From the NCBI GenBank assembly GCA_000091205.1, contig AP006500.2: a stretch of DNA of 64,000 bases. One strand, 5' to 3'. The stretch is from Cyanidioschyzon merolae. Taxonomy: Eukaryota. How positions within the stretch are numbered: position 1 is the stretch's first letter; every line of letters starts with the position of its first letter. A program made the position numbers and the translations under genes. The notes under the pieces were generated by a model, which saw only the letters and a program-made list of their open reading frames with translations, did no database searches and had not been told where the DNA came from. Of the stretch, positions 1 through 64,000 are shown in pieces.

Positions 1-3000
1 GGCGCCATTGTCGGAACTCGTTTTCAGGTAGCTGGAGACGTTCTTGAATAAGCGTTTGGAGCTGTTGAACAGGCAAAGTGCCATGGATCTCAGGCGACGG
101 CACCCGCAGCAAAAACGGCAATCCGAAACTGTTCACCGTCGCAAGACCGCCAGCGGCGTAGTTCTCATCTTGCTGGATCCCGTACAACGGTGGTGACGCA
201 CTCTTCGATATGTGCGCAACTCGAATGAGCACACAGCCTTGGCGGGAGAGCTCTTCAGGGGTCTCATGAGGCGGAACCGGTTCCGCCAGAATCTCAAAGT
301 TTTCGCGGTTGCTATCCGGACCCAGAACCGTAACAGTGCGGTCCAAGGGTACGATACCAGCAATTATTTTCTTCTGCCACAGTTCGTGCACTCGTATGCC
401 TGCGTATTGCGACTGCAACGCCGTACGCTCCGTGACGGACAATTTCGACTCCAGTTCCCGAATCAGGTCCCCGTAGGTAGCGTTCAGCGGCAAGGCGAGC
501 AGAATTTTTCGTCCAATCATATCGATCGGCGTTGGTCGCCAAGTTATCGTCACTTCCTGCTTGCCCTCGAAGGCTTCCGCATCGGTATCGATGAACTCAT
601 AGAACAATTTCACAATTCGTTGTTTGGATACGATGCATTCGAGTATTTTCCGCGTTCGAGCACCGCTCATAGGGATCGGATCGGAATCTCTCGGATAGAG
701 AAAGTCATCTAGCGATGAAAAGCCTCTTCGATGAAAGCGAACTCGGCTAGGTCGCAGATCCTCGGCAGTGACTCCGCAAGTCTGCATCAAATCTAGACCC
801 TGCTGCTGCTGATGCAGATTGCGCAGTTTCGCGACCAGCAGAGTTCCTAACCCATACTGCGTCAACTGCGTGGATACGTTTCGTAATAGGATCTCTGATG
901 CATTCTGCTGATCTGAGCCGGGTCCCGATGCGACGGATCCCCCGCGAGAAGGTTCCTCGGTGAGAGGCTCGTCTCCTGCAGCACCGCTCATTCTCTGAAG
1001 AGTAAGCGGAACCAGTCGAACATCGCAACGGTGCCGGAGAAAGTCCCGCGCATCCCAAAACATATGCCGGTAGAGCGCGTTTGCTTGTTCCTCAACTGAG
1101 AGATCCGGATCCTGCAAGATACTTGCGAGCAGCGCAGCACTGGATACCGGTGCTTCGGAATTGTTGCCCGACTCGTTCACGTTCAGTGCCCGAGCCGTCT
1201 GATCAGTTTGCTGCCGAATAGGTGATCGTCTTCCGAATATGATAATATCTCCGCTTTGCAACTGATTACGGGCGGTCGAGAGCGCCACGTCAGAGACGAT
1301 CTCCTTGGCATCCTGACTTGTGACTTCCTCATACCAATAGAGTTCCGACAGCGGTACGCGGGGCAACACATTGCGCTCTCTGAGTAAAGCTACTAGATTC
1401 TGCATCGTGAGATGCATCGGCACAACATCCCAGCCGAGGACGCGAAGCTCGGGAGATTCCCGAGCCGGTGGATCTGCCGATTCATACCATTTGAAGAGCA
1501 TGAGACACTCTCGTTTGTCAAACAGGGCCGCCAAGCGGACCGGTTCCTGGCGGACGTCGATGAACAAGTTCACCGCATGGATCGAGCTACCCATGCTACC
1601 GGGACTTGCCCCAGCTTGATTGTTGCGGGCGATTGCTCGATCATTCCATGCCCTCTCGAGTGGCTCCTCATGGTTTCCATCGTTGAGAAGGCGACTTGGC
1701 CGAATGGTCTGATTGATGCGCGCCACAAACGTCCAAACGAGCATTCTCTGGCAAGCGTCCCCGTCGAAGTTCTCGTTCGACAGCGCACTGCTCGCATCGA
1801 TGCCTTCAGGACTGAGTACCTCTTTCAAGAGCATTTGCTTGAATTCACCCAAAAGCATACTACGTCGAACCCGTAGAATGAGGCCCTGATTCAGATCCGT
1901 CCAGTCCAGTCCGTGATAGCCCTTCTGCATTGCCGGCGTAATCAGGCGGATGTTCATCATCTGGCGCAGCTCCTCTCGTTCGCGAATCTTTTTCTCTTCC
2001 AGCTCCTTTTCCAAAGCGATTCGCTGCCGCAACGCCTCCGGGACATCAGCCTCTGTGGACGCACCCAAGTAAATGTGCGCATCCTTCTTGCGAACGTACT
2101 GGAGCATGTAAGCATTGGTAAAGCGACGTTGTGGCGGAAAGGGTACACCGTTCGCCGCGAGTGGTGCCCCAAAGTTGTCTTCAACGGCTTCAGACTCCGT
2201 AACGCGCAGGACTCGTTCGTCATCGAATTTGAACCAAATCTTAGAGCCCTCCTCCGTTCCAGGGTCCGGCCTGATATAGGCGTGGTAGTGACCTCCATGT
2301 ACGTCGCCCATATGAACTAGAACCGCATGCAACACATAAATGTATTCTTCATCGTCGGCTCCAGTGGAGCCATCTACAAACTCACCCAGTTTGATTTCCG
2401 GGTAGAATTCATAGCGATCGTTGATTTTCACCATCATATCACGATTGAAGTCGTACTCAAATCTTTTCAAGTGAAGCTGGAGAACCGGTGGTAACTTGAT
2501 GAACTGGACCCCCATTTTTGCATCCTGTAGACCGAATCCATCCGCGTAGTACTTGTTGTCGCCCTCTAACGTCTCCACCTCGATGTACTTCCGAAAAGAG
2601 TCGTACAGATCCTTGCATCCCTTCACGTTCAAAGATAGGTCATAGAAGCACTCATCGTGCGAACTCTCAAAATCGACATGAACACATTTGATAAAGCGCT
2701 TCGCCTGACCCTGAAAGAGGCGCGCGATCGTGCCCTCCAAAGGTGTGCCTTTCATGCGCTCCTCCAGTGTATCGCAGAGCAGTCGATTCAGTTCCTGCGC
2801 ATCGTGCTGTGTGAAGGCATCGGCGTCCGTCCAACCGAAAGCGTTTGTTAGCTCTTTGGTGGTCACACATTGGTCTTCATGTTGAAGATCAAAGAACACC
2901 CGCTGGAGCGCAAAAGTGAGCGGCGTCCCCGTAGAAGTCTCGGATGCAGGTGCCTGGCTGTCGAGGCCCCGATCCACCATTTCAGCCGCTTCACCTTCAA

Positions 3001-4324
3001 GCGGTGGCAGGGGCAACTCATAAACTGCGCGCCGGAACGCCCCGATGTTGTACAGCGTCTGAAGTAGGGAGTTCATATAACAAGTTGCGCCTTGATTCCT
3101 GAGACCCACAAAACCCGTCTCTCTCTTGGAGTCGTACTGCTCACTGAAAGTATACGAGTCCTTGTCGAACTCGATCCAGACGCGAAAGATAATCTGATCG
3201 TGAATGAGCCATCCAAAGCGGGGACTTTCCAACTCTGCACATGGGGCGAACTCTTGAAAGCCCCAGTCACTCTCCCGTGGCGAAAACATGTGTCCAGCCA
3301 TCTCACGCCGAATAATCGGCGGACGCACTCCAGTTTGATTCTTCAGTGCGAGCTGGAAGCGCGCATGTGATCGCCAACTCTTTTTCTGCTCCTCCCTAGC
3401 AGAGTCGAGCGGGCTACACTCCAGAAAAACAGACATGAATTTTCCCTCTGGGTCGCCGTTACCGCGTGGAAAAATCAGCAAGCGCCACTGGAACCCAAAG
3501 GCCTCCAGCCAAGGCGATGTGACGCGAAGTCGACCGGCTACGCCACCACCTCCACTACGCTGGTCCATATTCTGTCTGTACACCGGGCTCCGCAGCAGTT
3601 TGGTCACATCTCTGAGCACATATTCGAAAACAACGATAGCATTGGAAACGAGTCTACTGCATAGGTCCCGGTGGTTCCGCGTGTCCAGCTCCATATCGAT
3701 AAAGTCGCTCTCCGGCACACTGGGAACGCTGCGCATTGGACGTGCGGGCCCGATCTCATCGAAGGAGCCAGCGGTAGAGGAATCCGCAGCATTTTCCACA
3801 TCCACCACACCAGAACGAATCAGAGGCCGCATATGATCCAGACGATCGGTCGTACCGTCACTGTCTTCGCAGTTACCGTCGCCATGACTGGTTGAGGATA
3901 CAAACGAGTCCTCCTCCACGTCGTCCTCGCCTTCGCAGTCTCCCGTCTCATCGTCAGCGCGAACCCCGTAGGGCTCGGAACCCCTGTCTGGTGCTGCTAG
4001 GGAAAAGTACGGGTTCAGGGGCTGTCTTCGGACTGCTGCAGGCGCGGCTATCCGCCGCTGCGTTGTTGTTTCCCCGAGGAACGTCAACTCATCGTCACCG
4101 ACGCAGACCCACGGTTGTGTCTCGGGGCTTTGTGAACGATCCAACAACTGTTCACCGCCAGTATTCTTATCTATCCGGGCCGAATCGGGCAACATCGTCT
4201 CCATAGGAACATCTTGCGGGGAAGCGCTCAACGGCTGTTGTTCCGCAGCCGCGGGAGCGCCCAGTGCCCGAGGCTGCCGCATATCACCTGTTTGCGCAGG
4301 TGTCCGACGAGCTTGGTTCCTCAT
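1..4324 (-). CDS. USP7: Ubiquitin carboxyl-terminal hydrolase 7 (USP7/HAUSP)-like; partial, continues past the window start
   Basis: Hand translation of the minus strand reads open from about 4324 to position 1 in one frame, with a stop at 4415-4417 just upstream. It contains a MATH-like region (WRLLIFPRGN...SVFLEC...DWGF), the Cys box GLRNQGATCYMNSLLQTLY, the His box YIYVLHAVLVHMGDVHGGHYHAYIRP, then UBL-like repeats. The ORF track omits it because its stop lies outside the window. Alternative start Ms are at 4282 and 4204. Confidence 0.8.
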   Translation of the reverse strand, partial: MRNQARRTPAQTGDMRQPRALGAPAAAEQQPLSASPQDVPMETMLPDSARIDKNTGGEQLLDRSQSPETQPWVCVGDDELTFLGETTTQRRIAAPAAVRRQPLNPYFSLAAPDRGSEPYGVRADDETGDCEGEDDVEEDSFVSSTSHGDGNCEDSDGTTDRLDHMRPLIRSGVVDVENAADSSTAGSFDEIGPARPMRSVPSVPESDFIDMELDTRNHRDLCSRLVSNAIVVFEYVLRDVTKLLRSPVYRQNMDQRSGGGGVAGRLRVTSPWLEAFGFQWRLLIFPRGNGDPEGKFMSVFLECSPLDSAREEQKKSWRSHARFQLALKNQTGVRPPIIRREMAGHMFSPRESDWGFQEFAPCAELESPRFGWLIHDQIIFRVWIEFDKDSYTFSEQYDSKRETGFVGLRNQGATCYMNSLLQTLYNIGAFRRAVYELPLPPLEGEAAEMVDRGLDSQAPASETSTGTPLTFALQRVFFDLQHEDQCVTTKELTNAFGWTDADAFTQHDAQELNRLLCDTLEERMKGTPLEGTIARLFQGQAKRFIKCVHVDFESSHDECFYDLSLNVKGCKDLYDSFRKYIEVETLEGDNKYYADGFGLQDAKMGVQFIKLPPVLQLHLKRFEYDFNRDMMVKINDRYEFYPEIKLGEFVDGSTGADDEEYIYVLHAVLVHMGDVHGGHYHAYIRPDPGTEEGSKIWFKFDDERVLRVTESEAVEDNFGAPLAANGVPFPPQRRFTNAYMLQYVRKKDAHIYLGASTEADVPEALRQRIALEKELEEKKIREREELRQMMNIRLITPAMQKGYHGLDWTDLNQGLILRVRRSMLLGEFKQMLLKEVLSPEGIDASSALSNENFDGDACQRMLVWTFVARINQTIRPSRLLNDGNHEEPLERAWNDRAIARNNQAGASPGSMGSSIHAVNLFIDVRQEPVRLAALFDKRECLMLFKWYESADPPARESPELRVLGWDVVPMHLTMQNLVALLRERNVLPRVPLSELYWYEEVTSQDAKEIVSDVALSTARNQLQSGDIIIFGRRSPIRQQTDQTARALNVNESGNNSEAPVSSAALLASILQDPDLSVEEQANALYRHMFWDARDFLRHRCDVRLVPLTLQRMSGAAGDEPLTEEPSRGGSVASGPGSDQQNASEILLRNVSTQLTQYGLGTLLVAKLRNLHQQQQGLDLMQTCGVTAEDLRPSRVRFHRRGFSSLDDFLYPRDSDPIPMSGARTRKILECIVSKQRIVKLFYEFIDTDAEAFEGKQEVTITWRPTPIDMIGRKILLALPLNATYGDLIRELESKLSVTERTALQSQYAGIRVHELWQKKIIAGIVPLDRTVTVLGPDSNRENFEILAEPVPPHETPEELSRQGCVLIRVAHISKSASPPLYGIQQDENYAAGGLATVNSFGLPFLLRVPSPEIHGTLPVQQLQTLIQERLQLPENEFRQWR

Positions 4325-7300
4325 CGGAGAGCAAACTCCAGTATTCCGACTCTTATTCCTTCCAGAAAAGTTGCTCTCCCAGTTCAAAGAGTTCCCAAAC
4401 TCCAAAAAGCCGTATTATCTGGGCCAGGCACCCCTACTGTGCAGCTCTCAAGAAGCACCGCAGAATGACAGGCACCAACGACAGCAGCACTGATTCTGAT
4501 CAATCAGAGCGTGCTGCTGCGCTCCGGACGGGTGCTGTGCGCTGAGCGCAGTACACCTGCCTTTCTAGAGGCGTATCGGGATATCGCTTTCTTTATCGTG
4601 AGGTATCCCAGATCCCTGGTTATCAGAGTGTATCCGGGTTGGATCAGCACCTTCAGTGACACTCGTTGGCTTCCATGGTAACTGAGCGGGCTGGGGCGTA
4701 CTGGAGCTGTTCTTCGTAAAGGCGCTAGCAGCGATCGGCTCTCTCGCCGTTTGAAAGGTGCGGTCTGGCGGGTTTCTTTCGCTTCAAGTCTGCTTTGTTT
4801 GGAGCGTTTCTGAGAACGAGAGCCTAAAACCAGGTCATTGTGGCACATGGGGACGGAAACGTTGAAACTGACCAAGGGCTGCAAAAGTGCGGGGCGATAA
4901 ACTTGGGGAAACACCGCTTCTGGAATCGACACATGTTCCAGCGGACGCTGTGCGCTTTGGGCTATCTCTGTTGAACGATACTTCGGTAAATTTGGCAGGT
5001 TGATAAAGCTCGAAAGAATTTTCCCAAATAGGTTTTTCGGAAAAGAACAGGTATCTTTTTGGGCATTTGCATGAAATGTCGATGCACAAGTCCTGGGGAA
5101 CCCAGCGCTGCTGGCTCACGCCGTGTGAAAGATAAAAACGTTGTTGGTTATTGTAGTAAATCTGGGGTTCGAGAGCACTGCGGCTTGTCGGCATTGTCTT
5201 CAAGGGGGCATGGGATTACGCTTGCGTCCGCATTCCGTTGAACTTTCGCCGGTGAAGACGAACTCGCAGCTTTTACAGTTTCATCCATGAGTGCATTTGG
5301 CTTGCGAAATTTATCATCTCTGCTCAGATCTTCTCAGTGTCTCCATATGCTTGAAAGTTCTATTTGTGTAAAACTCTAGAAAACCGTCTATGCAGTTACC
5401 ACTGCAGGTTTGAACAGGTCTACGGAACATGCGACATATGAACGAGCGGCAGCGTATTGACGTGCCCGCTTCCATTTGCTCTGAACAACTGTTGCATCGA
5501 ACCAGTCGTCTTTTTCCTGTCTTTGTGTTTCGGTGGAACATTTATTGAGATGTGCTGCCTCGGCATTCGAAGTGCGGCAATAATTGCTGACGGATTCATA
5601 TGTTGTTATAGGATTCATAGTCGACTTTTCGGATTGGCTCCTTAGATTCTTTGCTGCTGGATTTTTCCCGTCACTGTTATCAAGCTGATTCGCCACGATG
5701 TCGAATCATAATTCATAAAGTAGCGGATATACTTATCCAATTTGTACGTACAAGCCTCCACCTATCTCCTTTCCTTCAATACAGCATACCCGAATTGCCT
5801 AATCTCCATATTTTCGATGGTTGTATTCAAAACAGCTCTCGGATGTCGCAATACGCACCGCTGGACTCACGACAAAAGGTACTCAACATCGCCCCCTGAC
5901 GAGTCGTTCACAAATTCATACAGTAACCTCACTGAAGCTGTCACAAACCAATCGAATCCGTTCGAAAAATAAACCCGCCCTTCTTTGTGGCAATCGACGA
6001 AACAAAATTAAAAAGCAGCTTAATCCCTTGATGGGGCATGCCACCAGAGAAAAACATATATTTTGTTTGCGTGGAAAAGGGTATTGGATTCTAACTTGAA
6101 GGCACGAAGCAATCGCTTGAGGTGAAGAGTGCGTCAACGCTTCGCTCGAAAGGAGTTTAGATGGAGCGAGATTTCACAACTTCAACACCAGTCAAGATTT
6201 TCGCTCGGGTGCTATTTCTATGATAAACAATATCATTGTCCACAGTGACACAGAATGCGACACAGTGCGCTCGCGTGTGAAGCGGATAGAGTCCTTGCAC
6301 AGGCAATCGCCTAGAAGAAGCAAATGATTCCGGGATATGGGAGCGGGCGCGGGAATGAACGAGGGTGTCCAGGCAAGCCTTCTGTACCCATCAAGGGCAT
6401 TAACCGTGCCCTGAGACGGGTCTTCATGCGCCGTCATGTGACCATCTGTGACGGACGTGTGGTGGACATACGGAAATACCTCTAGGTCGTCACATGTCGC
6501 GGCTGCGAAGGGCACACCGATGCCGTGTACGAAGAAAATGTAACAGCAGTCGAAGCGTACGTCTCAATTTCCGCCAGTGCGGAAATACGTAGAAAACAGC
6601 AAGAAGCCTCGAATTCAGGACTTGAACGTTGCGATCAATACCCATGGACGGCTGACCACGCAGCTGGAGGAAGAAGAAAGACCGGCGTACATAAAGGCGG
6701 ATATGAAAAAAAATGGAAATGAAGCAATCGCAGTGAAAGACCCGAAAGGCAAGTATTGAAAACAATCGAAAGACCCCAAAACTTACCGGTGTAAGCACGA
6801 ATGAGCTAGTCGGAGTTGCACCATTTCGTTCTGAAAAGTGTGGATAATTTGCACGCAGTTTGTTCCGTTGTCAACAGTGATGCCTCGCCAGATTTCTGAG
6901 CATCTCGACGATGCATGACAGCACAAGGAAGTTTCGGTGTTGCTATTCAGACTCTAATTATAAATATGACCAAGAGCACCACCGATCAAACAGCTATGCT
7001 GGCCGAGGCCGCGGAGTCCACGAATGCGGCTGACGGTGCGCTAAACTCAGACCAGTGAATCCTGGAACACCTGGACCAGCAGCCCATATTTGTTTCCGAT
7101 CGTCTCTCTCGCAGATATGCAACTGACAGTGGCGTCCTTTGGATATGCAAAAAGTCGCGGATAGTCGTCCCGCTGGCACTGCTAGCTTGCGCGGAGACGG
7201 TCTTGAATGTACAAGTCATTCATTCTGTGATCAACAGGCGGGTCAGTCTCGCTTGAGCGGGTCGTTCTCCTGCCGCTCATGATCCCAAAATAGGGCCTTC

Positions 7301-7344
7301 CAAGTGCTATCGACATGACTGTCTCTCCATCAGTGTACGCCAGT

Positions 7345-10300
7345 CCACAGATGCTCAAAGAAACGGTATCAGAAAACCCACTGGATGCGAATTTTCCATA
7401 CCCTTGATATGAGCCGTGGTGAAGCGACATGGATGGGCAAAGAGAAAAAAAGGTGCCTCCCCAGGAGACCGTCACGAGCTGGACATTTTCGATTCCGCAT
7501 TGATAGGCGAACGCTTATGACAGGAGCGACCGGTACTCGCCTCTCTCGGCAACAGCTCTTTCGTGAAAAACGGAGGATCTAACCGTAGATACGCAAAGCG
7601 GTGCGAAATGCCTCTCGTAAAGCCTCGACCGGTGAGCGTAGCGACGACAACATCAGCCCCAGCGGCGATTCAAGCATGTAGTCGCCTGAGTATCGGCAAA
7701 CAGGCAGACTCAAGCAACACGTCTGCCTCCCTTCTTCGAAGCACTCTGTGGCCTCTGCTTCTCGCGTTATTCTGTCCTGCGGGTAGGCCACGTTGCTTGC
7801 TGTGACGCAAAGGCGCTCCACGAGTGCGCAGCTGAGACGAGCGTTGAGCTGGTGTTCGCTTCAGCCTGGAAGTGCACGCTCAGTCCAGTTGGAAGCGTCT
7901 TCTCTGTCCTCCGTCGCCATGCTTTCCCTCAGGATGCGTTCCATAAAAACGCTCGGATGCGTGACGCTGTCCTTGGACAAGTCGTTTTCAGTCTTCGTCA
8001 GCGTTGAACGACTCTGGTGCTGAGCGGGTCGCCTGCGGGGAGGGATCGGTGAAGCGCGCCTCAGGCGTTTGGCACGCTCGCGGCTGAGAAGCTCGTGGAA
8101 AAGGCAGCTGCGGGATCGGAAACATATATACGCGGGGAGGCAAGTTGCTGGCTCGCCGTCCATCCACGGGGTCTGACTGCCGGTGTAAGAAAATGGAAGT
8201 GGAGTGCGACGTGCACATCCACGCTACCCGCCACGAAAGGAGAATGCGAAGCAACCACCTGACAGAAAAGAGAAGGATCCCAGCCGCAAAGAGGACGACG
8301 AGAGTCAGGAAGGAAACCCTGCGCACTGGAAAGGCCAGTCCGAAACCAGCGCCTACACGTCGGTGCCAGAACGCATCAACGGAAAAAATTCTCCGAGTAC
8401 GTGAGATGCCCAGGGCTATTAGGTATTGCGTAGAATGTGGTTGTCGGAAGGCTCGCCTAGCTCTCCCCGAATGGATGCCCCTCGTGCAGCAACTGGCGGC
8501 AAGGGTTTCGGAGGCAGCGCTGCCAGCAGTTCGCATTCGTAGGGAGTTTTTGGTCAAACCCTCGAGCGACAGCACTAGGAATGCTCCGCTCCGAGCATGC
8601 CAGCGGGCCTGTTCGTGGTGTCATTGACCAATACACACGCTGGCCGGCATCCGTTTCTGCGCTGCACTACATGGTTGCTCGGCCCATGGACAGCGTAGGT
8701 GCCAGGAAAAGTTTCGCCCAAACCTCAGAACCCATAGCCAAGAGCGGGTCCGTGGCGACTACCCTACGAGGCGCACCCCAGAGGCGTTGTACTCGTTGCG
8801 TCCACAGCGTTGTGGTCGACGAAATGTTGGCGACTGACGCAAGCGGCTCTTGGGATGTCCGTGGAGGCACGTGACGAGCTGGCTCCGGACGAGAAGGTGC
8901 TGGAAGCGAGCTCGGAGATGTCGCATCGAGAACGAGCGACGCTCCAGATCGTCCGAGCTCATGGAGTAGGTTTCTGTTCCGGAGCTGGGCACGTCGTCTC
9001 GGAAGGATTACGCGGGCGTTGACCTGGCCTAACTTGCATCCTGCGCTGCTAGGTTTTCGCGAACGCGGCGCTCCACCGCAAGGCAGACCCTCTGGTCGTA
9101 TGTGAGCGCCTTTGCATCCTCAAACCCCTGGTCGATACGGTCCCCGCATTTCGGGGCAAAGCCCATGATACCACCGTGCATATTTGTGTGGTGTACGACG
9201 TCCTCAGTGGTCTACGATGTGTGCGCACGAGCAGCTAGGGGGCACTCTACCTATTTCGGGCAGAGCGTTGGCGGGGCTCGTTCATCGCCACTCGTTGGCT
9301 GGGAAAACACGGAAAGCGATGTACAGGGGCCTTGGAGACGCGCACGGCACATCAAACAGCATGCACTTTGCGAAACCCCGGCCCGCTCGGAGCAACGAGA
9401 CTCATATTCAACCGCTTACGGAAAACGAACGTGAAGGCTTCGTGGTGCGCGTGGATGCCGTTTCTGAGGGCGCCGTGGCCGTCACCGTGCCCGTTCGTCA
9501 CGGGGCAGCGCCAGAGACCTGAACGGAAAGCAAATGAGTCTGCTCCACGCCTCCAGGGCCCGGTATCATCCGGAGTTGGACGTGAACGACGCCAGCAGGC
9601 GTACCAACTCGTGGAATGACGACGTAAAGACCTGTCGTGACGCGCTGAGTACGGTATCGGGCAAAAGGAGATGCACTGCGCACCTCATTCATAACGGGTA
9701 TGAGCGACTAGATCGCTCATGCGGACGAGCCATGGCAGAGGAACGCGGGACCGAGCTCGAGTCTCCAACAGTCGCAACCGCTCGCGGGCACGAGGCGGGT
9801 ATTCGCAAGCTTCCTCAAAGCACTGGAAACGGAACTGGCCGATCGGTTGCATCTTATAAAGATAGTGCATGGCGGTGGACGCGCTCTAGTTGCAGAACTG
9901 GACTGTCGTCGATAACGCACAAGGGATCCGCGAACCGGCACTGAAGTGCTCTCGGTGATGAGCTCTGGACGAGATTCTCACATCGCGAGCACAGAGACAC
10001 GCTGAAACTGCCGGTGAAGACGATTTGGAAACGGAGCCAGACGTATGAGATGACGTACGCTGAGTTCATTGAGCTCCAGGTGGCAATGCACTCACAGTTG
10101 AGACGCTTGCTGTGGAGTGTCTCCATCACGAACGGGAAACGCGTCCAGTTTCTGAACCGAGATTTGAGCGCCCATATCAGCATCTGGAACTGCATCGTTC
10201 TTCAGGAGCGTCCATCGGCTTTACTTCAGGCGAGGCTTCGATTCGATTGTCTAGTATGCAGTGTGGGTATTGTGCTGGAATGCTGCGGACTCTCGATGAA

Positions 10301-10432
10301 AAACATCATGTATCATCAGAGCGGCGATTAAGTCCCCGCTTGGAGCAAGCCACTTGTATGGTACGGTCTGCACTGTATCAAGGCCGGACTGCCATATACC
10401 TTCGCCACGAACAATGTTCGTGGGTAATTGTG
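7345..10432. repeat. Copy 1 of a 3.09 kb near-identical direct repeat; copy 2 is at 31227-34313
   Basis: The same ORF translations appear at 7385-10474 and 31226-34323. Similarity starts at CAGATGCTCAAAGAAACGG and stops after CGTGGGTAATTGT in both copies. Only a few SNPs or indels differ, for example near 9470 versus 33353. No recognisable coding content. Confidence 0.85.
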
Positions 10433-10775
10433 GAACACTCATCGTATTCCTTACTTGGGTATTACGGAGTATAGCGCTGTAGCAAACGAGGCTGGCGCTG
10501 CAGTGCGTGGCATTCAAACATGACTCTGCGCTGGCCTTGAATTTCGTCCGGGCGGCATTCCGGTACAGTCTCGAAAACTTTCTCTGTGCAGCAGCGTGCA
10601 GCTGTCTGCAACTTTAGTTTGAGTTACCGCGCTATTACGTTCATATTCTGTACAGCACTCTTTTGCAGCGGTAGAGCTAGTTCTCTGTACAGCTGCGTAC
10701 TTTTATATATATATGAATACGCTCTGCGGGGCGAAAATGTTTCGCGAACATGAGGTAAACTCATGTCCAGTCACC

Positions 10776-11310
10776 GACGCCTTCCGGCCTTTATTGGCCG
10801 GCCCCGTGCCATCGGTGTCAGCTTCTCGTTGTTAACTTCAAGTACAAGAGGCTGCCCCAAAAAGCTCGCCCGCGTTAGCTCCTCGGGTGTTGTCTTCAGC
10901 GCCGCATATCCTTTAATATTGATGGCGGCGTTAAAGTGACTTTTCAATTACTCCCTGCGTCTAATGCCTCTGGTGGAACTCACCAATGCAGGGATTCCTC
11001 AAAATTCGTGCCCTCTGCGCTGGTACGGTATCATCATCATCCCGTCCGTTAAACACCGTTTCTCGCATACCTACCGTGTTCTTTTCCGCCCCACGGTCTG
11101 CAAGGCGAGGTCTCCTTTCGATTTTTTCCGCCAGACAGCTATGACTCGCCTCCAGGATCCCTGACAGCCGTATCAATGACGCTCCCTTCGATTTTGTATT
11201 TTTGAAAATGAACGCATTTCATATGCATCTGTGCTATATATCGTGGTAAAGGATTTGATAACATTGAACTGAGTGCGGAACGCAATTTAAGTGAGAACTA
11301 TGAACTTATG
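10776..11310 (-). mobile_element. Fanzor/TnpB-remnant MITE-like element, copy D (non-autonomous, decayed)
   Basis: The minus strand encodes ...HFNAAINIKGYAALKTTPEELTRASFLGQPL followed by the conserved 3' block ...CCGATGGCACGGGGCCGGCC...GGCGTCGGTGACTGG. About 0.5 kb is homologous to copies C and E. The inner (5') boundary is approximate. Confidence 0.6.
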
Positions 11311-12527
11311 TAGCGTTAAATGTTACACAGGCACATGCTTGATGCAAAATTCGGGAGCGGCGCCCAATGATGTTTCTTGTACAGTTGCAGAAAGATTTAT
11401 TCAACTTTGTTTAGCTTAAGCTTTTCCCGAGATGTGAGCATCGCGCGTCTCCTGCACGGGGACCCTGAAGCGCTGCCTTGCACGTCTTCCGGCATAGAAT
11501 ACTTTCAGTGTTTGCTTGGCAGTCAGTTCTGAAACGGGGAGAGAGGCATCGCGACGAAGACGCCGCAGTGTAAGCTGCGAAGAACACTGACAAGTTTATG
11601 GTGCACGCTGTAGCACCAGCGCTTCGAGTTGTGCGCTTTTTGGAGAAGTCGTGCTACGGTCTCTTTCAGGCTCCTTGTTCCCGGGGTTGCAGCACGTTAC
11701 GACCACCTGGTGCTGGACGGGCTAGTAACGTGAGAGCACCTCGCGAGCTGCCGTTTGAGAAAGAAGAGCACGCAGTGGGTTTACCGCGCCTCGCTTCTCT
11801 GGGCACCGCAGCCGTTGTGGGTCCAGCGGCAGCTTTTGTCTCCGCTATGGTGATATCGTATGCCCTGACTTTTTGGCAACACTCCACTAACCTAAACAAG
11901 TCCAAATCAAGAGGCTAAGGACGCTCAGACAGGAGCATTCTGTGCACTTGGACTCTTCGGGACTCCCGGCAAGCCGCGGGTGACGAGCGCGCCCCGGCTA
12001 CAACGCAGCAACCGAAGTGGAACAGATGAAAGGCGTTTCTTGGAAAAAATTTCTGGCAAAGAACTCAAATTTTCGATACGCATAATCTCCCCGATGTTTC
12101 GGACTTAGGTACAGGGCTGGTCGTGAAGCACAGAGGTTTTGTCTTTCTATCGAACTTCGAAAAGTTGCTTATCCGGCGCGAAATCCGCATGCAATGCCTT
12201 CCGGGCCATTCTATCCAGCAGATAAGCGTCATAGAGGCGTTTCACGACGCTTTCGCTACTCTTACCTCATTTCAGAGCTTATCAACCTGAACGATTCCAT
12301 TTCAGAATGGAAATCAAGACCTTTCGTAGCCGATACCATCGAGCTGCGCAGAAAAGCGGTATATGTTGCGTGGTTCCCAACTGCGTATCCCTTTCAACTA
12401 AGTTTAATTTCACCTCCGCTACCGCGCTTACCACGAGATCAAAACCACTAGGCACAGTACCGTACAAATCGTAGACGAATTGCCTGTAGAATATATTTTT
12501 ACTGAACAGTGCAAGGAGAACTGCAAT

Positions 12528-13757
12528 TACCCTGCAGGTCAGTCACACCATATTACTCGCGTGGTGGTAGAGCACTTTAAGAAAGAGTTACATGCGCTCC
12601 GCATCAAAACCCGATATTCTCAAAGAGCACTTGCGTTTAATGGTAGAGAATGACCTGTTAATCACCTGACTGAAAGCAAAAGCGAGGATCGTGGTCGCCA
12701 CCTGCTTCTCTGTTTCTCAACCGGTAGTTCATGTAATGCTGAAAAACTGGCAAACAGTCGCAAAAAATCCCTGTTCACTCAAGGCCATCTTTTTACCGAC
12801 ATCGCAGTTAAAACAAAGTTCCTGGAACGTCATTATCGGCATGAAACAGAGGGGCGTCGGTTTGTTGTTTCAGTCGATGAGACTCCCTTCGGACAAGACG
12901 GTCGGGTCGTTGATGAGTATTCGAGGTGAAGGGAGCCCATTGTCTGTGCGATCGGACTCAAAGAGAACGACGATATTATCTGTTCTAGCTGTAGTGGATT
13001 CAAGTGGCGGCCTGGGTTTTGCTGGAACAGAAGGCCCTCACAACAGCACCAACAACTTTGTCGAATCATTGAAGACTTTTCCCAGACGTCCGGCGACTTC
13101 GTTCTGTTGGACAACGTGGTACTTCGCCATTCCCGTTGCGTTCGGGCTTTTGCCGAGGCTATCGGAGTAGAGATGCTTTTCATTCCTTCGTACGCTCCGC
13201 GGTTCAACCGCATCGAAGGAGAGTTTTCTATCAAAAAAAGCAATGCACGCACCACTATTCGAATCGATGATGCGTTCAGCACACGGTGACACGCCGGAGC
13301 CAATTTTATTTTGCTTGCGCAAATACTGCTCTTTTGGGGAAGGTCCCCACCTGAAGACATAACGAAGTGCGTTCATTTGAAGAAATAAAAAATCTTAGGA
13401 ATGAGCTGGGGTGTACACTTGAGAAGTTCGAGATAAAGAAACGCCAGCGGGCGCTTCGGCGAAAGAAAAATACGGAGAGCTTACAGAGCAGCATATGGCA
13501 CGAAAGGCGCAAGTTCGAATACTACTTGTACTCGGAACACGAGCGGCGGCAAGAAACGCATGGAGCTCGTGATCCGAGGCTTGAACGCTGCTATCAATAT
13601 CAGGAGATATTCTGTGTTGAAAACAAGGCCCGCAGGGATAACGCGTGCCAATTTTGTGGGATTGCCTCTCAGAGTCAAAATGCTCAAGGACGAGCTGATA
13701 CCGATAGCAGGGGGCCGGCGAAAAAGATATCGGAAGGTGTCACAACGTCGCTGGAAA
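12528..13757 (+). mobile_element. Tc1/mariner-like element with DDE_3 transposase remnant plus Fanzor/TnpB-like C-terminal remnant, copy A (decayed)
   Basis: The 5' end (12528-12700) is homologous to the reverse complement of 56235-56090 in copy B. It contains the DDE_3 signature VLLDNVVLRHS...FIPSYAPRFNRIEGEF and then the RuvC-III-like SGGKKRMELVIRGLNAAINIRRYSVLKTRPAGITRANFVGLPLRVKML. The 3' block CCGATAGCAGGGGGCCGGCGAAAAAGATATCGGAAGG is conserved. The 3' boundary is uncertain. Confidence 0.6.
12691..13289 (+). pseudogene. Tc1/IS630-family (DDE_3) transposase pseudogene, frameshifted
   Basis: ORFs 12691-13170 and 13107-13289 lie in different frames. The motifs DN..H and P.YAPRFNRIEGEF match the Tc1/IS630 DDE_3 C-terminus (D...P.YSPDLNPIE). 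Confidence 0.65.
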
Positions 13758-13835
13758 GACATACATTCTATGCCAGGAAAGTATTTTCGTGGCGCCGACA
13801 TGAGCGCCGCCTGCACCTGCAATCCTACCCGCTGA
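13480..13835 (+). pseudogene. TnpB/Fanzor-like RuvC-III C-terminal remnant (catalytic D replaced by G: RGLNAAINI)
   Basis: The frame of 13560-13835 stays open upstream to about 13480: ...TCTRNTSGGKKRMELVIRGLNAAINIRRYSVLK.... The xxNAAINI motif with an upstream C..EF half zinc finger is diagnostic of the TnpB/Fanzor RuvC-III region. No N-terminal domains are present. Confidence 0.6.
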
Positions 13836-13903
13836 TCCGAAGAGCGCTCTACGCATACGCTCTGGGCTATTTTCTGCAGCTTTCTTGAGGTTTAGCACAT
13901 ATA

Positions 13904-15283
13904 TTGTACAGCTTTATGTGGCAGACTGGGCTGCACTCGTCGACGTCTTTATATTGGAGTTGTACGCTTGGAGCAACTGGCACTTCGACAGGAAAGCCAG
14001 CCTCGGTCGCGCACCGCTGCTCAGTCTCAGCAGCGGGCTTCCGCGCTGCCCCGATGCCGTGTATCCGTCGTGGTGTCTGCACGTCACGCACGCACTCGAG
14101 GACTTCAAATCCCTTGAAGATGCAACGGAACACTGATCCGGCGGGCAATAGCATAGGAATCGAACCGACTGTGCGAGTAGAGGACGTATACAAGTCGTTC
14201 CAAGATAAAAAGAAAAGCCTCTTCTCTTGGCGTTTTGAAGCGTTGACAGTTCCGGCTCTCAGGGGGGTGTCCCTTGACGTTTACGCTGGTGAAGTCTTCG
14301 GTTTACTTGGCCCGAACTCTTCGGGCAAGACAACGCTCTTACGTTGCATGTCGACTTTGTGCAAGCCAGATCGAGGTGCTGTGTACGTGTTAGGCAAACA
14401 TACGGTGCGAGAGTCCTTTGCGGTGCGGCATTGCATAGGAGTGGTCTTTCAAGACGCCGGTGTTGATAAAATTCTCACTGGGCGTGAGCATATGGAACTC
14501 TTTGGAAACTTGTACCACATGCCACCCGCTCATTTGCGTCGTCGCATTGATGAACTTGTCGGCATGCTAGAACTCGAGCCCTACGTGGATCGCCTAACGG
14601 GCACCTATTCGGGAGGAATCAAGAGGCGCCTCGATCTCGCTCTAGGGCTGCTGCATGAACCTTCAGTTCTGTTGCTTGATGAGCCCACGGTCGGCTTAGA
14701 TCTTAGCAGCCGGCGAGTTATCTGGAATGCTGTTCGAAAATATGCTACAGCGGGGAATACGATTGTTTTCACGTCTCACTACTTAGAAGAAGTTGAGATT
14801 CTGGCTGACCGAGTCGCTATTCTGGATGAGGGGGTCTCGATCGCGGTCGGTTCGCCGCCAGACCTGAAACGCCAAATCGGTGGTAGACGGTTCACGATTC
14901 GAGTGGAGGAGTTTTGTCCAGAAAATATTGCCCAGGCGGCTCTGGAGGCGCTACGAAGCGAGGGCATCGTAGAGAGGGCGCAGATCAATGCATTTGATTA
15001 CAATGCGCTCGAGCTATTTGTTGAGCCGGAGCTGCTGGATCAGCTAGGTATTGATCCTTCGTTGAACGAGGATGAAGCCTATTCGGTGTACGCGGAAAGA
15101 ATTCGTCAGACACTGAAAGGAAAAGGATTTGATCTCTTCGGTATTACGGAACGAGGTGTGAGTCTGAGCGATGTCTATATGTCGTTTGCTGGGCGCGATT
15201 TTCGCGCTGCAGATGAAGCCGCGCGATTGGATGCAAGCACGAAAAAGCGGAAACCAAAGCGCCGTTCCAGCTTGGAAAGCTAG
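13904..15283 (+). CDS. ABC transporter ATP-binding protein (ABC-2/ABCA-type NBD only), with an S/T/R-rich N-terminal presequence; alternative start at 14120
   Basis: Walker A GLLGPNSSGKTTLL, signature YSGGIKRRL and Walker B LLLDEPTVGLD are present. There is no transmembrane domain. The first 70 aa look like an organellar transit peptide. Confidence 0.8.
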   Translation: MYSFMWQTGLHSSTSLYWSCTLGATGTSTGKPASVAHRCSVSAAGFRAAPMPCIRRGVCTSRTHSRTSNPLKMQRNTDPAGNSIGIEPTVRVEDVYKSFQDKKKSLFSWRFEALTVPALRGVSLDVYAGEVFGLLGPNSSGKTTLLRCMSTLCKPDRGAVYVLGKHTVRESFAVRHCIGVVFQDAGVDKILTGREHMELFGNLYHMPPAHLRRRIDELVGMLELEPYVDRLTGTYSGGIKRRLDLALGLLHEPSVLLLDEPTVGLDLSSRRVIWNAVRKYATAGNTIVFTSHYLEEVEILADRVAILDEGVSIAVGSPPDLKRQIGGRRFTIRVEEFCPENIAQAALEALRSEGIVERAQINAFDYNALELFVEPELLDQLGIDPSLNEDEAYSVYAERIRQTLKGKGFDLFGITERGVSLSDVYMSFAGRDFRAADEAARLDASTKKRKPKRRSSLES

Positions 15284-16333
15284 CGTCTCGGAAACCTCTG
15301 AAGAGCAGTCCGTGATGCTGCCCGCATCAGAGGTCTATTCGAAGACAGCGGTCCCGGTAAGTGGACGCCAACACTTTTTTCGGATGCAGTTATATCCGCC
15401 AGCGCGGCTCATATAGCCGCGTACACGCGAGCACGTGGCATTTATCAATCGCAGAAAGCCGACTGGCTGCGATCGAAATTCAACTCCGTGACTGCTCTCT
15501 TGGGAGCAGTCTTTCCACTGCTTTTTTGCGCTCTTTGTATTGTCCAGGCGAGATTCACTGCAGCTCATGCGATGAACGTATGAATGGCGGCCCGCCTGGC
15601 ACCAACGCCTGCAAGCAAGAGCAACGATAGGCCGCATCCACCGTAGAACAGGCAGTACGCGCATCCTAGTAAGACCACTGCGGCTTCGAGCTACCGCAGC
15701 AGAAACTCTGTATCCGCACTAGTTACTGGACCTGGTTGAGACTTTCTCACGCAATGGTCGCCTGCATGCTGTACATTGGTCTTCCTTGTCACTGTTGCTC
15801 TCTCCTATGCACAGCAAGTGCGGGTTGGCCAGGACTTGATATGAGTCTTACTGCGGTGCTGCTGTTTCTCTCGCCGAAACGGCTCGTCTGCGTTTTTTTC
15901 TGAAAGAGCATGAGCTTTCTCATACGAAACCGTTCAGGAAACTTCACTTGAATTTTCCTGCTTTGTGAACTTATCCTCTCGGTAACAGAGGTGTTTCCTG
16001 AACAGAGCGTATCTGTAAAGCGGTGTTGCGCTATAGGACCCGGCAGGTAACCCCGGCAGCTATTGTGGAGAGTCTGTGCTGCGGGGCATAACGTCCAAGC
16101 CTGGTCGCACATCGTAACTCGTTGCGTAGATAGGTCAAAAACCTGTTTTCCTGTGTCGCTGTGAGCCTCACCTGTGCACGTTCCTGCGCAGCGGGGAATG
16201 GTATATGGGACGGCAGTGCGAGGCAGGGCAAACGAATGCGGCATTTTTCGCAGGCAACGGGGAGCCCAACCTGGCCAGACTCTACAGTCGTCAATGCTGG
16301 ACGAAACCTGGATTCTCCAAGGCTTGTACGCCG

Positions 16334-17746
16334 GTGCCAAGGTTAAAAAGGAACACTGACCTTATCGGACTGCTGCTACCTATCGATTCCTTAACCTACC
16401 TTGAATGGATGCTTGGCCTCGAAAGTCGAATTGCAGTAATACGGGCATACAGATTCATATACAGTTCTGAGAAGTTCGGTGGTCTGTTCGACTTGACTCC
16501 TTCGACGCTTTGCCGCTAGAATGCGTTACGGATCCGAAATAAAGATGGTACGCGACGCCCTCGAACAGGGTTCGTTATTCGACCTGCATCGTTGTCCAAT
16601 TCACATGTTCAACCTCAACTGTGCTGCTTTCCTTATACGCAGCAGGCTGAAAGCACGCATCCTTCAAGTTTCCGATCATTCTATTTCAAGGCGACTCGAG
16701 GGCGCAGCAGTTCGCGCCGCTGGACTGGCGAAGAATGCTGCTTGACGTCGCCCCTGAGGAAATGCTCAGAAGCTCATAGCGAAAAGTCACTGAAATTCTC
16801 ACGATAAATAATCGATTGCGTTCGAGAGTCGAATCCTCCCCTCTTTGTGGTCATCGACGAAGCAGCATTCGACGGCAGCGCAATAGATCTCACGGGAGAT
16901 GCTTTCATATGTCACCGTCTCTTCTGTTTGCATGGAAAGGGTCTTGGACTTTGAGTTGAGGCATCGCAGCGATTGCTTCCAGTAGAGCCTGCGTCACCGC
17001 TTTGCGGTAAGGGACCGTAAAAGGATCGAAATTTCTCGACTTTTACCCTAGCGAGGTGTCTCCTCCCCGCACTAGTGCCGTCGTGGGCAGCATCGCGCGA
17101 CGCAAACCCTCCGTCCAATGAACAGCGAGCGCTGGTGTTTGCATCGGGCAGAGTACTCGCGGACATGGTCGCCCAGAAGAACCCCGTGATTTAAGGGTAC
17201 AGCACCGGGCGCGGAAACCGCGGAGCGCATCCTGGGGCGCCTTCTGTACCCTTCAAGCGCATGAACCGAGCGCATGAACCGAGCGCATGAACCGAGCGCA
17301 TGAACCGAGCGCATGAACCGAGCGCATGAACCGAGCGCTGAAGCGAGCCCTCACGCGCTGCAGGGTGAGCCTCGTTGGCGAAGGAGGCGTACTCCTTATA
17401 TGCGACCATCTAAGCGCATCCATGCGTCACGCCTGTGCAGAGGGCAGCGAGACTGTGTCCAAAGAAGATGACAAGAGCAATTGAAACGCAGATCGCAACC
17501 TCAGCCTGTGCATGAAATGCGTCTAAACAGGCCGCAAGTAACGTGGCTCGGACTGTACTGCTGCCAGCAATACTCCCCCATTGGTGACAATAGAACTTCA
17601 GGGATAGGTGAGACCAGCGTATTCAAAGGCGAGCTTGAGAGCAACGAAAGAGAAGCAGTCGCTGAACGGTCAGTGAAAAGCTGGTTTTCATGGCAATTAC
17701 GAGGGACTCAAACTCTAGGGTGTGCTTGTGAGTTCCCTGAGTGCAT
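16334..17746. repeat. Left arm of inverted repeat IR1 (about 1.41 kb); right arm 19344-20761
   Basis: Mirrored ORFs: 16521-16745(+) equals 20346-20570(-), 16912-17166(-) equals 19925-20179(+), and 17481-17849(+) matches 19143-19610(-) up to ...EFPECI. Boundaries were read directly: CCAAGGTTAAAAAGG at the outer edge and GAGTGCATC at the inner edge. Confidence 0.85.
17262..17339. repeat. 13-bp tandem repeat (GCGCATGAACCGA x6) inside the IR1 arm; mirrored at 19747-19824
   Basis: Direct reading: cgcatgaaccgagcg repeated six times. The inverted copy ctcggttcatgcg also occurs six times. Confidence 0.9.
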
Positions 17747-17989
17747 CAGTCTTATTTTTATGTGGCACATGTACAAGGCACGCTTCGTCGGAGCAGGCAA
17801 TGGAAGCTCGCCTCACGACCGACGGTGGATTCTGCAACGAGCTGCATAACGCGCTGCGGTCTGTTCGTAGCAGCATTTATGTTGCTAGTGGTGCTTTCTC
17901 GAGCTGAGGACGAAAGCTGCTTCCTTAGAAGGACACGGGGTGGCGATCGAAGTCCACGCTGAAGTCAGCGACTTCCTTCTGGCATTTCT

Positions 17990-18670
17990 ATGCGAAGAAA
18001 CACGCTGAGTGGCTTTCTCCCTCTGCTTAGGGTAAGGGCACGAAAAGCGACTGTTTCGCAACAACCCTCCTCGATGAGCGTTTTCGCACAGTACTCGTCT
18101 CAGCAGCACCAGCAGTGCTCCTCTATAGAGCGGGTGAGTTGTCGCCGTTTCCGCTTAGAGTCTCCACCTGATACTTGGAGGCTAGGCGCTGCGCTGGCTC
18201 GCCTTGCACGGCCTGGCGATGTGTTTCTGCTTCAGGGCAGCCTCGGAGCCGGAAAGACGACATTGGCTCGGGGCTTTATTCAAGAGTTTCTGAACGATCC
18301 CGAACTTGAAGTTGTCTCACCTACGTATCTTCTGGACGTGACCTATCCGGACTACGAGAACAAGGCCAAAGTTCCTGGTGTAGTTCTTCATCATCTGGAC
18401 TTGTATAGGCTGGAGAACGCTGACGATCGCCCAATTGCGGACTTTGCCGATATATTCACCCATCAAATATGCTTGGTCGAATGGCCAGAGCGCCTGGGAA
18501 AGTATTCAACACCAGAAGAATTCTTGCAGATCCGCTTCTCCTTCGTAGCGGGCGCGGATGGGCCTCGCGTTATTGAATCATCTGGTTTTGCGAGTCACAA
18601 GCACCTGGAGAATCCACGCTGGTCACAGGCACGCATCGATCAAATACAATGGCAATGTTCAGCAGCTTAG
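17990..18670 (+). CDS. tsaE: tRNA threonylcarbamoyladenosine (t6A) biosynthesis protein TsaE/YjeE-like P-loop ATPase with an N-terminal organellar presequence
   Basis: GDVFLLQGSLGAGKTTLARGFIQ (P-loop), SPTYLLDVTY and HHLDLYRLEN match bacterial TsaE family motifs. The first roughly 60 aa are S/R-rich. The gene lies in the spacer between the IR1 arms. Confidence 0.7.
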   Translation: MRRNTLSGFLPLLRVRARKATVSQQPSSMSVFAQYSSQQHQQCSSIERVSCRRFRLESPPDTWRLGAALARLARPGDVFLLQGSLGAGKTTLARGFIQEFLNDPELEVVSPTYLLDVTYPDYENKAKVPGVVLHHLDLYRLENADDRPIADFADIFTHQICLVEWPERLGKYSTPEEFLQIRFSFVAGADGPRVIESSGFASHKHLENPRWSQARIDQIQWQCSAA

Positions 18671-19343
18671 ATATGCCGAGAGCCTCCGAAGCTTTCGAGG
18701 AGACCACCATTGCGTAGACCCTGACGCACACCTCGGGTGTGATTGGACCGGCTCTCTGTGCGTCTTCAACGCTTTTCTCGTTGCCGCAGAGACGAGCACA
18801 TATGTGGCATGGCTGTTTCATGCTGCCTCGATCTCTTATATACTGGAGTGCGAGCAGGCCCTATCATCAAGTCGACACCGTGTGCGTCGTTCTAGCGCTG
18901 CCGCTTGATGGAGTTCTCCGTAGAAAGCAGCCATGTGAACTTTCGTGGCAATGCACATATCCGTTCCGCAAGCGTGCTACTTGTTCAAACTGCTACATAT
19001 GGGAATTTTCAGTCTTTGCCGACGCATAAATCTTCGAAAGATGGACGCACATGTTAAGGAGAACGAAAGATCTTTCAAGATCCACGAAACCGCGAAATAT
19101 GAACGCGGCATTAGCAGCGTCGGAAGCAGTCTAGCCCAACGACTACCCAACGACTCTTCTGTGGTATATCTTCGAATGACTTCTGTCCATTGTCGCGTGA
19201 TAAGAGTTGATGGTATGGCAGTATCCGTAGATAATAATCACAGCGCAATGTCGTGTGTTCGACATGAGTTGCGGAGGCACCCCGCAACGTTTGTTCGTTG
19301 TCTTCGTCTCATGCTTACTCTCGTGAGAGAATAAAGTAAAGCA

Positions 19344-20761
19344 GATGCACTCAGGGAACTCACAAGCACACCCTAGAGTTTGAGTCCCTCGTAATTGCCA
19401 TGAAAACCAGCTTTTCACTGACCGTTCAGCGACTGCTTCTCTTTCGTTGCTCTCAAGCTCGCCTTTGAATACGCTGGTCTCACCTATCCCTGAAGTTCTA
19501 TTGTCACCAATGGGGGAGTATTGCTGGCAGCAGTACAGTCCGAGCCACGTTACTTGCGGCCTGTTTAGACGCATTTCATGCACAGGCTGAGGTTGCGATC
19601 TGCGTTTCAATTGCTCTTGTCATCTTCTTTGGACACAGTCTCGCTGCCCTCTGCACAGGCGTGACGCATGGATGCGCTTAGATGGTCGCATATAAGGAGT
19701 ACGCCTCCTTCGCCAACGAGGCTCACCCTGCAGCGCGTGAGGGCTCGCTTCAGCGCTCGGTTCATGCGCTCGGTTCATGCGCTCGGTTCATGCGCTCGGT
19801 TCATGCGCTCGGTTCATGCGCTCGGTTCATGCGCTTGAAGGGTACAGAAGGCGCCCCAGGATGCGCTCCGCGGTTTCCGCGCCCGGTGCTGTACCCTTAA
19901 ATCACGGGGTTCTTCTGGGCGACCATGTCCGCGAGTACTCTGCCCGATGCAAACACCAGCGCTCGCTGTTCATTGGACGGAGGGTTTGCGTCGCGCGATG
20001 CTGCCCACGACGGCACTAGTGCGGGGAGGAGACACCTCGCTAGGGTAAAAGTCGAGAAATTTCGATCCTTTTACGGTCCCTTACCGCAAAGCGGTGACGC
20101 AGGCTCTACTGGAAGCAATCGCTGCGATGCCTCAACTCAAAGTCCAAGACCCTTTCCATGCAAACAGAAGAGACGGTGACATATGAAAGCATCTCCCGTG
20201 AGATCTATTGCGCTGCCGTCGAATGCTGCTTCGTCGATGACCACAAAGAGGGGAGGATTCGACTCTCGAACGCAATCGATTATTTATCGTGAGAATTTCA
20301 GTGACTTTTCGCTATGAGCTTCTGAGCATTTCCTCAGGGGCGACGTCAAGCAGCATTCTTCGCCAGTCCAGCGGCGCGAACTGCTGCGCCCTCGAGTCGC
20401 CTTGAAATAGAATGATCGGAAACTTGAAGGATGCGTGCTTTCAGCCTGCTGCGTATAAGGAAAGCAGCACAGTTGAGGTTGAACATGTGAATTGGACAAC
20501 GATGCAGGTCGAATAACGAACCCTGTTCGAGGGCGTCGCGTACCATCTTTATTTCGGATCCGTAACGCATTCTAGCGGCAAAGCGTCGAAGGAGTCAAGT
20601 CGAACAGACCACCGAACTTCTCAGAACTGTATATGAATCTGTATGCCCGTATTACTGCAATTCGACTTTCGAGGCCAAGCATCCATTCAAGGTAGGTTAA
20701 GGAATCGATAGGTAGCAGCAGTCCGATAAGGTCAGTGTTCCTTTTTAACCTTGGCGACAAA
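19344..20761. repeat. Right arm of inverted repeat IR1
   Basis: See the left-arm entry. The arms are near-identical, including the same six-unit tandem-repeat count. Confidence 0.85.
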
Positions 20762-21009
20762 GTCGCGAAATGTGTTATCTAAACGAGAAGCGTTTTATTA
20801 TCAATATCGTCTTCGCGTACTTGTGGGTACATGAAGAACCGTCCAAATGCATCGGTGACGCAGTTGAAGAGGATATCTTTGGGCAATCAGTACTGGTCAG
20901 CGCTCGCAGCTAAAACGTTTTCCTCAATCCGATGTCTGAACGAGTTTGACTTGTACGACGCCTGGTACTGGGCGTGTTTCGTACAGAGTACTGAGCACTC
21001 TGTGATTAT

Positions 21010-22881
21010 GTGTGCTTGGGGACACGCATTTTGTTTGGAGAAACTCCTTTGCCGTGGGCGCGTGAGCTTTTTGGGACTCTGAGAACCACAGCGGACTGGA
21101 GACGTCTAGTGAACCAAAGCTCAAAAAAGCCAATCGCTCAGGTTCTTCCTACGAGGAACGGCACCAAACCGTCTGCGAGCATGGTAGACCGTAGGATAGC
21201 TAATTCAGGCCAGGTGAGGGGCCTCTCTTCTTCACTTGAGAGCACTGGTTGGAAAGCGCTTTCGAAGAGAAAACTTTGTTTGGTTATTTTCATTCTGCTT
21301 CCCCTGCTTAACATAGTACAGACACGAATTTACTCTCGGGAGCAAGCGCACCACGTACCCGCGGCAAAGTCGCCGAGACATCACGACCTGTTGTCGCTAA
21401 GAGAAATACTGCATCTTCTTGAAAAACATGAAAAAGAAATCCATGAGAAACATAGAGCATCACGCGACACGGTAACCGTCGTTCTGAACGTGTTCCTTCG
21501 ACCGGGAGCATTCCGTCGCGTCCTCGATGGAATCGGAAGTCAGACTGCTCTGCAAAGCATCACTCATGTAAACGTTCTTGCCTTGGGGTCCCCATTCGTC
21601 CATCAGTATGGGAAGCTTCTTGAAGAGTACCGCAAGACTGCGAGTTGGACATCGGAGGTTTCTATTTCCCTCGTGACATCGGAGCCGACTTTCAACCCCG
21701 GTTATTTTGGACGTTTTCTGCTGTCGATGAATCTGAATACAACTTTCACGCTCATTTTAGATGATGACGTTGTGCTGGGAGCGCGATACCTGGAGCTGTG
21801 TCTGCGTTGGGCCCGCTCTATCGACAAACATGCTGTGCTTGGCCAGCGCGGGGCGCGATATTACAGAAACGAACTTCGAAAGCGCTCATTGTTTGGCCTT
21901 GGCAAGCGCCTTTCTCCGAATAAATATCATGATTTTTTCGGGGAACACGGCCTACTGCGGGACACTGATGTGCTCTTCTCCGCTTGGTTCTTGCGGACGA
22001 AGTGGATTCTCAAGATGTTCGCGGAGGAGCCCCTCACCTGGGCCACCGCCGAGGATATCCATTTAGGTATGTTGCTTCGTCAGCGCTTCGGCATAAGAAT
22101 GGTCGCCTTACCGGTAGATCCCCAGTTGCCAGAATTTCGACTCAATCATGACCAATCCCTGGAAATAACGAACCGTTCTTGGTCGGACGAGAATACAGCA
22201 CTGGTTCGCCTTCGTGATGCAGCGGTGGATATGTGGCTTTCGAGAGAGCTTCATGGTCAACTTTTGAATCCACTGCTATACTCCTGGACCAGAAAAGATG
22301 TTTTTTGGTACAGCATGCCTGTGAAACGAGGTGCAGGAGCGCTATCTGCCTACTCGTCATCCCAACGGAAGAATCGCAGCGGACGCCTACATGTTCTGTG
22401 GCGTCCCTTTGCCTGCAAACGGCTTCGTTTCGCTCCGAACGATTCTGTCCCAATGATATCGCTGCCATACTGTCGCCGCTTACGCTACCGACGACCTCGT
22501 ATCGGCATTGCAAAGTCATACTTCGGGCTCTGGAATAGCGGTTATTTAGCGGACTGCATGTTCTGGGGTGATCGAAATGGGGCTTCATACCATGAGTTTC
22601 TGGGCTATACCCTCGATATTCGAGGCCAAGATGAATGGATCCTAGACGGGATTTTGTATGGAAATACCTACGGCCGCGTTCGGCTCTGGGATGTCCGCCG
22701 GAACGCACTGATCATCGATGAATATCTCGAACAGAACGTAACCCTGCGACTGAAGCGCGTTACAGTTGTGCCACCGACGACCATTATAGCCCTCTTTTCA
22801 GAACGTCTGGATGACGGTGTACGAGCAGCACAGCGGAAATTGTTTGATGAAATTCGAATCTTACCGAAGGATGGCACGTAA
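21010..22881 (+). CDS. Putative Golgi-type glycosyltransferase with type II signal anchor and DxD motif; family uncertain
   Basis: There is an N-terminal hydrophobic anchor, LCLVIFILLPLL. The DxD-like segment is TFTLILDDDVVLGARY, with a downstream acidic motif TAEDIHLG. It is a single 623-aa ORF. Confidence 0.5.
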   Translation: MCLGTRILFGETPLPWARELFGTLRTTADWRRLVNQSSKKPIAQVLPTRNGTKPSASMVDRRIANSGQVRGLSSSLESTGWKALSKRKLCLVIFILLPLLNIVQTRIYSREQAHHVPAAKSPRHHDLLSLREILHLLEKHEKEIHEKHRASRDTVTVVLNVFLRPGAFRRVLDGIGSQTALQSITHVNVLALGSPFVHQYGKLLEEYRKTASWTSEVSISLVTSEPTFNPGYFGRFLLSMNLNTTFTLILDDDVVLGARYLELCLRWARSIDKHAVLGQRGARYYRNELRKRSLFGLGKRLSPNKYHDFFGEHGLLRDTDVLFSAWFLRTKWILKMFAEEPLTWATAEDIHLGMLLRQRFGIRMVALPVDPQLPEFRLNHDQSLEITNRSWSDENTALVRLRDAAVDMWLSRELHGQLLNPLLYSWTRKDVFWYSMPVKRGAGALSAYSSSQRKNRSGRLHVLWRPFACKRLRFAPNDSVPMISLPYCRRLRYRRPRIGIAKSYFGLWNSGYLADCMFWGDRNGASYHEFLGYTLDIRGQDEWILDGILYGNTYGRVRLWDVRRNALIIDEYLEQNVTLRLKRVTVVPPTTIIALFSERLDDGVRAAQRKLFDEIRILPKDGT

Positions 22882-25800
22882 CAGGACTTAGGAGAGCACT
22901 GTCCGAGAATGCTGATCAATTTTTGAATGGGCTCCAACTATGCAAAGGGATCATCATTGATCATTTTCATGCGAATTGCACATCTGAGCCTCGTGCAGAC
23001 CATAAACTCTCAAGCCGTTTCTGCGCCCATGCTAGAATGGCATGGAACGGGTCCTCTAAATAGGGTGGATACAATAACATTTGGATCGCTTCCCATTGTC
23101 GAGAGCATCAGCACGTGCTGGCTTTTGCAACCAATATTTCCTTTTCATCTCTCTTATATCTGGCTTCAAGTGCGCAAGTCTCTCCTTTCCTGTTGCTCGA
23201 TTGACAGCGATCGAAGGACTCTGATGGAACTCTTACATTCCGGATTTCTCCGCGTCTGGCTGCTTTTCACACATATCGCACTATGGCGGAACCTGCGATC
23301 TACGCCTCACCTGCCAGCATCATTTTCTTCGTATACGGCCTCGGTGCCCCGTCGCAGCCGCGATACTCGGCCCTGTAATCAGGAATTTCCATATGTCCTC
23401 CATTTCTCTTTATCCGGGAGCCGGCCAGTGGTGCATCAAGACCTGCTTCATGACACGCTATTTGCCTTTGACGGGTACACGAGGCTCCATTCGGTGATCT
23501 GCTCTGTTTTCCCGCCCGATGGCGCATCCTATGATGAAGGACTTATTGTGAGCGATCCCCTCGGCAACTGTTCTCTCCGCTGCAAATGCCACCGCATTCT
23601 CTTCACTCGATAGCTTTGCATCTTTTCCCATGCGCGCTCGTCGTTGAATAATTACTCTTCTCACAAAAGTGCAGACGTGCGTGGCTGGATGCGAAGTTTT
23701 GTAGCCACTCGTAACCATCTTGTGCCCACATATTCCATCTGCGTGCGTTCATACGGCAAAGGGTTCCCAAACTCCCTTCTGTTTCGCCCGCTCGCTCATC
23801 GCGCAATGCCCACATTCGTTCCCTACCAGTGAAACAAATATTGTGGGTACCCGAATAGAGCGTACGGATATGGTTAGAAGTCAGAGACTTCGAAATTTAT
23901 GGCCCCAGATCCTCTTCAGTTATGACGGGGAGGCTTCAGGGTCAGACCCTCTTTCGAGTCTCACGGAGGCGCAGAAATTATTATCCGCGCTCCCTCTGTC
24001 CAGGCCGATACGGATTATATCGGGGAACAAGTTCGCGAATCCATGTATTTGAATGCCCTTTGTTTCTCCGCGTTTTTGCCTTCTGAACAGTGTGTCTTTG
24101 AGGTCCGAGGGGGCCTTTAAGAGTGGGGGACATTCTGAATTGATGAGAATGCATAAATCGATGCCAAGGGACACGGAAAAGGACAATAAGTTTCCAAGCA
24201 GTCGTGCGACCACCCCGCTCCTCCGATTTTTCTTTCCCTTCGCATCTTTCTCTGCAATCCGTCGCTTTTCCTATTTCCAGGTGTTCTTGAGGGTCTCCGC
24301 AGCTCTGAGAGATAAGAATGTAGTTTGCTTGATGAACTTCATATCGTCCATCACGACCTTTGATTTTTTGACGCTCGTGTTCTGTATCGTCCCCTTCCGC
24401 TCCGCTCTCGCACGGGCGGTGCCTCCATAACGAGACGCAAATAGGGCTCCTCGAGGACTGGAAACTAGGAAGACAGAGATGCTTTTATATAAGGTGAAAA
24501 TTTCTTCCTCGTATCCTCTCAAACAGCACTAGAGACGCATAAGCGCCATCGCATTCTTGTGCAGGCTACTTCCGAGCTGTAAATCCATTTGCTTCTCGGC
24601 ACCTGGGCCTTGGGGAATACCGGACAGCGATTGATCATGCTCTCTATTCTCCGAGCCGATGAGTCTGGACGAAGCGCTGGTTATAAAGAGCTCCTTCTTA
24701 CTGTCCAGAGTCGTGACCAAGTCGTCAACCATATGTCTTTACGTTATCGCATGCTTGAGGTACTGGTAGAGATGGGCTCTGGCATGGTGCCGGATCATCG
24801 TGCATATCGACTCCCAAGTGCTTTACGAGTTATCCTGGCCGCTTTGAGTTACCAAGATACGAAGAGTTTCAAATGCTATGAATGCATTCAGCTGGGAAAC
24901 TGAAGTGCATTCAGCGTCGATGAACTCACGCAGCCGAGGAGATGGATCTTGTATGCACTCGTGGAGAATGGCAACTAAAAAGGCTGTCTGAGTCCATAGC
25001 GCCTCCCTGAAGTCGCCAAATTTTAGAAGGTCCTCAGCACTCTCGAGTTACACAGTCTTGATTGTGATTTAAGAGTACTGCGGGAGCTAGCTACAAATGA
25101 GAGAGGTTTTCCCGTATGCGAGCTATGCGTTTAGGCAGGAGAAAGTACGTTCTTAACATTCCCTTCAGACCGACGTGGATTAGAGCAGCAATGAGCGCAG
25201 CCGCTTGTGCGAGAGAACAGGCGGACCATAGGCTTCGTACATGAAGGTGCCCTGTCTGAGAGGGGTATATTTCTGGAGAACCGGTACGCACATCTTTTCA
25301 AAGCGCTCGAGGCTTGAATAATTGCTCTTCCAGAGCTTTCCCCGGCAGAACATATGTCCCTGTGCTGGGTGCTTCTTTTGATGAACACGCTTGAGATATA
25401 CGTTCCTCATGCCTTGTTCATCTTTTTCTGATACCGCCTTGGAAAGTCGCCATCCGCAAATGGGAAAGATTTAAGGAAAACAAGTGCCGAAGAACTTAGC
25501 GTGTTCAGTCGCGGAGCCCATAGCACCGAGCACCAGTTCGTGTCGAGAACAATCCGATTTTCTGAAGCTTGTATTTGTTTTCCTGAATCTTTTCTTCGCG
25601 GCCTTGAAGACGTCTTCAATCGGGTCGGGCCCTCTAGACTATGTGGCAGTGCATGAAATATCCAATCCTCTGTTCTCTGCTGTTTTCCAAACAGAGTAGG
25701 ATTTCAGAACGCGATGTTGTTCAGAGTGAAACGAGTATCGGAGGGAAAATCTAGGTTGCTGACAATGTCGACCAAGTTTGCTCCTTCCAGGCTCACTTTG

Positions 25801-26547
25801 TGCAAAGCGGAGACGTAGAATTCCATGGAAATGATTGCAGCAGTGATTGGAGTTCGAACCCAGCATCCGTTTCCATGCAAGCAGAACAGACGGGATCCTG
25901 TAACTGCACATCTCGTAAGAGTAACTGGGCCACATTTGAATGGCGTTTCACTGATGGTAATGAAGAGAGGTGGATTCGACGTGCAAAATGAATCAATCAT
26001 GTGAAGAGGTAATTTGATTGAATTTTCTGCATGAGCTTGTGAGCAAAACGTGAATGAACGACATCGAGTTTTTTACTCGTCTATCCATCAGAGCGAATCT
26101 TGTGCCCACGTGTAGCCCAGAAACAGAACTTTCGAGTTCTTGAACACTCCGGAATTCGAGCATCCTGGTCATAAGGGAAATAGAAGAGTGAAGGGATGCA
26201 CGTATGAACTGTTTCATGATTTCGTATATTTTACAGACCCTTGTTTTACGACATCGCGGTTCTGCTTAATTTCGGTCATTCAACGAATTGCACCGGTAAA
26301 AAGTGGAAGGAACCACTCCGGAAAGAAAATCGAGAACTCTTAAACTACGTATGAATCCGTAAAATTTTAGTCATGATATTCGAATGTCGACAATGTTCAC
26401 CTGAAACATTTTCGGAGAAAAACAAAAGGTATGAGCAGACCGAGCTGTTCAGTGTTCTGTTCTAACCTGACACTGGTGTATATGTATGTTCAGTAAAACA
26501 ATAAACTTTCAAGGACCCTAGAGTGTCTATACACACCCAATCACATA

Positions 26548-27095
26548 CGCCTCCCAGCATGTTTTGGCCGGTCTCCTGCTATCGGCCTCAGTTTCTCTTT
26601 TTACACGTCGACCCTGAGAGGCTGTCCCACAAAGTTTGCCTGCGTCAGCTCTTCGCGTCTCGTCTTCAGCGCCACACATCGTCTGACATTGACGGCGGCG
26701 TCTTATTCTCGGCTTAGAAAATCCTTGGGTTTATGGCGATTGGTTGAGGTCACTACTGCAAGGAATCGCAGAACAAGCGCCCTCTGTGCCACTGTACTCT
26801 CGTTATCGTCTCTTCGGGCGAAAAACTTTTCTCGCCTGCCTCCTCTTTTCCTCATCCTCTTCGTCACTTGCTCGTCTTCACTCGATGGTCAGGGACGGGA
26901 GGATCTTGAAGCTTCTCCGACATCAGGCAATGACGGCCCTGCAAAATCCCTGACTTCCATATCCATACCTCTAACTTGGATTTTGTACTTTTTAAAAATG
27001 ACGTACTTCGAGCTCATTTGCTATAAACCGCGAAAAGGCATTTAATTACACGCACATGAGGTCGATCACACTTGAGGTGAAAGAATATTCGGACC
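26548..27095 (-). mobile_element. Fanzor/TnpB-remnant MITE-like element, copy E (non-autonomous, decayed)
   Basis: The minus strand encodes ...*DAAVNVRRCVALKTRREELTQANFVGQPLRVDV*. The 3' block is ...CCGATAGCAGGAGACCGGCCAAAACATGCTGGGAGGCGTATGTGATTGG. The region 26920-27080 is homologous to 59995-60170 and to 11130-11300. Confidence 0.6.
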
Positions 27096-27521
27096 CGCCA
27101 CAAAGCGGATCGATTTTGTGATGAGCGCACTGGCAACACCGCAAGTGACTTTCCGTCGACGACCATGGAGCATCTCCGACCGCCAGTGGATCGAAATCAC
27201 TCCGTCCAACAGGAACAACGTGGAATCTTGCTGCTCATTTTCAAGATACAGTTTGTCTTTGAGCTCAATCCGGCGAGGAGGAGGAGGATACTTCCAGCCT
27301 TCTCACTCTCAATGGCCGAGAATCCGATCCCAACGATGGTGCCAAGCCTTTTTCCTATTCCTTCGAGGTCCTCTTCTAAACGAGTGCCGTACCGGAAACC
27401 TCGTCTCCCGTGTGAGGTTCGGTCGAGATCCGAATTGCAAAAAATCCTTGAAACAGTGGGCCGTTGCCTCTGGGTACCGCTCTCCCTACAAAATTCAGCT
27501 ATTCTGAATGGCAGGCAACAT

Positions 27522-28943
27522 TCAAATTATGCAGCCAAAACGCATATCATTTGTGAGATCGGCAATTGTTTCAATGCCGTTCATATGCCGCAGACGGTAC
27601 AGGTGATGCTGGCATGGCTCGTTACGCGGAACCTGGACGCAGTCACCACGCTCTGTGAGCACAAAGGGCCACGCTACCGATGTGCTCATCGCGTGAGCAC
27701 ACATGCCAAAAGTGGAACCCACGGACAGAATTCGGTAGTGGCAGCGACTCAGCAAAATCAGCTCCGCAGCCGCTATGACATGCTCACGAATATCTGCGGG
27801 AACATCGCGCGCATCAAGCTCGGGATCCAAAAAGTGGAAGTGTGGCGCTTTCTCTAATTTTTGTAACTCGCTGAGAAGGGGCGAGGAATCAGATGCGATG
27901 AATAAATACACACTACTAGGGCTGAGAAGGTCCTCCAAGTTGCTCTTCACCAAAGAGATACAGCGGAGCATTGAGTACAATCGGTGTCCCCGCAGGCGAT
28001 ATCGCCGCCAACGCGGTGCGGATGCCTCGCTCCGGATGTGCACCCCAACGATCTTTGCACCCGGCATGGGAGAGCTTGTGCAAAGCATGCCTGTGCGCGC
28101 ACAAAAATGGTCCAGAATATTCTGTACAAAAGCGTTCGGCATCCAAACTCCATTGGAGACGCTACGAAATGCGGCTGCGCCAAGCTTTTCACACAAGAGC
28201 GGTCGTATATGCCGGTTCAGATATAGAGCCGGCACAAACCATTGGTTGCTCTCCACATCTAGAAATGGAGGCCTGACTCCTCGCCGACCTCTGAACCACC
28301 AAGTCGGATTCTCTTCAGCGATCATCTTGTATGGCTGGTCATACCCGGGCGAGATCCGCTGCCAAATAGAATCATGTTCGCGAACCCGCAGCAAAGATCG
28401 TTCCGCACGCGGGAACAGCGACGCATTGTCAAAGCTTTTATTCCATAACGCGGCTGCTGTCCCTGGGGTGAAAGCGCGTGTGAAGCGCTCGCTGTCTATA
28501 AAGAACGGTCTGTCCAGCGCTACGGACAAAACGTAGGCGGAAGCAAGGCCGAGCAACAGGTTCCCCCAGCCACCACGCTCTTCTGTATCGCGGTAAACGA
28601 CAGCACTCTCAGGCAAGGAATACGCTGTGACTTCCTTGCTGACGCGATGCAGTCCAAGGTTGAAACTTCCGCGAGAGTTGTTCCTGAAACGCTCGGAACA
28701 GAAAGGTACTGGCCAGTTTGGAAACGCGAGGCTGAAATCATACGGAAACCCCTGATTTCGTGGAGCAATTGCACACGATCCATTTTCTCGGCCGAGCACA
28801 TATATAAGTAGGTAAAGCAATAAAGCTAGCACTCGTCCAACTCGCTTACGACACAGAGTTAACATACTGACCGTGGCAGCATATGCTGCAGCCAAGTACC
28901 CGAGTGAATTGGCGTAATGTGCAATATCTGATCCAGAGCACAT
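27522..28943 (-). CDS. Putative type II membrane glycosyltransferase (fucosyltransferase-like HxR motif); function low-confidence
   Basis: Single 473-aa ORF. It has an N-terminal hydrophobic segment, VLALLLYLLIYVL, and a VGVHIRSEAS motif reminiscent of the fucosyltransferase motif I. Confidence 0.35.
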   Translation of the reverse strand: MCSGSDIAHYANSLGYLAAAYAATVSMLTLCRKRVGRVLALLLYLLIYVLGRENGSCAIAPRNQGFPYDFSLAFPNWPVPFCSERFRNNSRGSFNLGLHRVSKEVTAYSLPESAVVYRDTEERGGWGNLLLGLASAYVLSVALDRPFFIDSERFTRAFTPGTAAALWNKSFDNASLFPRAERSLLRVREHDSIWQRISPGYDQPYKMIAEENPTWWFRGRRGVRPPFLDVESNQWFVPALYLNRHIRPLLCEKLGAAAFRSVSNGVWMPNAFVQNILDHFCARTGMLCTSSPMPGAKIVGVHIRSEASAPRWRRYRLRGHRLYSMLRCISLVKSNLEDLLSPSSVYLFIASDSSPLLSELQKLEKAPHFHFLDPELDARDVPADIREHVIAAAELILLSRCHYRILSVGSTFGMCAHAMSTSVAWPFVLTERGDCVQVPRNEPCQHHLYRLRHMNGIETIADLTNDMRFGCII

Positions 28944-30089
28944 TTCTACTCATCCAGGTTTCAAGCGGAAGATTGGCATGCGTTCAACGTTCCTCGCGCA
29001 GCATCCAGCAGATTCGATTCAAAGCCACGTTGGTTTTCTGGGGGAACTCGGGATCCAAAGAAAGACGTCAGAGCATGGAAGAATACGAAACTCTTCGATG
29101 CAGTTCACAATGCGCTGTGCAGACCAAAAATCGATACAACGGGAGCCTTTCCTGATAAACAGCAACAGTCGGTCCAAAATAAACCGAGGCGAAAGAGGAC
29201 CATATGCAGCGCCTACCCGATCTTAGAAGTTGCAGGTAAAGCACTCTCCGTGGGACGTGTTTTATGCTTGAAATCCAGGTTTGTATGGGGTCCATCAAAA
29301 CAACATGCATCGATCACATCCTTATCGATAGGAAGCGCCTGGCTGTTCAGAGCGAGCCAAACGCATTAGGAAAACAGGTAGATGGTCGATTGATCAGCCG
29401 GGGTATTACAGTGGCTCTAAAACTAATATTCTCTCGACTGCGGGGGTAACCCGCTCGCACGCGCCCCTACATGCAGGAGGCGCCAAGTGTTCAGTTCTAT
29501 GCGAATGATATTAACACTCTTCAGGTTGGATAGTACGAGAGCTTTTCTCGTTATTCGAAACATCTTGTAGAGTAACAGCACCAGCATAATCTTCATTCGA
29601 ATGCAGCAAGACTCGAGATTCAACAAAATGCCGTCTCGGGCAGCATCAGGATTTCAAAAAGATGCGCAATAAATTTGTAATGCTGCTCGATCGATGCATC
29701 GTATCGGAATCCATCGTATGCAATTCTTGTCGATACCCAGGTAAAAGATGATGAGAGACCTCCAGATGCCTTGAAGTCCCGCGAGTACCAGCACAGTGGT
29801 TCTGTCGGCGGGGATAGTGGTACCAGTCAAGTGACCTTTGCGGTGCCGCGAATAGCGGAAGGGCTCCTTGCAAAACTGTACGAGCCGCTGCCGCGGTCAC
29901 GCACAGCAGCCGAACGGCTTGGTCGTAAGGTTATGGGCGTCGGCTCGAAGCTTTCGATTATGGAGCGGACCTGTGCGCATTCCTATTGATAGAGTGCATG
30001 TATGGATGTGCGTTCAAGGCTGCCGATCCCCGCGTGGATGTGTCCACATGCTCATCGATGGTGTACATCCGAAACGCTCGGCCTCTTCG

Positions 30090-30911
30090 TCAGAGCATTT
30101 CATCTTGGGGCCGATTCGCCGTTCGAACCTCTCTCGCCCATTTTTCCCAGTATGCAAGGTCACCACCATAGACAGCATGAAGATACTGGGCTACGATTCC
30201 GGTATCGACACCCATGTCGTCAAAACTGTATCCTTGATGATTTCCGTCATGAGCGCTTTTCAGGAGTGCGTCGGGAGTAAGTCCCCAGGGGTTCCCGTTT
30301 GTATGTTTCGGGCGCGATGATTCGTTATTTCGGCAACATCTTACTTTGACTCGGAAAGCGCTCCCTCTAATTACGAAGTTCTCTGGATCGAGTGACTGTA
30401 CCTTCTGAGAGGCAGCAGTTTCTGCGAAGACAACGAAACCATAACCCTTCGAGAGCCCTGTATGGTGGTCGACAACCACTCGAACAGCTTCGAGTGATCC
30501 GAAGCGTGAAAAGAACGCGCGCAGATCGTCCTCAGTACAAGCCTGGGGAAGTCCCGACACGTAAACCCTTCGTGACGGCTTCTCGCCCAGCCCGGATGGC
30601 CCATACCGTTGCGCAGTGTCCACAACAGTGTTGGACTCAGGATCTTCAGCAGACTTTGGGACAGCAACTTTCGTTTCCACTAATCGTCCATCCAGTTCGT
30701 GACGCTCCAAGGACGCCACAGCTTGCGCCACTCCCTCTTCTTCGAAAGTTACAAAACCGAAGCCTCGAGGTTGCCCTGTTTCACGATTTCGCATCACCAC
30801 CGCATCAATAACTTTACCGAAGCGTTCAAAGTAAGCAACAAGAGACGCCTCATTGGTGTCCCATGAGAGGCCTCCAACAAAAACTTTGCGCCTTTTATCT
30901 TTTCTTTCCAT
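30090..30911 (-). CDS. hnRNP A/B- or Musashi-like RNA-binding protein with two RRM domains; ORF extends to 31085 but the likely start is M at 30911
   Basis: RRM1 reads KVFVGGLSWDTNEASLVAYFERFGKVIDAVVMRNRETGQPRGFGFVTFEE. RRM2 reads RVYVSGLPQACTEDDLRAFFSRFGSLEAVRVVVDHHTGLSKGYGFVVFAE. Confidence 0.8.
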   Translation of the reverse strand: MERKDKRRKVFVGGLSWDTNEASLVAYFERFGKVIDAVVMRNRETGQPRGFGFVTFEEEGVAQAVASLERHELDGRLVETKVAVPKSAEDPESNTVVDTAQRYGPSGLGEKPSRRVYVSGLPQACTEDDLRAFFSRFGSLEAVRVVVDHHTGLSKGYGFVVFAETAASQKVQSLDPENFVIRGSAFRVKVRCCRNNESSRPKHTNGNPWGLTPDALLKSAHDGNHQGYSFDDMGVDTGIVAQYLHAVYGGDLAYWEKWAREVRTANRPQDEML

Positions 30912-31226
30912 ACTTAAGTTTAGAACAAGGCAGAATGGAGGCCTTGATTCCGCTCTACTGCGATTCAGATTTCGAAGTGGCCTTGTCAACGCTGGACGTA
31001 TTCGAACTCCCGATATAATCCGAGCAGTGAATTCTGAAACACCAGTACTGCCACATACTGTATTGTTTGCTTCTCCTGCAGGCATGCAAACAAAGCAATG
31101 TGTCGGTTAGAGTCTGGGAAAGCCTCGGAAAAGCTTTTTGCTGCCAGTGCTAGACTTCGAGAACGCGGCTTCTCGAGTCACTTGTCACATGGTCAACAGC
31201 AGGGTGAACCGCCTTTCTCAGTACGA

Positions 31227-34200
31227 TGCACAGATGCTCAAAGAAACGGTATCAGAAAACCCACTGGATGCGAATTTTCCATACCCTTGATATGAGCCGT
31301 GGTGAAGCGACATGGATGGGCAAAGAGAAAAAAAGGTGCCTCCCCAGGAGACCGTCACGAGCTGGACATTTTCGATTCCGCATTGATAGGCGAACGCTTA
31401 TGACAGGAGCGACCGGTACTCGCCTCTCTCGGTAACAGCTCTTTCGTGAAAAACGGAGGATCTAACCGTGGATACGCAAAGCGGTGCGAAACGCCTCTCG
31501 TAAAGCCTCGACCGGTGAGCGTAGCGACGACAACATCAGCCCCAGCGGCGATTCAAGCATGTAGTCGCCTGAGTATCGGCAAACAGGCAGACTCAAGCAA
31601 CACGTCTGCCTCCCTTCTTCGAAGCACTCTGTGGCCTCTGCTTCTCGCGTTATTCTGTCCTGCGGGTAGGCCACGTTGCTTGCTGTGACGCAAAGGCGCT
31701 CCACGAGTGCGCAGCTGAGACGAGCGTTGAGCTGGTGTTCGCTTCAGCCTGGAAGTGCACGCTCAGTCCAGTTGGAAGCGTCTTCTCTGTCCTCCGTCGC
31801 CATGCTTTCCCTCAGGATGCGTTCCATAAAAACGTTCGGATGCGTGACGCTGTCCTTGGACAAGTCGTTTTCAGTCTTCGTCAGCGTTGAACGACTCTGG
31901 TGCTGAGCGGGTCGCCTGCGGGGAGGGATCGGTAAAGCGCGCCTCAGGCGTTTGGCACGCTCGCGGCTGAGAAGCTCGTGGAAAAGGCAGCTGCGGGATC
32001 GGAAACATATATACGCGGGGAGGCAAGTTTCTGGCTCGCCGTCCATCCACGGGGTCTGACTGCCGGTGTAAGAAAATGGAAGTGGAGTGCGACGTGCACA
32101 TCCACGCTACCCGCCACGAAAGGAGAATGCGAAGCAACCACCTGACAGAAAAGAGAAGGATCCCAGCCGCAAAGAGGACGACGAGAGTCAGGAAGGAAAC
32201 CCTGCGCACTGGAAAGGCCAGTCCGAAACCAGCGCCTACACGTCGGTGCCAGAACGCATCAACGGAAAAAATTCTCCGAGTACGTGAGATGCCCAGGGCT
32301 ATTAGGTATTGCGTAGAATGTGGTTGTCGGAAGGCTCGCCTAGCTCTCCCCGAATGGATGCCCCTCGTGCAGCAACTGGCGGCAAGGGTTTCGGAGGCAG
32401 CGCTGCCAGCAGTTCGCATTCGTAGGGAGTTTTTGGTCAAACCCTCGAGCGACAGCACTAGGAATGCTCCGCTCCGAGCATGCCAGCGGGCCTGTTCGTG
32501 GTGTCATTGACCAATACACACGCTGGCCGGCATCCGTTTCTGCGCTGCACTACATGGTTGCTCGGCCCATGGACAGCGTAGGTGCCAGGAAAAGTTTCGC
32601 CCAAACCTCAGAACCCATAGCCAAGAGCGGGTCCGTGGCGACTACCCTACGAGGCGCACCCCAGAGGCGTTGTACTCGTTGCGTCCACAGCGTTGTGGTC
32701 GACGAAATGTTGGCGACTGGCGCAAGCGGCTCTTGGGATGTCCGTGGAGGCACGTGACGAGCTGGCTCCGGACGAGAAGGTGCTGGAAGCGAGCTCGGAG
32801 ATGTCGCATCGAGAACGAGCGACGCTCCAGATCGTCCGAGCTCATGGAGTAGGTTTCTGTTCCGGAGCTGGGCACGTCGTCTCGGAAGGATTACGCGGGC
32901 GTTGACCTGGCCTAACTTGCATCCTGCGCTGCTAGGTTTTCGCGAACGCGGCGCTCCACCGCAAGGCAGACCCTCTGGTCGTATGTGAGCGCCTTTGCAT
33001 CCTCAAACCCCTGGTCGATACGGTCCCCGCATTTCGGGGCAAAGCCCATGATACCACCGTGCATATTTGTGTGGTGTACGACGTCCTCAGTGGTCTACGA
33101 TGTGTGCGCACGAGCAGCTAGGGGGCACTCTACCTATTTCGGGCAGAGCGTTGGCGGGGCTCGTTCATCGCCACTCGTTGGCTGGGAAAACACGGAAAGC
33201 GATGTACAGGGGCCTTGGAGACGCGCACGGCACATCAAACAGCATGCACTTTGCGAAACCCCGGCCCGCTCGGAGCAACGAGACTCATATTCAACCGCTT
33301 ACGGAAAACGAACGTGAAGGCTTCGTGGTGCGCGTGGATGCCGTTTCTGAGGGCCCGTGGCCGTCACCGTGCCCGTTCGTCAAGGGGCAGCGCCAGAGAC
33401 CTGAACGGAAAGCAAATGAGTCTGCTCCACGCCTCCAGGGCTCGGTATCATCCGGAGTTGGACGTGAACGACGCCAGCAGGCGTACCAACTCGTGGAATG
33501 ACGACGTAAAGACCTGTCGTGACGCGCTGAGTACGGTATCGGGCAAAAGGAGATGCACTGCGCACCTCATTCATAACGGGTATGAGCGACTAGATCGCTC
33601 ATGCGGACGAGCCATGGCAGAGGAACGCGGGACCGAGCTCGAGTCTCCAACAGTCGCAACCGCTCGCGGGCACGAGGCGGGTATTCGCAAGCTTCCTCAA
33701 AGCACTGGAAACGGAACTGGCCGATCGGTTGCATCTTATAAAGATAGTGCATGGCGGTGGACGCGCTCTAGTTGCAGAACTGGACTGTCGTCGATAACGC
33801 ACAAGGGATCCGCGAACCGGCACTGAAGTGCTCTCAGTGATGAGCTCTGGACGAGATTCTCACATCGCGAGCACAGAGACACGCTGAAACTGCCGGTGAA
33901 GACGATTTGGAAACGGAGCCGGACGTATGAGATGACGTACGCTGAGTTCATTGAGCTCCAGGTGGCAATGCAGTCACAGTTGAGACGCTTGCTGTGGAGT
34001 GTCTCCATCACGAACGGGAAACGCGTCCAGTTTCTGAACCGAGATTTGAGCGCCCATATCAGCATCTGGAACTGCATCGTTCTTCAGGAGCGTCCATCGG
34101 CTTTACTTCAGGCGAGGCTTCGATTCGATTGTCTAGTATGCAGTGTGGGTATTGTGCTGGAATGCTGCGGACTCTCGATGAAAAACATCATGTATCATCA

Positions 34201-34313
34201 GAGCGGCGATTAAGTCCCCGCTTGGAGCAAGCCACTTGTATGGTACGGTCTGCACTGTATCAAGGCTGGACTGCCATATACCTTCGCCACGAACAATGTT
34301 CGTGGGTAATTGT
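31227..34313. repeat. Copy 2 of the 3.09 kb near-identical direct repeat
   Basis: See copy 1. It starts about 300 bp upstream of the RRM gene start and ends about 290 bp before the DUF1517 gene. Confidence 0.85.
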
Positions 34314-34605
34314 TAAACTATAATTGTGTTTCATTCATCAACATGACGGAGAATAAATCCACCAATCACATAACATGTACAAAACGTACAGACCGATTGG
34401 GCTGCAATCACCTCGGCAGGTGCGGAACGGGCACCGCATCCCCGAGGTGAGCCTGGCTCTCTGGAGCGGGCGCGCTGAGAACACCGGCCAGTAACGGGAT
34501 CACTCCCACGCGAAGCGCTTCGAAATACCAAAGAACATTCTTCGTTTCGTTGAGCGTTAAACGGCATTGCCACGTGAAATTCCTCTCGTTTGGAAGTAGA
34601 CGTTT

Positions 34606-35778
34606 TTGACTGTTATGGCTTTCGTGTGCTATCCGCTGTTTACAAGTGCAAAGTTTCGTGTCATACCCGCACACGGTCTGCATTCGAGGAGCAGCACGCT
34701 GTGGAAGGGCACTACTGCGGGACGGCATGCGGCTGGTAGGGCTCTTGTCGCCTCTTCAACAGCCCGCGGCGCTCTCACACTTCGAGGCAACGCGGCGGGC
34801 GCTCCTCGACGCCCTTTGCAACCGCTGCTTGCGAAAGGTGCGGCCGTGCTCGCGGCTTTAGCTGTTGCAATCTCTCCGCTGCTTGGTGACCCAGAAGCCG
34901 CACTTGCAGCACAGGGAGGCGGTCGGGTCGGTGGCTCGACTTTCCGGGCACCGGCGACTCGGAGCGCACCGCCTCGGAGCTATCGCGCTCCTTCCGGAGG
35001 TATTGGAGGATATTATTATAGCCCGGCACCAGTTTTGCCTTTCACGCCCTTCTACTTCGGGCCAGTGGTTGTGCCGTTTGGTTTCACCGGAATAGGGACT
35101 TTTCTTCTTGCGGCGGCATTCTTCGCGTTTGCCACACGTGCTCTAAGCTCGAATCTATCCGGTCTTGGAGTTTCTGCTGCCGCAGAGGATAGTGAACTGG
35201 CCGCAGAACAGACGACGCTGGTGAAGCTTAAGGTGGGTTTGCTCAGTACAGCTCGCGAGCTGCAACAGGAACTGGAAGAAATTGCGCTCCGCAGTAAGAC
35301 AGATTCTATTGTCGGCCTGCAGCAGGTCTTACAGGAGACAACGCTTGCGTTGTACCGAAACCCTGACTATTGGAGCTTCGGGAGCGTAAACGTGAAGCGC
35401 ACGTCGCTCTCAGAGGCAGAGGCTGCATTCAACAACGAGTCTTTCGCTGAACGCGGGAAACTTGAGAAAGAGACACTATCAAATTTTGGTGGACAGATTG
35501 ATATTCGGAAGCGGGAGGTTGCAGAACGCGACTCCACCGACATGCGAGTACCCGAGTTTATTGTGGTCACACTGATTGTTGCTGCGTCTGGCCGAGTTCC
35601 AGGCGTTCCTACAGAGATTCGAAGAAGCAGTGACATCGAGGCGGCGCTTCGGGCACTTAGCAGCATTCCGCGGGAAGCACTCCAGGGCGTGGAGGTCATC
35701 TGGTCACCTCAGTCGCGCGAGGATGCGCTTACTGAGAGCGAAATGCTCGCTGACCATCCGGAGCTGGTGCGAATATAG
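34606..35778 (+). CDS. DUF1517 family protein (FLAP1-like; cyanobacterial/plastid lineage) with transit-peptide-like N-terminus
   Basis: Gly-rich GGGRVGGSTFRAPATRSAPPRSYRAPSGGIGGYYYS, a hydrophobic segment, then VKLKVGLLSTARELQQELEEIA...LQQVLQETTLALYRNPDYWSFGSV. From memory this matches DUF1517 signature stretches. Confidence 0.65.
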   Translation: MTVMAFVCYPLFTSAKFRVIPAHGLHSRSSTLWKGTTAGRHAAGRALVASSTARGALTLRGNAAGAPRRPLQPLLAKGAAVLAALAVAISPLLGDPEAALAAQGGGRVGGSTFRAPATRSAPPRSYRAPSGGIGGYYYSPAPVLPFTPFYFGPVVVPFGFTGIGTFLLAAAFFAFATRALSSNLSGLGVSAAAEDSELAAEQTTLVKLKVGLLSTARELQQELEEIALRSKTDSIVGLQQVLQETTLALYRNPDYWSFGSVNVKRTSLSEAEAAFNNESFAERGKLEKETLSNFGGQIDIRKREVAERDSTDMRVPEFIVVTLIVAASGRVPGVPTEIRRSSDIEAALRALSSIPREALQGVEVIWSPQSREDALTESEMLADHPELVRI

Positions 35779-36404
35779 AGTGATGCGGAGTCCACCGAAT
35801 ACCAGAAACGAAGGTTCGCTCTCGGAAGGCGAAATCGTTAGAAACACGAGATCCAGCGTGGATATCGATGAGGATTTGGTTCGTCGCATATAGCAAGGTC
35901 GATACGGCGGCCCGCATCAGCAGGTCTCCTGCAACGTCATCCGTTCCATGCGCTCCGTGACATCAATGCTGTCACCTCCAGTGTCATTCCTAACTCATCG
36001 AAAGCGATACTTTAAAGCGGAAGCGCGGACCCCACAGAGTGGACGCATCTCGCTGAAACCCAGAATAGAATCGTGGGTTTGGTGCTCTGTGCATGTGGCC
36101 CACGCCCAGCGCTGAACTACGGAAATCTGGCTTGTGGACTGGTACGCAAGACCTGCGTGGCAATACGAGCGGGGCACCCATATGAAGTATCCATGTGCGT
36201 CTTGCACAGAATGCGACGTGCGACCCAAAAAGCGAGCACTCGATGGCGGCGACATATCTCCCCAGGAATTGCCCCTCTTGCCGCTCTCGATTGTTGGGTT
36301 CGCGAGAAACACCGGAACTTTTATCTTCTTTGGAAAGAGGCAAACAGTGCGCGAGAACTGAGCAGCGTTGCAAGTCTGTAGTCCATAGCTGCTGATTCAG
36401 TGCG

Positions 36405-37193
36405 TTGACAGAGGGTAATATGCTGGAAGTGGGGCGCAACGTGTTTCAGAAAGTTGTACAGAAATGCCCAACCGGTTGCGGCAGCATGCATGCGCCGCCC
36501 CAGCACCTCCAAGGCTATGGTGGCGGTTTGCCGCGGGCGTTCTGCGGATCTCAAGCCGGATCTTTGGGCTTGCGGGCAAGGCGCTTCATGTTCGTTGCAG
36601 GTAGAGTCGAGAGCGCGTTTTTCTCGCGAAAAACAACAAGGGTTTTGTCTAGACATAAGACTTCGAAAGGTAGAAATTCCAGGTGTAAAATGAGCTTTAA
36701 CGGGGGGTTTCTCGGAAAGAACGCCGTGTTCGCACAGACGATGCTTCGAATCAAGGACCCCTCAAAGTCGCGGCAGTTTTACGAAGCGCTGGGTATGAAC
36801 TTTCTGACGCGCTTCGACTTTCCGGAACTGTCATTCTCCCTCTATTTCTTCGCACTGGAGAAGGATCCAACAGTGCCGGCGGAAGATGCTCCACAACCAG
36901 AGCGGGCAAAGTGGCTTTTCTCGCGTCAGTACCCGACTCTTGAGCTTACACATAACTGGGGAACTGAGAAGGATCCGAATTTCAAGTACGCGAACGGGAA
37001 TACGGAGCCGGGTAAGGGCTACGGGCACATCGGCTTTCTCGTGGATGATCTCTACGCGAGCTGTGCTGCCGTAGAGAAAGCGGGTTATGTCGTGTCGCGG
37101 AAACCGGGACCCTTCCAGAACGTGGGCGAAATTGCTTTCGTACGGGACCCGGACGACTACTGGATTGAGTTAATCCAAAAACCCAAGTCTTGA
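36405..37193 (+). CDS. GLO1: Glyoxalase I (lactoylglutathione lyase), eukaryotic Zn-type; core starts at M 36690, upstream 95 aa may be presequence or not translated
   Basis: QTMLRIKDPSKSRQFYEALGMNFLTRFDFPELSFSLYFFALE...LELTHNWGTE...GYGHIGFLVDDLYASCAAVEKAGYVV...IAFVRDPDDYWIELI aligns closely with human GLO1. Confidence 0.85.
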   Translation: MTEGNMLEVGRNVFQKVVQKCPTGCGSMHAPPQHLQGYGGGLPRAFCGSQAGSLGLRARRFMFVAGRVESAFFSRKTTRVLSRHKTSKGRNSRCKMSFNGGFLGKNAVFAQTMLRIKDPSKSRQFYEALGMNFLTRFDFPELSFSLYFFALEKDPTVPAEDAPQPERAKWLFSRQYPTLELTHNWGTEKDPNFKYANGNTEPGKGYGHIGFLVDDLYASCAAVEKAGYVVSRKPGPFQNVGEIAFVRDPDDYWIELIQKPKS

Positions 37194-38406
37194 GCAGAAC
37201 GTGCTCATGGATTTTAGAAGCAGGCGATGCGGACGAATGTCTGGGAGTCTCCGAAAGAGTCACTGTTTCGTCGGTGCAATGATAAGCAGCCCGTTTCAAG
37301 GTTGCCCGTATCCGGTGATTTCGGGAAAAACGCGAGTTTCCTGTCGAACTCGTCGGCTTAACGATAGAGCGGGGGAATTTTACAGGCAAACTTGGGGCCA
37401 TTGTGCTTCGGATGTAGAAGCCACGACAGCGCCGAAAAGGTCACCTCACTTGCGCTTCCACGCGGAGGCTCCTGCTCACAAAGACGCTCGGCGCGAAGCG
37501 TTGGCATTTGGATTACGAGACTGTTTGTACCTGCTCGCCGGTTCTGGCCGGATTAAACACAAATCTAAGAGAGCACTGCACAGCTATGATTCTGGTTCAC
37601 AGCTGGAGAAGAAGCAGCTTCCAGTTAGGGCGCATAGACTGGTGGCAGCGCTCACAAATTTGGGTGAGATGTGGATGGATATCGCCAGGAGTTCTCTAAA
37701 GGACTAGCATGAACGGATTGCATCTACGGCCTGGAAGTCTGGCGCATCTGGAGCGATCTGCAACCGTAAACTTCCTGCCGACACGGCAAATCAGCTTTCG
37801 TTGCTGCTATTGAGTATCCTGCATCCGCATTTTCTTGAAACTTTCACGCTTTGCAATTGCGTCGAATCCAACTTACTGGTCGAAAACAGCTCAAAACTGG
37901 GACCGACACTCGCCAAGTAGCTGCTCGGCATACATATTTGGGAAGCGAATCCATCGGCGTCGATATAGGGTTCTGATGCTGTTGCATACCAGCAACACAA
38001 GCACCTTGGCAGATGCACACGTCGCTTCGGCATCTGTTGCGTGCCACAGAGAAGTGCATATCGCCGTATGCGCATCGATTTCCAAAGATGAACGCTGAAA
38101 GACGACCGGGACTTCGGCGCGATTCACCGCACCGGAGGCTGCACAATTATAAGACGCTTTAATATTTGACATTCTACTTTCACATAAGTTTCAAACCGAG
38201 TGGTGTTCCGGGACAAGACGGGTGTTACTGGATATCGTGTTGTCCAGTTGTCAACGGATTGGTGTAAAATTTTTCTGTTACAACACAGCTGAGGCCTTTT
38301 TGCTATGCAACTGGGCGAGTAGACCGGATACGTGGCCCAATCTAAGGCTTCCTTACTCGACCCTCTGGCACTGAAAGTAAGCTGAATCCGATAAGCATCT
38401 CACAAC

Positions 38407-39660
38407 ATGAGCTGCAAAGGTGCAGCTTTTGGGTTCGCCACTCTAAATGGCTTGTCAGTTCGGAGGCATTTGTTTTGTAGGAGTTCGGCAAATCGTAGAG
38501 TCTGCGGGAAGCTTTTTACTGGTTCACAATGTCCACGTGCTCCAAGGTATTTTTTGGTGCACACTGACAAGAGTGCCGGCAACACTCCAAGTACACGAGG
38601 TTGGGAGGAATATGCGGGAAACTTTATTTTCAGGCCTCCGCACGTTATCGTAAGGCCCTCACAGCGCACAGCCTACGGGACTGGAAACGGTACACCGCTG
38701 CCACCAAAAGCTCTCGTTCACTTTCTCGGGGGTGCCTTCGTTGGAGCCGCGCCGCAGGTTGCGTATCGATGGTTTCTCGAACAGTTGGCTTTAGAGGGCT
38801 TCGTAGTAGTCGCGACGCCGTACCGACTTTCTTTCGATCACCTTTGGACGATGGATGACGTGCTCACCAGGTTTTCAGCAGCAGCGGGAATGCTCGCTCT
38901 CGATTACGGTCCCATCCCTGTTGTTGGAATCGGTCACTCCCTGGGCGCTCTCCTGCACACCCTTGGAGGCAGCTTGTTTTGCAACGCGGATGGGTACAAG
39001 GCTGCCAACGTACTGATTGCATTCAATAATCGCCGCGCGGAAGATGCGATACCTTTATTCAGAGAGTTTATCGCGCCCGTGGTTAAGACGGTTGCCCAAA
39101 CTGGTGAACTCTCTGATGTGATCGAGCGGCTCGTGATCGATGGGCCTGCGACGTTTGACACGCTGTTCGACACTGTTACAGATGTTGTGTTTCCTGGTTC
39201 TCGGGATAGTGAGCTTTTCGCCTTGGTGCGACAGTCAAGGGCGCTTGCGCAGCAGATTCCACCTTTATTTGCTGAGGTCGCTGATGGAGCTTTTGCATTC
39301 AACCCTGATCCTATCGAGGTCATGGAGGCAATTCGCACACTATACAAAGTTCGTCAAACGCTTATTGTGAGCTTCAAAAACGACATCCTCGATGACTCGC
39401 GTTCGCTTCAGAAAGCACTAGACCCTGAGCGAGGCGCTACAGTAATTCGTCTCGGCGGAACTCACTTAACCCCCTGCGCACAGGATTTCCTCGACCCACG
39501 GCTCCGGCAAAGCAGCTTTTTCTCTTCATTTACGTGCGAAAAGGATAACGACACATCCTACATACTCCGCGAAGCTATGCGCAGAATTGTGCTTCGCGAA
39601 GCAATGCTCATGAAAAACAGTGTTGTGGCGTATTTAGATCGCGCTCTCGGAATGGAATAA
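38407..39660 (+). CDS. DUF1350 family alpha/beta-hydrolase-fold protein (cyanobacteria/plastid-lineage family)
   Basis: LVHFLGGAFVGAAPQVAYRWFLEQLALEGFVVVATPY...VVGIGHSLGALLH resembles the DUF1350 core. N-terminal extension is present. Confidence 0.55.
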   Translation: MSCKGAAFGFATLNGLSVRRHLFCRSSANRRVCGKLFTGSQCPRAPRYFLVHTDKSAGNTPSTRGWEEYAGNFIFRPPHVIVRPSQRTAYGTGNGTPLPPKALVHFLGGAFVGAAPQVAYRWFLEQLALEGFVVVATPYRLSFDHLWTMDDVLTRFSAAAGMLALDYGPIPVVGIGHSLGALLHTLGGSLFCNADGYKAANVLIAFNNRRAEDAIPLFREFIAPVVKTVAQTGELSDVIERLVIDGPATFDTLFDTVTDVVFPGSRDSELFALVRQSRALAQQIPPLFAEVADGAFAFNPDPIEVMEAIRTLYKVRQTLIVSFKNDILDDSRSLQKALDPERGATVIRLGGTHLTPCAQDFLDPRLRQSSFFSSFTCEKDNDTSYILREAMRRIVLREAMLMKNSVVAYLDRALGME

Positions 39661-39769
39661 CACACACCACAGAATCCGGCGCAGTTGGGTTTAAATCGAA
39701 ATCATTTGTGCGAATTTGCGCGCAGTGCTCTGATCAATTTCGCACGCGAATTTGGGTTGATTTCTGTGA

Positions 39770-41965
39770 CTAATCTTCCTCTTCAGCTTCAGATAGCCAT
39801 TTCAAAAATGGACCTAGTTCGGTTAAAAGTTCCCCAGCCGCTGCTTCTGGAATTCCAAGTCGTGCCGCTATGAATCCTTCGCCCCGCCCTGTCCATTCAG
39901 TGATTGTAGTTTCCGTAACAATATCCGCTTCATAGAGCATCTGCACAACATATGAAAAAAAATTCTTCGGGACCTGATGCGTTGTGCTGAATGACGCACT
40001 GCAATCTAGAATCCGCATTTGAGCCTCTTTTGAGGAAGCAAAACGCTGGATGAGGGTTTTCCATCGATTCAGATATGTGTGGAGCAGACTCACGGATTGA
40101 GAGCCAGAGTAACTTGCTCGTGTAAGCGACTCCTTCGCAAGTGTCAGTACAACGTTCCCGCTAATATCTTCCGGTGTTTGATCGTAGGCAAGTCTTAGGC
40201 TACTTAGTTCAACGGCCGTATCGTCCACTGAGCTATCGTTATGGAGTGCGCGCAAAACAGTGTCTACTAGCTCACTTGTGAAAGCTTGGTCTGTATTTGT
40301 TTGCCGAACAAATCCAGTCGGACTCAATGAACTGCATTCATCCGCGAACGAATTCATTGATTCTGATTCAGGAGATGAACTTGCTATCGACTCAAAGTCA
40401 TCCCCAACACCCCCAACAGTTTCGAAGAGACTTTTCCTGTCGTGCGAAAATCTTTGCTCGGTGCTATATGTTAACTTATTGTGCGCGTCAGTAACTCCAA
40501 TGTGCTTTGTTTCGTTTCCCGTGTTCGACGAACATCCAAAAGAAAAAGTCGGCGTCTCAGCCTCGTCCAGCCCTCCAAATACGTCTTCTGTGTTCGTGCT
40601 ACCATTTGTAGTTTCGTTTTCGGGTTCTACGACACCAACCTCTTCTCCAACTCTCAAGGAGTCACGACTCGCTTTGAAGACAGCTCTGCCTTCACGTATA
40701 TGGGTGCACTCAGGAAGCACAACGTCAGGGCCGATGACACAGCCTCCATCGATGCGAGAGCCCTGCATGATCCTCGTATTTCTACCAACAATCGCATCTC
40801 TGACTACACATCCTTTCTCAATCACACACCCATCCAAAATTACAACATTTTCAAGGACGCACTGCTCTGATATATGGACTCCTCCGGATATGATGCAGTC
40901 AGTGACTCGCGAATCCACAGATACAACTGCATCCTCTGCCGCAAATGATTCGCCAGAATCAAACACGGCAGTATGGCGTGATATCTCAGCGAGAAGTTTT
41001 GCGCCAGGTCCACGGGTGGCTATTCTCCGGAACGGTGGGCATCTTCGCTCGTAATTAGCCAATAGATCCGGATCACCAAGCCAGCCATGCACGAAGTCTC
41101 TCACCACTTGGTAATACGACGCTATGCCGTGCAACTGTCGGCAGTACTCTCCCCTGTCCGCTATATCTAAGAAAAACGACTTGTTCCCAGAAATTTCATT
41201 TGAGTCCGAGTCAAGCTTATTTTTCATGTAATCACGCAGCTCTTCGTAATCAAAGTTTTCTCTGAATTCGGTGAGCACCTCGGGAGAAAGGATGTCGCAA
41301 CAGCAATCAACAATGCCCCGAATAAGTTGCAAATGATCCCTTCCACTCCATGAAAGATCACTAACCGTTACATACGTCCCGCATTCGTCTAGGTTGCGGT
41401 AGAGAAGCAGCTGCTTCGTCTCTTCGTCGATACCAACAAGCACCTCACCAGAAAAGGTCGCTTTGTTTTCCCCGCGATGTCGTTTGAAGAACAGACAAGT
41501 TGACGTCCACGACGGATCCTTTTCATGACGATACCGATGCTCCTCCGCGATTCGAGCGAAGTTAACCCGGAACACGGAAAAGACGTTGACCACAACGAAC
41601 TCGCCCTTTGGCCGGAGATCTTCATTGGTGTCGATGTCTCGCAAGATTTCCCCAACACTGGCAAAGGAGCGTGTTCCTCCACCGAGGAGAGTGACTCGGG
41701 AACGTATGCGGGGCGAACGCAGCGACTCGTTCAAAAAATTTCTAATAACTAGGGCAGACGAGACGCTGTCGTCAATGACGCCCACGAGAATGTCGCTCAC
41801 ACCTCCACGATCAAGTTGGAACAGAGCGTGCTCCAGCAAAGTCATGTTACACAGCGGCAGCAAACACGCGGGCCTTTCCCGCTCAACGAGGGGAAAGAGC
41901 TCATTTTCTTTCCTAGAGTCTACAACGAGTAGAGCTATGAGGCTTTCTGTATTTACTTTCTTCAT
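39770..41965 (-). CDS. EIF2B5: Translation initiation factor eIF2B epsilon subunit-like (nucleotidyltransferase fold, hexapeptide repeats, C-terminal W2 domain)
   Basis: N-terminal NTP-transferase-like LIALLVVDSRKENELFPLVERERPACLLPLCNMTLLEHALFQL. Central isoleucine-patch repeats IISGGVHISEQCVLENVVILDGCVIEKGCVVRDAIVGRNTRI. Acidic/aromatic C-terminus ...LGPFLKWLSEAEEED. Confidence 0.7.
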   Translation of the reverse strand: MKKVNTESLIALLVVDSRKENELFPLVERERPACLLPLCNMTLLEHALFQLDRGGVSDILVGVIDDSVSSALVIRNFLNESLRSPRIRSRVTLLGGGTRSFASVGEILRDIDTNEDLRPKGEFVVVNVFSVFRVNFARIAEEHRYRHEKDPSWTSTCLFFKRHRGENKATFSGEVLVGIDEETKQLLLYRNLDECGTYVTVSDLSWSGRDHLQLIRGIVDCCCDILSPEVLTEFRENFDYEELRDYMKNKLDSDSNEISGNKSFFLDIADRGEYCRQLHGIASYYQVVRDFVHGWLGDPDLLANYERRCPPFRRIATRGPGAKLLAEISRHTAVFDSGESFAAEDAVVSVDSRVTDCIISGGVHISEQCVLENVVILDGCVIEKGCVVRDAIVGRNTRIMQGSRIDGGCVIGPDVVLPECTHIREGRAVFKASRDSLRVGEEVGVVEPENETTNGSTNTEDVFGGLDEAETPTFSFGCSSNTGNETKHIGVTDAHNKLTYSTEQRFSHDRKSLFETVGGVGDDFESIASSSPESESMNSFADECSSLSPTGFVRQTNTDQAFTSELVDTVLRALHNDSSVDDTAVELSSLRLAYDQTPEDISGNVVLTLAKESLTRASYSGSQSVSLLHTYLNRWKTLIQRFASSKEAQMRILDCSASFSTTHQVPKNFFSYVVQMLYEADIVTETTITEWTGRGEGFIAARLGIPEAAAGELLTELGPFLKWLSEAEEED

Positions 41966-44163
41966 CAGTTGTGTAGAGCGCTGGCCCAGCGTTGTCTGTT
42001 ACTCGTTCCTGACACGTGCTGAGGAGACCGTGTGTGTCTTAAAATAATTTATATCTTGCTGTTCTGCGTCGCCTAATGATAATCACGGCAGATTCTGGAA
42101 AATTTCGACGGCATGTATTCCAGAAAGTATCTGAAGTATGGTGTTAGTCGGTATTTAGGAAATTTTGTTCGAGAGTAGACTGACATTCATCAGGGTAAAG
42201 TCCAGGAGGAGAAATGGTATGCCTGCGAAACGAATCCGATTAGCCGCAAACCGCAACGCTTTTCTGAGTCTCAGTAATCACCAGACGGATCATTATGCAC
42301 TTTAGAGGTATTGCAATACAACTCGGTGCTTGTTTTTGGGCTGCTCCGGATTCTGGAATCAAATATCGTTCCTCACACGAAAACAACGCTAGGATTCTGG
42401 GCTTAGACACGCTTATCTACACAGGGATTTACAAATACCGCCCATTTTGATGACTTTTCGCAACCCAAAGCAGGTAATAGGCTTTTTCCAGGATTTTCGG
42501 AGGCAGCATTCACTGAAACGAGGAGTGCAGTTGGGAATTTGGTGCGCCAGAAACTGCCATTTTGCGCGCTCACTGGCCGGCACGTTAGCGGCGGAACAGC
42601 CCTGGTAGCCGCATACACTGCGGCCCAGAGCGTTCGATCCACGCACTGACTGCGCGTGAGCGTATCGGGTTACTCTTCGCCGACGGGAGCGTGCCTTAGA
42701 ATGCATGCGTATACATGTCCGTCGTGGAGCATTCACAATCCTCTTCCGAAGGGGACTCTCGACGGATGCGGGTTGGCATCATCCACTCCCTCCAGCCTCG
42801 AATTGACGTCTGTTTGGCACAGCAAAGCCGTTCTCTCTCAATGCGACGACTGCCTCAAAGGTGGATCCAGCATCGCAGCAAATGCCCACTGTAGCTCCAA
42901 CATATGAGCGGATTCTAGATTGATCTAATCAGCATCCACGACGAGCAGCCTCTCCAAAGGTCAGTCGAGGTAGCCGATTCTGGAAAAGATCACCATGCAC
43001 CCCTCAGGTTACCGACAGCAGTCGTGCATTTAGCGGATTCCTGTTAGATTCACGGATCTGACTCTATAGCACAAAGCATATCGCCCATATATCTCGCAGA
43101 CGACAGCGGTCGTGCGTCGACTGGATTTCCTTCAGATTCTCATACCCGGCACCGTAGAAAAAAGGAATCTGCTTTCTTTCTGGTTATCGACAACAGACCT
43201 ATGTCCACAGAATTCCGGTCAGAATCATGGGACATGCACAACTAAAATCGAATAGCCAGTTCGTGAGCATCCACGACAAATGCATGGCGCTGAAGCAACC
43301 GCCTGTAAGCAGACACGCTGGCGTTTCAGCCAGCAGCAGCCGATACCGTGCGATCGGCTTGGCATCTCCTTCTCGACACGCTTATGGCAGGAGGACCCCA
43401 TCAGCGTCGATGCCAGATGATCGCCTTTCATTTCTGAGTGCAGGTGCACGTGTGGATCGCCTGTTCGCGTCCCCGTGCGGTACCATACTTCCAAAACAGT
43501 CCGCCAACATACAGAGTTTGTGAGTTCACTGAAAGCCATGCAGCCATTTCCTCCAAACGATTGGAGTTGCCGTTTTTACGATAATCATACGCTCGTTTTC
43601 GTTTACTAACCGCTTGATGCTAGGACGAAAATCTATCCATTCGGAACGAACAAAGTCCATTGAGGTATTTTGCACGCCTCAGGCAAGAATCCTGTTGCTC
43701 GCCACAGATCGCCATCGTCTGGCGGTCTATCACTTCATCAATCCAAAGATTCTGGCACTTACAGCTATTAGGAGCATAGATCATTATTCTCAGCCCCCAA
43801 ACCAGTTCTTTTGGTGGTACACGAGGTGCCCTGGTACGACACCCAGTCGAGCGCAACGTCCGCGGCCGCTACGTGGACCGGTGCCAAGCATCTACCCCGA
43901 CGCACGTCGTCCTTCGTGTGCGAGCAGTAGAGGCAAATCCTGGACAGTGCACTGCACGCTCGCACTGAAATGGCCCCCTCCCCAAACGATACTTGCAAAC
44001 GACTGCTGTGCGGACAGAGAAATCCCACCACGCAGTGCTGCAGAGAAAATGGATAAACCGGCGACAATGGATCGGTTTCAGAGAGCAGCTCCCCGAGGCT
44101 GCTCTGCTCCGACGCTGTCAAGCAATCGACGACGCATGCCAGCGTACATGCAGGTAGCGATTC

Positions 44164-45999
44164 TTAAACAGCACGCGTGCGAGCTGCTTCGATGATCGGC
44201 TCCAGGCTCGGGTCAATTTCCGTGATGCGTACCGGTCTTTTGAGTTCGAAGGAACGTCTAGCGGCCATGGCCATAACCACGGCGATGCGGCCGTCGAAGC
44301 CCGACGGCAACGGCAAAGCAGGCGTACCCGCATCCGTTCCCGCTTCGGCTTTGCGGGCGCCGCCTGCTCGAATCTCTACCAGGTGCTGCACCCAGGCAAG
44401 CATCTCCTGCAGATAAGCCTCCGCGTAACGTTCCATGAAAAAGTTCAACGGTTTGTCCCGGTGCTGTCCAATCACATCCATATACTCAGCAGTGTTGGGA
44501 TACTCGTTGCCGACGGTGATGCAGCCCTCGGTTCCAAAGAGCTCCGCGCGCTGGTCATACGCCTGATGCGGAGTCGATCGCGAATTGTCGATGACGCAAA
44601 TTGCGTCGTTTGCGAAGCGCACCTGAGTCATGACGTGATCGCAGTCCCCGATTTCCGCTATACTCGGTTCGCAGCAAAGGCCCATGGCAAACACTTCGAC
44701 GGGCTCTGACTTAAGCAGAAATCGAGCCATATCGAAGTCGTGGATCGCCTGGTCGAGCCAGATGCCGCCAGAGACTTTGAGATAGGCGAGCGGTGGCGGC
44801 GCAGGATCCCTCGACACAAGGTGTAGCTTGAGTGGCCTCCCGAGAAACCCGGAGTCATGGGCAAGGCGCGCACGTTGGAAGTTTTGATCGTATCTGCGCT
44901 GAAAAGCAACCATCAGCTGGATGCCTGAGCGTTGCAGTCGACGCAGCCGGCGATCATGCTCGAATTGTGCCAGGCTTAGATTGTCAAGTCCAGTCTCGCC
45001 GCTGACGAACAGGCTCGGGCGTTTTGCTTGAAGTCGCAGCTCTTTGACGTCCGCATTCGCAGCGTCCAGTGTTGCCAGCGCATCATCGATCACATCAAGG
45101 CCGAGTGCAATCGGCTTCTCGCAGAAAACGTGCTTCCCATAGCGCGCGCACTCCTTCATAAGCGGTGCGTGGGTGTCCGTCGGCGAACAGATGACCACGG
45201 CGTCCACTCTAGGGTCATGCACCAAGTCCTCCGCATTCGTGTACCAGATGGGGACGTGGAAACGCGCCGCAACCCGTCGGGCAGCATCCTCAATGGCATC
45301 ACTCACAGCTACAAGCGCAGCGTTCGGCACGCGGTTCGCCAAGTTATTCGCATGAACCTGGCCGATACGCCCACATCCGATGATCCCGACTCGCAGCCGC
45401 GAGGCATTGTAGGCCGAGGCCGCACTCTGTGCAGAAGCCGTGCCAGCCACCGGGGGCAGCACGCTCTCGCTCAACGTTCCTACAAGGACACGGCTAGGCG
45501 CAGGCTCGGCAGCGTCTTTGCTCAGAGCCGTCTCTTGTTCTGAAGAGTCCTCAGAATCAACCTCAACCAGCTCCTCATCCTCTAGACGAAGCGCTGAAGC
45601 GGTCAAACGAACAAAAGACTCTAGCTCCTGCCGAAGCATCACCTCATAAATGCGCTCCTCAGGTCCTTTTCCAACTTTTGACTGGCGAGCTGCCTGTTCC
45701 TTGCTTGCGAGGCTGAGCAGATCGCTGCTCGAAAGCTGGCGTGGATCGCGGCCCGGCTGCACCGAGGCGCCACCCTGAGCATTTTTCAAGTTGCCCGACT
45801 GTAAAGTTTCAGCCTTGGATCCCGATCTGCGCAGCAGTCCAGCTCTATAATCAGCGCGGTACATGAGTCTCGTGAACGATTCAAGAGTTGAACTCGCTGC
45901 CTCACATAAAATTGATAAAGAAATGAACGGCGGTGCGTCGCGGCTTGCAGCGCGGATCAGGAGCGCAGGCGGTGCGATAGCGCATGATCCACCACACAT
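44164..45999 (-). CDS. Gfo/Idh/MocA-family NAD(P)-dependent oxidoreductase with a roughly 190-aa low-complexity N-terminal extension
   Basis: Rossmann motif RVGIIGCGRIGQVHANNL...AVVICSPTDTHAPLMKECARYGKHVFCEKPIA matches the Gfo/Idh/MocA N-terminal domain. The upstream part is rich in E, S and A. Confidence 0.75.
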   Translation of the reverse strand: MCGGSCAIAPPALLIRAASRDAPPFISLSILCEAASSTLESFTRLMYRADYRAGLLRRSGSKAETLQSGNLKNAQGGASVQPGRDPRQLSSSDLLSLASKEQAARQSKVGKGPEERIYEVMLRQELESFVRLTASALRLEDEELVEVDSEDSSEQETALSKDAAEPAPSRVLVGTLSESVLPPVAGTASAQSAASAYNASRLRVGIIGCGRIGQVHANNLANRVPNAALVAVSDAIEDAARRVAARFHVPIWYTNAEDLVHDPRVDAVVICSPTDTHAPLMKECARYGKHVFCEKPIALGLDVIDDALATLDAANADVKELRLQAKRPSLFVSGETGLDNLSLAQFEHDRRLRRLQRSGIQLMVAFQRRYDQNFQRARLAHDSGFLGRPLKLHLVSRDPAPPPLAYLKVSGGIWLDQAIHDFDMARFLLKSEPVEVFAMGLCCEPSIAEIGDCDHVMTQVRFANDAICVIDNSRSTPHQAYDQRAELFGTEGCITVGNEYPNTAEYMDVIGQHRDKPLNFFMERYAEAYLQEMLAWVQHLVEIRAGGARKAEAGTDAGTPALPLPSGFDGRIAVVMAMAARRSFELKRPVRITEIDPSLEPIIEAARTRAV

Positions 46000-48430
46000 T
46001 TTTCGGGGGGCGCTTTTGCATTCGTGCCTGAATAAAAGTGGATAGGTCTACTTGTCGAACTCGCGTTTGCATCATCAAGTTTGGGATGCTTCCCGACGCT
46101 ATCTACACCAGCGTTGAGGAGATTTTTCCTCCAACCATTTCCATATTCTTTCCCATACCTTCATCGGGGGGCACGGCGGCCTCTCGTGTCCCTCCAGTTC
46201 CGTTGTCAGCAGTCGATGAATGTTGGTGCCGAGGTTCAAGTCGCGATTTCGCTGATTCCGCTTGTTTTCATTTGCGTTTGACGCACAGGTGCACGTTATG
46301 AGAGACGCGACGCATGCCATTTTCGTCTTCTTTGTATATAGCCTGGGTACGACCCTGGCAGTGGTGAGGCATTTTAATGGTCCGGGGTTGCGCTGTATCC
46401 ACAACACATCTCACTCCAAGGCGGGGCTGTAGCGCGTGAACGCTCGCTGGATCGCTCGATATATTTCCTTGACGGGTACCGAGGGCTCGCCTGAACGCTC
46501 TCTTCCGTCCCCGCGCTGTGCCATGCCCTACGATCAGGGGCTTGTTGTGGGCGATGGCATCAGCGAGTCATCCGTCCGCAGCACACGCGGGCGTACGTAG
46601 TACCATTCTATAGACGATTTGGGGAGCATGATATCGTGCATGACGAAAAACGATCAGAAGGAAAACCTAGCTGGAGAACAAGTCAAGAAATGTCGACCCG
46701 TATACGCTCTCTTCGTACAAAGCAGAGACGCACCTTCGACATGAAGCGATCACAGCAATGACTAATTTCCGAGTCCGATACCCTTTTGGATGCGAACCGA
46801 GGACACAGGAGCCTCTGGGAGCGTAGCCCGGTAAAGGTGTCTTGTAGCTGCGTAAACCTATATCAACGATGATCAATCAGAGAAACGTACTTGTCTTTCG
46901 AACGGAATCGATGATTTGAAGTGACATGTTCAGTGAGCTCGCGGCAAGAGCTCGTGAAGATGTTGTTAATTGACGACTGCTTGACTTTTAGCTGGTCAAT
47001 GCGGCAGCGCGAAGTGCTCTGCCTACGAGCTGTCTTTAAATAACAAGCTCGAAAGCTTGTCGAATGTGCAATATGAGTTTGCTTCACGTAAGGAAATCAG
47101 ACAAGTGGAGGCTTATATGTATGAACAGGATGATGATATCTATTATTTCGCGAAAGCTAGTTCGTGTGCATTGCGAACCATCGAAACGGTGGTGAAGTAA
47201 TGAATTCCTGCCGCAGTGAGTCGCAGGAACCACTCCGAAAAGAATCCCAAGAATCCGAAACCTCGTCTGAACACGTGAACCCGCATTATCGCACTTCGAA
47301 AGCGGAGGCTGTCCATCTTGCAAACGCTACCAAAAATTGACAGACTGGAAGAGAGCGAGCAGCACAGCCTTCCGCTTCAGTCTGAGACGGGTGTCGCGTA
47401 TCGTTCCGAATAGGCATGCCTATACACAGTCCTGGTTGCACAGCCTATCGGGGCCTGAACTGACAATGGGCTCTCGTCCAGCCCTTGTACAGAAAAGCGT
47501 AAAGGAGTTGCGAAATCGTCTTTTTCTTCGTAAAGTGTTATCGAGGGCTCTAGATCGATTGTGCATACCATTGGCAACCACTTGCTGGGTAGTGCCCGAT
47601 TGCAGTGAACATTGTCGAAATGATAGATCAGTCCCGGATCGGCTCTCGCAGACGGAGAGCGCGTATGAGCGTTCCTATGCTCTTGGCTGAACGCCCTGTT
47701 CTCCATCTATAGGCGGTACTTTTTGCACTGCCTCCTATTCTTGTGCTTCTGCATAGTTGAACGATTGGTAAGGATCTTCGAAAAATCATGGTAGAAAAGG
47801 TGTCTCTTTAGTCGGTGCAGAATGATCTAGGGGAGGACTCGGAATGGAGCCTGCCTCGGACTCCGCAATCACGGATTCCTTCAGATTGTCTACGAATGTA
47901 AACCAATGAAACTTCTTCTGGCCTTAAATCGCGCCTTGGAACGCACCTCTGTCTCTGGATCCGCCAATTACTTCACAACATCCATCTTAGTAAACCAGTT
48001 CAACTTCTGTGTTCCATAAGAGGGCCTGCCTTGTATGTTCCGATTCATTAATTCCAAGAGCCTTGCTCTAAAATTGTATCACTACTGATCTCGTGAAACA
48101 ACATCATTGGTGGTGTTCATTTACATATCTTTATCGGATATTCCGCAGCATGCGAGCGCCGCTTCGAAGTGAAAATTCCGACGCAAAAGTCTGGCCCAGG
48201 ACCGTTCACGTGTAGCTGTGTCTACAGCGGCTCGGTTGTCAATGCTCTAGCTGCTGTAGACAGACAAGGTTCATGGGGTTTTAGCTGCAGCCATCGGCTT
48301 CATATCAAAAACATCAAAGCAGAAAATCCATATAGCGAACGGGCCGGGATAAAGCACTGTGCATGTTGAGCTTTTTTTCTGTATCCAAGAAACGCGACTC
48401 AAGTATTGCGGAACCATGATGGATGCCCAT

Positions 48431-49177
48431 TCACAGGTTATCCTCTTTTGAAATAGATTCAAAGAAAGCCTGTTGTGACTGCTCAAAGTGCACAAGCCTC
48501 ACACCATTCTGTAAAAGTTTCTGTCTCATGCATTTGAATCCATCGATCGTGATCGCTTTGGTAGCGTTCTCGACAAGCAGGACATCAAAACCTATCGCTA
48601 TTGCATCTAGAGCTGTGAGACCGACGCAGTAGTCATAGGCGAGGCCACAGATAAAAACACGCTTGATGCCGAGTGTATCCAGGATATGACGGAGACCAGT
48701 TTCCGTACCGGTCTCGTCCCGAAACGCTGAATATGAGTCTCTATCCACAGTGGTACCCTTCTCAAAGATGATGTCTCTGTCCTTGTCTACGACCAAGTCC
48801 GAGTGCAGCTCGGCTCCCCAGGTGTTCTGAACGCAGTGGTCGGGCCACAAAACGCGCTTTTCTATTGAGTTGTCTGAAACCTCAACTTGTTCGAAGGGTC
48901 GCTTTCCCGGATGGGAGCTGGCGAATGAGATGTGTTTTCGGGGGTGCCAGTCCTTTGTGAACACCACTGTCTGAAAAAGCCTTCGAAGCCGGTTCGCTAG
49001 AGGGACAACTTGTTCTCCATCCGTCACGTAGAGCGCTCCCCGTTTGTCCGCAAAATCGTTCTGCACGTCCACAACGAGCAAAGCACAGTCTCTCTCAAGG
49101 CTGTTCAGACTGCAGGCTGCGCACCGCTGAACCTCCATACGAGAGTGCTTCTGGGCACGAGAGAACCAATACGTCAC
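48431..49177 (-). CDS. PNC1: Isochorismatase-family hydrolase, nicotinamidase/pyrazinamidase (PncA)-like
   Basis: ALLVVDVQNDFADKRGALYVTDGEQVVPLANRL...VVFTKDWHP...FICGLAYDYCV matches the nicotinamidase D-K-C catalytic motif arrangement. Confidence 0.75.
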   Translation of the reverse strand: MTYWFSRAQKHSRMEVQRCAACSLNSLERDCALLVVDVQNDFADKRGALYVTDGEQVVPLANRLRRLFQTVVFTKDWHPRKHISFASSHPGKRPFEQVEVSDNSIEKRVLWPDHCVQNTWGAELHSDLVVDKDRDIIFEKGTTVDRDSYSAFRDETGTETGLRHILDTLGIKRVFICGLAYDYCVGLTALDAIAIGFDVLLVENATKAITIDGFKCMRQKLLQNGVRLVHFEQSQQAFFESISKEDNL

Positions 49178-49687
49178 GCTGTGTAGGGGTTGTTCTCGTT
49201 ATGGGCCTGTGGCCTTTTTAATAAAGCCCTGCTTGTCGCACTGGCTGGATTTTGTACTGTCGGACTGTGAACTCGAATCCAACCTTCTCCGTCGCAGACG
49301 GTAAGCAATGAATATGCTATAATCGAGCGGTGATACCCGAAGCGAGCGATCTGCTTTATGCGGTGTTCCCAGACACCGTTTGCAAAAGCCTTCATAGAAA
49401 GAGGCCCACGAAGCCCTTATGATACCGCTCACAACGAGAAGCGCCGTGCGTTCACGGCAATGCACAGCCTAGTCTTGCCTTTCAGGGCTGTGTACTTGTA
49501 CGGCCGCACCCGAACGTTGTACAATGGGGGCCACTAGATCTGTGCGGAGAATGCATTTGATCTTAGATTCGAGCCTCGGCGACGAAATCTTCGCAATCTA
49601 GCAGTGCTTGCGATACAAACGGCCAAGTCTCACCGGCAGAAGCCATCGAATGTCGCTACAAAGTAGACTAGGGCGCCAGCTATGGGC

Positions 49688-52264
49688 TCAGCTCGAGGTG
49701 CGGGGCGGCGCTGGCGAAGCGCCCGCGTCGCCCCTCAACGTGTCCCCGTTGTGCAGCCGCTCATGCAGCGGCGTGTTGGGCAGGGACATGGCACGGTCGA
49801 TTCTAGATGTTCGTTCCAGCGCATCGACGTAGGTGTGGCTTATCCGCGCCGGTGACACCCTCATACCCAGCCTGTTGGCGGGACTCGAAGGCGACGCGTC
49901 TCGGCTCTCTTTCATTGGAGACGCGGATTGGTGGCGGCGCATTTGGGCCCAGTTCGATCTTCGCTCCAGGGAATTTCCAGTGTGTGCGCTTACCTGAGCA
50001 ACTTTTCGGATGCCCCGAGCCGCATAGGTCGCAAAAATGTCAGCCATCGAGATGGCGATATTCAATTCATCGGCTAGGCAGCGAAGCAGGCGCATCACGC
50101 GGAGAACAGAAAAAATATCATCCGGATACTCTTGGAAGCGAATAAAACGGAGAGGATTCAGAGAGCCGAGTGCGTTCATTTCGAGCTCATCGAGGGTTGA
50201 CGTATCGAACAGGAAGCGAGCGAAGAGCGCGAGATCAGCATCGGTTGGGGAGTACATGAATGATCCAATTCGAGAGATACTATGCATCGAGGATTGTTCC
50301 CGAGGACGTGTATCGCCAGCAGTCAAGCCGTAAGAAGATTCTGTCTCGCTTTGTTCTGCAGCTAGCTCGCTGGTGCTAGGGCGAGACTCTAGTGGTGTCC
50401 AAACCACTGTGGATCGAAAGCCTGCAGTGGCATCGAATCGTACGCCGAGCTCCTGGAAGCGAGCCGCAATCAACGGTCCATCGCAATCCGCAATCGCGAG
50501 GTAGAGCCAGCAGAGCCGCCGCCGCACAAACTCGCGAATGCGCTTGACTTGACCAAAATCAAGCAGCGCTACTCTTCCATCTTGCATGACAACAAAATTC
50601 CCGGGATGCGGATCCGCGTGGAAGATGCCATCGACAAGTATCATTTGTCCGAAGACAGCGGCAATATTTTCCAGGAGGGTGCGTAGGTCGAGGTCCCAGC
50701 CGCGAATTTTCTCTCGATCCAGGATGTAACAACCTGGGATGTACGTCATGACAAGTGCTCGTCTGGACACAAGATCGTTGACTATTTCCGGAATCGCTAC
50801 GACGTGATCAAGATTTGCCTGTCGAAGATTTCGACGGATGACAGTCATCATCCGAGCTTCGCGTTCAAAATCGAACTCTAGCGGTATCAAGCGTTCGTAT
50901 TCACGAACGATAGAGACAAGATCTATGCGCAAGTCAAGTGCCTGCAAAAATTGCGCGAGCACCCGGAGATTGCGAAAGTCCTTTTGGCAGAGTCGCTCTT
51001 GCCCTGGGTACTGCACCTTCAATATCACCAAGCGACCATCAGGCATTTCACACTTGTGAATTTGCGCCACAGTGGCTGACGCAAGGGGCGTTCTATCGTA
51101 CCAAAGAAAAATGCTCTCCATGGGCATGCTGAAACACTCAAGGAAAGTTGCTCGAACTTCTTCGATAGTCATTGCTCGGCCTTCATGTGGTAGCTCCCAC
51201 AGGCGCTTGCACCACGTCTGGGGAAGAAAATCACTCCGCGTGCTCAGCAGAATGCCGTTTTTCAGGTATGCGCCACCGAGCTCAACGCAGAGACGGTAAA
51301 CTCGTTCGCTTCCCCACTGATGGCGTTTTTCCCAGAGAGCAAGCGCGTCTTCCGCTTTGAGTCTGCCCGCGCGCTTTTGGGTCATCTTATATGCCACATA
51401 TACGGGTAGAATCCGTTGCCAAAAATCGATCGAGCGCCATAAGCTCGGTTGCATCCTTCGGAGTGCAGGAGCCACCGCATACGACAGCGTCAGAGGCTGG
51501 AAAAACGCCAGTGCTGCAGCTTGCTGTGGGCCAGGGAATACCGTGCCCAAGATAATGGCTGTCCTGCAAGCGGACCAGTGCCTCTTGGAAAGAAGCACTT
51601 TAAGCACGAGCAAAATCGCTGCTCTACCCAGAAACCCTAGTGTCGACCCACGGGAGGACCTCCTCTTCCCCTGTGTTGGTTTCGCTTTGCCAAAATGCCT
51701 TCTGGGTGAAGTTTGCGGGGTTTCGTCGGTAGTAGACGATCCCTGCGACGTTCGTGTGTCCTCAGGTTGAGCCTGAGCAGTCTTCGAGTTCGCAGCTCTG
51801 TGTGCGTCATAATCCAACATTTTCAAGTTTGTCTTGTCATGATCCCCGGTACCTTGATATTTTTCAACTATCTCCGGTGGGGCAACCTCATAAGACTCGT
51901 CTCTGGCGTCAGACGGCCCGCCATTTCGCAACTCGCCTCGCGGATTGGCGTCACTAGTTTCGGCGTCTTCCGAGTTCGGAACGTTTGCGCTGTCTTCACC
52001 GTCTTCGGTGTAGTCTGCAACGTTTGTGCTGCATTCTTCATATGATTCTCCTCCACTAAGCAGCTCAAACACATCATTGAAAGTTTTCCGAGCCAGGGTG
52101 TAACCTAGGAAGCGCCTGCGGAGAGCCTGGAAGGCGGCATAGCTCTCCTCCCTGTTATCGCCTTGGGTAGTTATTCCGGCAGAAACTTGCAGCCCGCGAG
52201 CCGACCCAGCGTGATTCCAGCTTGTTCTTACACTCAAACTGCATAAAAGCGTTTTCTGCAGCAT
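49688..52264 (-). CDS. ABC1/UbiB (ADCK)-family atypical kinase, plastoglobule/mitochondrial-type, with presequence-like N-terminus
   Basis: LGGAYLKNGILLSTRSDFLPQTWCKRLWELPHEG...ASATVAQIHKCEMPDGRLVILKVQYPG...ILVDGIFHADPHPGNFVV...VALLDFGQVK is the canonical ABC1 domain. Confidence 0.8.
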   Translation of the reverse strand: MLQKTLLCSLSVRTSWNHAGSARGLQVSAGITTQGDNREESYAAFQALRRRFLGYTLARKTFNDVFELLSGGESYEECSTNVADYTEDGEDSANVPNSEDAETSDANPRGELRNGGPSDARDESYEVAPPEIVEKYQGTGDHDKTNLKMLDYDAHRAANSKTAQAQPEDTRTSQGSSTTDETPQTSPRRHFGKAKPTQGKRRSSRGSTLGFLGRAAILLVLKVLLSKRHWSACRTAIILGTVFPGPQQAAALAFFQPLTLSYAVAPALRRMQPSLWRSIDFWQRILPVYVAYKMTQKRAGRLKAEDALALWEKRHQWGSERVYRLCVELGGAYLKNGILLSTRSDFLPQTWCKRLWELPHEGRAMTIEEVRATFLECFSMPMESIFLWYDRTPLASATVAQIHKCEMPDGRLVILKVQYPGQERLCQKDFRNLRVLAQFLQALDLRIDLVSIVREYERLIPLEFDFEREARMMTVIRRNLRQANLDHVVAIPEIVNDLVSRRALVMTYIPGCYILDREKIRGWDLDLRTLLENIAAVFGQMILVDGIFHADPHPGNFVVMQDGRVALLDFGQVKRIREFVRRRLCWLYLAIADCDGPLIAARFQELGVRFDATAGFRSTVVWTPLESRPSTSELAAEQSETESSYGLTAGDTRPREQSSMHSISRIGSFMYSPTDADLALFARFLFDTSTLDELEMNALGSLNPLRFIRFQEYPDDIFSVLRVMRLLRCLADELNIAISMADIFATYAARGIRKVAQVSAHTGNSLERRSNWAQMRRHQSASPMKESRDASPSSPANRLGMRVSPARISHTYVDALERTSRIDRAMSLPNTPLHERLHNGDTLRGDAGASPAPPRTSS

Positions 52265-55034
52265 GCAGTTGCATACAAAGCGGGACGGTTAGCGCTCTGC
52301 TGAGTAACGATAGGCAATAACTTTGTATCGAAAACAGCAAACTCGCTTGTAGTGCGATCGAGATGCTATATAAAAATGGATCTTTTTGGACATCAAATCC
52401 GAGTCGCCCACACAAACGGCGTGGGGGAAAACCCTCGTTGCCTGCTATGGCATATGCACGTCGACTTATGTCGGAATGAAATGGAAAAGTCCAGCCAACT
52501 CGGGGTTAAACTTTCAGACTTTGATCACTTGGGACTGTAATCAACACCAGCTTGTACGAAATTTCTCTTCGACTACCTTCGTGTCTTTCTCTCGAATCGC
52601 TGACTTTTAATACGTCGGTATCTCCGTGCTCTCAAGGCCCATATTTTGCTGTCCAAAGACGTTGATGGCAGCCTTGAAGTCCCCATTTAGCAGCGCCCAG
52701 CTATTGACGACGCATTTTATGCTTAGGAGGACGTCGCGATTCACGAATCGCTTCCCATTTTCATCTACTTTGTATTCAGCCCAGGTCTGCTCTTCGTAGG
52801 GGTGAAACTTGACCGCGATCACGTGTTCCATTGTGTCCGCTAAAATTACTCCTCCTGCGGATGCCACGCTGTGGTTCACGAAAGCTTGGTTCATAGCGCA
52901 TTATATGCCTTTGATGAGCATAGATGGCTCCGTTCGCCATTTTGATCAGCTTCTGGACCCGGTGCCACACCTTACGATAACAGGCTTTCTCTGGGCGATC
53001 CCCTCGGGGAGTATTCTTTCCACTGTACACGCAAGAGCTCCAAGCTCCATTCCATAGCTTCCTATCTGGCTCCTTGCGCGCTCTTCGTTTTCTGCCTACT
53101 CTTCCCATAAATCCTGCCGATGAGCTTGATGGGCATCAAGGTACCTGAACCGATCAAGAGCAACGTGTCCGCACTTTCCATGCGCTTTCGACAAGGCAGT
53201 AACGGCCTATGAAATTCGTTCCTGTTTCGCTCCCTTGAAGTAACATTCTCTCATTCCGTTCCTTCTCCTAAAAAAGAACATGAAAGGTGTGTGAGTAGAA
53301 CACAAGAATGTAGGTAAAATTCGGAGCGTTGGAGACATCCGGCTCTCGAGCGTGGCCGTTGACGACAGGGGTCGGTGTCCTCTTCGGGTGTCATGGAATC
53401 GCAGTTGCAAAGGCTTATCCTCCATGGATACATGCCGGTGCAGTTCGCATTGAGGACAAAGTTCGCAGGACTATGCATCCGCATTGCTCGGCGCTGCTCG
53501 GCGTAGCTCCCTTTCTGGGCATGGGTACATGTGCGCACTGTCGGTCATGAAGCGTGCAGGACGTTCGTGGATGGTGTTGAATGTTGCCTCGCCAGCGGTC
53601 TCGATGGAGGGCAACTGTTGCCCTATGTATAGTGCAAACCGCCTGTACCTCCCTTTTTCTTCCCATTCGCATCTCTCTTTGCTTTCAGTCGATTTTTGTT
53701 CATCCAACAGTTTACAAGTTCCTTCTAAGCTTCGAGTGAAAATTGCAGTGTTCCCTTCATCATGTCTTCGCCCGCAAACATCTACTCTTCGTTTTCAACG
53801 CTGTCGTTTTCCACCGGACGCATCTACGCCTAGTTTGCGAGGATGCCCCCTCTACAATGAAGCGAAAAGCGCGCGAATCAAGACGCTGGTATAAAAGACC
53901 GAGAGATTCATTCGAATTAGGCAAGATTATTTCCGTTAGGGGCGCTGGAACAGCACGCCACATGCAGAAGCACCATCGCTTTCGTGTGCGGGTTACTCAC
54001 AGGTGGTGGATCCACCTTATTCTCGGCGTCGTCGCGCTTGAAGGATCTTCTATGGAGGTGCTTCATGGACTAGGTATTCTGCGAGCCTATTAAGCCTCGC
54101 CGAAGAGCCACTTGTGAAGAGCTATCTCATGCTGCTGACTGAGTTGCCGACCTCTGACTATGCTGCATCGAATCCCCCATGTTGGGAAGGAGACTGACAG
54201 CTGATTGGCAATTCGAAGTGAATAAGAACAGAAACCAGCACCCAGCGAGAAATTGGATGTGCGTTCCTCTCTTCCTCCTGCATAAGATATTGAGGAAGAA
54301 CACTTTACGTGTATTTGGAAGTTTATCTTATACGCGAGAGGTCCGTCGAGACGAAGCACTCTACCGGACGAGTCCTTCGCGCGCTCCCCGGGTTGGCTGC
54401 TTTCGCGAAACCTGAACATATCGTCTGGAACGCAGTTTTCTTTCTGGCTACGAGTTGGCGGACTGTTTCTGAACTTCGCCACGGTCGCTGTAATCTCCCA
54501 GCTTGTCGTTTCGCGCCGCCTGCAGCCTGTTTGAGCGACCTTCTGAATCCCAGAATGAGGATGAGTTTCGACCCTGCGTCGGGTAAAGCAATTTGGTGCC
54601 GACGCCCCCATGGTATGGCAAAGCCCTTCTGTCCCCGTGCTGCATCCTCACCGGCGCTGTGGGCCTCATTGTGAACGCTCACAGCTGGCTCGACGCACGA
54701 TGGAGCGATTGGAAAGACAGTTATCTTAGAGAAGAATGATATGTACAACCTGGTGGAAATTTCAGGCTGGGCGATATGATGGACGGTTTCTCGGATGCCG
54801 TGATCAGTCGCGCAGTTAAACCCCTCTGTCAGTGTAAATATTTTGTCGTTTAAAAAATTAGAAAAAAATCACATTCGACGCGCCGCTGTTCGAAGTGATC
54901 AGATAATGAATGCTGTAGCAAAAAGATGGACAGAGTCTGTGCTGTCCTATTTATACAAATCGTCCGTGGAACAAACAATGTTTTACGAGCATGTGGAATA
55001 AATTAGTATCCACTCACAGATGCCTTCCATCCTT

Positions 55035-56235
55035 TTTAAGCGTCCGACTGCTATCGGCTTCAGCTTCTCCAAGCGCATTTCGACTCTGAGAGGTTGCCCC
55101 AAAAATTTGCTCGTGTCAGCCCCTCGGGTACCGTCTTCAGCACCGTACATCTCCTGACATTTATGACAGCGTTCCAGTCTCGATTCACGAACTCCATGCA
55201 TTTCTTGCCGCTGTTTGAACTCACCAGTGCAAGGAGAACTCGCGCGCCTGCCTTTTGTACCATTTGCTGCTTCGTCAGCTCTGGGTGCCTATCTACCACC
55301 GAAGCGCTCCGCTGCCTTTCCGCCATCTCTACCCTCTGGAGTGTACATCAAAGCTCATCCCTTAGAGTTTTTATTTTTTCTAACTGAATGCACTTCTTTA
55401 TGCCACCAGGAGAGGATCTTTTCCGAAAGAGAAGCATTTGCGGAAGACAGATGAAATGTGCCAGGATATGTCACTGTGTGCTGAAAGGTTCAGCGAATCG
55501 CATATTGGAGCGATCATTACCTGTCACAATAGGGAACATTCCTTCGATGGGGTTGAACCAAGGATTATACGGAGGACTGAAAAGCAGTTTTGCCTGGATA
55601 GAATCTGCAAAATCTCGAACACTAGCGGAATGATGAAATATTACGTTGTCCAAAAGAAGATCGTCGCCAGCCTTCATGGAAACGTCTTCAATGATGCGGC
55701 AAAGTGGGTGCTGTTGAATCAGCCTTCTCTACGAGCGAAACTGAGGCCGACAATAGTATCCACTACATCTAGAACAAATGATGATATTCTCGTTCCCTTC
55801 GAGTTCGATCATACGAACAATGGGCACCCTGCTCAGCGAATACCCATACACTTTCCGATCGTTCCGTGAGAAGAAATCTCACAGACTGAAACACATCTAG
55901 GTTCCACTGCTTCATACCGATCGCGACGTTCATGGAACTCTGTAGATGCATTTTCGGTGGAATATGGCCTTGCGTGAACAAGGACTTTCTTGCGACTGTA
56001 TCCCAGTGTTTTCAGTACCACACGAACAAGCTGTTGAGAAAGAGAGACTCCCGTGGTGACTGTGATCGACGCTTTTGCATTCCGCAAAAGGTGATCAACG
56101 GGTCGTTTTCTACCACTGACCGCAGGTTCTCTTTTAGAGTATCGGGTTTTGGCGCGGAACGCGTATTATTGTTTCATTCAGAGTTCCTCCACCACCCGAG
56201 TACTGTGGTATGACTAACCTAACGGTGGAATTTGG
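55035..56235 (-). mobile_element. Tc1/mariner-like element with DDE_3 transposase remnant plus Fanzor/TnpB-like C-terminal remnant, copy B (decayed)
   Basis: Minus-strand order: HTH-like fragment (ORF 55833-56087), DDE_3 LLLDNVIFHHS...FSPPYNPWFNPIEGMF (55677-55471), then RuvC-III-like SNSGKKCMEFVNRDWNAVINVRRCTVLKTVPEGLTRANFWGN...QPLRVEMRLEKLKPIAVGRLKRM (55326-54983). The 3' block ends ...GGATGGAAGGCATCTGTGAGTGG. The 5' end is homologous to 12528-12700. Confidence 0.65.
55438..56087 (-). pseudogene. Tc1/IS630-family (DDE_3) transposase pseudogene, frameshifted (part of element B)
   Basis: ORFs 55833-56087, 55769-55981 and 55471-55677 on the minus strand lie in shifted frames. DN..H and P.YNPWFNPIEG match the DDE_3 C-terminus. 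Confidence 0.65.
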
Positions 56236-57289
56236 TCCTGCTACCACTGCCCAGTAAAGAATATGTATCCTACATGCAATCCGTCAAAGATCTATACAGT
56301 ACATCACGTGGTGATGTCGATCTCCTGCAATAGACTGTGACATAGCATTCGATCACACTCAGCGGGGGCCGAACGAAACTGAGTTGAAAGACCATAATGG
56401 GCATCAAAGTCTGCTTAGGTGGAACAAAAACCTTTACGATTTCGTTCAGGAAAACGCAAACGTATTTATAAGGAATCGGTCACCTTGCCCCTCGCGAAGA
56501 CGCACAGAGGGATTGCAGACACAAATCAACGCATTTCTAGGCATAGTGTCTCCGCAGAGCATAGACGCTTCTCGAGGTCAGCTGCGGCACAGCAGCAGCC
56601 GCGCACCCGTGAGCGGAGTCTTCAGGAGCGGGACTAGACAGCGAACCGCACGGCGGAACAGGAAGCAGATTCGTATGCTCAGTTAGTGCCTGCGAGGCAC
56701 AACTGCGTTCGTTTCCAGCTTCGGTCGCCCTCGCAACTCTTTATCTCTGAAACAATCTGTATGTCTCGATATATGCACACCAATGTGTTCGTTTTAATTC
56801 GCCTTTCGATGCTCCTGGCCTTGCGCTCTCGGTTGTACGCTGGCGGCGCGTAAAGCTTCGCATATGTTGCGTATAGATGCCACTGCCGCAGCTCAGGAGC
56901 GGTGCTTGTCGCCCCGGTGCTGATGCAAGAAAACTATCTTCCGTTCCATCTCGACGAGTGGCAACCAAGTTTTCCAGACATTCCCAGTTCTTGGCTGCTT
57001 GGTTCGGATACGTTTTTGGGGATAACTCACACATGTTCTTGTACGTGCCGGCGGTGCCTCTGCGCTCAGAATGGTGGATATTCACCGCCTCCATCTCCTA
57101 CAGGCTTGGATTTCTGTGGGATCTACTTTAACCGCAAGTTTGAGCGCTAGCTCGTCTCGCTGCGAGCCCGCCGCAATCTCATCAGTTCGCGTAGATTCGC
57201 TGTCGCAGCGAGACGTTTATCCGGTTTCGCTTGCAACGGGCTTGCAGTGGTCCCGAAGAGAAGGGTCTTTGCGTTTGCGGTAAGATCGC

Positions 57290-57673
57290 ATGGGTAAAAA
57301 AACCACTAAAACTGCGAACAAAGCAGGTACAGGTTCGAATTCGACCGACTCAAAGCTGAAAACAGCCAACTTTGTGAAGGCTCGACACATTCTCTGCTCT
57401 AAGCAGGGTACCATCCAGGAAGTGTATAAGACGCTCATAGAACGCACAGAGACGCAGCGCTCCGCGTTGCCATCGACTTTCGCCGAGCTCGCATCCAAGT
57501 ATTCTGAGTGTCCGTCTGCCAAACGTGGTGGAGACTTGGGCTGGTTCGACAGGCAGAAGATGGAACCGAAGTTCAGGGAAGTGGCCTTCTCCACTGCTCC
57601 CGGGAACGTCTCGGAGCCTTTTAAAGGTGCGAACGGCTGGCATATTGTCTTCGTTGAAGGCCGCCGGAACTAG
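57290..57673 (+). CDS. PIN4: Parvulin-type peptidyl-prolyl cis-trans isomerase, Par14/PIN4-like
   Basis: Basic N-terminus, then KARHILCSKQGTIQEVYK...FAELASKYSECPSAKRGGDLGWFDRQKMEPKFREVAFS...GWHIVFVEGRRN. Confidence 0.85.
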   Translation: MGKKTTKTANKAGTGSNSTDSKLKTANFVKARHILCSKQGTIQEVYKTLIERTETQRSALPSTFAELASKYSECPSAKRGGDLGWFDRQKMEPKFREVAFSTAPGNVSEPFKGANGWHIVFVEGRRN

Positions 57674-57756
57674 CTCAGACCGCTGGGAGTCTGCATACTG
57701 CTTGACCCGCAGACCGGTGCCGTCGACAAGCGTTCAAGTTTTCTTAGGGTACCTCT

Positions 57757-59147
57757 GTACCCTTGCCAGTCTAAAACGGAGCACTGAACTGCTCGCCATG
57801 CTCCTGCATTTCGGTATTTTCCGAACATTTTTTCGATGTGCAGCCTCGACAATCGAAGTGAAGCAATAACGGCGTACGGTTTCATAAGTGGTTTTACGAT
57901 TCTCGCGCGTATTTTGGGAGTGACTCGGTTCACGCCCTGCCGCTGCAATTCGTCACATTTCATCAATCAAAGTGCACCGCGCGGCCCTGGAGCATGCGTT
58001 CGCACGGTAACCGACATCAGTTTGCAAGCCGAACGCCCCAGCGTCCGCTCCTGCCCTCTCCTCCCCTTGCGCGTGTCATGCTCAAACCACGCATTCTCCA
58101 AGTCTTCGATTCTTCCGTTTCGGGGCACCTCGTGGGGGCAGCTATTCGCGCCGATGGATTGACGAGCAAAATACCACACGTAGTCTATTGGCGACTTGTG
58201 CACAAGCTCATGCCGAAAGCTCCCTGCACTCGGCACGTCAAATGAACGATTCCGTTCGATAGACAAACCCTCCTTTCTCTGTAGCTATCAAGGAGACGGC
58301 ATTCGACATCAGCATGGTACCATACACAAAGAATCCACCAGGAAGCTCCAGTTTCTTCCGTTTGCACGGAAGACGGGCGTGAACTCGGGCTTTAGTCATT
58401 GCACGGACCGTTTCCAGTGGGGAACGCATCTCTGTTTCGCGCCACTGGAATATAGACAGATCGAAACCTCTCGACTTGTTCTCCAGCCTGGATTCTCCTT
58501 CCGGTGCGTGTCTCGTCGTGGGCAACATCGTGCCCCGCGAATCCTCTGTCGAATAGCGCAGGATGCGCTTCCGAGTGCGCAGCGGACAGAGTTCTCGCTG
58601 GAAGCATGGCCCAGCGGAAGCCCCAGATCATGGGGTACGGTTCAGTGCGCCGAAGCGGAGGTGGGCGTCCACGCGCGCCTTCTGCACCGGTCAAGGGCAT
58701 GTGCCGAGCGCTGAAGCAAGCCTTCAGGTGCCACAGGGCGGCGCGCGAGCTCGGATGTCTGATGGACATACAGAAATACCTGAACACAGCCAAGTGCCAC
58801 AGCGGCGAAGTGCCTACTGAGCCGTACGGAAAGAGGACGAGAAAAGCGCGCAAAGCGTATATCGCAAATTTCGTACTTGCATGGAATGTGTCGCCAACAA
58901 CCGGTAACAGCTGCATAGGGACATGAACGCTGCCACCAACAGCCTTCGACAATGTGCACTGGAGCTGGTGGGAAAGGGGGGTATGATGCATTTAAAGCCG
59001 GAAGTAAGAGGGAGGACACCGAACCGGTCACCGAAAAAGCCGTGAAAGGCTGGTATTGATGGCAGTGGCAGGAGAGGCCCAACCTGTTTGTGTGCGTGTC
59101 CCCGGATAACACAGTGGACCCGTTCCATTTTAGCCTGACGTAGATGT
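57757..59147. repeat. Left arm of inverted repeat IR2 (about 1.39 kb); right arm 61015-62403
   Basis: Mirrored ORFs: 58392-58991(-) versus 61170-61922(+), 58642-59217(-) versus 60947-61519(+), 57967-58266(-) equals 61894-62193(+), and 57836-58162(+) equals 61998-62324(-). One 1-bp indel was seen (TTTCCAGTGGGG versus TTTCCGTGGGG). There is no similarity to the IR1 arms. Confidence 0.85.
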
Positions 59148-59648
59148 AGCCGGTGAATGATCGCAGGCGATGCACGAAGCACGCGGCGGTAGCGGTAGGA
59201 GTTCTGTGCTGTTCCATATATACGGCGTTGTCATACGTTTGCAGTCCGTTTGTTACGCGGCAAAGAAGGATTAATATTCAACTCAGAGCAGGTCATGGAA
59301 GTCGATTCAATTTTGCCATTCAATGTCAAATTTTGTCATTCATGGACGCTTGCCTCATGTTCTTGGGTGGCTCGACTCGCACTCTCGTCGCTAACGCATC
59401 GGTACGGAGCAGTTCTGAGCTCATCGCGGCACAGCGTTCCGTCGATTTCAGGTAAAGCGCAACTGGGCATACGCTGCAAGTTGAATAGGATATTGGTTTA
59501 CTTGGACCAAATGAAGGGGTCGTTGAGCCCAATAAGTTTATCCAGATGCCCTTCCACATAAAGGAATCGATAAACTTCGGAACTGTGTTTCAGTTATCAG
59601 AAGGACCAAAAAGCGTTCTACAACCATGCAGTCCAAATACCCGCTTAC

Positions 59649-60185
59649 TCACAGACGCCTCCCAGCTTTCTTTTGGCAGGCAACCGAAATTGGAATCCGT
59701 TTTTATCCCAGCGAACTTCGATACCGAGAGACCGCCCCACAAAGTTGGCTCGTGCCGGCTCCTCGAGTCAATTCGTCAAAACCACACATCTTCTGATATT
59801 GATGGCGGCTTTGCAATCTTGGCTCACGAACTCCTTGCATATATTGCCTCTGGTTGAACGCAACTTTGCATGTTTCCCTCGAACTTGCACCCTCCGCGCC
59901 ATTACAATCTCGTCATCGTTCCGTCGGGCAAACTCCTCGGCCCGCCTACATCCTTGTTCTTCTTCAATTGCTCTTCTTCGCTCGTTCGGTAGCTGGCGAT
60001 GATGGCCCTCCAGCATCCCCGACTTCCATATCCATATCTCTCACTAAGACCTTTTTAAAATAAACACACTTCGAACGTATATGCTATAAACCACAAAAGA
60101 TAAGCATTTGATTCCACTCATCTGGGCGTGGAACACAATTGAAGAAAAAGACTACAAGATACAGGCAGCCGTTGCTTTCAGGAAT
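59649..60185 (-). mobile_element. Fanzor/TnpB-remnant MITE-like element, copy C, lying in the IR2 spacer
   Basis: Minus ORF 59768-60016 reads ...RGNICKEFVSQDCKAAINIRRCVVLTN, then ...ARANFVGRSLGIEVR. The 3' block is ...GGTTGCCTGCCAAAAGAAAGCTGGGAGGCGTCTGTGAGTAAG. The upstream roughly 300 bp is homologous to copies D and E. Confidence 0.6.
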
Positions 60186-61014
60186 ACGGCACGCGTTGGA
60201 GTTTGGATCATGAACCTGGACGCTGGCGGCGGTCGTCGCAGCCGCCGCTGCCGTCTGCGGCCTCAGCGTCAAAGAACGGCTGCATTAAATTATTTTACTC
60301 GAGGGCATCGCCTTCTTCTATACTGCTGAAGCATACAGACGTTATTTCTTTGTTAAGCTTGCGCTTAACGCTCGACACCCAAGCTCGCGATTGTTGTCCA
60401 ATAGCATGGAATCTCTCTCTACTGCACCAAGGGATGAGCGCTTTCCCCACACGAACCAGACGAGGAACTGCTGGGTTCGCTACGTTGAGTGGAAACTGTG
60501 CGAAGAGAAACACGGCGAGGAAGAGTCCGAGTGCAAAAAGTTTGGTCGTTGGGCACGCGCACTTTGCCCAGTAGACTGGATCGAGCGGTGGGATGAACAG
60601 CGAGCAAACGGGACGTTTCCTGGGCCCTCCGGCGAGTCCTCGTGAGCATATGGCGCTGCATATTTCAGTGACTACGGGCTCCGCGGAAGAATTGGAACTT
60701 TCCTAGTACTGCTTTTTCTGACAGATTGAGGCGAAAGGTTCTGGGCGACTTCCTCGACGGAGAAATGTTTTCCACTCGAAAGAATATCATGCATATGGTT
60801 CTACAACCACAAAACAACAGCAGGTCTGTGTCGTATGCGACTTGCGAGTTTTATGGCCTACCTCCTGGTCTCTTGTCATGAACAACGGCGCGCCATGTGA
60901 AAGCATGGAAGCCCATCATCACTTGAGAGAATTTGATTGAAATTCTTTGGACCAGAGGAGAAATATAATCACACTCGGGAAGTGCTTATGGCGATGTTTC
61001 TCTTGTTCGCTAGA

Positions 61015-62403
61015 CATCTACGTCAGGCTAAAATGGAACGGGTCCACTGTGTTATCCGGGGACACGCACACAAACAGGTTGGGCCTCTCCTGCCACTGCC
61101 ATCAATACCAGCCTTTCACGGCTTTTTCGGTGACCGGTTCGGTGTCCTCCCTCTTACTTCCGGCTTTAAATGCATCATACCCCCCTTTCCCACCAGCTCC
61201 AGTGCACATTGTCGAAGGCTGTTGGTGGCAGCGTTCATGTCCCTATGCAGCTGTTACCGGTTGTTGGCGACACATTCCATGCAAGTACGAAATTTGCGAT
61301 ATACGCTTTGCGCGCTTTTCTCGTCCTCTTTCCGTACGGCTCAGTAGGCACTTCGCCGCTGTGGCACTTGGCTGTGTTCAGGTATTTCTGTATGTCCATC
61401 AGACATCCGAGCTCGCGCGCCGCCCTGTGGCACCTGAAGGCTTGCTTCAGCGCTCGGCACATGCCCTTGACCGGTGCAGAAGGCGCGCGTGGACGCCCAC
61501 CTCCGCTTCGGCGCACTGAACCGTACCCCATGATCTGGGGCTTCCGCTGGGCCATGCTTCCAGCGAGAACTCTGTCCGCTGCGCACTCGGAAGCGCATCC
61601 TGCGCTATTCGACAGAGGATTCGCGGGGCACGATGTTGCCCACGACGAGACACGCACCGGAAGGAGAATCCAGGCTGGAGAACAAGTCGAGAGGTTTCGA
61701 TCTGTCTATATTCCAGTGGCGCGAAACAGAGATGCGTTCCCCACGGAAACGGTCCGTGCAATGACTAAAGCCCGAGTTCACGCCCGTCTTCCGTGCAAAC
61801 GGAAGAAACTGGAGCTTCCTGGTGGATTCTTTGTGTATGGTACCATGCTGATGTCGAATGCCGTCTCCTTGATAGCTACAGAGAAAGGAGGGTTTGTCTA
61901 TCGAACGGAATCGTTCATTTGACGTGCCGAGTGCAGGGAGCTTTCGGCATGAGCTTGTGCACAAGTCGCCAATAGACTACGTGTGGTATTTTGCTCGTCA
62001 ATCCATCGGCGCGAATAGCTGCCCCCACGAGGTGCCCCGAAACGGAAGAATCGAAGACTTGGAGAATGCGTGGTTTGAGCATGACACGCGCAAGGGGAGG
62101 AGAGGGCAGGAGCGGACGCTGGGGCGTTCGGCTTGCAAACTGATGTCGGTTACCGTGCGAACGCATGCTCCAGGGCCGCGCGGTGCACTTTGATTGATGA
62201 AATGTGACGAATTGCAGCGGCAGGGCGTGAACCGAGTCACTCCCAAAATACGCGCGAGAATCGTAAAACCACTTATGAAACCGTACGCCGTTATTGCTTC
62301 ACTTCGATTGTCGAGGCTGCACATCGAAAAAATGTTCGGAAAATACCGAAATGCAGGAGCATGGCGAGCAGTTCAGTGCTCCGTTTTAGACTGGCAAGGG
62401 TAC
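61015..62403. repeat. Right arm of inverted repeat IR2
   Basis: See the left-arm entry. Confidence 0.85.
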
Positions 62404-62643
62404 AGTTTACAGCATGGAAAAACTTCGCTGTGCGTGGGTATGTGTGTGCATATTTACGTTCATAGATGCATGCGCCCCGCGAAGAGCCCTGTCCTTTACT
62501 CGAGTAATACAATCCATCGGCCTGCGAATCAGACAGTTTTCACGAATCTTGCATCCAGGGATGTGTTTTCTGAGGGACTCATTGAGCAATCTTTCGCAGG
62601 TGCAGCAGTGCGGATGGCTATACGAGCGCACGCATCTACGGTT

Positions 62644-63333
62644 TCACAAGTTCAGGCGCTGCACATCGCCTATTTGAACTTTGCTGGTATCTTTTGGATC
62701 CAGGATAAGTTCGTAAACATCCGCACCGGCTCGGCTTATATCCATGGCGATCATCGATGGGCCTCTATAGGCTAAACTTACAGAGCTTTTGCCCTGTTCC
62801 TCCTCGCTCGCAGGTGGCGATGGCTTCAGGCGCGTTTCGCGCTCTCGCTCGAGGCGCCTCGCCAGCGTAAATGTATTTTCTGGGCCTGCTAGGCAGCCTG
62901 GCAAGATAATAAAACACGTTTTTGATGCAACTGAAACCTGATGAATTCGGGGGCCATACGGGCCCCCCACGATGAGCAGATCGACACCAATGTCAGCTGC
63001 TACAAGTTGAAGCACGCTGGAATTGATGGTGAGTGTTCCATTGGTCTCTTTAGTACTCGAGGCCAGCTGGTACCCATGCAGCATACCGATTGTAACATCA
63101 TCAACACGCATGAGAAGGCGCTCTGGTGCTGCAAAAGAGTCACAATCACCTTGAACAACATGGATCTTTGGCGTGTACGTCGCGAGTGCCTGCAGGGCTG
63201 CAAGAGGTCCGAGGTTTCCGGCGCATAAGATCAAGTCCGGCAAGTTCTGACGCATCCAAGTCAAGAAAGCGTCGTCGAAACCAGCGTTCCCGCGCGAAAT
63301 GTGTGCGTCGCTCAGAACAAGTGCACGGACCAT
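62644..63333 (-). CDS. VPS29: Vacuolar protein sorting 29 (retromer) / calcineurin-like metallophosphoesterase
   Basis: MVRALVLSDAHISRGNAGFDDAFL...ILCAGNLGPLAALQALATYTPKIHVVQGDCD...GMLHGYQ follows the Vps29 pattern: the MVLVLGDLHIPHR-type motif, then GDF.... Confidence 0.75.
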   Translation of the reverse strand: MVRALVLSDAHISRGNAGFDDAFLTWMRQNLPDLILCAGNLGPLAALQALATYTPKIHVVQGDCDSFAAPERLLMRVDDVTIGMLHGYQLASSTKETNGTLTINSSVLQLVAADIGVDLLIVGGPYGPRIHQVSVASKTCFIILPGCLAGPENTFTLARRLERERETRLKPSPPASEEEQGKSSVSLAYRGPSMIAMDISRAGADVYELILDPKDTSKVQIGDVQRLNL

Positions 63334-64000
63334 TTGGTCTTTCGCTCGTTACTCATTTATCGCACGAGTATAAGCGAAAGCTGCTAATCTGTCAGTTCAG
63401 ACCGCTGGCGGCGGCTGAAACTTTTTCCCGGGCAACAGTACGCACGCTCGGGGCTTGCAACAGTTTCTAGAGTCCCCTAGCTTCTGTTCTGAAGCGCGAC
63501 TCCCGACCAGCAGGAGTAGCGCCACCTTCCCGTCAAATATATGAAACGTGATCCGAACCGTCTCAAAGTACAGAGGACTTTTTCGCGCCGTCCACCTGAT
63601 CGAAAACAAGACGCTCCGCGCGTTTCCCACTTGCGCGCCACGCAAGAATCGCACACCATCTGAAACCGGGGCTTGCTTCGGGAGCAGAAACTCCTATGTT
63701 CTCTGATAAACTACAAGTTTCCCGGAAATTTCGAGTATGTATCAGTCCAAAGAATGCTTTTGTCTCATGCTTGTCGCGCACGATCTTGCATTTGCAGACC
63801 AGTCCATCGCTTTCCTTACCGGAAGACTACTCTACATGATGCTGAGGTGCGCGGTTTCCCTATGAGAGATGCTGATACTCTACCATCAGGACACTCTACA
63901 ATATCCATCATAAGAGACTAATCTGTTCCTGCAGAATGTCATCACGCACCATAGAATATGAAACGCAGTGTATTTCTGGCATCGACGCGCTGTCAGCCGC

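Follow-up and report, generated by a model that had tools for sequence, protein, structure and literature searches.

The closest described systems to the locus reported here are the low-copy repeats and segmental duplications (SDs) that are subject to gene conversion, such as human SDs and the G-gamma/A-gamma globin genes. Like the element described below, these are linked, co-oriented blocks of kilobase size that occur in few copies with >99% identity, and their conversion domains likewise have paralogues that are more similar than orthologues, an abrupt edge, clusters of SNPs at tract ends and the capacity to act as substrates for non-allelic homologous recombination. Our element is, however, geneless, resides in the 16.5-Mb haploid genome of an alga, and forms a discrete 3.4-kb unit at three intergenic sites without carrying its neighbors along. 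A second comparison is offered by the same genome. The WSV486-like (CMe-1A) interspersed repeat of Cyanidioschyzon merolae bears Fanzor1, measures about 3-3.2 kb and is present in 150-253 copies (PMC1955436, PMC3627910). Our element shares its genome, similar length, absence of TIRs or recognizable target-site duplications (TSDs) and decayed or absent ORFs, however, it is found in three contexts rather than hundreds, its copies are ~99% rather than ~80% identical, and it has no Fanzor-like domain.

Two further classes invite comparison. Solo LTRs and LTR retrotransposons also give rise to ORF-less direct repeats of kilobase size, although our element differs from them in its termini (ACTC...CGGA), the lack of a TSD and of a retroelement interior, and its three copies; no LTR retrotransposons were reported in the C. 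merolae genome by Nozaki et al. (PMC1955436). Helitrons resemble it in having no TIRs or TSD and in the short perfect hairpin that lies a few nucleotides before the right edge of its core. Unlike a Helitron, it has no TC/CTRR ends, no A^T site and no Rep/helicase remnant, and the hairpin is not at the end of the full unit.

We analyzed a stretch of 64,000 nt from C. merolae (contig AP006500.2; hereafter the window) in which a pair of long direct repeats had been noticed. We conclude that this is a previously undescribed but ordinary low-copy repeat under concerted evolution and not a new biological system. It is probably an old, non-coding, low-copy repeat of the C. merolae lineage only, the core of which has been homogenized by interlocus gene conversion.

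Extent and Genomic Setting of the Repeat

Six long ORFs of the window were searched by exact sequence and five were present, four of them as C. merolae 10D BAM82576, 82582, 82583 and 82586; the 10D chromosome carrying the repeat is 1,253,087 bp long. A blastn self-comparison of the window aligned 7346-10431 with 31229-34313 in the same orientation over 3,086 nt at 99.55% identity (13 mismatches and one 1-nt indel), in agreement with the original prediction of a direct repeat at ~99% identity, the coordinates of which were right within 1-2 nt. Start to start, the two copies are 23,883 nt apart, with 20,797 nt of intervening DNA. The block has a GC content of 59% vs. ~52% in its surroundings, and its plus strand is purine-rich, resembling the sense strands of the plus-strand genes of the window.

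While the idea of a 3.09-kb repeat in two copies stands for this core, the unit is really larger, at 3,424 nt (7045-10468), and a third copy lies just outside the window. Homology to copy 2 persists beyond both core edges at ~60% identity. The limits of copy 1 were set by the copy at the third locus (locus C) in metagenome contigs L002, L004, L007 and L011-L015, where the flanks are unrelated on both sides. The full unit ends ACTCAG...TACGGA and the core runs from CACAG to AATTGT. No tandem repeats or meaningful internal repeats were found in the element, the parts of which are as follows.

7045..10468, plus strand: copy 1, full-length element of 3,424 nt; 5' ACTCAGACCAGTGAATCC ... GGGTATTACGGA 3'; ~99% identity to locus C
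7045..7345, plus strand: 5' terminal segment of copy 1, outside the 99.5% block; 97-100% identity to locus C
7346..10431, plus strand: homogenized core of copy 1; 99.55% identity to 31229-34313
10405..10423, plus strand: perfect hairpin with an 8-bp stem (CCACGAAC), a 3-nt loop (AAT) and the second arm (GTTCGTGG)
10432..10468, plus strand: 3' terminal 37 nt of copy 1, identical to locus C haplotype L002
31019..31228, plus strand: diverged 5' terminal segment of copy 2, overlapping the upstream extension of the RRM ORF
31229..34313, plus strand: homogenized core of copy 2, the blastn match to the core of copy 1
34314..34350, plus strand: diverged 3' terminal 37 nt of copy 2; 21/37 match to copy 1 in fixed register

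Pfam searches named the following genes around and between the two copies.

13904-15283: ABC ATPase
17990-18670: TsaE
30090-31085, minus strand: RRM protein
34615 (start): DUF1517

Further genes of the window named in this way were a glyoxalase, DUF1350, eIF2B-epsilon, a GFO/IDH oxidoreductase, an isochorismatase and an ABC1 kinase. The earlier placement of the copies upstream of the RRM gene (about 300 bp) and of USP7 (about 3 kb) is about right, whereas the labels "Fanzor" and "glycosyltransferase" given to parts of the interval were not reproduced with Pfam.

Comparison with Cyanidiococcus yangmingshanensis, a member of the sister genus that keeps the order ABC - USP7 - 274aa - NHX - ECH, places two of the insertion sites in an evolutionary context. 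The USP7-ABC gap measures 2.3 kb in this species vs. 9.7 kb in C. merolae, and the NHX-ECH gap 0.9 kb vs. 4.7 kb; by blastn and tblastx neither Cyanidiococcus gap contains a trace of the element. This synteny shows the DNA between the copies to be host DNA, and the copies are, therefore, not a pair of LTRs belonging to a single element. The original prediction had reached the same view from the host genes in the interval, and the conserved USP7-ABC adjacency bears it out. The Cyanidiococcus DUF1517 block is on another contig with other left neighbors, therefore copy 2 is at a synteny breakpoint and its site is not comparable.

A Third Copy and the Size of the Family

Many assemblies of hot-spring metagenomes include a called 97-codon ORF that lies within the repeat. 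The contigs with this ORF fall into three contexts according to their flanks: that of copy 1 on the USP7 side, that of copy 2 on the DUF1517 side, and that of a third locus, locus C, with what we term copy 0. In many independent contigs the third context consists of an ECH/3HCDH/thiolase fusion gene on the plus strand, the element, and the Na/H exchanger NHX on the minus strand. The 10D orthologues of ECH/thiolase and NHX (BAM82571 and BAM82572) belong to the same chromosome, and their numbers immediately precede those of the window's genes. Copies 0 and 1 are linked by contigs of ~14 kb, which run from the last ~160 nt of copy 0 through NHX, a 281-aa gene and USP7 to the first ~125 nt of copy 1; these bridging contigs break 125-160 nt inside the repeat. 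Copy 0 has the same orientation and is located ~6.8 kb to the left of window position 1 and ~17 kb to the left of copy 1; it was read in environmental genomes 99.2-99.6% identical to 10D, from which we infer its presence in 10D itself.

Copies 0 and 1 share 7045-10468 at ~99% identity and the sequence past both ends is unrelated. In window coordinates the three copies start at about -10,240, 7,045 and 31,019, all as direct repeats within ~45 kb of one chromosome. No fourth flanking context was seen among the metagenome contigs recovered, and long contigs left of the ECH gene end at the element. The same contig collection yielded no empty site at locus C. Searches for a foreign origin gave no match to the element in phage, plasmid or IMG/VR collections. 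All of the junctions are reproduced by independent metagenome assemblies from many samples. The original prediction had proposed that the absence of other copies, together with conserved synteny, would make the repeat a local segmental duplication; the third copy removes the basis for that assignment.

The Diverged Ends of Copy 2

Copy 2 (about 31019-34350) is also full-length with the same termini, and its end segments are 57-61% identical to those of copy 1. On the left, 7047-7243 of copy 1 aligns with 31019-31205 at 61% over 202 nt (blastn E=4e-5; z=11.8 vs. shuffles). Homology in copy 2 starts ≤2 nt from the left end common to copies 0 and 1, and the word CAGTGAATYCTGRAACACC is conserved and found only at these element starts. 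On the right, 21 of the 37 positions are the same in copies 1 and 2 when compared in fixed register (p about 1e-4), and each copy terminates in ACGGA. Identity falls from 99.5% to ~60% within one nucleotide at both edges of the core, without a gradient. The diverged ends of copy 2 are also present in metagenome contigs L003 and L005, thus their divergence predates the strain split.

Comparison With Transposon Classes

The element was compared with each of the major transposon classes. The original prediction had raised the possibility of a solo LTR-like element, however, TG...CA termini are absent from both the full unit and the core, there is no TSD, and the repeat occurs in just three contexts among the contigs recovered. 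The 20-nt flanks share only words of 3-5 nt (chance median 4) that are not adjacent to the ends. An LTR retroelement was rejected: the intervals hold USP7, NHX, the ABC ATPase, TsaE and other genes in synteny with Cyanidiococcus, and three contexts are all that exist among the contigs. The 5' 40 nt are unrelated to the reverse complement of the 3' 40 nt and, with no TSD either, the test for a TIR transposon or MITE failed. A Helitron was also rejected, with no 5'-TC or 3'-CTRR ends on either strand and no A^T target; the hairpin at 10405-10423 precedes the edge of the core (ending TTGT) and not the end of the full unit. A non-LTR retrotransposon or SINE was rejected on the absence of a poly-A or simple tail, the common 5' end of all three copies and the absence of a 5' truncation series, and no RT domain was found in the six frames of the element.

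By blastn and tblastx the element is unrelated to the other repeats of the window, including the dispersed family with members at 12457-13710 and 55048-56302. No Pfam TnpB/OrfB (Fanzor-like) domain was detected in any frame. The element is therefore probably not a WSV486-like (Fanzor1 CMe-1A) repeat, although it is set apart from the published family by description and not by consensus. As a separate observation, the other repeats of the window were not confirmed as Fanzor elements by Pfam.

These comparisons bear on the suggestion that the repeat is a non-autonomous transposable element of no recognized class, without TIRs or TSDs in the manner of CMe-1A or TE-N2_CMe, that made three recent local hops; in a variant of this suggestion, the mobile entity is the 3,086-nt core, which ends past the hairpin and entered three related targets. 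We consider this explanation unlikely, while still deserving of attention. All three copies start and end at the same nucleotides (within ~2 nt), as a discrete unit would, and both orthologous Cyanidiococcus sites are devoid of the element. The razor-sharp core edges, with the 8-bp hairpin 8 nt from the right one, would also suit a mobile core, and the main repeat family of C. merolae likewise has no TIRs or recognizable TSDs (PMC3627910). Against this, TIRs are absent and the words shared by the flanks are as expected by chance; there is no TG..CA, tail, 5' truncation series, Helitron end or A^T target. The three contexts found are all within 45 kb, no metagenome contig has an empty locus C site, and there is no similarity to the other dispersed family of the window. 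Furthermore, recent transposition does not account for the ends of copy 2, which have ~60% identity and are common across strains.

Evidence for Gene Conversion

Divergence between strains was assessed from the core and flanks of metagenome contigs with the copy 1 context (context A), each compared with 10D. Other strains diverge from 10D by 0.23-0.42% in the USP7 coding sequence, by 0.55-0.88% in intergenic DNA and by 0.65-0.84% in the core of the repeat, the last of these being less secure than the flank comparisons as contigs across a 3-kb repeat may be mosaics. Copies 1 and 2 of 10D differ from each other by 0.42-0.45%. The distance between these two copies is thus smaller than that from either of them to the corresponding copy of another strain. 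Site patterns relative to contig L001 point the same way: six sites join L001 with copy 1, six join it with copy 2, and 19 separate L001 from both. This symmetric 6:6:19 distribution is expected if the 10D copies coalesced after the strain split, even though both loci exist in both lineages.

Locus C provides a second line of evidence. Its haplotypes have eight SNPs in 47 nt around the 3' end of the element vs. one SNP in the next 2.6 kb, and the states of this 3' end are mosaic, ranging from copy-1-like in L002 to 6/37 positions different in L004; across the locus C haplotypes other than L002, 2-6 of the 37 positions of 10432-10468 differ. Two contigs combine the flanks of different copies, with L003 joining the left flank of copy 1 to the right flank of copy 2 and L005 joining the left flank of copy 2 to the right flank of locus C. 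These are probable chimeric assemblies, alternatively they could be real recombinants. The similarity of the copies within 10D, the mosaics at locus C and a 99.5% identical core between ~60% identical ends are together the classic signature of interlocus gene conversion.

One feature sits less comfortably with this account. Abrupt edges without a gradient are not obviously the product of homology-dependent conversion and count against it, unless a structure such as a hairpin fixes the end of the tract. The perfect hairpin at 10405-10423 stops 8 nt short of the right edge of the core, with a second instance at 34287-34305, and such hairpins occur in the window at a background rate of 0.2 per kb. 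Its closeness to the core edge was a post hoc observation. Judging by its position, the hairpin may help to fix the boundary of conversion, or it may instead be where a mobile core terminates.

The high identity of the copies could also be read at face value: an intergenic block was recently duplicated, either as a plain chromosomal segment or in the assembly, and its copies have not exchanged sequence since. This is close to what the original prediction had in mind when it suggested a recently duplicated intergenic block. An identity of 99.55% over 3 kb between linked, co-oriented copies is what such an event would leave. We regard it as highly improbable. The junctions recur in independent metagenome assemblies, and the reference sequence has been described as 100% complete (PMC1955436). 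A discrete unit is present in three or more direct copies, the ends of copy 2 are old, diverged and common across strains, and less divergence separates the 10D copies than separates the strains. As copy 2 is old and has diverged ends, the identity of 99.5% reflects conversion and not recent duplication.

An old repeat with a core homogenized by gene conversion remains our preferred explanation, and the sequence of events was probably as follows. A family of three members, based on a unit of 3,424 nt, would have formed when copies inserted into intergenic DNA after the split from Cyanidiococcus, and the copies would be much older than an identity of 99.5% implies. The termini of copy 2 would then have drifted to ~60% identity while the 3,086-nt interior was kept alike by interlocus non-crossover conversion. 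USP7, NHX, the ABC ATPase and TsaE are among the genes that would be deleted by crossovers between the direct repeats. A haploid cell would presumably purge such deletions, leaving only conversion products to be seen.

Coding Content, RNA Content and Constraint

The repeat has no recognizable coding content, as originally predicted, and this holds across stop-free stretches, codon usage, Pfam and protein searches. Its longest stop-free stretch spans 210 codons and has a junk-like composition. A codon-usage log-odds score trained on the genes of the window did not consistently favor any of the six frames, and Pfam gave no match in the ten longest stop-free pieces or in the six full-frame translations. 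When the 210-codon piece was compared with 5.8 billion proteins the only cluster retrieved consisted of near-identical metagenome ORF calls (≥90% identity), while an exhaustive phmmer search of the 179-codon piece, the longest on the plus strand, against 1.84 billion representatives returned 0 matches.

Searches for RNA genes gave a similar picture. Rfam produced no match at gathering thresholds across the window and none at E≤1 in 6900-10600, and a tRNA search found none. In sliding-window folding the mean z was about 0 on both strands, as in control regions. One folding window (8845-8994) had a z of -2.8, which is unremarkable among 44 tests. Between strains, the core diverges as much as neighboring intergenic DNA and more than the USP7 coding sequence, and this neutral rate argues against selective constraint. 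No sign of function is apparent in the sequence of the element, which evolves at a neutral rate.

It may nonetheless be asked whether the repeat is a functional non-coding unit (for example, a gene for an lncRNA, a shared regulatory module or an element acting in chromatin or replication) that is kept in triplicate by selection with concerted evolution as a by-product. Three 3.4-kb non-coding copies persist in a eukaryotic genome that ranks among the most compact and repeat-poor (PMC1955436), the core is homogenized while the ends drift, the plus strand has the purine bias of local sense strands, and copy 2 occupies nearly all of the divergent promoter region between RRM and DUF1517. As regards chromatin, the literature describes one CENH3 region per C. 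merolae chromosome. Such a role is very unlikely, however, given that the core diverges at the rate of neutral intergenic DNA, Cyanidiococcus does not have the element, there is no Rfam match at E≤1, and its folding is like that of the controls. Its neighbors also vary from copy to copy: copy 0 is next to gene 3' ends, copy 1 has a 5' end 2.7 kb off and copy 2 is next to two 5' ends. That the unit or its core is a new kind of non-autonomous mobile element without TIRs or TSDs, moved locally by the machinery that spreads CMe-1A, or else a functional non-coding locus maintained in triplicate by concerted evolution, is a proposition that we regard as improbable. Of the options that the original prediction had listed, an uncharacterized non-coding repeat is the one that survives.

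Implications for C. merolae

C. merolae serves as a model of a "minimal" eukaryote, reportedly almost transposon-free, and the repeat adds to its genome a case of concerted evolution of junk-like DNA. There are also practical consequences. Three 3-kb blocks that are >99% identical can mislead read mapping and metagenome assembly, as the probably chimeric contigs illustrate, and the same blocks can mislead gene targeting by homologous recombination near USP7, NHX, ABC, TsaE, RRM and DUF1517. [quoted passage not shown]

Possible exchange and junctions between copies

The 3' end of the element, the 3,424-nt non-coding repeat, is hypervariable at locus C, the site of its third copy in near-identical hot-spring metagenome strains. 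A spot of 47 nt (L002, positions 7337-7383, compared with contigs L004, L011, and L016) is present as four haplotypes with up to 8 differing sites, and the adjoining 2.6 kb holds 1 SNP. Two of the variable sites lie 2 and 10 nt past the end of the element; copy 1 cannot have been their source.

Two perfect hairpins with 8-bp stems are found in the element, and such hairpins occur at 0.2 per kb across the whole window. The right edge of the 99.5% identical block lies 8 nt from the second of them (10405-10423 in copy 1).

Perfect hairpins in the element
Copy 1 9700-9720, copy 2 33582-33602: 8-bp stem
Copy 1 10405-10423, copy 2 34287-34305: 8-bp stem

Two metagenome contigs join different copies. 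L003 (JGI 3300001340) runs from the left flank of copy 1 through the repeat into the right flank of copy 2, which, taken as real, would be the junction of a 24-kb deletion. L005 (JGI 3300057139) leads from the left flank of copy 2 through the repeat to the right flank of locus C, a join that, taken as real, would mark a circle or a duplication. Both are probably chimeric assemblies; they could be real products of non-allelic homologous recombination (NAHR).

Other repeats and open reading frames

Two long inverted repeats are also present in the window.

Inverted repeats
16336-17758 and 19333-20755: arms of 1,423 nt, 100% identical
57755-59147 and 61014-62405: arms of ~1,393 nt, 99.9% identical with one indel

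The first, with a spacer of 1,574 nt, encloses the TsaE gene (17990-18670), and this segment could be invertible via the arms. It is a further low-copy repeat of very high identity in the same region as the element and may have been homogenized too. The second has a spacer of ~1.9 kb, and its ORFs 58392-59217 and 60947-61922 had no Pfam match.

A diverged dispersed family, a member of which starts only ~300 nt to the right of copy 1, probably corresponds to the ~3-kb “WSV486-like” (CMe-1A) repeat that is abundant in C. merolae.

Members of the diverged dispersed family
12457-13710 and 55048-56302: main pair, inverted, 72.5% identity
10767-10931 and 26537-26701: smaller piece
55065-55220 and 59703-59859: smaller piece
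46891-46956 and 58201-58266 / 61894-61959: smaller piece

The original prediction labeled such sequences Fanzor elements; Pfam detected no TnpB or Fanzor domain in the longest stop-free pieces of the family, and the label is therefore unverified. Glycosyltransferases predicted between the copies were likewise not confirmed, with neither long ORF matching Pfam at E ≤ 0.01.

Long ORFs between the copies
21010-22881, plus strand: 623 aa
27522-28943, minus strand: 473 aa

Copy 2, synteny, and the RRM gene

Copy 2 coincides with a synteny breakpoint (window ~31000-34600) relative to the Cyanidiococcus contig JANCYV010000016.1. There, DUF1517 is preceded by ABC1, isochorismatase, and an 828-aa gene in that order, whereas in C. 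merolae it is preceded by RRM with copy 2, and ABC1 and isochorismatase are inverted beyond GFO/IDH (48431-52264). DUF1517 and the ABC/USP7/NHX block are on separate Cyanidiococcus contigs.

The 331-codon RRM ORF (start 31085, minus strand) has no entry in the protein collection, and copy 2, through its diverged 5' end, supplies the first ~22 codons. Translation probably starts instead at the minus-strand ATG at 30911 (MERKDKRRK...), in which case the left end of the element would lie ~108 nt upstream of that ATG. Given this predicted start, the RRM promoter must therefore be located in the element or at its edge.

Follow-up and report, generated by a model that had tools for sequence, protein, structure and literature searches.

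The 64-kb window of Cyanidioschyzon merolae DNA, by which we mean the whole stretch analysed, contains three homologous repeats of ~0.58 kb each (0.56-0.60 kb), all on the minus strand. The question raised by these short copies, here called C, D and E, is what element they derive from, how they were spread, and whether the parts that they retain reflect a function. Two longer copies, A and B, lie in the same window (Table 1).

Three short copies derived from a Fanzor1 element

Pairwise blastn among C, D and E gave 62-64% identity over 527-596 bp (E 2e-39 to 4e-56). The three homologous copies of ~0.55 kb reported by a first-pass annotation are thus real. The spans given there (D 10776-11310, E 26548-27095, C 59649-60185) were right as to place and ~50 nt too short on the low-coordinate side, because the 3' tail past the Fanzor stop codon belongs to the units. 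A DNA profile of C, D and E revealed no further full-length short copy in the window.

CMe-1A, to use its Repbase name, is a Fanzor1 element of C. merolae 10D with ~150 copies and a consensus of 3169 bp (3.2 kb), provided as supplementary file 2 of Bao & Jurka 2013 (Mob DNA 4:12, PMC3627910). Its authors reported no TIRs, gave its classification as 'unknown' and mentioned neither a deletion subfamily nor a transposase. C, D and E are from the same host, as two window proteins are identical to BAM82586.1/XP_005538622.1 and BAM82583.1. In blastn, each short copy matched the CMe-1A consensus in two separate blocks: 787-967 and 2840-3081 for D, 787-1007 and 2833-3083 for E, and 788-972 and 2809-3083 for C (66-70% identity, E 4e-18 to 4e-30). 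Each copy consists of CMe-1A nt ~776-1067 (5' UTR and first 54 codons) joined in frame to ~2836-end (last ~92 Fanzor codons and 3' tail), and lacks nt ~1068-2835, encoding Fanzor aa 55-643 with RuvC-I and RuvC-II. A junction-spanning string, GACGAGA.TGTA.TGGC.C.GAGGG, is common to C, D, E and a further copy, L023.

This two-block match bears out the earlier reading of the copies as internal-deletion, non-autonomous derivatives of a Fanzor-bearing element, and the proposed check on the breakpoints maps them as a 1067/2836 join. The accompanying claim that only the Fanzor C-terminal/3' region and the termini were kept needs amending: both are present, and the first 54 codons are kept too. The stretch quoted as shared by the three copies (CCCTGAC.TCC.TATCCATA...TTTTAAAA...TGCTATAAACC) reads, on the opposite strand, as the region around the Fanzor start codon and the 5' UTR (ATGGATATGGAAGTCAGGGAT...), and does not belong to a 3' block. 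A 16-nt motif described as shared with B does occur, at 11273, 60126 and 56152 rather than at 11286, 60150 and 56155. The occurrence in B falls within the transposase-like block and does not correspond in position to the motif in the short copies; the true 5' block common to B and the short copies is the 5' end block of B listed in Table 1.

We examined the Fanzor assignment by profile comparison. A profile of nine CMe-1 family proteins matched SpuFz1 (PDB 8GKH; E 1.2e-6; profile 300-668, chain residues 653-1007). Neither the short C-terminal fragment nor a single full-length protein produced a match in Pfam or PDB. The Fanzor1 motif, D-X(125,275)-[TS][TS]-X-X-[C4 zinc finger]-X(5,50)-RD, includes all three RuvC segments (PMC3627910). 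RuvC-I (DPGxxN) and RuvC-II (VDEFRTS) are visible in the full-length family and both fall inside the deleted part; in the short copies, the motif is reduced to the segment around the final RD (consensus NRDFNAAINI). Without RuvC-I and RuvC-II, the short copies are remnants of a Fanzor gene and not Fanzor genes. They share the C-terminal peptide ..KRMEFVNRDFNAAINIRRCAVL.. with CMe-1A and differ from it in that 1.77 kb of the ORF is gone, the 3' tail is ~45 nt shorter and the start corresponds to consensus position ~776, not 1 or ~655. They are also older, with ~71-82% identity to their own consensus and ~60-63% to CMe-1A, of which there is no full-length copy in the window. We also considered the deletion as a spliced intron (GT...AG) and the copies as processed retrocopies. 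This was rejected: a direct 1067/2836 join gives a marginally better fit, the gene has been reported to consist of one exon, and the 5' UTR and 3' tail ends are identical to those of copies bearing a DDE transposase block. Together, these results make it very likely that the three short copies are what is left of a deletion subfamily, itself non-autonomous, within the CMe-1 Fanzor1 family of C. merolae.

Copies A and B (72% identical to each other over 1320 bp) keep CMe-1A 2737-end and lack the Fanzor N-terminus. Since this breakpoint differs from that of the short copies (776-1067 plus 2836-end), A and B represent a sister derivative and are not the parents of C, D and E. A copy of TE-N2_CMe, an element equal to positions 1-635 of the CMe-1A consensus (Bao & Jurka 2013, PMC3627910), lies ~110-170 bp downstream of the 3' end of B in the same orientation. 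TE-N2 also adjoins CMe-1-type copies at L077, L083, L089-L094 and L104.

Table 1. CMe-1-related features of the window (positions in the 64-kb stretch).
Feature	Position	Strand	Evidence or remark
Short element D	10721-11302	-	blastn to CMe-1A consensus, tblastn, junction and end alignments
D 3' tail	10721-10770	-	
D stop-codon equivalent	10771-10773	-	
D remnant of last ~92 Fanzor codons	10774-11027	-	tblastn aa 651-725; includes ..FNAAINI.. (RuvC-III motif region)
D deletion junction	~11027	-	junction alignment
D remnant of first 54 codons	11028-11177	-	start codon decayed to ATT
D 5' UTR	11178-11300	-	flanking CA at 11301-11302
Short element E	26488-27089	-	blastn, tblastn, junction alignment
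E 3' tail	26488-26540	-	
E stop codon	26541-26543	-	
E C-terminal remnant	26544-26796	-	
E deletion junction	~26796	-	
E N-terminal remnant	26797-26966	-	ATG kept
E 5' UTR	26967-27087	-	
Short element C	59596-60156	-	blastn, tblastn, junction alignment
C 3' tail	59596-59648	-	
C stop codon	59649-59651	-	
C C-terminal remnant	59652-59906	-	
C deletion junction	~59906	-	
C N-terminal remnant	59907-60035	-	ATG kept
C 5' UTR	60036-60154	-	
Copy A	12381-~13800	+	3' end approximate
A shared 5' end block	~12381-12439	+	with internal deletion
A decayed IS630/Tc1-like DDE transposase block	~12440-13400	+	DDE_3 32.3 bits
A Fanzor C-terminal remnant	13401-13755	+	CMe-1A 2737-3096; tblastn aa 612-721; tail to ~13800
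Copy B	~54960-56393	-	
B 5' end block	56317-56393	-	
B decayed IS630/Tc1-like DDE block	55360-56316	-	DDE_3 40.8 bits
B Fanzor C-terminal remnant	55017-55358	-	CMe-1A 2737-3083
B 3' tail	~54960-55016	-	
TE-N2_CMe copy	54224-54847	-	blastn CMe-1A 5-635, 65% identity, E 5e-65

Amplification of the short unit and its mobilisation

Extra copies were taken from hot-spring metagenomes, and the locus count comprises the window and these contigs. Searching with an alignment of less divergent sequences favours the best-conserved, i.e. younger and full-length, copies and yielded one extra short copy directly; the remaining short copies were found by protein search with the consensus of the short ORF that spans the junction (mini-ORF). 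No extra locus was orthologous to the window. Contigs from two hot-spring samples were 99.8-99.96% identical to the window. The same 1067/2836 junction was present at at least 13 non-orthologous loci, nine of them solo short copies (C, D, E, L023, L097, L099, L100, L104, L105) and four composites that carry a ~1-kb DDE block in the 5' UTR together with the same Fanzor deletion (L083, L095, L098, L102). The short-unit profile aligned without a break across the junction in all of these, and predicted proteins of further loci all read ..RRDDDETVVAQRA..VSSTSGN..EFVNRDFNAAINI.. at this point. The ends were consistent (5', TA followed by TRGTCTTTCA; 3', TTTTACTGANCA followed by YA), the flanks were unrelated on both sides in all copies, with homology breaking off at the same two positions, and the pairwise identities among short copies were star-like at 60-67%. 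The first-pass annotation had named inconsistent bounds, for example within a larger segmental duplication, as the outcome that would speak against its reading; the fixed ends and unrelated flanks at at least 13 loci are the opposite.

The identical junction at this many non-orthologous loci points to one deletion followed by amplification, and we conclude that one ancestral in-frame deletion gave rise to the short unit. This event left a ~0.58-kb element composed of the 5' end and 5' UTR (~130 nt), 54 codons, ~92 codons and a ~55-nt tail. The unit then spread to many unlinked sites, its copies afterwards decaying in a roughly neutral manner. The short copies encode nothing able to move them and must presumably have been mobilised in trans, through both retained ends.

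The DDE segment of A and B scored above the Pfam cut-off of 28.6 bits for DDE_3 (PF13358; scores in Table 1) and is a pseudogene in both; no DDE_3 transposase is present in C, D and E, as noted earlier. The DDE block was also found in L044, L083, L089-94, L095, L098, L100 and L102, and at at least eight loci it lies within the same ends, its ~1 kb being either cleanly present in the 5' UTR or absent from it. A reconstructed DDE consensus of ~205 aa matched IS630/Tc1-type transposases of ~295 aa (PF13358, PF01498) at 35-45% identity. Among the 48 non-redundant younger copies sampled, none held an intact transposase or a transposase together with a full Fanzor. We considered the DDE block as a nested insertion and set this aside, as there were no clear TIRs or TA duplication around the block itself; a possible 7-8-nt direct repeat near it (TATAGCAG vs GCATAAGC) is ambiguous.

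Since the ~1-kb block occurs between the same ends in sister copies, of which four share the Fanzor deletion, and since the flanks are TA-like, we tentatively regard an IS630/Tc1-like DDE transposase as the most likely provider in trans, at slightly less than an even chance. The earlier proposal of trans-mobilisation by a Tc1 transposase thus gains a DDE gene inside the same ends and TA-like flanks, but this step stays weakened by the lack of TIRs. The 5'-end consensus aligned with the reverse complement of the 3'-end consensus at a score of 6, compared to a shuffle mean of 7.0, with 92% of shuffles at least as good. Scans of individual copies gave only short inverted pairs at non-homologous positions (D 10678/11280, E 26500/27078, C 59581/60129), which vanish in the consensus and were rejected as TIRs. 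A subterminal inverted match of CMe-1A 703-722 to the 3' end of the element was noted by eye; the old subfamily, with its start at ~776, lacks it. At most, a 5-nt TGGTC/GANCA symmetry was seen between the ends.

At the 5' flank, position -4 was T in 9/15 copies and -3 was A in 9/15; at the 3' flank, +4 was T or C in 13/14 and +5 was A in 7/14, a pattern that fits a decayed TA duplication or conserved terminal bases alike. TATAG is internal in the longer CMe-1A consensus, and the TA-like flanks are indistinguishable from conserved element ends. No target-site duplication longer than 2 nt was shared at the copy flanks. The 6-nt direct repeat TTCATA flanking D has no match in other copies, is within chance expectation and was discarded.

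Possible roles of the retained parts

Across the 13 copies, conservation was 0.665, 0.673 and 0.636 at the three codon positions, 0.657 in the 5' UTR and 0.508 in the 3' tail. By analogy with TnpB/Fanzor, the 3' part that was kept could conceivably encode an omega-RNA, and the short elements may have spread as guide-RNA satellites, with this RNA recruiting the Fanzor made by full-length copies. Such satellites would be a eukaryotic counterpart of bacterial IS200/IS605 derivatives that keep only the ends and the RNA. Fanzors that have been characterised derive their omega-RNA from the 3' end or 3' UTR, and this RNA can extend into the end of the ORF (PMC10432273, PMC10530073). A long 3' piece survives in each of the two derived forms (at least 275 nt of ORF and tail in the short copies, 360 nt in A and B), and a small hairpin directly after the stop codon recurs with differing stem sequences. 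With only ~55-60 nt past the stop codon, any scaffold would need to extend into the coding part that was kept. We nevertheless consider this reading unlikely. Within the short copies, conservation is lowest in the 3' tail (0.51 vs 0.66), and in 48 younger copies the tail reaches 0.74-0.77, no better than third codon positions, which themselves show no rise in conservation over 2836-3060. RNAalifold gave -5.5 kcal/mol with almost no covariation term (nine pairs, one covarying), the last 141 nt had z-scores of -3.5 to +1.1 across ten copies, and window 3020-3169 of the younger copies gave z = -2.5 with mononucleotide shuffles only. The post-stop hairpin was not better than shuffles (Fisher p = 0.05; <0.05 in 2/14 copies), and its apparent covariation was lost in the shuffle test. 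An Rfam search gave no match. The earlier suggestion of selection for the RNA-coding part is therefore not supported, with conservation lowest in the tail and the structure tests null or marginal. Nor was exactly the putative omega-RNA region plus the ends kept, as proposed: the 5' UTR and N-terminal codons (~290 nt) make up about half of each short copy and are left unexplained by an RNA.

A fuller scheme, which we judge distinctly improbable, would account for this half as well. CMe-1 would be a TIR-less Tc1/IS630 plus Fanzor1 system, and its 0.58-kb derivatives 'ends plus guide-RNA' satellites whose omega-RNA, still made from the 3' ORF end and tail, is loaded by the full-length Fanzor and which are copied by the DDE enzyme or by Fanzor-triggered repair, with the N-terminal/5' UTR part serving as promoter and left end.

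Alternatively, the short copies may form a gene family maintained by selection, encoding a functional ~140-aa protein, for example a regulator or inhibitor, made of a basic N-terminus and the C-terminal RuvC-III segment. The deletion preserves the reading frame, a four-copy consensus gives an uninterrupted ORF of 139 aa, intact mini-ORFs occur in some metagenome copies (P0098, 143 aa; P0100, 152 aa; P0103), and in the C-terminal part conservation is slightly higher at codon positions 1-2 than at position 3 (0.685 vs 0.638). However, an in-frame junction is expected by chance in one third of deletions, and the overall contrast between codon positions is small, with none in the N-terminal part. 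Of the 13 copies, 10 are interrupted by one or more in-frame stops and none has a long open frame beyond the mini-ORF, and frameshifts and stops are found in all three window copies and most others. Lacking RuvC-I and RuvC-II, the product could not be a nuclease. A selected protein is thus very improbable; judged from their sequences, the short copies (pairwise identity 0.66) appear to decay about neutrally.

That C, D and E were never mobile and instead reflect segmental duplication or recurrent independent deletions in full-length copies is barely credible: the three copies do share a 50-kb part of one chromosome, the window contains an unusual amount of CMe-1 debris, and repeated deletion could be promoted by a possible ATGG/GTG microhomology at the breakpoints, but the unrelated flanks largely refute it, as do the star-like identities and an identical junction that extends to metagenome contigs from other places.

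Relation to known systems

For annotation, the three short copies are unremarkable remains of a transposon family catalogued in C. merolae since 2013. What is new is that the CMe-1A family, earlier unclassified and without a transposase, is tied to an IS630/Tc1-type DDE gene, and that an in-frame deletion subfamily shows which parts are enough for Fanzor1 propagation, namely ~290 nt of the 5' side and ~330 nt of the 3' side. The short unit is a natural minimal construct for tests of the cis requirements or the omega-RNA of a red-algal Fanzor. Fanzor biology as understood stays unchanged unless an RNA is shown.

Bacterial non-autonomous IS200/IS605 derivatives keep the transposon ends and the omega-RNA, and IS200/IS605 ends typically carry subterminal hairpins. 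Like these, the short copies are TnpB-family elements cut down to their ends and the 3' region that normally encodes the guide RNA. They differ in having a eukaryotic host, no subterminal hairpins, an RNA that is only putative, and a half that consists of 5' UTR and N-terminal codons.

The likeness to MITEs is closer in form. Both are <0.6 kb, derive from internal deletions that leave both ends, are dispersed with unrelated flanks and have no transposase of their own; the short copies have the same boundaries in the nine solo copies and an ORF remnant that has decayed in the window copies. In contrast to MITEs, they have no TIRs, a modest copy number (at least 13 loci) and a retained ORF remnant. 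Without TIRs they are not MITEs in the strict sense, and the first-pass label 'MITE-like' is apt only loosely, for small, internally deleted, dispersed units with consistent ends. Searches that rely on TIRs and TSDs revealed no MITEs in C. merolae (P-MITE, PMC3964958).

Fanzor1 is carried by the Mariner/Tc1 elements PUl-1, PUl-2 and PGv-1 (Bao & Jurka 2013, PMC3627910), and Fanzor1c-Mariner/Tc1 associations were described in Jiang et al. 2023 (PMC10530073). In these elements as in the CMe-1 copies, a DDE_3 gene lies upstream of Fanzor in the same orientation and within one pair of ends, and the TA-like dinucleotides at both flanks of the CMe-1 copies are a further likeness. PUl-type elements have 24-33-bp TIRs and clear TA duplications, whereas CMe-1 has no TIR in the consensus of 14-16 copies. 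The same ends around an IS630/Tc1-type DDE gene at at least eight loci, together with the TA-like flanks, suggest that the CMe-1 family, though without TIRs, belongs with the Mariner/Tc1-associated Fanzor1 elements.

Short copies of the Fanzor1 transposon CMe-1A

The window codes for plastid-type and eukaryotic housekeeping proteins, two of them sequence-identical to BAM82586.1 and BAM82583.1 of Cyanidioschyzon merolae 10D, and is 99.8-99.96% identical to contigs of two hot-spring metagenome samples. Two homologues of equal size, E near 26.5 kb and C near 59.6 kb, accompany the short repeat D in the window. Sensitive blastn gave pairwise identities of 62-64% over 527-596 bp (E 2e-39 to 4e-56), and in a three-way alignment the homology began and ended at identical columns, with unrelated flanks. 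Together with the DDE_3 matches in the longer relatives A and B, these results bear out the basic observation of the first-pass annotation, namely short homologous copies lacking the DDE segment of A and B.

Repeat elements located in the window
Feature	Position	Strand	Description
Short copy D	10721-11302	-	refined span
Short copy E	26488-27089	-	refined span
Short copy C	59596-60156	-	refined span
Copy A	~12381-13800	+	longer relative with DDE block
Copy B	~54960-56393	-	longer relative with DDE block
3128-bp repeat, two copies	7346-10473 and 31229-34355	+	GC-rich (58-59%), 99.0% identical
TE-N2_CMe copy	54224-54847	-	

One Fanzor1 family, CMe-1A, has already been described in the C. merolae genome, with a 3169-bp consensus, ~150 copies each ~80% identical to it, no terminal inverted repeats (TIRs), an undetermined target-site duplication and unknown classification; a separate repeat, TE-N2_CMe, equals the first 635 bp of the consensus (Bao & Jurka 2013, PMC3627910). 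The consensus, taken from the supplementary file of that paper, has an ORF at nt 906-3110 (734 aa; C-terminal end ..KRMEFVNRDFNAAINIRRCAVLEKRPPELTRENFVGQPL..), and the consensus peptide of five window copies (..KRMEFVNRDWNAAINIRRCAVLKTRPEELTRANFVGQPL..) agrees with the ORF end. A nine-protein family profile matched the solved Fanzor1 SpuFz1 (8GKH, E 1.2e-6); single family sequences gave no match to this structure, and a Pfam search was likewise empty. In the family protein alignment, the usual CxxC...CxxC zinc-finger pattern is seemingly missing from the VDEFRTS-NRDFNAAINI region, with just two scattered Cys between RuvC-II and RuvC-III (..HHELGCTLQRVEMEKCQRS..). An 80-bp unit of the ORF (CMe-1A nt 2117-2196) varies from 1 to 4 tandem copies among full-length elements (loci L004-L082), giving peptide repeats like ATQKVQDNDLVVDA.KHEE.KEA just ahead of the RuvC-I region (P0031, P0036, P0040).

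Each short copy matched CMe-1A in two blocks, 787-~1007 and ~2809/2840-3083, and finer alignment placed the join at nt ~1067/~2836, where ..RRxxDE(I/T)V is followed by (M/V)A(R/Q)R..VRG.. in the protein. The two blocks and their join show the make-up of a short copy: ~125 nt comprising the 5' end and 5' UTR, then codons 1-54, the final ~92 codons, within which the RuvC-III motif region falls, and a 3' tail of ~55 nt. The deletion preserves the reading frame, and a four-copy consensus has an intact 139-aa ORF; C, D and E themselves carry frameshifts and stops. The annotation had the copies keeping only the Fanzor 3' part and the ends, but the shared block that it quoted (CCCTGAC.TCC.TATCCATA...TGCTATAAACC) corresponds, in reverse complement, to the Fanzor start-codon region and 5' UTR. 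Its 16-nt 5' motif does occur in D (11273) and C (60126), but the occurrence in B (56152) lies inside the transposase block; the B block truly homologous to the motif region is 56317-56393.

Scanning metagenome contigs with the C-terminal peptide gave at least 405 related stretches, of which the best 79 loci were retained. Most of these were younger CMe-1A copies with 80-90% identity to the consensus; one more short copy (L023 = L070), not orthologous to the window, was among them. The mini-ORF consensus matched 30 predicted proteins, many crossing the junction with the same ..RRDDDETVVAQRA.. and some still intact (P0098, 143 aa; P0100, 152 aa). Their contigs yielded five more solo copies (L097, L099, L100, L104, L105) and three composites of short element and DDE block (L095, L098, L102); the DDE search supplied a fourth, L083. 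A short-unit profile aligned unbroken across the junction in all these loci, and none of the newly found loci matches the window at ≥85% identity. The ~0.55-kb unit is consistently bounded, with the same ends and 1067/2836 junction in at least 13 loci with unrelated flanks. The short-type copies are 71-82% identical to their consensus (mean pairwise identity 0.66), a pattern that a single master copy, a burst and subsequent decay would be expected to give.

The DDE transposase block

A and B are 72% identical over 1320 bp and share with the short copies just ~260 bp on one side and ~75 bp on the other. Between these blocks lies a decayed transposase, scoring 32.3 and 40.8 bits against Pfam DDE_3 (PF13358; cut-off 28.6 bits). 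The block is a family of its own, recurring in L044, L083-L088 and L089-L094 and inverted in L100. A three-copy consensus approximates a nearly open IS630/Tc1-type transposase (..FVVSVDETSF..LLLDNVVFHHS..FSPPYNPWFNPIEG..) and matches ~295-aa transposases (PF13358 and PF01498) at 35-45% identity.

The DDE block always has on its upstream side the common 5' end with the initial ~85 nt of the Fanzor 5' UTR. It is followed in A, B and L044 by Fanzor nt 2737 to the end, and in L083, L095, L098 and L102 by what remains of the 5' UTR, then N-terminal codons, the shared 1067/2836 junction and the C-terminus. The latter four are short elements in which ~1 kb of transposase sequence sits at UTR position ~860, so that short copies and a DDE-bearing sister differ by clean presence or absence of the block. 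The idea of the annotation holds in this amended form. The short copies have their deletion breakpoint at 1067/2836, and the Fanzor part of A and B begins at 2737. This different breakpoint rules them out as parents; they are a parallel derivative. Among 48 sampled non-redundant younger copies, no intact transposase, and no copy combining transposase and full Fanzor, was found.

D and A are arranged head to head with 1.08 kb between them. A short/DDE-bearing pair in L100, non-orthologous to the window, is also head to head, at 1-1140 (-) and 1262-1848 (+) with a ~120-bp gap. In L089-L094 a 5'-truncated DDE block is joined straight to a TE-N2 copy, 78% identical to consensus (e.g. L090:312-1783, L093:121-1595). 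The internal junction is identical in L090 and L093 despite different upstream flanks, as if copies of the chimera had been placed at more than one site.

Element ends and the omega-RNA question

In alignments of 14-16 copies, homology starts at (TA)TRGTCTTTCAMCTCAATTGTG and stops at ...CGTAGAACGTTTTTCGTTTTACTGANCA(YA), with unrelated sequence beyond. Outside the 5' end, T at -4 and A at -3 each occur in 9/15 copies and T at -2 in 12/15; outside the 3' end, A at +3 occurs in 9/14, T or C at +4 in 13/14 and A at +5 in 7/14. TA-like bases, as anticipated for TA target-site duplications, are thus present at both flanks, but they do not separate from conserved element termini, and fit a decayed TA duplication or conserved terminal bases equally. 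A (TA)n microsatellite at 10702-10720, directly beside the 3' end of D, interrupts the target-site reading there. TATAG also occurs internally in the longer CMe-1A consensus. Younger CMe-1A copies begin further upstream (~655) or have TE-N2 at 1-635, and their tail is ~45 nt longer, ending ...GAAAGGCG then TTTGTT..., which places the window copies in an older subfamily. Local alignment of the 5'-end consensus with the reverse-complemented 3'-end consensus detected no TIRs (score 6; shuffles 7.0), and a search for longer direct repeats flanking the copies found none. Independent surveys based on TIRs and target-site duplications did not find MITEs in C. merolae (PMC3964958). The IS630/Tc1-type DDE block co-occurs within the same ends, and the short copies may have been mobilised in trans, most plausibly by such an enzyme; the absence of TIRs counts against this.

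The omega-RNA of TnpB/Fanzor systems derives from the 3' end, where it can run into the terminal part of the ORF (PMC10432273; PMC10530073), and by analogy one could lie within the retained 3' part. Selection for this RNA-coding part, as first proposed, is unsupported. Among 13 short-type copies the 3' tail was the least conserved part (0.51 vs 0.66 for UTR and coding remnant). In 48 non-redundant younger copies tail conservation was 0.74-0.77, like third codon positions, and third-position conservation over 2836-3060 (0.72-0.80) was not above that of other ORF parts (0.70-0.81). Codon positions 1-2 showed ordinary protein constraint, inflated in the C-terminal part by which these copies were picked (protein similarity). 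RNAalifold on 25 3' ends gave -5.5 kcal/mol with one covarying pair, and structure conservation was low throughout in sliding windows. Single-sequence z was notable only at 3020-3169 (-2.5) and 841-1050 (-2.1 to -2.9) against mononucleotide shuffles; against dinucleotide shuffles, ten individual 3' ends ranged from -3.5 to +1.1. A recurring post-stop hairpin with differing stems did not outperform shuffles (Fisher p = 0.05), and Rfam returned no match. The mini-ORF coding signal is at most faint: the C-terminal part has 0.685 at positions 1-2 vs 0.638 at position 3, and the N-terminal part shows no contrast. The short copies have decayed near-neutrally.

Neighbouring repeats and relation to the described family

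The 3128-bp repeat contains on its + strand a decayed Fanzor-like frame, 28% identical to CMe-1A aa 445-692 (including ..FLNRDLSAHISI..). It lacks a long ORF as well as any DNA match to CMe-1A or the retrieved related loci, and may be a second, far more divergent Fanzor element family, recently moved or duplicated. Its first copy ends 250 bp from D.

TE-N2_CMe recurs within ~20-170 bp of CMe-1-type elements, on their 3' or 5' side (window, L077, L083, L089-L094, L104), and in L104 its sequence flanks a short element on both sides. The published CMe-1A consensus opens with TE-N2 (its first 635 bp) and, in view of this adjacency, may be composite; shared target preference or nested insertion could account for the adjacency. 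Altogether five old CMe-1 derivatives, one TE-N2 and two 3.1-kb repeat copies lie within the 64 kb of the window, ~10x the density that ~150 CMe-1A copies spread over 16.5 Mb would give, which points to a local island of transposon debris among intact housekeeping genes.

Homologous to CMe-1A, with a single in-frame junction, consistent ends and dispersal to many loci, C, D and E are decayed copies belonging to a non-autonomous subfamily that arose by internal deletion from a transposon already on record for C. merolae, a real but ordinary finding. Relative to the 2013 description of CMe-1A, the deletion subfamily and the transposase association are new.

Follow-up and report, generated by a model that had tools for sequence, protein, structure and literature searches.

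Fanzor1 transposons have been known from the red alga Cyanidioschyzon merolae since 2013, when the family CMe-1, with its element CMe-1A, was described (Bao & Jurka, Mob DNA 4:12, PMC3627910). As given in that paper and its supplement, the CMe-1A consensus measures 3169 nt and holds a single-exon ORF (906–3110) for a protein of 734 aa; about 150 copies, some 80% identical to the consensus, were reported, with ORFs intact in a few of them, no terminal inverted repeats (TIRs) and a classification given as unknown. The same source describes PUl-1 of Pythium ultimum, a Mariner–Fanzor1 composite whose Fanzor1 is complete and which has TIRs of 24 bp and TA duplications. A further case is Spizellomyces punctatus, where 134 ORF-less ‘ghost’ Spu-1 elements were counted against 19 full-length Fanzor copies (Saito et al. 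2023, PMC10432273). The analysis presented here concerns relics of such elements in one stretch of DNA of 64,000 nucleotides (hereafter the window). Five of the relics are ordinary members of the set of about 150 decayed CMe-1A copies reported in C. merolae in 2013; how they are built, and what their damaged catalytic residues do and do not say about their history, is discussed below.

The window encodes, among others, eIF2B-epsilon, an ABC1 kinase and DUF1350 and DUF1517 proteins, and these genes recur on hot-spring metagenome contigs. Three of its proteins match C. merolae 10D entries without a difference (BAM82586, BAM82583 and BAM82582, on a 1.25-Mb contig), and the window is accordingly assigned to this strain. 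The window holds no long operons of the prokaryotic style, and the count of Rfam matches and tRNAs in it is zero.

The + strand at positions 13560–13620 reads MELVIRGLNAAINI and belongs to the first relic, copy A. Four more copies, all on the – strand, were located beside it by a six-frame motif scan, with the equivalents of NAAINI starting at 55173 (copy B), 59812 (copy C), 10932 (copy D) and 26702 (copy E). The consensus of the Fanzor/TnpB RuvC-III tail in these copies is NRDFNAAINI. All five are homologous at the DNA level, with blastn E-values of 1e-10 to 1e-23 among themselves and of 1e-14 to 1e-47 against the published consensus. The CMe-1A consensus aligns to each of them, over the tails at nt 2737–3092 and, in the short elements called minis below, also at nt 787–969; the CMe-1 protein contains ...VDEFRTSYTHHELGC...GKKRMEFVNRDFNAAINIRRC... 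As judged from these alignments, the five copies are fragments from the 3′ terminus of CMe-1/CMe-1A, a Fanzor1 transposon family.

A wider sampling of the family was obtained with a profile of the five tails, which recovered 106 short ORFs from hot-spring metagenome contigs, some of them running upstream into ...VDEFRTSYTHHELGCTLQRVEMEKCQRS... Upstream on the ORF-bearing contigs lie GADPGNTN (RuvC-I), a long helical linker and VVAYGAGRW...VDEFRTS. With a reconstructed query, ORFs of up to 752 aa were found; the 752-aa ORF, from metagenome contigs, bears all three motifs and ends right after NFIG, about 40 residues before the consensus protein does. When 1.84 billion representatives were searched with HMMER, 1541 relatives came up (E ≤ 1e-3), many of them 600–750 aa long; one is a protein of Tetrabaena socialis, a green alga. 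From these, 52 diverse full-length members were combined into a profile, which matched the solved Fanzor1 proteins 9CF0 (Parasitella parasitica Fz1, 1.1e-19), 8GKH (SpuFz1 of Spizellomyces, 2.8e-12) and 9CER (Guillardia theta Fz1, 1.2e-4). The motifs GxDPG, DEFRTS and NRD (NRDxNAAxNI) align with the RuvC-I, -II and -III motifs of these solved proteins and fall on the catalytic D/E/D of SpuFz1, residues named in PMC10432273, and the Asp of NRDF is the counterpart of the Mg-coordinating RuvC-III Asp of that protein. The complete triad (the GxDPG Asp, the relocated Glu in DE[FY]xTS and the RDxNAAxNI Asp) is found in the CMe-1 consensus, and none of the 52 full-length relatives departs from this triad or from the NRDxNAAxNI core (D232, E404 and R472/D473/N475/A477/N479). 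Other searches returned less: neither phmmer with the full-length protein P0107 nor a shallow 26-sequence profile gave a Fanzor match among PDB sequences, no Pfam match was obtained for the full-length proteins P0107, P0108 and P0113, the surroundings of copies A and B, scanned against Pfam in six frames, yielded DDE_3 only and no TnpB/Fanzor domain, and the Pfam entry Cas12f1-like_TNB gave a sub-threshold match in one of 10. An AlphaFold2 model of P0107 (pLDDT 32.6, pTM 0.19) was unusable for fold comparison. The assignment of the CMe-1 family to Fanzor1 rests on sequence profiles together with the literature.

The initial annotation of this locus had stated that the catalytic RuvC-III Asp is substituted or lost in most copies, and a codon-by-codon reading in register bears this out: the residue is gone in three of the five copies (A, D and E) and kept in B and C. 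Copy A (13575–13601, +) reads R-G-L-NAAINI, encoded by CGA GGC TTG, where the Asp codon at 13578–13580 has changed from GAC to GGC (Gly). Copy B reads R-D-W-NAVINV (CGA GAC TGG, – strand, Asp codon 55177–55179) and copy C reads Q-D-C-KAAINI (CAA GAT TGC, – strand, Asp codon 59816–59818), the Asp being kept in both. The ‘D to F’ assigned to copy D came from a register error of one residue. The motif of copy D is S-H-F-NAAINI (AGT CAC TTT, – strand, Asp codon 10936–10938), so that Asp has become His, and the Phe is the ancestral residue following the Asp (consensus NRDFN); a stop lies two codons further upstream. Copy E reads R-E-*-DAAVNV on the – strand (CGA GAA TAA). Its stop just before DAAVNV (TAA, 26703–26705) had been noticed and is real, but the Asp codon itself (GAA, 26706–26708) is also altered and specifies Glu. 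The stop is polymorphic, some related strains having TTA in place of TAA. All three hits are single-base changes, from GAC to GGC, CAC and GAA in A, D and E, respectively.

None of the five copies contains RuvC-I or RuvC-II, the 3′ part of the ORF being present only from consensus nt 2737 or 2831 onward, and compared with the solved Fanzor1 proteins the copies hold the RuvC-III segment only. By alignment, they are fragments of family members and not functional members. Introns, hinted at by GTGAGT-like strings, were considered as the reason for the missing upstream motifs and rejected: the ORF was published as a single exon, and full-length copies run collinear with the consensus.

Copies A and B are chimeras. 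Copy A, of about 1.4 kb (12388..13802, +), consists of a left end (12388–12421 by nhmmer), a relic of a DDE_3 transposase, a CMe-1 tail starting at nt 2737 (residue 612) and a right end defined by multi-copy alignment; consensus 2737–3020 corresponds to 13401–13679. The transposase relic (12867..13271, +) is frameshifted and matches Pfam PF13358 with an E-value of 2.2e-09. Copy B (54960..56396, –) has the same DDE_3 component; its tail is frameshifted, and ‘DEL*C’ contains a stop. Scores for PF13358 are 37.7 bits in A and 37.0 bits in B (E 3.8e-09), above the cut-off of 28.6, so that the upstream part of both copies carries a DDE_3-type domain of the IS630/Tc1/mariner kind; intact homologues of the relics, DDE_3/HTH_Tnp_Tc3 proteins of about 300 aa, exist elsewhere at 40–47% identity. 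The two copies are homologous over 1284 nt at 72% identity. In both, only consensus 2737–3020 is represented, preceded by about 1 kb with the DDE_3 relic, and what remains of Fanzor is the last ~120 codons. Because the junction lies 3′ of the RuvC-II Glu codon, 20 nt downstream of it, A and B are without RuvC-I and RuvC-II. This structure of about 1.35–1.4 kb is common to five distinct paralogs (A, B and three others) at about 70% identity. A fused transposase–Fanzor ORF in A and B was considered and rejected, a stop after ‘...AFSTR’ being conserved in A, in B and in the five-copy consensus. As in PUl-1, a DDE transposase gene of the IS630/Tc1/mariner type stands upstream of Fanzor1 sequence in one element; unlike in PUl-1, no TIRs could be detected in the chimeras of C. 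merolae, and their Fanzor1 is incomplete. They could have originated by deletion from a transposase-plus-Fanzor composite or by recombination. The accessible part of Bao & Jurka 2013 (PMC3627910) makes no mention of DDE_3-bearing chimeras.

Copies C, D and E are mini elements of another design, in which the left end, the 5′ leader and the first ~50 codons are followed, in the same reading frame, by the last ~90 codons and then the right end. In copy C (59594..60152, –), consensus ~791–954 is joined to ~2831–3′ end, with stops and frameshifts; in copy D (10720..11301, –), 787–967 is joined to 2848–3′ end; in copy E (26487..27088, –), 787–959 is joined to 2840–3083 and the right end. About 100 poorly aligned bases separate the left and right consensus blocks. 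Some 590 codons have been deleted, RuvC-I and RuvC-II among them. The two-block structure (~787–969 plus ~2840–3085) was found in nine distinct paralogs, namely C, D, E and six from metagenome contigs, and its recurrence in these six points to one deletion that was later amplified. The minis are not mentioned in the accessible part of the 2013 description, which covers the 3.2-kb form and TE-N2_CMe (PMC3627910). The ORF-less ghosts of S. punctatus are the closest described parallel to the CMe-1 derivatives, being likewise derivatives in which the transposon ends are kept. The likeness has its limits, since the Spu-1 ghosts are described as retaining nothing beyond the regions with homology to the inverted repeats, whereas the CMe-1 minis, which lack inverted repeats, retain ~50 N-terminal codons in frame with ~90 C-terminal ones.

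Two more Fanzor relics lie in the window. Copy F (9504..10223, +) is a diverged Fanzor1-like relic with the motif NRDLSAHISI, the Asp codon GAT at 10161–10163 and a scrambled frame; at 28% identity to CMe-1 residues 449–692, it is older and more diverged. Copy G (33374..34105, +) is its 99.5% duplicate, contained in a 3086-nt duplication (31229–34313), and is also broken. The view that all copies are old pseudogenes therefore stands, as each of A–E lacks RuvC-I and RuvC-II and carries stops or frameshifts, and so does the argument against any current RNA-guided nuclease activity from this locus: A–E lack the nuclease core, F and G are broken, and an active nuclease can be encoded nowhere in the window. 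The verdict on the locus does not carry over to the genome as a whole: intact CMe-1 ORFs are reported in PMC3627910, and the 752-aa metagenome ORF has its three motifs.

A second line of reasoning in the initial annotation relied on the zinc finger upstream of RuvC-III. Its CxxC pair is indeed absent from all copies, no CxxC..CxxC..RD arrangement being found in three frames over 300 nt upstream; misassigned frames, which had been named as the way in which the reading could fail, are excluded, as no alternative-frame zinc finger occurs in any frame. The single Cys said to remain is not a remnant of the finger: in B and C it is a new substitution at a consensus Arg codon, CGY having become TGC (AAA CGY ATG to AAA TGC ATG). 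Nor does the missing finger reflect decay, for it is already lacking in the family consensus and in full-length relatives. In the consensus protein published for CMe-1, the segment from DEFRTS to NRD is free of CxxC pairs and reads TSYTHHELGC...EKCQRS...GKKRMEFVNRD. Of the 52 diverse full-length relatives, 50 have no CxxC in the stretch from the RuvC-II Glu to the RuvC-III Asp and none has two; the mean there is 1.3 Cys. Solved Fanzor1 proteins, in contrast, have a CCCC finger, with a CxxC right after DE[FY]xTS and a CxxxxC before NRD, and the C4 (CCCC) finger of SpuFz1 and of the Bao & Jurka motif is not found in the CMe-1 family. Because 50 of the 52 relatives are without CxxC while the triad is invariant, finger loss is, to go by these comparisons, an old trait of the clade, whose proteins look as if under selection, and not decay of individual copies. 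The accessible part of Bao & Jurka 2013 (PMC3627910) gives a family motif that includes the C4 finger and does not mention its absence from CMe-1, and no statement on zinc-finger absence in a Fanzor1 clade was found in a limited literature search.

With the finger set aside, the question is how the Asp losses came about. It had been proposed that they show a nuclease already inactive or dispensable when the copies were made. The Asp was kept in 13 of 19 distinct paralogous tails and, among 96 motif-bearing database ORFs, in 81, a frequency similar to that of neighbouring positions, and these counts imply that it was ancestral in every subfamily. Orthologous copies from hot-spring metagenomes carry the same substitutions as those in the window. 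The five tails retain 57–71% of subfamily-consensus residues (mean 63%), and at this mean retention the probability that a given residue is kept in at most two of five copies is 0.26; 19 of 79 tail positions are in fact kept in two or fewer. Loss in three of five thus fits what neutral decay predicts from these alignments and, the Asp being ancestral, is no sign of prior inactivity. Dispensability at the time of copying is partly upheld on other grounds: because breakpoints are common to many paralogs, truncation or replacement of the nuclease body preceded amplification, and the Asp substitutions contribute no evidence to that point.

The best explanation, to which we give a probability of roughly 85%, is that derivative subfamilies of CMe-1 formed once, were amplified and then decayed almost neutrally. 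Two non-autonomous subfamilies, the minis and the chimeras, would each have arisen a single time and multiplied; after insertion, decay would have been near-neutral, the Asp being hit in three of five copies alongside stops and frameshifts. The reading implied in the initial annotation, with a full-length nuclease gene once present at every site and each truncated and mutated independently, is most improbable. All copies are clearly degenerate, as such a history would have it, but the deletion in C, D and E is common to six further distinct paralogs, and A and B share their junction at nt 2737 and the DDE_3 segment with three others. The dN/dS analysis proposed in the initial annotation gave pairwise values of 0.5–0.6 among derivative tails. 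Codon-position diversities are 0.29/0.32/0.35. The pairwise mean pN/pS is 0.67 for 16 derivative-type and full-length-B tails and 0.31 for full-length CMe-1A-type copies, while 200 simulated neutral decays with the same divergence and transition/transversion ratio gave 0.86 ± 0.06 (minimum 0.74). As 0.67 is below all 200 simulations, part of the divergence took place under protein-level constraint. Over the history of the family, constraint was strongly relaxed without vanishing completely, as is expected if part of the divergence arose in coding masters. The same figure can be turned into an argument that the minis encode, or encoded, a functional protein of ~140 aa made of an N-terminal basic region and the RuvC-III/C-terminal segment, with the tail under protein selection independent of nuclease activity; the in-frame deletion junction, ORFs of 120–143 aa spanning it in several database copies (P0013, P0003, P0023 and P0029) and a pN/pS of 0.70 among mini copies point the same way. 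We regard this as unlikely, since all three window minis and most others carry stops or frameshifts, the excess at third codon positions is slight, and the residual constraint would be left equally by divergence in coding masters or by exchange with full-length elements. Single origin, amplification and near-neutral decay remain the preferred account; stops or frameshifts are present in all five window copies.

Amplification of elements without a nuclease raises the matter of what was retained. The best non-self matches of an HMM built from the first 40 nt of the chimeras are consensus nt 787–817, the corresponding site of full-length copies and the 5′ termini of minis C and E. At the other side, all classes share the tail and ~85 nt past the stop, to a common right end (...TTGTTTCACTGAC). 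Both derivative subfamilies therefore keep a left end, the last ~250 nt of the ORF and ~85 nt of 3′ flank. These ends may be kept as cis-acting termini needed for mobilization in trans, and the enzyme responsible may be the DDE_3 transposase, as in Mariner–Fanzor1 composites such as PUl-1. That role is suggested because the DDE_3 gene sits between the same ends; it is weakened because TIRs and TA duplications are missing. A search for terminal inverted repeats linking the two ends was negative, with inverted local alignments giving trivial matches at best (score 12), and no TA target-site duplication was seen at the flanks, where a TTATAG-like motif stands 5′ of the left end instead.

By analogy with TnpB and Fanzor, the retained ends and tail may also hold a guide-RNA scaffold. 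The tails could then have been amplified for the right end and an omega-RNA/fRNA scaffold, and the minis would be satellites that encode no protein and supply only the guide, relying on intact CMe-1 Fanzor1 and a transposase acting in trans. Under this refinement of the best explanation, with which it is compatible, the coding state of the Asp would be irrelevant. It agrees with the fact that exactly the left end, the 3′ part of the ORF and the flank up to the common right end are kept in both subfamilies, with the origin of the TnpB/Fanzor guide RNA in the 3′ end region (PMC10432273, PMC10530073, PMC13565253) and with the S. punctatus ghosts, 134 ORF-less elements keeping only ends (PMC10432273). 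RNA folding lends it no support, as no conserved structure was detected: over 13 tails the RNAalifold consensus is weak (–11 kcal/mol, covariation term –0.79), and covariation is no better than in shuffled alignments, 48–115 of 500 of which reach the observed values, although 13 decayed tails give this comparison little power. We consider guide-only satellites possible, at clearly less than even odds. The broader combination of claims, that the CMe-1 clade is a zinc-finger-less and perhaps active lineage of RNA-guided nucleases, that the common ends name the DDE_3 transposase and that the tails are trans-mobilized, possibly guide-bearing satellites, is likewise put forward tentatively, at clearly less than even odds.

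For annotation, the case teaches that a mutated catalytic residue in a fragment missing two-thirds of its active site carries no functional information, that mapping onto the family consensus should come before the interpretation of single residues, and that the absence of the zinc finger is here a trait of the lineage and not decay. If experimentally confirmed, a zinc-finger-less Fanzor1 clade with an invariant triad could matter to the study and engineering of Fanzor. Likewise, ends common to Fanzor, mini and DDE_3 elements could, if confirmed, matter for studies of mobilization; if true, the shared ends would name the transposase of a family that was classed as ‘unknown’ in 2013.

Directly 5′ of the left end common to the full-length, mini and chimera forms, a TTATAG-like hexamer is found in most copies, in all three subfamilies, and the published CMe-1A consensus also carries one directly 5′ of its left end. 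The six bases concerned lie at ~12382-12387 and 56397-56402 in the chimeras A and B, and at 60153-60158, 11302-11307 and 27089-27094 in the mini elements C, D and E, respectively; homologous loci L007, L015, L021, L029 and L038 were included in the comparison. Farther 5′ of the hexamer, the sequences of the copies are unrelated. The hexamer may represent an AT-rich target or a TAM-like motif; alternatively, the element itself may begin with these six bases.

Copies D (− strand) and A (+ strand) are arranged head-to-head (10720-13802), with left ends ~1.1 kb apart, a layout kept in metagenome contigs of related strains (loci L025 and L026). Near copy B, a segment on the − strand (54319-54656) matches nt 191-539 of the CMe-1A consensus, the part equated with element TE-N2_CMe in the 2013 paper (PMC3627910). 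It lies ~300 nt 3′ of the right end of copy B, in the same orientation as B. Similar neighbourhoods, with a tail followed by a 5′ segment, occur at loci L006, L029 and L032; the piece next to the tail is inverted in L006 and L029, and in L006 a shorter piece in the same orientation lies beside the inverted one.

Copy C sits in the 1.9-kb spacer of a 1.39-kb inverted duplication (57755-59147 and 61014-62405; 99.9% identical); related repeats (~65% identical) are located at 5848-6409, 16643-17284, 19807-20448 and 46427-47032. Another inverted duplication, of 1.42 kb (16336-17758 and 19333-20755; 99.7% identical), encloses a TsaE/YjeE-like ORF (17990-18670), and its arms contain a short tandem repeat (~17070-17420) translated as SCARFMRSVHALG. 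A GC-rich (~59%) direct duplication of 3086 nt (7346-10431 and 31229-34313) is 99.5% identical, with 14 differences. Each duplicate holds a second Fanzor1-like relic (9504-10223 and 33374-34105), far more diverged and with a scrambled reading frame, whose motif NRDLSAHISI retains the Asp and has lost NAA.

Among full-length relatives (loci L004 and L005, proteins P0107 and P0114), acidic repeats of ~25 residues (KHEEKKEADPATQKVQDNDFVV) between the WED/REC region and RuvC-I vary in number from 2 to 6; in the published consensus there is one.

In copy E, the stop codon TAA (26703-26705) adjoins the mutated Asp codon. The Asp-to-Glu change is common to all orthologous copies compared, whereas three of the four orthologous metagenome copies (loci L008-L010, versus L012) have TTA (Leu) in place of TAA; the stop of copy E is therefore a polymorphism among strains.

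Follow-up and report, generated by a model that had tools for sequence, protein, structure and literature searches.

Foldback and Pack-MULE-type elements are gene-capturing transposons, and the arms of human Y-chromosome palindromes and of plastid inverted repeats are kept identical by intrachromosomal gene conversion. A repeat already described from the genome studied here is CMe-1A (TE-N2_CMe), a Fanzor1-bearing element of Cyanidioschyzon merolae with a long form of ~3 kb that carries a Fanzor/TnpB-like gene, shorter derivatives that share a common 5' part, and copies ~80% identical to the consensus (Bao & Jurka 2013, PMC3627910). The same paper reported no terminal inverted repeats (TIRs) and left the class of the element open, and it did not describe inverted pairs or their homogenisation (PMC3627910).

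We analysed a 64 kb stretch of chromosome 18 of C. merolae 10D (the window), in which two inverted arms enclose a TsaE gene. We consider it roughly 70% probable that two decayed transposon copies inserted around a resident TsaE and were then homogenised by gene conversion, a structure of an ordinary and known kind.

Inverted arms around the TsaE gene

A repeat search and blastn identified inverted arms at 16336-17758 and 19333-20755 (1423 nt, 99.7% identity). In a base-by-base alignment the four mismatches all fall within the innermost 11 nt, and the remaining block of 1412 bp (16336-17747 against 19344-20755) has zero mismatches; a perfect inverted repeat of 1.4 kb is far beyond chance. The block lies within 1-6 nt of the arms described in an earlier note on this DNA, which had also reported equal counts of a 13-bp repeat in the two arms and a TsaE-like gene as the only recognisable content of a 1.6 kb spacer. 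Each of these observations was reproduced: Tandem Repeats Finder gave 7.2 copies of the 13-bp unit in either arm, that is, six full identical units and partial ones, the TsaE gene has a Pfam match and starts 243 bp past the left block, and the other ORFs of the spacer have no family match. The features of the structure are as follows.

16336-17747, + strand: left arm, perfect block, without mismatch to the reverse complement of 19344-20755
19344-20755, - strand: right arm, perfect block, partner of the left block, without mismatch
16322-17777, + strand: left transposon copy c1 (family A), approximate full extent; family alignment and profile reach past the block
19314-20762, - strand: right transposon copy c2, approximate full extent; profile alignment as far as 19314
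17256-17348, + strand: 13-bp tandem array of the left arm, unit AGCGCATGAACCG, 7.2 copies (Tandem Repeats Finder)
19743-19835, - strand: mirror copy of the array in the right arm (Tandem Repeats Finder)
17778-19313, no strand: unique spacer between c1 and c2, with no second copy in the window (nhmmer)
17990-18670, + strand: TsaE, bacterial-type t6A ATPase subunit, 226 aa (Pfam PF02367, E=1e-27)

The elements appear to reach past the identity block, with c1 overhanging it by ~14 nt on the outer side and ~30 nt on the inner side, mainly because c1 and c2 still match in register at 16 of the 30 positions beyond its inner edge (P=0.003) and because of where the profile alignments end. The following 30 nt match at 8/30 positions, which is the chance level, and at the outer end the alignment contains a 6-7 nt indel in c2 versus c1. 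The block therefore ends inside a homologous region whose edges have diverged, and the alignment gives c1 and c2 differing outer flanks and differing inner termini. In the family alignment, the 13-bp array is private to this pair and absent from the other copies.

A dispersed family with transposase and Fanzor remnants

For the arm sequence, of which the earlier note had suggested seeking further copies, nhmmer counted nine complete or fragmentary occurrences in the 64 kb window, to which the census of this repeat, family A, is confined. Homology among the copies covers the whole ~1.4 kb and begins at the outer arm boundary, and each arm aligns end to end with the solo copies c5 and c6. The principal further members are:

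57755-59147, + strand: left arm c3 of a second inverted pair, 1393 bp, one indel versus 61014-62405
61014-62405, - strand: right arm c4 of the second pair (blastn and nhmmer)
5461-6848, + strand: solo full-length copy c5 (nhmmer and profile alignment)
46003-47411, - strand: solo full-length copy c6 (nhmmer and profile alignment)
23010-26496, - strand: long version of the element, ~3.4 kb, with a 5' part at 25692-26496, an internal part of 2.06 kb and a 3' part at 23010-23618

Independent copies are ~55-65% identical (c3 versus c1, ~60%), and blastn within the window found no near-identical copy of c1/c2 beyond that pair. Only two closely spaced inverted pairs are present in the window, and both are 99.9-100% identical. 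The spacer of the second pair (1866 bp) is without a recognisable gene, Pfam searches on its ORFs gave nothing informative, and it is unrelated to the TsaE spacer (nhmmer). The identical block of the second pair covers the whole element, and recent local transposition and conversion are indistinguishable there. Closely spaced direct pairs may be missing since recombination would delete them, whereas inverted pairs would only convert or flip.

The 1.4 kb family corresponds to the long element minus its internal part. That internal part is homologous to 53068-54185, which adjoins fragment c8 (52448-53058), and it continues the transposase ('SRGPDPIEDVFKAAKK'). Both arms carry two coding remnants:

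~16400-17110, + strand: IS630/Tc1-mariner-type transposase pseudogene, helix-turn-helix and first two thirds of the DDE domain, with stops and frameshifts; mirror at ~19981-20691 (-)
17123-17436, + strand: C-terminal pseudogene of Fanzor/TnpB-like type (RuvC-II region), broken up by the 13-bp array; mirror at 19655-19968 (-)

The family consensus frame matched NCBIfam transpos_IS630 NF033545 (E=6.8e-11; residues 25-215 against profile positions 20-214 of 299) and, below the gathering threshold, Pfam DDE_3 PF13358 (E=6e-5); the arm's own frames gave no significant transposase match. The third catalytic region ('DPIED') is found only in the long form, and the transposase, with its N-terminal helix-turn-helix and DDE_3 domain, is present as a pseudogene only. 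When the TnpB/Fanzor-like proteins P0121 and P0123 were compared with the window by tblastn, they matched 17123-17272 (56-58% identity, E about 1e-10) and 17302-17436 (E=0.004). A stitched consensus matched P0121-P0124 with E-values from 3e-35 (P0121) to 2.5e-14 and PF07282 with E=0.004; its motifs are PVIIGYGTG, CxxC and RNRDxNAAINIL, of which PVIIGYGTGRG…GEPxVPVK and RNRDxNAAINIL are invariant. The TnpB-type RuvC-II, zinc ribbon and RuvC-III segments are present as a C-terminal pseudogene only, and a phmmer search of P0121 against PDB sequences returned no match.

A motif of ~30-35 nt (…GTGCCAGGTTAAAAyGGAAC…) lies at the 5' ends of the copies and, reverse-complemented, at their 3' ends, as putative terminal inverted repeats of weak conservation. 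In a shuffle test, the inner-end similarity was marginal for c1 (z=2.4) and absent for c2 (z=0.3). TA precedes 8/10 ends under one placement, the exact termini not being fixable. A protein-coding gene in the arms was also considered and set aside in favour of pseudogenes, there being no long ORF, no Pfam match and no codon periodicity among the copies, and searches of the whole window for RNA genes found none (Rfam at gathering threshold, ARAGORN). The window holds a second IS630-like family (12457-13726) that is tied to family A through profile matches only; BLASTP of its sequence directly against the family A transposase consensus gave no significant similarity.

Collectively, these homologies identify family A as a putative decayed, internally deleted IS630/Tc1-mariner-type element with a Fanzor/TnpB C-terminal pseudogene. 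It shares with the IS630/Tc1/mariner group and its internally deleted derivatives the helix-turn-helix and DDE_3-type homology and a size of ~1.3-1.5 kb; short terminal inverted similarity, and a TA that often stands next to the inferred ends, may be further points in common. In contrast to that group, all family A copies in the window are pseudogenes, and their 3' third derives from a Fanzor and not from the end of the transposase. Compared by published description, family A probably matches the CMe-1A/TE-N2_CMe repeats: both are old families of the same genome, ~80% identity to a consensus fits the ~60% pairwise identity observed here, and the window contains a ~3.4 kb long form together with 1.4 kb deletion derivatives that retain the Fanzor C-terminal remnant. 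The 5' half with IS630/Tc1-type transposase homology and the weak terminal inverted similarity differ from the CMe-1A description. No family A sequence was found in ~90 kb of Cyanidiococcus, Cyanidium and related loci, a sample too small to date the family.

Conserved gene order and concerted evolution of the arms

The TsaE ORF matches a C. merolae 10D protein at 100% identity and has an N-terminal extension of ~55 aa. Its cassette is bordered by an ABC ATPase gene and a gene for a conserved 623-aa protein. The order ABC ATPase, TsaE, ~580-aa gene, 448-aa gene (-), RRM gene is kept in Cyanidiococcus (L001) and in the metagenome relatives L003-L006, and in Cyanidium (L002), too, the next gene comes after TsaE. 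The intergenic regions beside TsaE measure 1185-1341 bp and 732-934 bp in the relatives and 2706 and 2339 bp in 10D, the relatives' values plus ~1423 bp each; no inverted repeat was found at the Cyanidiococcus locus. Since the gene order is ancestral and each intergenic region is longer by about one arm, the arms are best read as insertions around a TsaE resident at its ancestral, syntenic place, rather than as parts of a unit that captured it. A regulatory role of the arms for TsaE is not indicated.

Three environmental contigs (L013, L014 and L015) come from near-identical strains, with TsaE 99-100% identical and the same arms present; as short-read metagenome contigs they may merge the arms into one or combine several strains, and one of them, L014, is chimeric. 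Their spacers are 99.1-99.7% identical to that of 10D. Unique DNA differs between the strains by 0.33-0.87%, and the arms of these short-read contigs diverge from those of 10D by 0.82-0.97% (11-13 of ~1340 sites). The two 10D arms differ from each other at 0/1412 positions. At the ~19 sites where environmental arms are unlike 10D, both 10D arms agree at every one; site 17632, for instance, is G in every environmental arm, the left-arm fragment included, and A in both 10D arms. The environmental strains have 2 or 5 fewer units in the 13-bp array, whose count is equal between the two 10D arms. Had the arms evolved independently, zero difference would have a Poisson probability of 9e-3 to 3e-6. 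Paralogous 10D arms are thus more alike than orthologous arms between genomes, with the environmental side represented by short-read contigs.

Because the strains differ in arm sequence and repeat number and the 10D arms stay identical, the pair shows concerted evolution by gene conversion. The left-arm fragment of L015 differs from the right arm at 5 sites, all in the innermost 134 bp of the block, an edge gradient of the sort that conversion tracts should leave. Proficiency in homologous recombination is a trait of C. merolae, in which a genomic allele is reported to have undergone gene conversion (PMC3764038). The earlier note had proposed a palindromic duplication kept homogeneous by gene conversion; the conversion half of that idea holds, given the concerted evolution and the diverged element edges, but the arms look like two transposon insertions and not like a duplication of local DNA. 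The likeness to Y-chromosome palindromes and plastid inverted repeats lies in arms that are more alike within a genome than between orthologues, an abrupt end of identity and a unique spacer. Unlike those systems, the arms are far smaller (1.4 kb), consist of two transposon copies rather than a duplicated local gene, and show no sign of functional arm genes for conversion to protect.

Origin of the structure and its implications

The geometry of long inverted arms around one gene fits one transposon of composite, foldback or Pack type, with terminal inverted repeats of 1.4 kb, that captured TsaE and travels as a whole. Such an element would place host-derived coding sequence between long inverted arms that contain a short tandem array, as seen here, and a second locus has the same geometry. 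We nevertheless consider this origin, which the earlier note had put forward, very improbable: the comparison with orthologous loci turned out against it, TsaE keeping the gene order of three related Cyanidiales and the two arms alone accounting for the extra DNA. Each arm is a complete member of a dispersed family, a remnant of an autonomous-type element with both its own ends, and copies without an enclosed gene exist in the window (c5 and c6), which is the outcome that the earlier note had named as speaking against a capture. The two pairs enclose unrelated spacers, the window contains no second TsaE copy, the tandem array is a private microsatellite and not the building block of the arm, and no target-site duplication can be seen beyond the arms, where exact element ends are not fixed. 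An assembly artefact, also raised by the earlier note, is similarly improbable. Perfect long inverted repeats are a classic mis-assembly product, and a repeat could have been collapsed or mis-joined in the 10D reference; against this, the junctions between arms and spacer recur in three independent metagenome assemblies, whose contigs include the spacer, the right arm and a stub from the inner end of the left arm (none of L013-L015 covers the left arm's outer junction). The differing flanks and inner termini of the arms, intergenic lengths that fit two real insertions, and the existence of a second inverted pair all point the same way.

Zero differences in 1412 bp and a common microsatellite count would also be expected if one old copy had recently been copied in inverted orientation across TsaE, either by a local hop (trans-mobilised transposition) or by repair of a break templated on the first copy, so that the arms are identical because they are young. 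The block of the TsaE pair is about one element long, and the identical block of the second pair covers a whole element, like a fresh transposition. This origin is unlikely, however, since both arms were already present in strains 0.3-0.9% from 10D in unique DNA and the 10D arms lack the differences expected since that split. The last ~30 nt before the inner element end also fall outside the block, and there the copies are alignable and ~47% different, while the outer end has an indel; the copies are full of stops with two poorly matched ends, and the window holds no other near-identical copy. Quite unlikely, in our view, is an invertible cassette in which arm crossovers flip the TsaE spacer and both orientations occur in populations, maybe with regulatory consequences. 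Recombination between the arms clearly occurs, and crossovers accompany a fraction of such events in other systems. In L014 the right flank, reverse-complemented, is joined to one arm and to the spacer in + orientation, leaving the spacer inverted relative to the right flank, but this short-read contig is chimeric and ends in 1177 bp of unrelated DNA at 38% G+C, on which Pfam gave nothing informative, and where perfect inverted repeats of 1.4 kb stand on both sides, the direction of a spacer is beyond what short reads can establish. The 10D orientation, which is also the ancestral one, is found in L013 and L015; no recombinase gene lies in or beside the cassette; and TsaE keeps 243+ bp of its own upstream sequence inside the spacer, so a flip need not alter expression. 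It is doubtful that the cassette flips naturally via its homogenised arms with both orientations coexisting in wild Cyanidioschyzon, as L014 hints.

We therefore favour two insertions followed by gene conversion. The 4.4 kb structure would then be two decayed non-autonomous copies of a ~1.4 kb DNA-transposon family and not a single mobile element. The copies would have entered the two intergenic regions flanking TsaE in opposite orientation in the Cyanidioschyzon lineage, probably in one transposition burst or by a local hop. Later homologous recombination between the inverted copies would have led to repeated non-crossover gene conversion of one arm by the other, leaving the 10D interiors identical, including the private expansion of the 13-bp microsatellite. 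The outermost ~10-30 nt of the elements would have lain outside the conversion tracts and drifted apart.

Were the flip real, inverted pairs of transposon origin would repeatedly give rise to small structural polymorphisms in an algal genome that is recombination-proficient and otherwise very compact, and the locus would offer a simple natural system in which to measure mitotic inverted-repeat recombination in a red alga. The significance of the structure beyond C. merolae is small. Within the species it matters for repeat annotation and, in practice, for transgene targeting to intergenic regions, where repeats can misdirect recombination. Collectively, these data indicate that the intergenic regions of the supposedly repeat-poor C. 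merolae genome hold dense, old remnants of transposase-plus-Fanzor transposons, and that the efficient homologous recombination of this alga keeps closely spaced inverted copies identical.

The inverted repeat and the ancestral position of TsaE

A repeat search and blastn recovered the inverted arms at 16336-17758 and 19333-20755, and base-by-base alignment assigned all four of their mismatches to the innermost 11 nt, leaving a perfect block of 1412 bp with no differences. The inverted repeat that the earlier note had described around TsaE is therefore real, and its report of an equal 13-bp array in both arms was borne out by TRF, which assigned 7.2 copies of AGCGCATGAACCG to the left and right arm alike. 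The 1.6 kb spacer held, as that note had also stated, a single recognisable gene, a 226-aa ORF matching Pfam TsaE (E=1e-27). The product of this ORF shows 100% identity with a protein of Cyanidioschyzon merolae 10D, the strain called 10D below.

Features of the window
16336-17747 and 19344-20755: family A (a ~1.4 kb dispersed repeat), left and right arm, inverted pair flanking TsaE
17256-17348 and 19743-19835: 13-bp microsatellite, within the Fanzor remnant of each arm
17990-18670: TsaE gene
57755-59147 and 61014-62405: family A, second inverted pair, 1393 bp, one indel, spacer 1866 bp
about 5461-6848 and 46003-47411: family A, solo full-length copies
family A, half-copies: three
23010-26496, minus strand: long form of family A (~3.4 kb), with 5' half 25692-26496, 3' half 23010-23618 and 2.06 kb between
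12457-13726 (plus) and 55033-56302 (minus): second IS630/Tc1-type family, ~1270 bp, 72% identity between the two copies
10731-11296, 26489-27089, 54967-55262 and 59596-60156: shorter 3' fragments of this second family
7346-10431 and 31229-34313: direct repeat of 3086 bp, 99.5% identical, 24 kb apart, G+C about 59%

Around TsaE, the window shows the same gene order and orientation as the Cyanidiococcus yangmingshanensis locus (L001) and the contigs of a related alga (L003-L006), which run ABC ATPase, TsaE, a ~580-aa gene, a ~448-aa gene on the opposite strand and an RRM protein; in Cyanidium caldarium, TsaE still adjoins a ~520-aa gene. The relatives have intergenic regions of 1185-1341 and 732-934 bp on the two sides of TsaE; in the window these reach 2706 and 2339 bp, an excess on each side of roughly one arm, and no inverted repeat was found at the TsaE locus of L001. 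Together, the shared synteny, the one-arm excesses and the L001 locus indicate that the arms are lineage-specific insertions on either side of a gene that itself never moved. The earlier note had offered, as one of several possibilities, that a transposon captured TsaE, a reading contradicted by the synteny across L001, L003-L006 and C. caldarium and by the arm-sized excesses; the comparison of orthologous loci that it recommended instead finds TsaE ancestrally in place.

TsaE is a bacterial-type gene in a eukaryotic nuclear genome, conserved across Cyanidiales at 57-58% identity, and its product carries an N-terminal extension of ~55 residues and is presumably organelle-targeted. The gene retains, inside the spacer, 243 bp of upstream sequence that belong to it, and nothing suggests that the arms play a part in its expression. 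The genes of the window are ordinary eukaryotic and intron-less, and no tRNA or Rfam matches were found across it.

Repeat family A and its transposase and Fanzor-like remnants

Using an arm as the nhmmer query, we detected nine copies or fragments of family A, two of them solo and full-length, so the further arm copies that the earlier note wished to see sought do exist, as judged within the 64 kb window. Homology among the copies spans the entire 1.4 kb, beginning at the outer arm boundary. Independent copies share only about 55-65% identity, and their substitutions display no codon periodicity; family A consists of old sequences in neutral decay. The second inverted pair has the same outward-to-inward geometry as the TsaE pair and its identical block is the whole element; its spacer contains no recognisable gene and holds a fragment of another repeat (59596-60156). 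Family A alone accounts for about one sixth of the window, which sits poorly with the customary description of this genome as poor in repeats. Intergenic DNA in this part of chromosome 18 is several kb longer than in Cyanidiococcus (22881-27522 versus L001 13358-13946), and the added DNA is transposon debris.

Readable frames were regained from a majority consensus of the family A copies. The 5' 800 nt of this consensus code for a helix-turn-helix together with the first two thirds of a DDE domain, matching the NCBIfam IS630 transposase (E=6.8e-11) and, below threshold, Pfam DDE_3 (E=6e-5). The next ~450 nt specify the C-terminal portion of a TnpB/Fanzor-like nuclease, matching four metagenomic proteins with E down to 3e-35 and retaining the invariant PVIIGYGTGRG…GEPxVPVK, paired CxxC motifs and RNRDxNAAINIL. 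The arms themselves, and not the consensus alone, match those proteins (tblastn; 17123-17272 at 56-58% identity, E about 1e-10). At the element ends lies an inverted motif of weak conservation, often with an adjacent TA; both the TIRs and a target-site duplication are tentative here. The nearest intact relatives of the Fanzor-like remnant lie on metagenome contigs (L007 5569-7224; L008-L012, a 610-aa gene), where they neighbour an RNA ligase, an Rpb2-type RNA polymerase subunit and many small ORFs; these contigs look like giant-virus genomes, and the likeness of their Fanzor-like gene to the algal repeat extends to the nucleotide level (nhmmer E=6e-15).

The internal 2.06 kb of the long form is homologous to 53068-54185, DNA adjoining another 3' half, and carries the transposase reading frame onward; the 1.4 kb family A thus derives by internal deletion from a ~3.4 kb element that combines transposase and Fanzor. 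The long form (23010-26496 and 52448-54185, both minus strand) supplies the remainder of the transposase and a larger stretch of the Fanzor-like gene, and the short family A and two separate half-copies share a break position at about 790. As compared by published description, these elements probably correspond to known repeats of C. merolae: CMe-1A is a Fanzor1-bearing element of about 3 kb with about 150 old copies, and TE-N2_CMe is its short relative (PMC3627910).

In the second IS630/Tc1-type family, the translated frame exceeded the threshold for Pfam DDE_3 (E=5.7e-10) and closes with a Fanzor-like 'RGLNAAINI' tail. No long ORF occurs in the 3086-bp direct repeat, and Pfam gave no match for the one ORF submitted to it; the repeat may have arisen by recent segmental duplication or be a young element.

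Identity of the arms within 10D and between strains

Near-identity of the arms could reflect youth or, as the earlier note had suggested, homogenisation by gene conversion. In the window it is restricted to the two closely spaced inverted pairs, with all other comparisons at about 60%. Past the perfect block at the inner end, the next 30 nt remain in register (16/30, P=0.003) and the 30 nt beyond fall to chance level (8/30), and the outer ends of the two arms differ by a 6-7 nt indel. Because a freshly transposed copy is expected to be identical to its very ends, a block that stops within the element argues for conversion rather than youth.

A metagenome scan for TsaE yielded three environmental contigs (L013, L014 and L015) with a 99-100% identical gene, all with arms. 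These are short-read contigs that may collapse arms or mix strains, and all three lack the outer junction of the left arm. Relative to the 10D arm, theirs carry 11-13 changes in about 1340 sites (0.82-0.97%); the unique spacer and flank differ by 0.33-0.87%, and the 10D arms agree with each other at every site where the environmental arms differ. Site 17632, for example, is G in every environmental arm, including one left-arm fragment, and A in both 10D arms. The 13-bp array, equal between the 10D arms at about 7 units, has 2 or 5 units fewer in the environmental contigs (about 5 in L015, about 2 in L013 and L014). Independent evolution of the 10D arms after the strains split would predict 5-13 differences, and none was observed (Poisson P 9e-3 to 3e-6). 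Five sites separate the left-arm fragment of L015 from its right arm, and all lie in the innermost 134 bp of the block, a gradient at the edge such as conversion tracts should leave. C. merolae has efficient homologous recombination, and published work describes a genomic allele undergoing conversion (PMC3764038). Collectively, the pair-limited identity, the diverged edges and the strain comparison favour gene conversion over youth and indicate that the arm interiors evolve in concert.

Spacer orientation and origin of the structure

L014, from metagenome Ga0080006, reads from the reverse complement of the right flank through an arm into the spacer in plus orientation, with a left-arm-type inner terminus, such that spacer and right flank are inverted with respect to each other; this arrangement would be the product expected of a crossover between the arms. 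The contig then passes abruptly into 1177 bp of unrelated DNA (9165-10341, 38% G+C), for which reason L014 is most likely a chimeric metagenome assembly. This foreign tail carries an uninterrupted 315-aa ORF with no family match, and the sequence changes over at a short CCCAACGACTA repeat (window 19135-19155). With perfect 1.4 kb repeats on both sides, the orientation of a spacer is beyond the reach of short reads; the reference orientation, which is the ancestral one, is seen in L013 and L015. An inversion polymorphism of the TsaE spacer may exist.

These comparisons of sequence show that a resident TsaE is flanked by two complete copies of a Fanzor-tailed element of IS630/Tc1 type that is now dead. 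Both copies may derive from one burst or local hop, which would have supplied the similarity needed for recombination to start, and breaks in one arm would then have been repaired repeatedly from the other without crossover, keeping the arms identical. Deletion would eliminate direct pairs that lie close together and inverted pairs could only convert or flip, which would explain why the near pairs in the window are both inverted. The TsaE-flanking structure is an ordinary outcome of transposon remnants in a recombination-proficient genome, and the pair is a further instance of a known phenomenon.

Follow-up and report, generated by a model that had tools for sequence, protein, structure and literature searches.

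The IR2 locus

[quoted passage not shown] Near its right end, a gene for a parvulin-type peptidyl-prolyl isomerase (BAM82588.1; 57290-57673, plus strand), recognised by its ORF, an exact 10D protein match and Rotamase Pfam domains, and a VPS29-like gene (BAM82590.1; 62644-63333, minus strand), recognised by its ORF, Pfam and the 10D protein, form the left and right flanks of a long inverted repeat that we call IR2. A repeat finder and a global alignment place arm 1 at 57755-59147 (1393 nt, plus strand) and arm 2 at 61014-62405 (1392 nt, minus strand), both with their 3' ends towards a spacer of 1866 nt (59148-61013). The arms are perfectly complementary apart from one extra A in arm 1, at 58416 on the plus strand (CCAGTGG versus CCGTGG). 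An earlier sequence-only reading of the window had already described the inverted repeat, its 1-bp indel, its spacer of about 1.87 kb enclosing a Fanzor-derived element, and the flanking ORF ends at 57673 and 62644, all of which we recover; its arms fall two bases short of the true ones at each outer end.

What that reading left out is the main content of the spacer. Besides intergenic DNA, the latter holds COX6B, encoding cytochrome c oxidase subunit VIb (BAM82589.1; 60406-60645, plus strand; Pfam COX6B E 8.8e-17, exact 10D protein match), an intact, single-copy host gene whose orthologues hold the same position in relatives. The Fanzor-derived element, element C (59649-60185, minus strand), derives from the Fanzor1 element CMe-1A by internal deletion, as detected by blastn and tblastn with the consensus and protein published by Bao & Jurka 2013 (PMC3627910). 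It joins consensus positions ~790-955 to ~2830-3000: positions 791-954 and 2831-3001 match 60149-59987 and 59903-59736 on the minus strand at ~71% identity, and the C-terminus of the CMe-1A protein matches at E 3e-9 (tblastn). Comparison with other copies covers 59649-60154 (blastn), and the same deletion structure recurs at 10847-11301 and 26544-27088.

Long repeats without mismatches are a well-known cause of assembly errors, and a collapse of the reference was a concern raised by the sequence-only reading. Even the one indel might stem from an error in the consensus, as the A at 58416 is carried by the arms in 14 of 14 environmental contigs tested and is missing from arm 2 of 10D only. The reference chromosome is, however, finished, gap-free and Sanger-sequenced (PMC1955436), and each junction recurs in independent assemblies of several samples, which break exactly at the arm boundaries. 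Hot-spring metagenome contigs span parvulin-arm-spacer (L001), spacer-arm-VPS29 (L022) and arm end-spacer-arm (L027), and the spacer by itself forms a stand-alone 1866-nt contig in 10 samples (L025); short-read contigs mostly end 50-200 nt inside an arm. These data confirm that IR2 is real, and a collapsed or mis-joined reference has virtually no chance of explaining it.

A dispersed and decayed family of arm-like elements

The arms belong to a larger set. Using nhmmer, we assigned nine pieces at seven loci, amounting to 16% of the window, to one dispersed and decayed family of ~1.4 kb, apparently undescribed, whose members are 53-60% identical pairwise between loci. Full-length copies align to nearly the whole family model, starting within ~25 and ending within ~65 positions of each other. 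Arm 1 covers model positions 2 to 1466 and arm 2 is a second complete copy, inverted, so that each arm represents one whole family unit; solitary copies of the family exist as well. Every copy is heavily decayed by stops and frameshifts, and neither the ORF listing nor the translations contain an intact ORF in arm 1.

The same family supplies the arms of a companion pair, IR1. Its left copy (16336-17774, plus strand) matches its partner base for base only within 16336-17747, its final ~27 nt having diverged; its right copy (19317-20764, minus strand) holds the identity tract at 19344-20755, flanked by ends that have diverged from the left copy and are still family-like. Between them lies the TsaE gene (BAM82576.1; 17990-18670, plus strand; Pfam TsaE E 1e-27), the counterpart of COX6B. 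The arms of IR2 had been thought unrelated to those of IR1, which is contradicted by 66% identity over 653 nt (blastn, E 3e-39) and by a full-length nhmmer alignment in the same convergent orientation relative to the spacers. The accompanying idea that the two repeats share an architecture with a common cause is right; both pairs are built from one family.

The family looks transposon-derived, and its element looks like a deletion derivative combining an N-terminal transposase part of IS630/Tc1-mariner type with a Fanzor1 C-terminal part. In arm 1, the putative transposase remnant (DDE_3-like; ...NPPFSVAIKETAFD...) occupies approximately 58150-58560 on the plus strand. A consensus of six copies matches Pfam DDE_3 at E 6.6e-4 and 20 bits, below the curated cut-off of 28.6, over profile positions 3-88 of 146, and HTH_33 at E 0.076, also below its cut-off; the PUl-1 transposase gave no significant BLASTP match to this consensus. 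A frameshifted Fanzor/TnpB-like C-terminal remnant, suggested by translations, consensus Pfam matches and BLASTP, follows at approximately 58560-59050 on the plus strand, reading ...YLNTAKCHSGE... and then R-DMNAATN at 58917-58940. The consensus restores CHGC...CVKC...RNRDLNAAINIL, matches Pfam Cas12f1-like_TNB at E 6e-4 (below cut-off) and matches the C-termini of the Fanzor1 proteins of PUl-1 (E 2e-6) and CMe-1 (E 2e-5) by BLASTP. The Bao & Jurka motif for Fanzor1/TnpB-bearing elements is D-X(125-275)-[TS][TS]-X-X-C4 zinc finger-X(5-50)-RD; the arm consensus has lost the [TS][TS] pair and the RuvC-II glutamate and has no N-terminal Fanzor part. These weak domain matches come from the six-copy consensus only, as Pfam returned nothing for the frame-stitched translation of the actual arm. 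A PDB sequence search with both consensus halves gave nothing relevant, and a search of 5.8 billion proteins gave no intact relative, its sole return being a decayed copy in an accidental ORF (P0052). Scanning the whole window for tRNAs and, at gathering thresholds, with Rfam yielded nothing, which rules out the arms as RNA genes.

Degenerate terminal inverted repeats of ~20-35 bp mark the copies of IR2 and the left copy of IR1 and can be made out by eye in the consensus; those of the remaining copies align only weakly. A TA target-site duplication is not definable, because the exact termini cannot be fixed at 53-60% identity between copies. Among the closest known systems are mariner/IS630-type transposons that bear a Fanzor1 gene, such as PUl-1 of Pythium ultimum (Bao & Jurka 2013, PMC3627910). 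Like them, the arm family appears from its consensus to unite a DDE_3/HTH_33-like N-terminal part and a Fanzor1-like zinc-ribbon/RD-NAA-NI C-terminal part between terminal inverted repeats, a likeness to be read with domain matches that all lie below curated thresholds and with a TA duplication that is not demonstrable. PUl-1 measures ~3.6 kb against ~1.4 kb for the arm family, which would be an internal-deletion, non-autonomous derivative. The arms are not members of CMe-1A, the Fanzor1 element described in C. merolae: the published CMe-1A consensus and protein match element C and other relics in the window by blastn and tblastn, not the arm family, to which CMe-1A is unrelated in sequence.

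The spacer is host DNA in its ancestral place

In relatives with 73-78% CDS identity, the corresponding region reads parvulin(+), 923 nt, COX6B(+), 753 nt, VPS29(-), and has no match to the arm family. Around the counterpart of IR1, Cyanidiococcus has the order ABC(+), TsaE(+), GT(+), with TsaE in its ancestral position; the arm family gives no match at E<=10 across 20.7 kb of Cyanidiococcus sequence that is syntenic to ~46 kb of the window. By gene order, the IR2 spacer is ancestral host DNA, since relatives devoid of arms have COX6B between parvulin and VPS29 with all three genes oriented as here. The comparison shows that both IR2 copies were inserted in the C. merolae lineage after its split from Cyanidiococcus-like relatives.

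This organisation bears directly on the proposal of the sequence-only reading that IR2 is of foldback type or arose by palindromic duplication where a Fanzor-MITE inserted. Long inverted arms around a spacer with a Fanzor-derived element, and the presence of two similarly sized structures within one window, speak for such an origin, and FB/Galileo-type elements do share with IR2 long arms and a central spacer. In foldback elements, however, the arms are the element's own termini, often made of subrepeats, and arms and centre move together, whereas each IR2 arm is an entire, self-contained element with its own terminal repeats, in which Tandem Repeats Finder reports only a 20-nt, 2-copy motif and no subrepeat structure. 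The centre of IR2 is host DNA containing a conserved gene in ancestral order and orientation, the arms belong to a dispersed family with solitary copies, and no host flanking DNA has been duplicated. Moreover, blastn finds no CMe-1A-derived element or Fanzor-MITE in the IR1 spacer. We thus regard this origin as extremely improbable.

Bacterial composite transposons such as Tn5 and Tn10 offer another parallel, with two inverted IS-like copies bracketing a short gene-bearing segment. They differ from IR2, which gives no sign of moving: COX6B and TsaE, the would-be cargo, sit at their ancestral positions between ancestral neighbours, the element copies are pseudogenised, and no target duplication is recognisable around the whole unit.

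Two insertions probably homogenised by gene conversion

In our view, IR2 probably represents two old insertions flanking COX6B that have been homogenised by gene conversion between inverted repeats, and TsaE would have come to be enclosed by IR1 through the same process, independently. Both arms would derive from an ancient, now dead, non-autonomous DNA transposon of ~1.4 kb with degenerate terminal inverted repeats of ~30 bp, two copies of which would have inserted convergently, one in each intergenic region on either side of single-copy COX6B. Family copies elsewhere would then have drifted apart while the IR2 pair kept its near-complete identity, which most likely reflects repeated rounds of intrachromosomal gene conversion between these close inverted repeats. 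Gene-targeting work has established that C. merolae recombines homologous DNA efficiently.

Several observations are consistent with this scenario. Identity is 99.93-100% within pairs versus 53-60% between loci. At IR1, exact identity stops ~12 nt inside the 5' end of the element and ~27 nt inside its 3' end, and past these points both copies run on with sequence that is homologous to the family but differs between them; tract boundaries lying inside diverged element ends have the appearance of a gene-conversion signature. IR2 identity extends to the element ends and, because it lacks the diverged ends seen in IR1, IR2 taken alone is indistinguishable from a recent duplication. Strain comparisons add to the picture. 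The 10D arms show zero substitutions between them, and the arm sequences of other strains lie 0.1-0.5% from those of 10D. In environmental contigs, the VPS29-side arm departs at its outer end from the parvulin-side arm, at 5 of 194 nt (L011 versus L001) and at 3 of 129 nt (L017 versus L031). Arm-to-arm identity thus appears to vary among strains, with the proviso that contigs from short-read metagenomes may mix strains and that such contigs merge or blend the two arms. The paired arms also have a GC content of 55.4% and 53.3%, versus 43-51% in solitary copies, an elevation present in both element halves and such as GC-biased gene conversion would produce, in a comparison of two pairs with four solitary copies. 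A point against the scenario is that the right copy of IR1 and the copy at 26477, which are in direct orientation 2.3 kb apart, share 57% identity and have not been homogenised. Proximity alone is therefore insufficient, and the members of each inverted pair must have been near-identical sisters from the start.

Recent local transposition, in which one copy hopped nearby in inverted orientation while the donor was restored by repair, would account for the identity by youth alone. Cut-and-paste elements do hop locally; the IR2 arms differ by a single indel, and arm boundaries coincide within a few bases with element termini, as transposase-mediated copying would give. Against this, all family copies are heavily decayed and no intact transposase or Fanzor of the arm family was found. 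Terminal repeats differ greatly between IR1 and IR2, yet both pairs would require recent mobilisation, and the diverged element ends of the IR1 partners are unexpected in a fresh copy. The repeat is common to 10D and to environmental populations 0.2-0.5% apart, and so predates that divergence. Nor did 31-mer and arm-ORF contig searches reveal a third near-identical copy: an exact arm 31-mer occurs in four metagenome contigs with two flank contexts, and the contigs listed for a 199-aa arm ORF all map to the IR2 locus, to which near-identical arm sequence seems to be confined. We consider recent transposition unlikely.

The closest analogues of the preferred reading, insertion followed by conversion, are the human and primate Y-chromosome palindromes and plastid inverted repeats. 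All combine near-identical inverted arms with a unique spacer, arm identity far above the expectation for their age, homogenisation (in IR2 a probable one) by intrachromosomal gene conversion, elevated arm GC in keeping with biased conversion, and the possibility of spacer inversion. Y palindromes differ in having multi-gene amplicon arms, where each IR2 arm is a single dead 1.4-kb transposon copy and the spacer carries a housekeeping gene; conversion at IR2 is moreover deduced from IR1 tract boundaries, strain comparisons and GC content.

Do the cassettes flip?

Two host genes bracketed in the same convergent fashion invite the idea of a selected invertible cassette or regulatory structure, in which flipping, or complementary arm transcripts, would regulate COX6B or its neighbours. 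Environmental contigs L023-L034 link COX6B to the parvulin flank through an arm, contigs L044 and L046-L049 link TsaE to the opposite flank, and arm sequence occurs in apparent transcript assemblies. The 'flipped' contigs, however, begin at gene 5' ends, two of them start with Illumina adapter, two have different chimeric upstream sequences, and they stem from a project with many metatranscriptomes. A collapsed inverted repeat offers identical k-mers for both isomers, so that short-read joins are blind to orientation. On these grounds (5' gene starts, adapters and k-mer ambiguity), we rejected L023-L034 (COX6B-arm-parvulin) and L046-L049 (TsaE-arm-ABC) as spacer flips. L044, a metagenome contig with flipped IR1, and L045, which is unflipped, are uninformative for orientation, as both isomers share k-mer content, and L026 was dismissed as a strain with PP2C beside COX6B, its upstream junction differing from that of L028. 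In addition, relatives do without the arms and, by our estimate, a family filling 16% of the window is expected to yield ~1-2 adjacent inverted pairs by chance. A selected function is thus very improbable.

A broader proposal is that convergent gene-bracketing pairs of this Fanzor-linked transposon, instead of surviving by chance, may be systematically produced and persist genome-wide as recombination-active cassettes. Local transposition or nuclease-triggered repair might, for example, place a second copy of the element beyond the nearest gene, and such cassettes, if real, would invert housekeeping genes and provide the mRNAs of their neighbours with long complementary 3' ends. C. merolae is not known to have RNAi. 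We hold this proposal to be improbable.

Under insertion followed by conversion, IR2 would be a passive by-product. Arm-arm crossovers are predicted to flip the COX6B cassette harmlessly, and parvulin and COX6B read-through transcripts are predicted to carry complementary arm sequence.

Significance

IR2 is real but ordinary, neither a foldback element nor a palindromic duplication, and its structure is a routine outcome of transposon insertion and recombination. Its arm family explains part of the size gap between ~46 kb of this window and the syntenic 20.7 kb of Cyanidiococcus. Repeats such as IR1 and IR2 mislead the short-read assembly of genomes and transcripts, as witnessed by the mis-joined environmental contigs, and the perfect 1.4-kb inverted repeats at COX6B and TsaE are likely substrates for inversion. 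Together, the two pairs provide compact, probable natural examples of inverted-repeat gene conversion in an alga amenable to genetics, where the edge of a tract and a shift in GC can be seen.

Structure of the inverted repeat between parvulin and VPS29

IR2, the inverted repeat lying between the parvulin and VPS29 genes, is in our judgement quite likely a pair of dead transposon copies that lie on both sides of a housekeeping gene and have been made alike by gene conversion: a known sort of structure at a new place. A repeat finder returned two perfectly complementary blocks (58412-59147/61014-61749 and 57755-58415/61745-62405), which global alignment joins into arm 1 on the parvulin side (57755-59147, 1393 nt) and arm 2 on the VPS29 side (61014-62405, 1392 nt), separated by a spacer of 1866 nt (59148-61013). 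The sole difference between the arms is one additional A at 58416, in arm 1. The coordinates proposed in a sequence-only reading of this DNA were right to within 2 bases. The flanking ORFs, ending at 57673 (parvulin) and 62644 (VPS29-like), match exactly the C. merolae 10D proteins BAM82588.1 and BAM82590.1, and the spacer holds an intact COX6B gene (60406-60645; Pfam E 8.8e-17; exact protein match to BAM82589.1).

The C. merolae 10D genome is finished and gap-free (PMC1955436), and the structure is independently reproduced by hot-spring metagenome contigs 99.6-99.8% identical to the window. One of these runs from parvulin through arm and spacer to end 95 nt into the second arm (L001), another from spacer through arm to VPS29 (L022), and a third from an arm end through the spacer into the other arm (L027); the spacer by itself forms an 1866-nt contig in 10 samples (L025). 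The majority of other contigs at the locus terminate 50-200 nt within an arm, since short-read assemblers typically stop at exact repeats. Within the metagenome collection, an exact 31-mer from the arm matches only four contigs, each of them at IR2, and no third near-identical arm copy was found among the contigs that could be examined. Because independent contigs reproduce IR2 and the 31-mer is confined to this locus, assembly collapse, an artefact that the sequence-only reading had allowed for, is excluded, and the inverted repeat it had observed is real in 10D and in environmental populations alike.

The arms belong to a dispersed and decayed transposon family

The IR2 arms had been thought to lack similarity to those of IR1, the other inverted-repeat pair in the window. 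This is wrong: IR2 arm positions 323-967 and the IR1 arms are 66% identical (E 3e-39) in a sensitive blastn search, which also matches the arm to other places in the window. A nucleotide profile search located nine pieces of the family at seven loci: a plus-strand copy (5494-6783), the IR1 pair (16337-17774 and 19317-20753), a minus-strand copy in two parts (26477-25699 plus 23611-23038) interrupted by a 2.1-kb insertion, a second minus-strand copy (47391-46030), a minus-strand 3' half (53052-52470) and the two IR2 arms. Full-length copies span nearly the whole profile, with starts within ~25 positions and ends within ~65 of each other, so that each arm is one complete ~1.4-kb unit. Together the pieces make up 16% of the window; the genome paper gives a transposon content of ~0.7% (PMC1955436). 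Copies at separate loci are merely 53-60% identical. In IR1 and IR2 alike, the 3' ends of both copies point toward the enclosed spacer. The 2,087-bp insertion (23612-25698) shows no similarity to the rest of the window or to CMe-1A, the published C. merolae Fanzor1 element, and a further split copy lies a few kb past VPS29, beyond the window's right end (L011 3660-5301).

No copy retains an intact reading frame, and the raw IR2 arm translation has no Pfam match. Long frames are recovered in a majority consensus of six copies, whose N-terminal part matches positions 3-88 of the 146-position DDE_3 profile (E 6.6e-4) as well as HTH_33 (E 0.076), and whose C-terminal part matches Cas12f1-like_TNB, formerly OrfB_Zn_ribbon (E 6e-4), all below curated cut-offs. 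The C-terminal part reads CHGC...CVKC...RNRDLNAAINIL and aligns with the C-termini of PUl-1 (E 2e-6) and CMe-1 (E 2e-5), both of them Fanzor1 proteins reported by Bao & Jurka 2013. Terminal inverted repeats can also be recognised, degenerate and about 20-35 bp long. The family is probably non-autonomous and derived by internal deletion from a mariner/IS630-type transposon which formerly bore a Fanzor1 gene, a classification no firmer than probable because every domain match falls under the curated cut-offs. Composite elements of this type have already been described (PMC3627910). The consensus has only one relative in the databases, a further decayed copy, and comparison with the CMe-1A consensus gave no sequence relatedness. 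Outside the arm-family copies, a 68-aa called gene on an environmental contig (L004 8182-8388, corresponding to ~55470-55676) has a precomputed Pfam DDE_3 match and is another IS630/Tc1-type transposase relic.

The enclosed genes have not moved

Contigs of related Cyanidiophyceae, one NCBI assembly among them, have 73-78% coding-sequence identity to the locus and keep the 10D order and orientation: parvulin(+), 923 nt, COX6B(+), 753 nt, VPS29(-), then Sld5. No arm-family match was found at this locus in these contigs. The situation at IR1 is similar. Its enclosed gene, TsaE (exact protein match to BAM82576.1 of C. merolae 10D), lies in Cyanidiococcus yangmingshanensis in the arrangement ABC(+), 1185 nt, TsaE(+), 934 nt, GT(+), and the 20.7 kb of that species, corresponding to ~46 kb of the window, contain no arm-family match even at E<=10. 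When the arms are subtracted, 10D intergenic distances come near the relatives' lengths. As relatives keep the gene order without the arms, these are lineage-specific insertions on both sides of unmoved genes, whose 10D orientation is the ancestral one. A foldback element or a palindromic duplication of host DNA, as the sequence-only reading had suggested, is thereby ruled out, although its idea that IR1 and IR2 share a cause stands. A mobile composite unit is likewise ruled out, the genes between the arms being at their ancestral place and orientation. Elsewhere in the window, a GFO/IDH/MocA-type oxidoreductase gene (44164-45999) has the opposite orientation to its orthologue in Cyanidiococcus, the region's other genes being colinear; the solitary arm-family copy at 46030-47391 immediately adjoins it.

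Fanzor relics in the spacer and elsewhere

The 'Fanzor-MITE' proposed within the IR2 spacer, element C, is reasonably so labelled: it is an internal-deletion derivative of CMe-1A, with positions 791-954 and 2831-3001 of the published 3169-bp consensus aligning to 60149-59987 and 59903-59736, and the same deletion structure recurs at 10847-11301 and 26544-27088. No CMe-1A-derived sequence was found in the IR1 spacer, so the supposed link between the inverted repeats and Fanzor-MITE insertion does not hold. More CMe-1A fragments lie at 13401-13679, 54319-54656 and 55079-55358: two 3'-end pieces and one from the 5' region (consensus 191-539), which Bao & Jurka equated with TE-N2_CMe. The window also contains a second kind of near-identical duplication, direct rather than inverted: a 3,086-bp repeat (7346-10431 and 31229-34313) whose copies, 23.9 kb apart, are 99.5% identical and each carry a decayed Fanzor1 (CMe-1-like) frame detected by tblastn (9504-10223 and 33374-34105).

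Probable gene conversion between old copies

Four observations favour old arm copies homogenised by gene conversion over recent copying. One is a tract boundary at IR1, where exact identity covers 16336-17747 / 20755-19344. A profile from which the IR1 copies were left out still aligns 11-20 nt past this tract, and multiple alignment places family-like ends of ~12 nt (5') and ~27 nt (3') outside it, in which the left and right copies are unlike each other. Copies identical inside and different at family-like ends suggest two old copies homogenised over the interior only.

At IR2, the VPS29-side and parvulin-side arms show five differences in the outer 194 nt in one environmental sample (L011 vs L001) and three in 129 nt in another (L017 vs L031). 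Arm sequences of the strains depart from that of 10D by 0.1-0.5%. IR2 is common to these populations and is therefore older than their split. Had it been a single old duplication evolving freely, several differences would be expected between the 10D arms; these have no substitution.

Paired arms also have a higher GC content (55.4% and 53.3%) than solitary copies (43-51%), in both element halves, which fits GC-biased gene conversion, though with two against four this is only suggestive. Recent mobilisation would instead require that two very different copies, those of IR1 and IR2, had each moved lately; it is unlikely, since every copy is a pseudogene and the searches yielded no autonomous partner.

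Two adjacent copies that point the same way, 2.3 kb from each other, are 57% identical and not homogenised. The inverted pairs thus probably started out as near-identical sister insertions, for instance by local hops in the family's active period, and would have been kept alike from then on. We count the nine pieces as about eight or nine insertions, distributed across some 26 intergenic regions, for which we estimate one or two adjacent inverted pairs by chance, so that the recurring architecture needs no special mechanism.

Both IR1 arms contain 7.2 copies of a 13-nt tandem repeat, AGCGCATGAACCG (17256-17348 and 19743-19835), absent from the other arm-family copies. Alignments of environmental contigs break there, suggesting copy-number variation among strains.

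Apparent spacer inversion and transcription

Many contigs connect COX6B via an arm with the parvulin side (L023, L024, L026, L028-L034), and in others TsaE is connected with the 'wrong' flank (L044, L046-L049). We rejected these as evidence of spacer inversion. They start at gene 5' ends (COX6B, about 60273-60336; TsaE, about 17630-17870) and traverse the whole arm into the opposite flank (L023-L034, L046-L049; window 56616-62405 and 11291-20755). Two open with Illumina adapter, and L026 and L028 have different chimeric upstream sequences. Their samples are consistent with the Lemonade Creek project and its many poly-A and RiboMinus metatranscriptomes of '10D-like' C. merolae (PMC11662350), and L023-L034 and L046-L049 are probably metatranscriptome contigs. 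As inversion isomers share their k-mer content, the route that a short-read assembly takes across a collapsed arm is arbitrary.

These contigs suggest read-through transcription of the arms, starting from parvulin and COX6B, in which case the two mRNAs would carry complementary tails. The inverted repeats of IR1 and IR2 mislead transcript assembly, and IR1 is a small, clean case of a conversion-tract boundary. The arms themselves represent an old and apparently undescribed transposon family that is abundant in a genome with a reputation for having almost no transposons.
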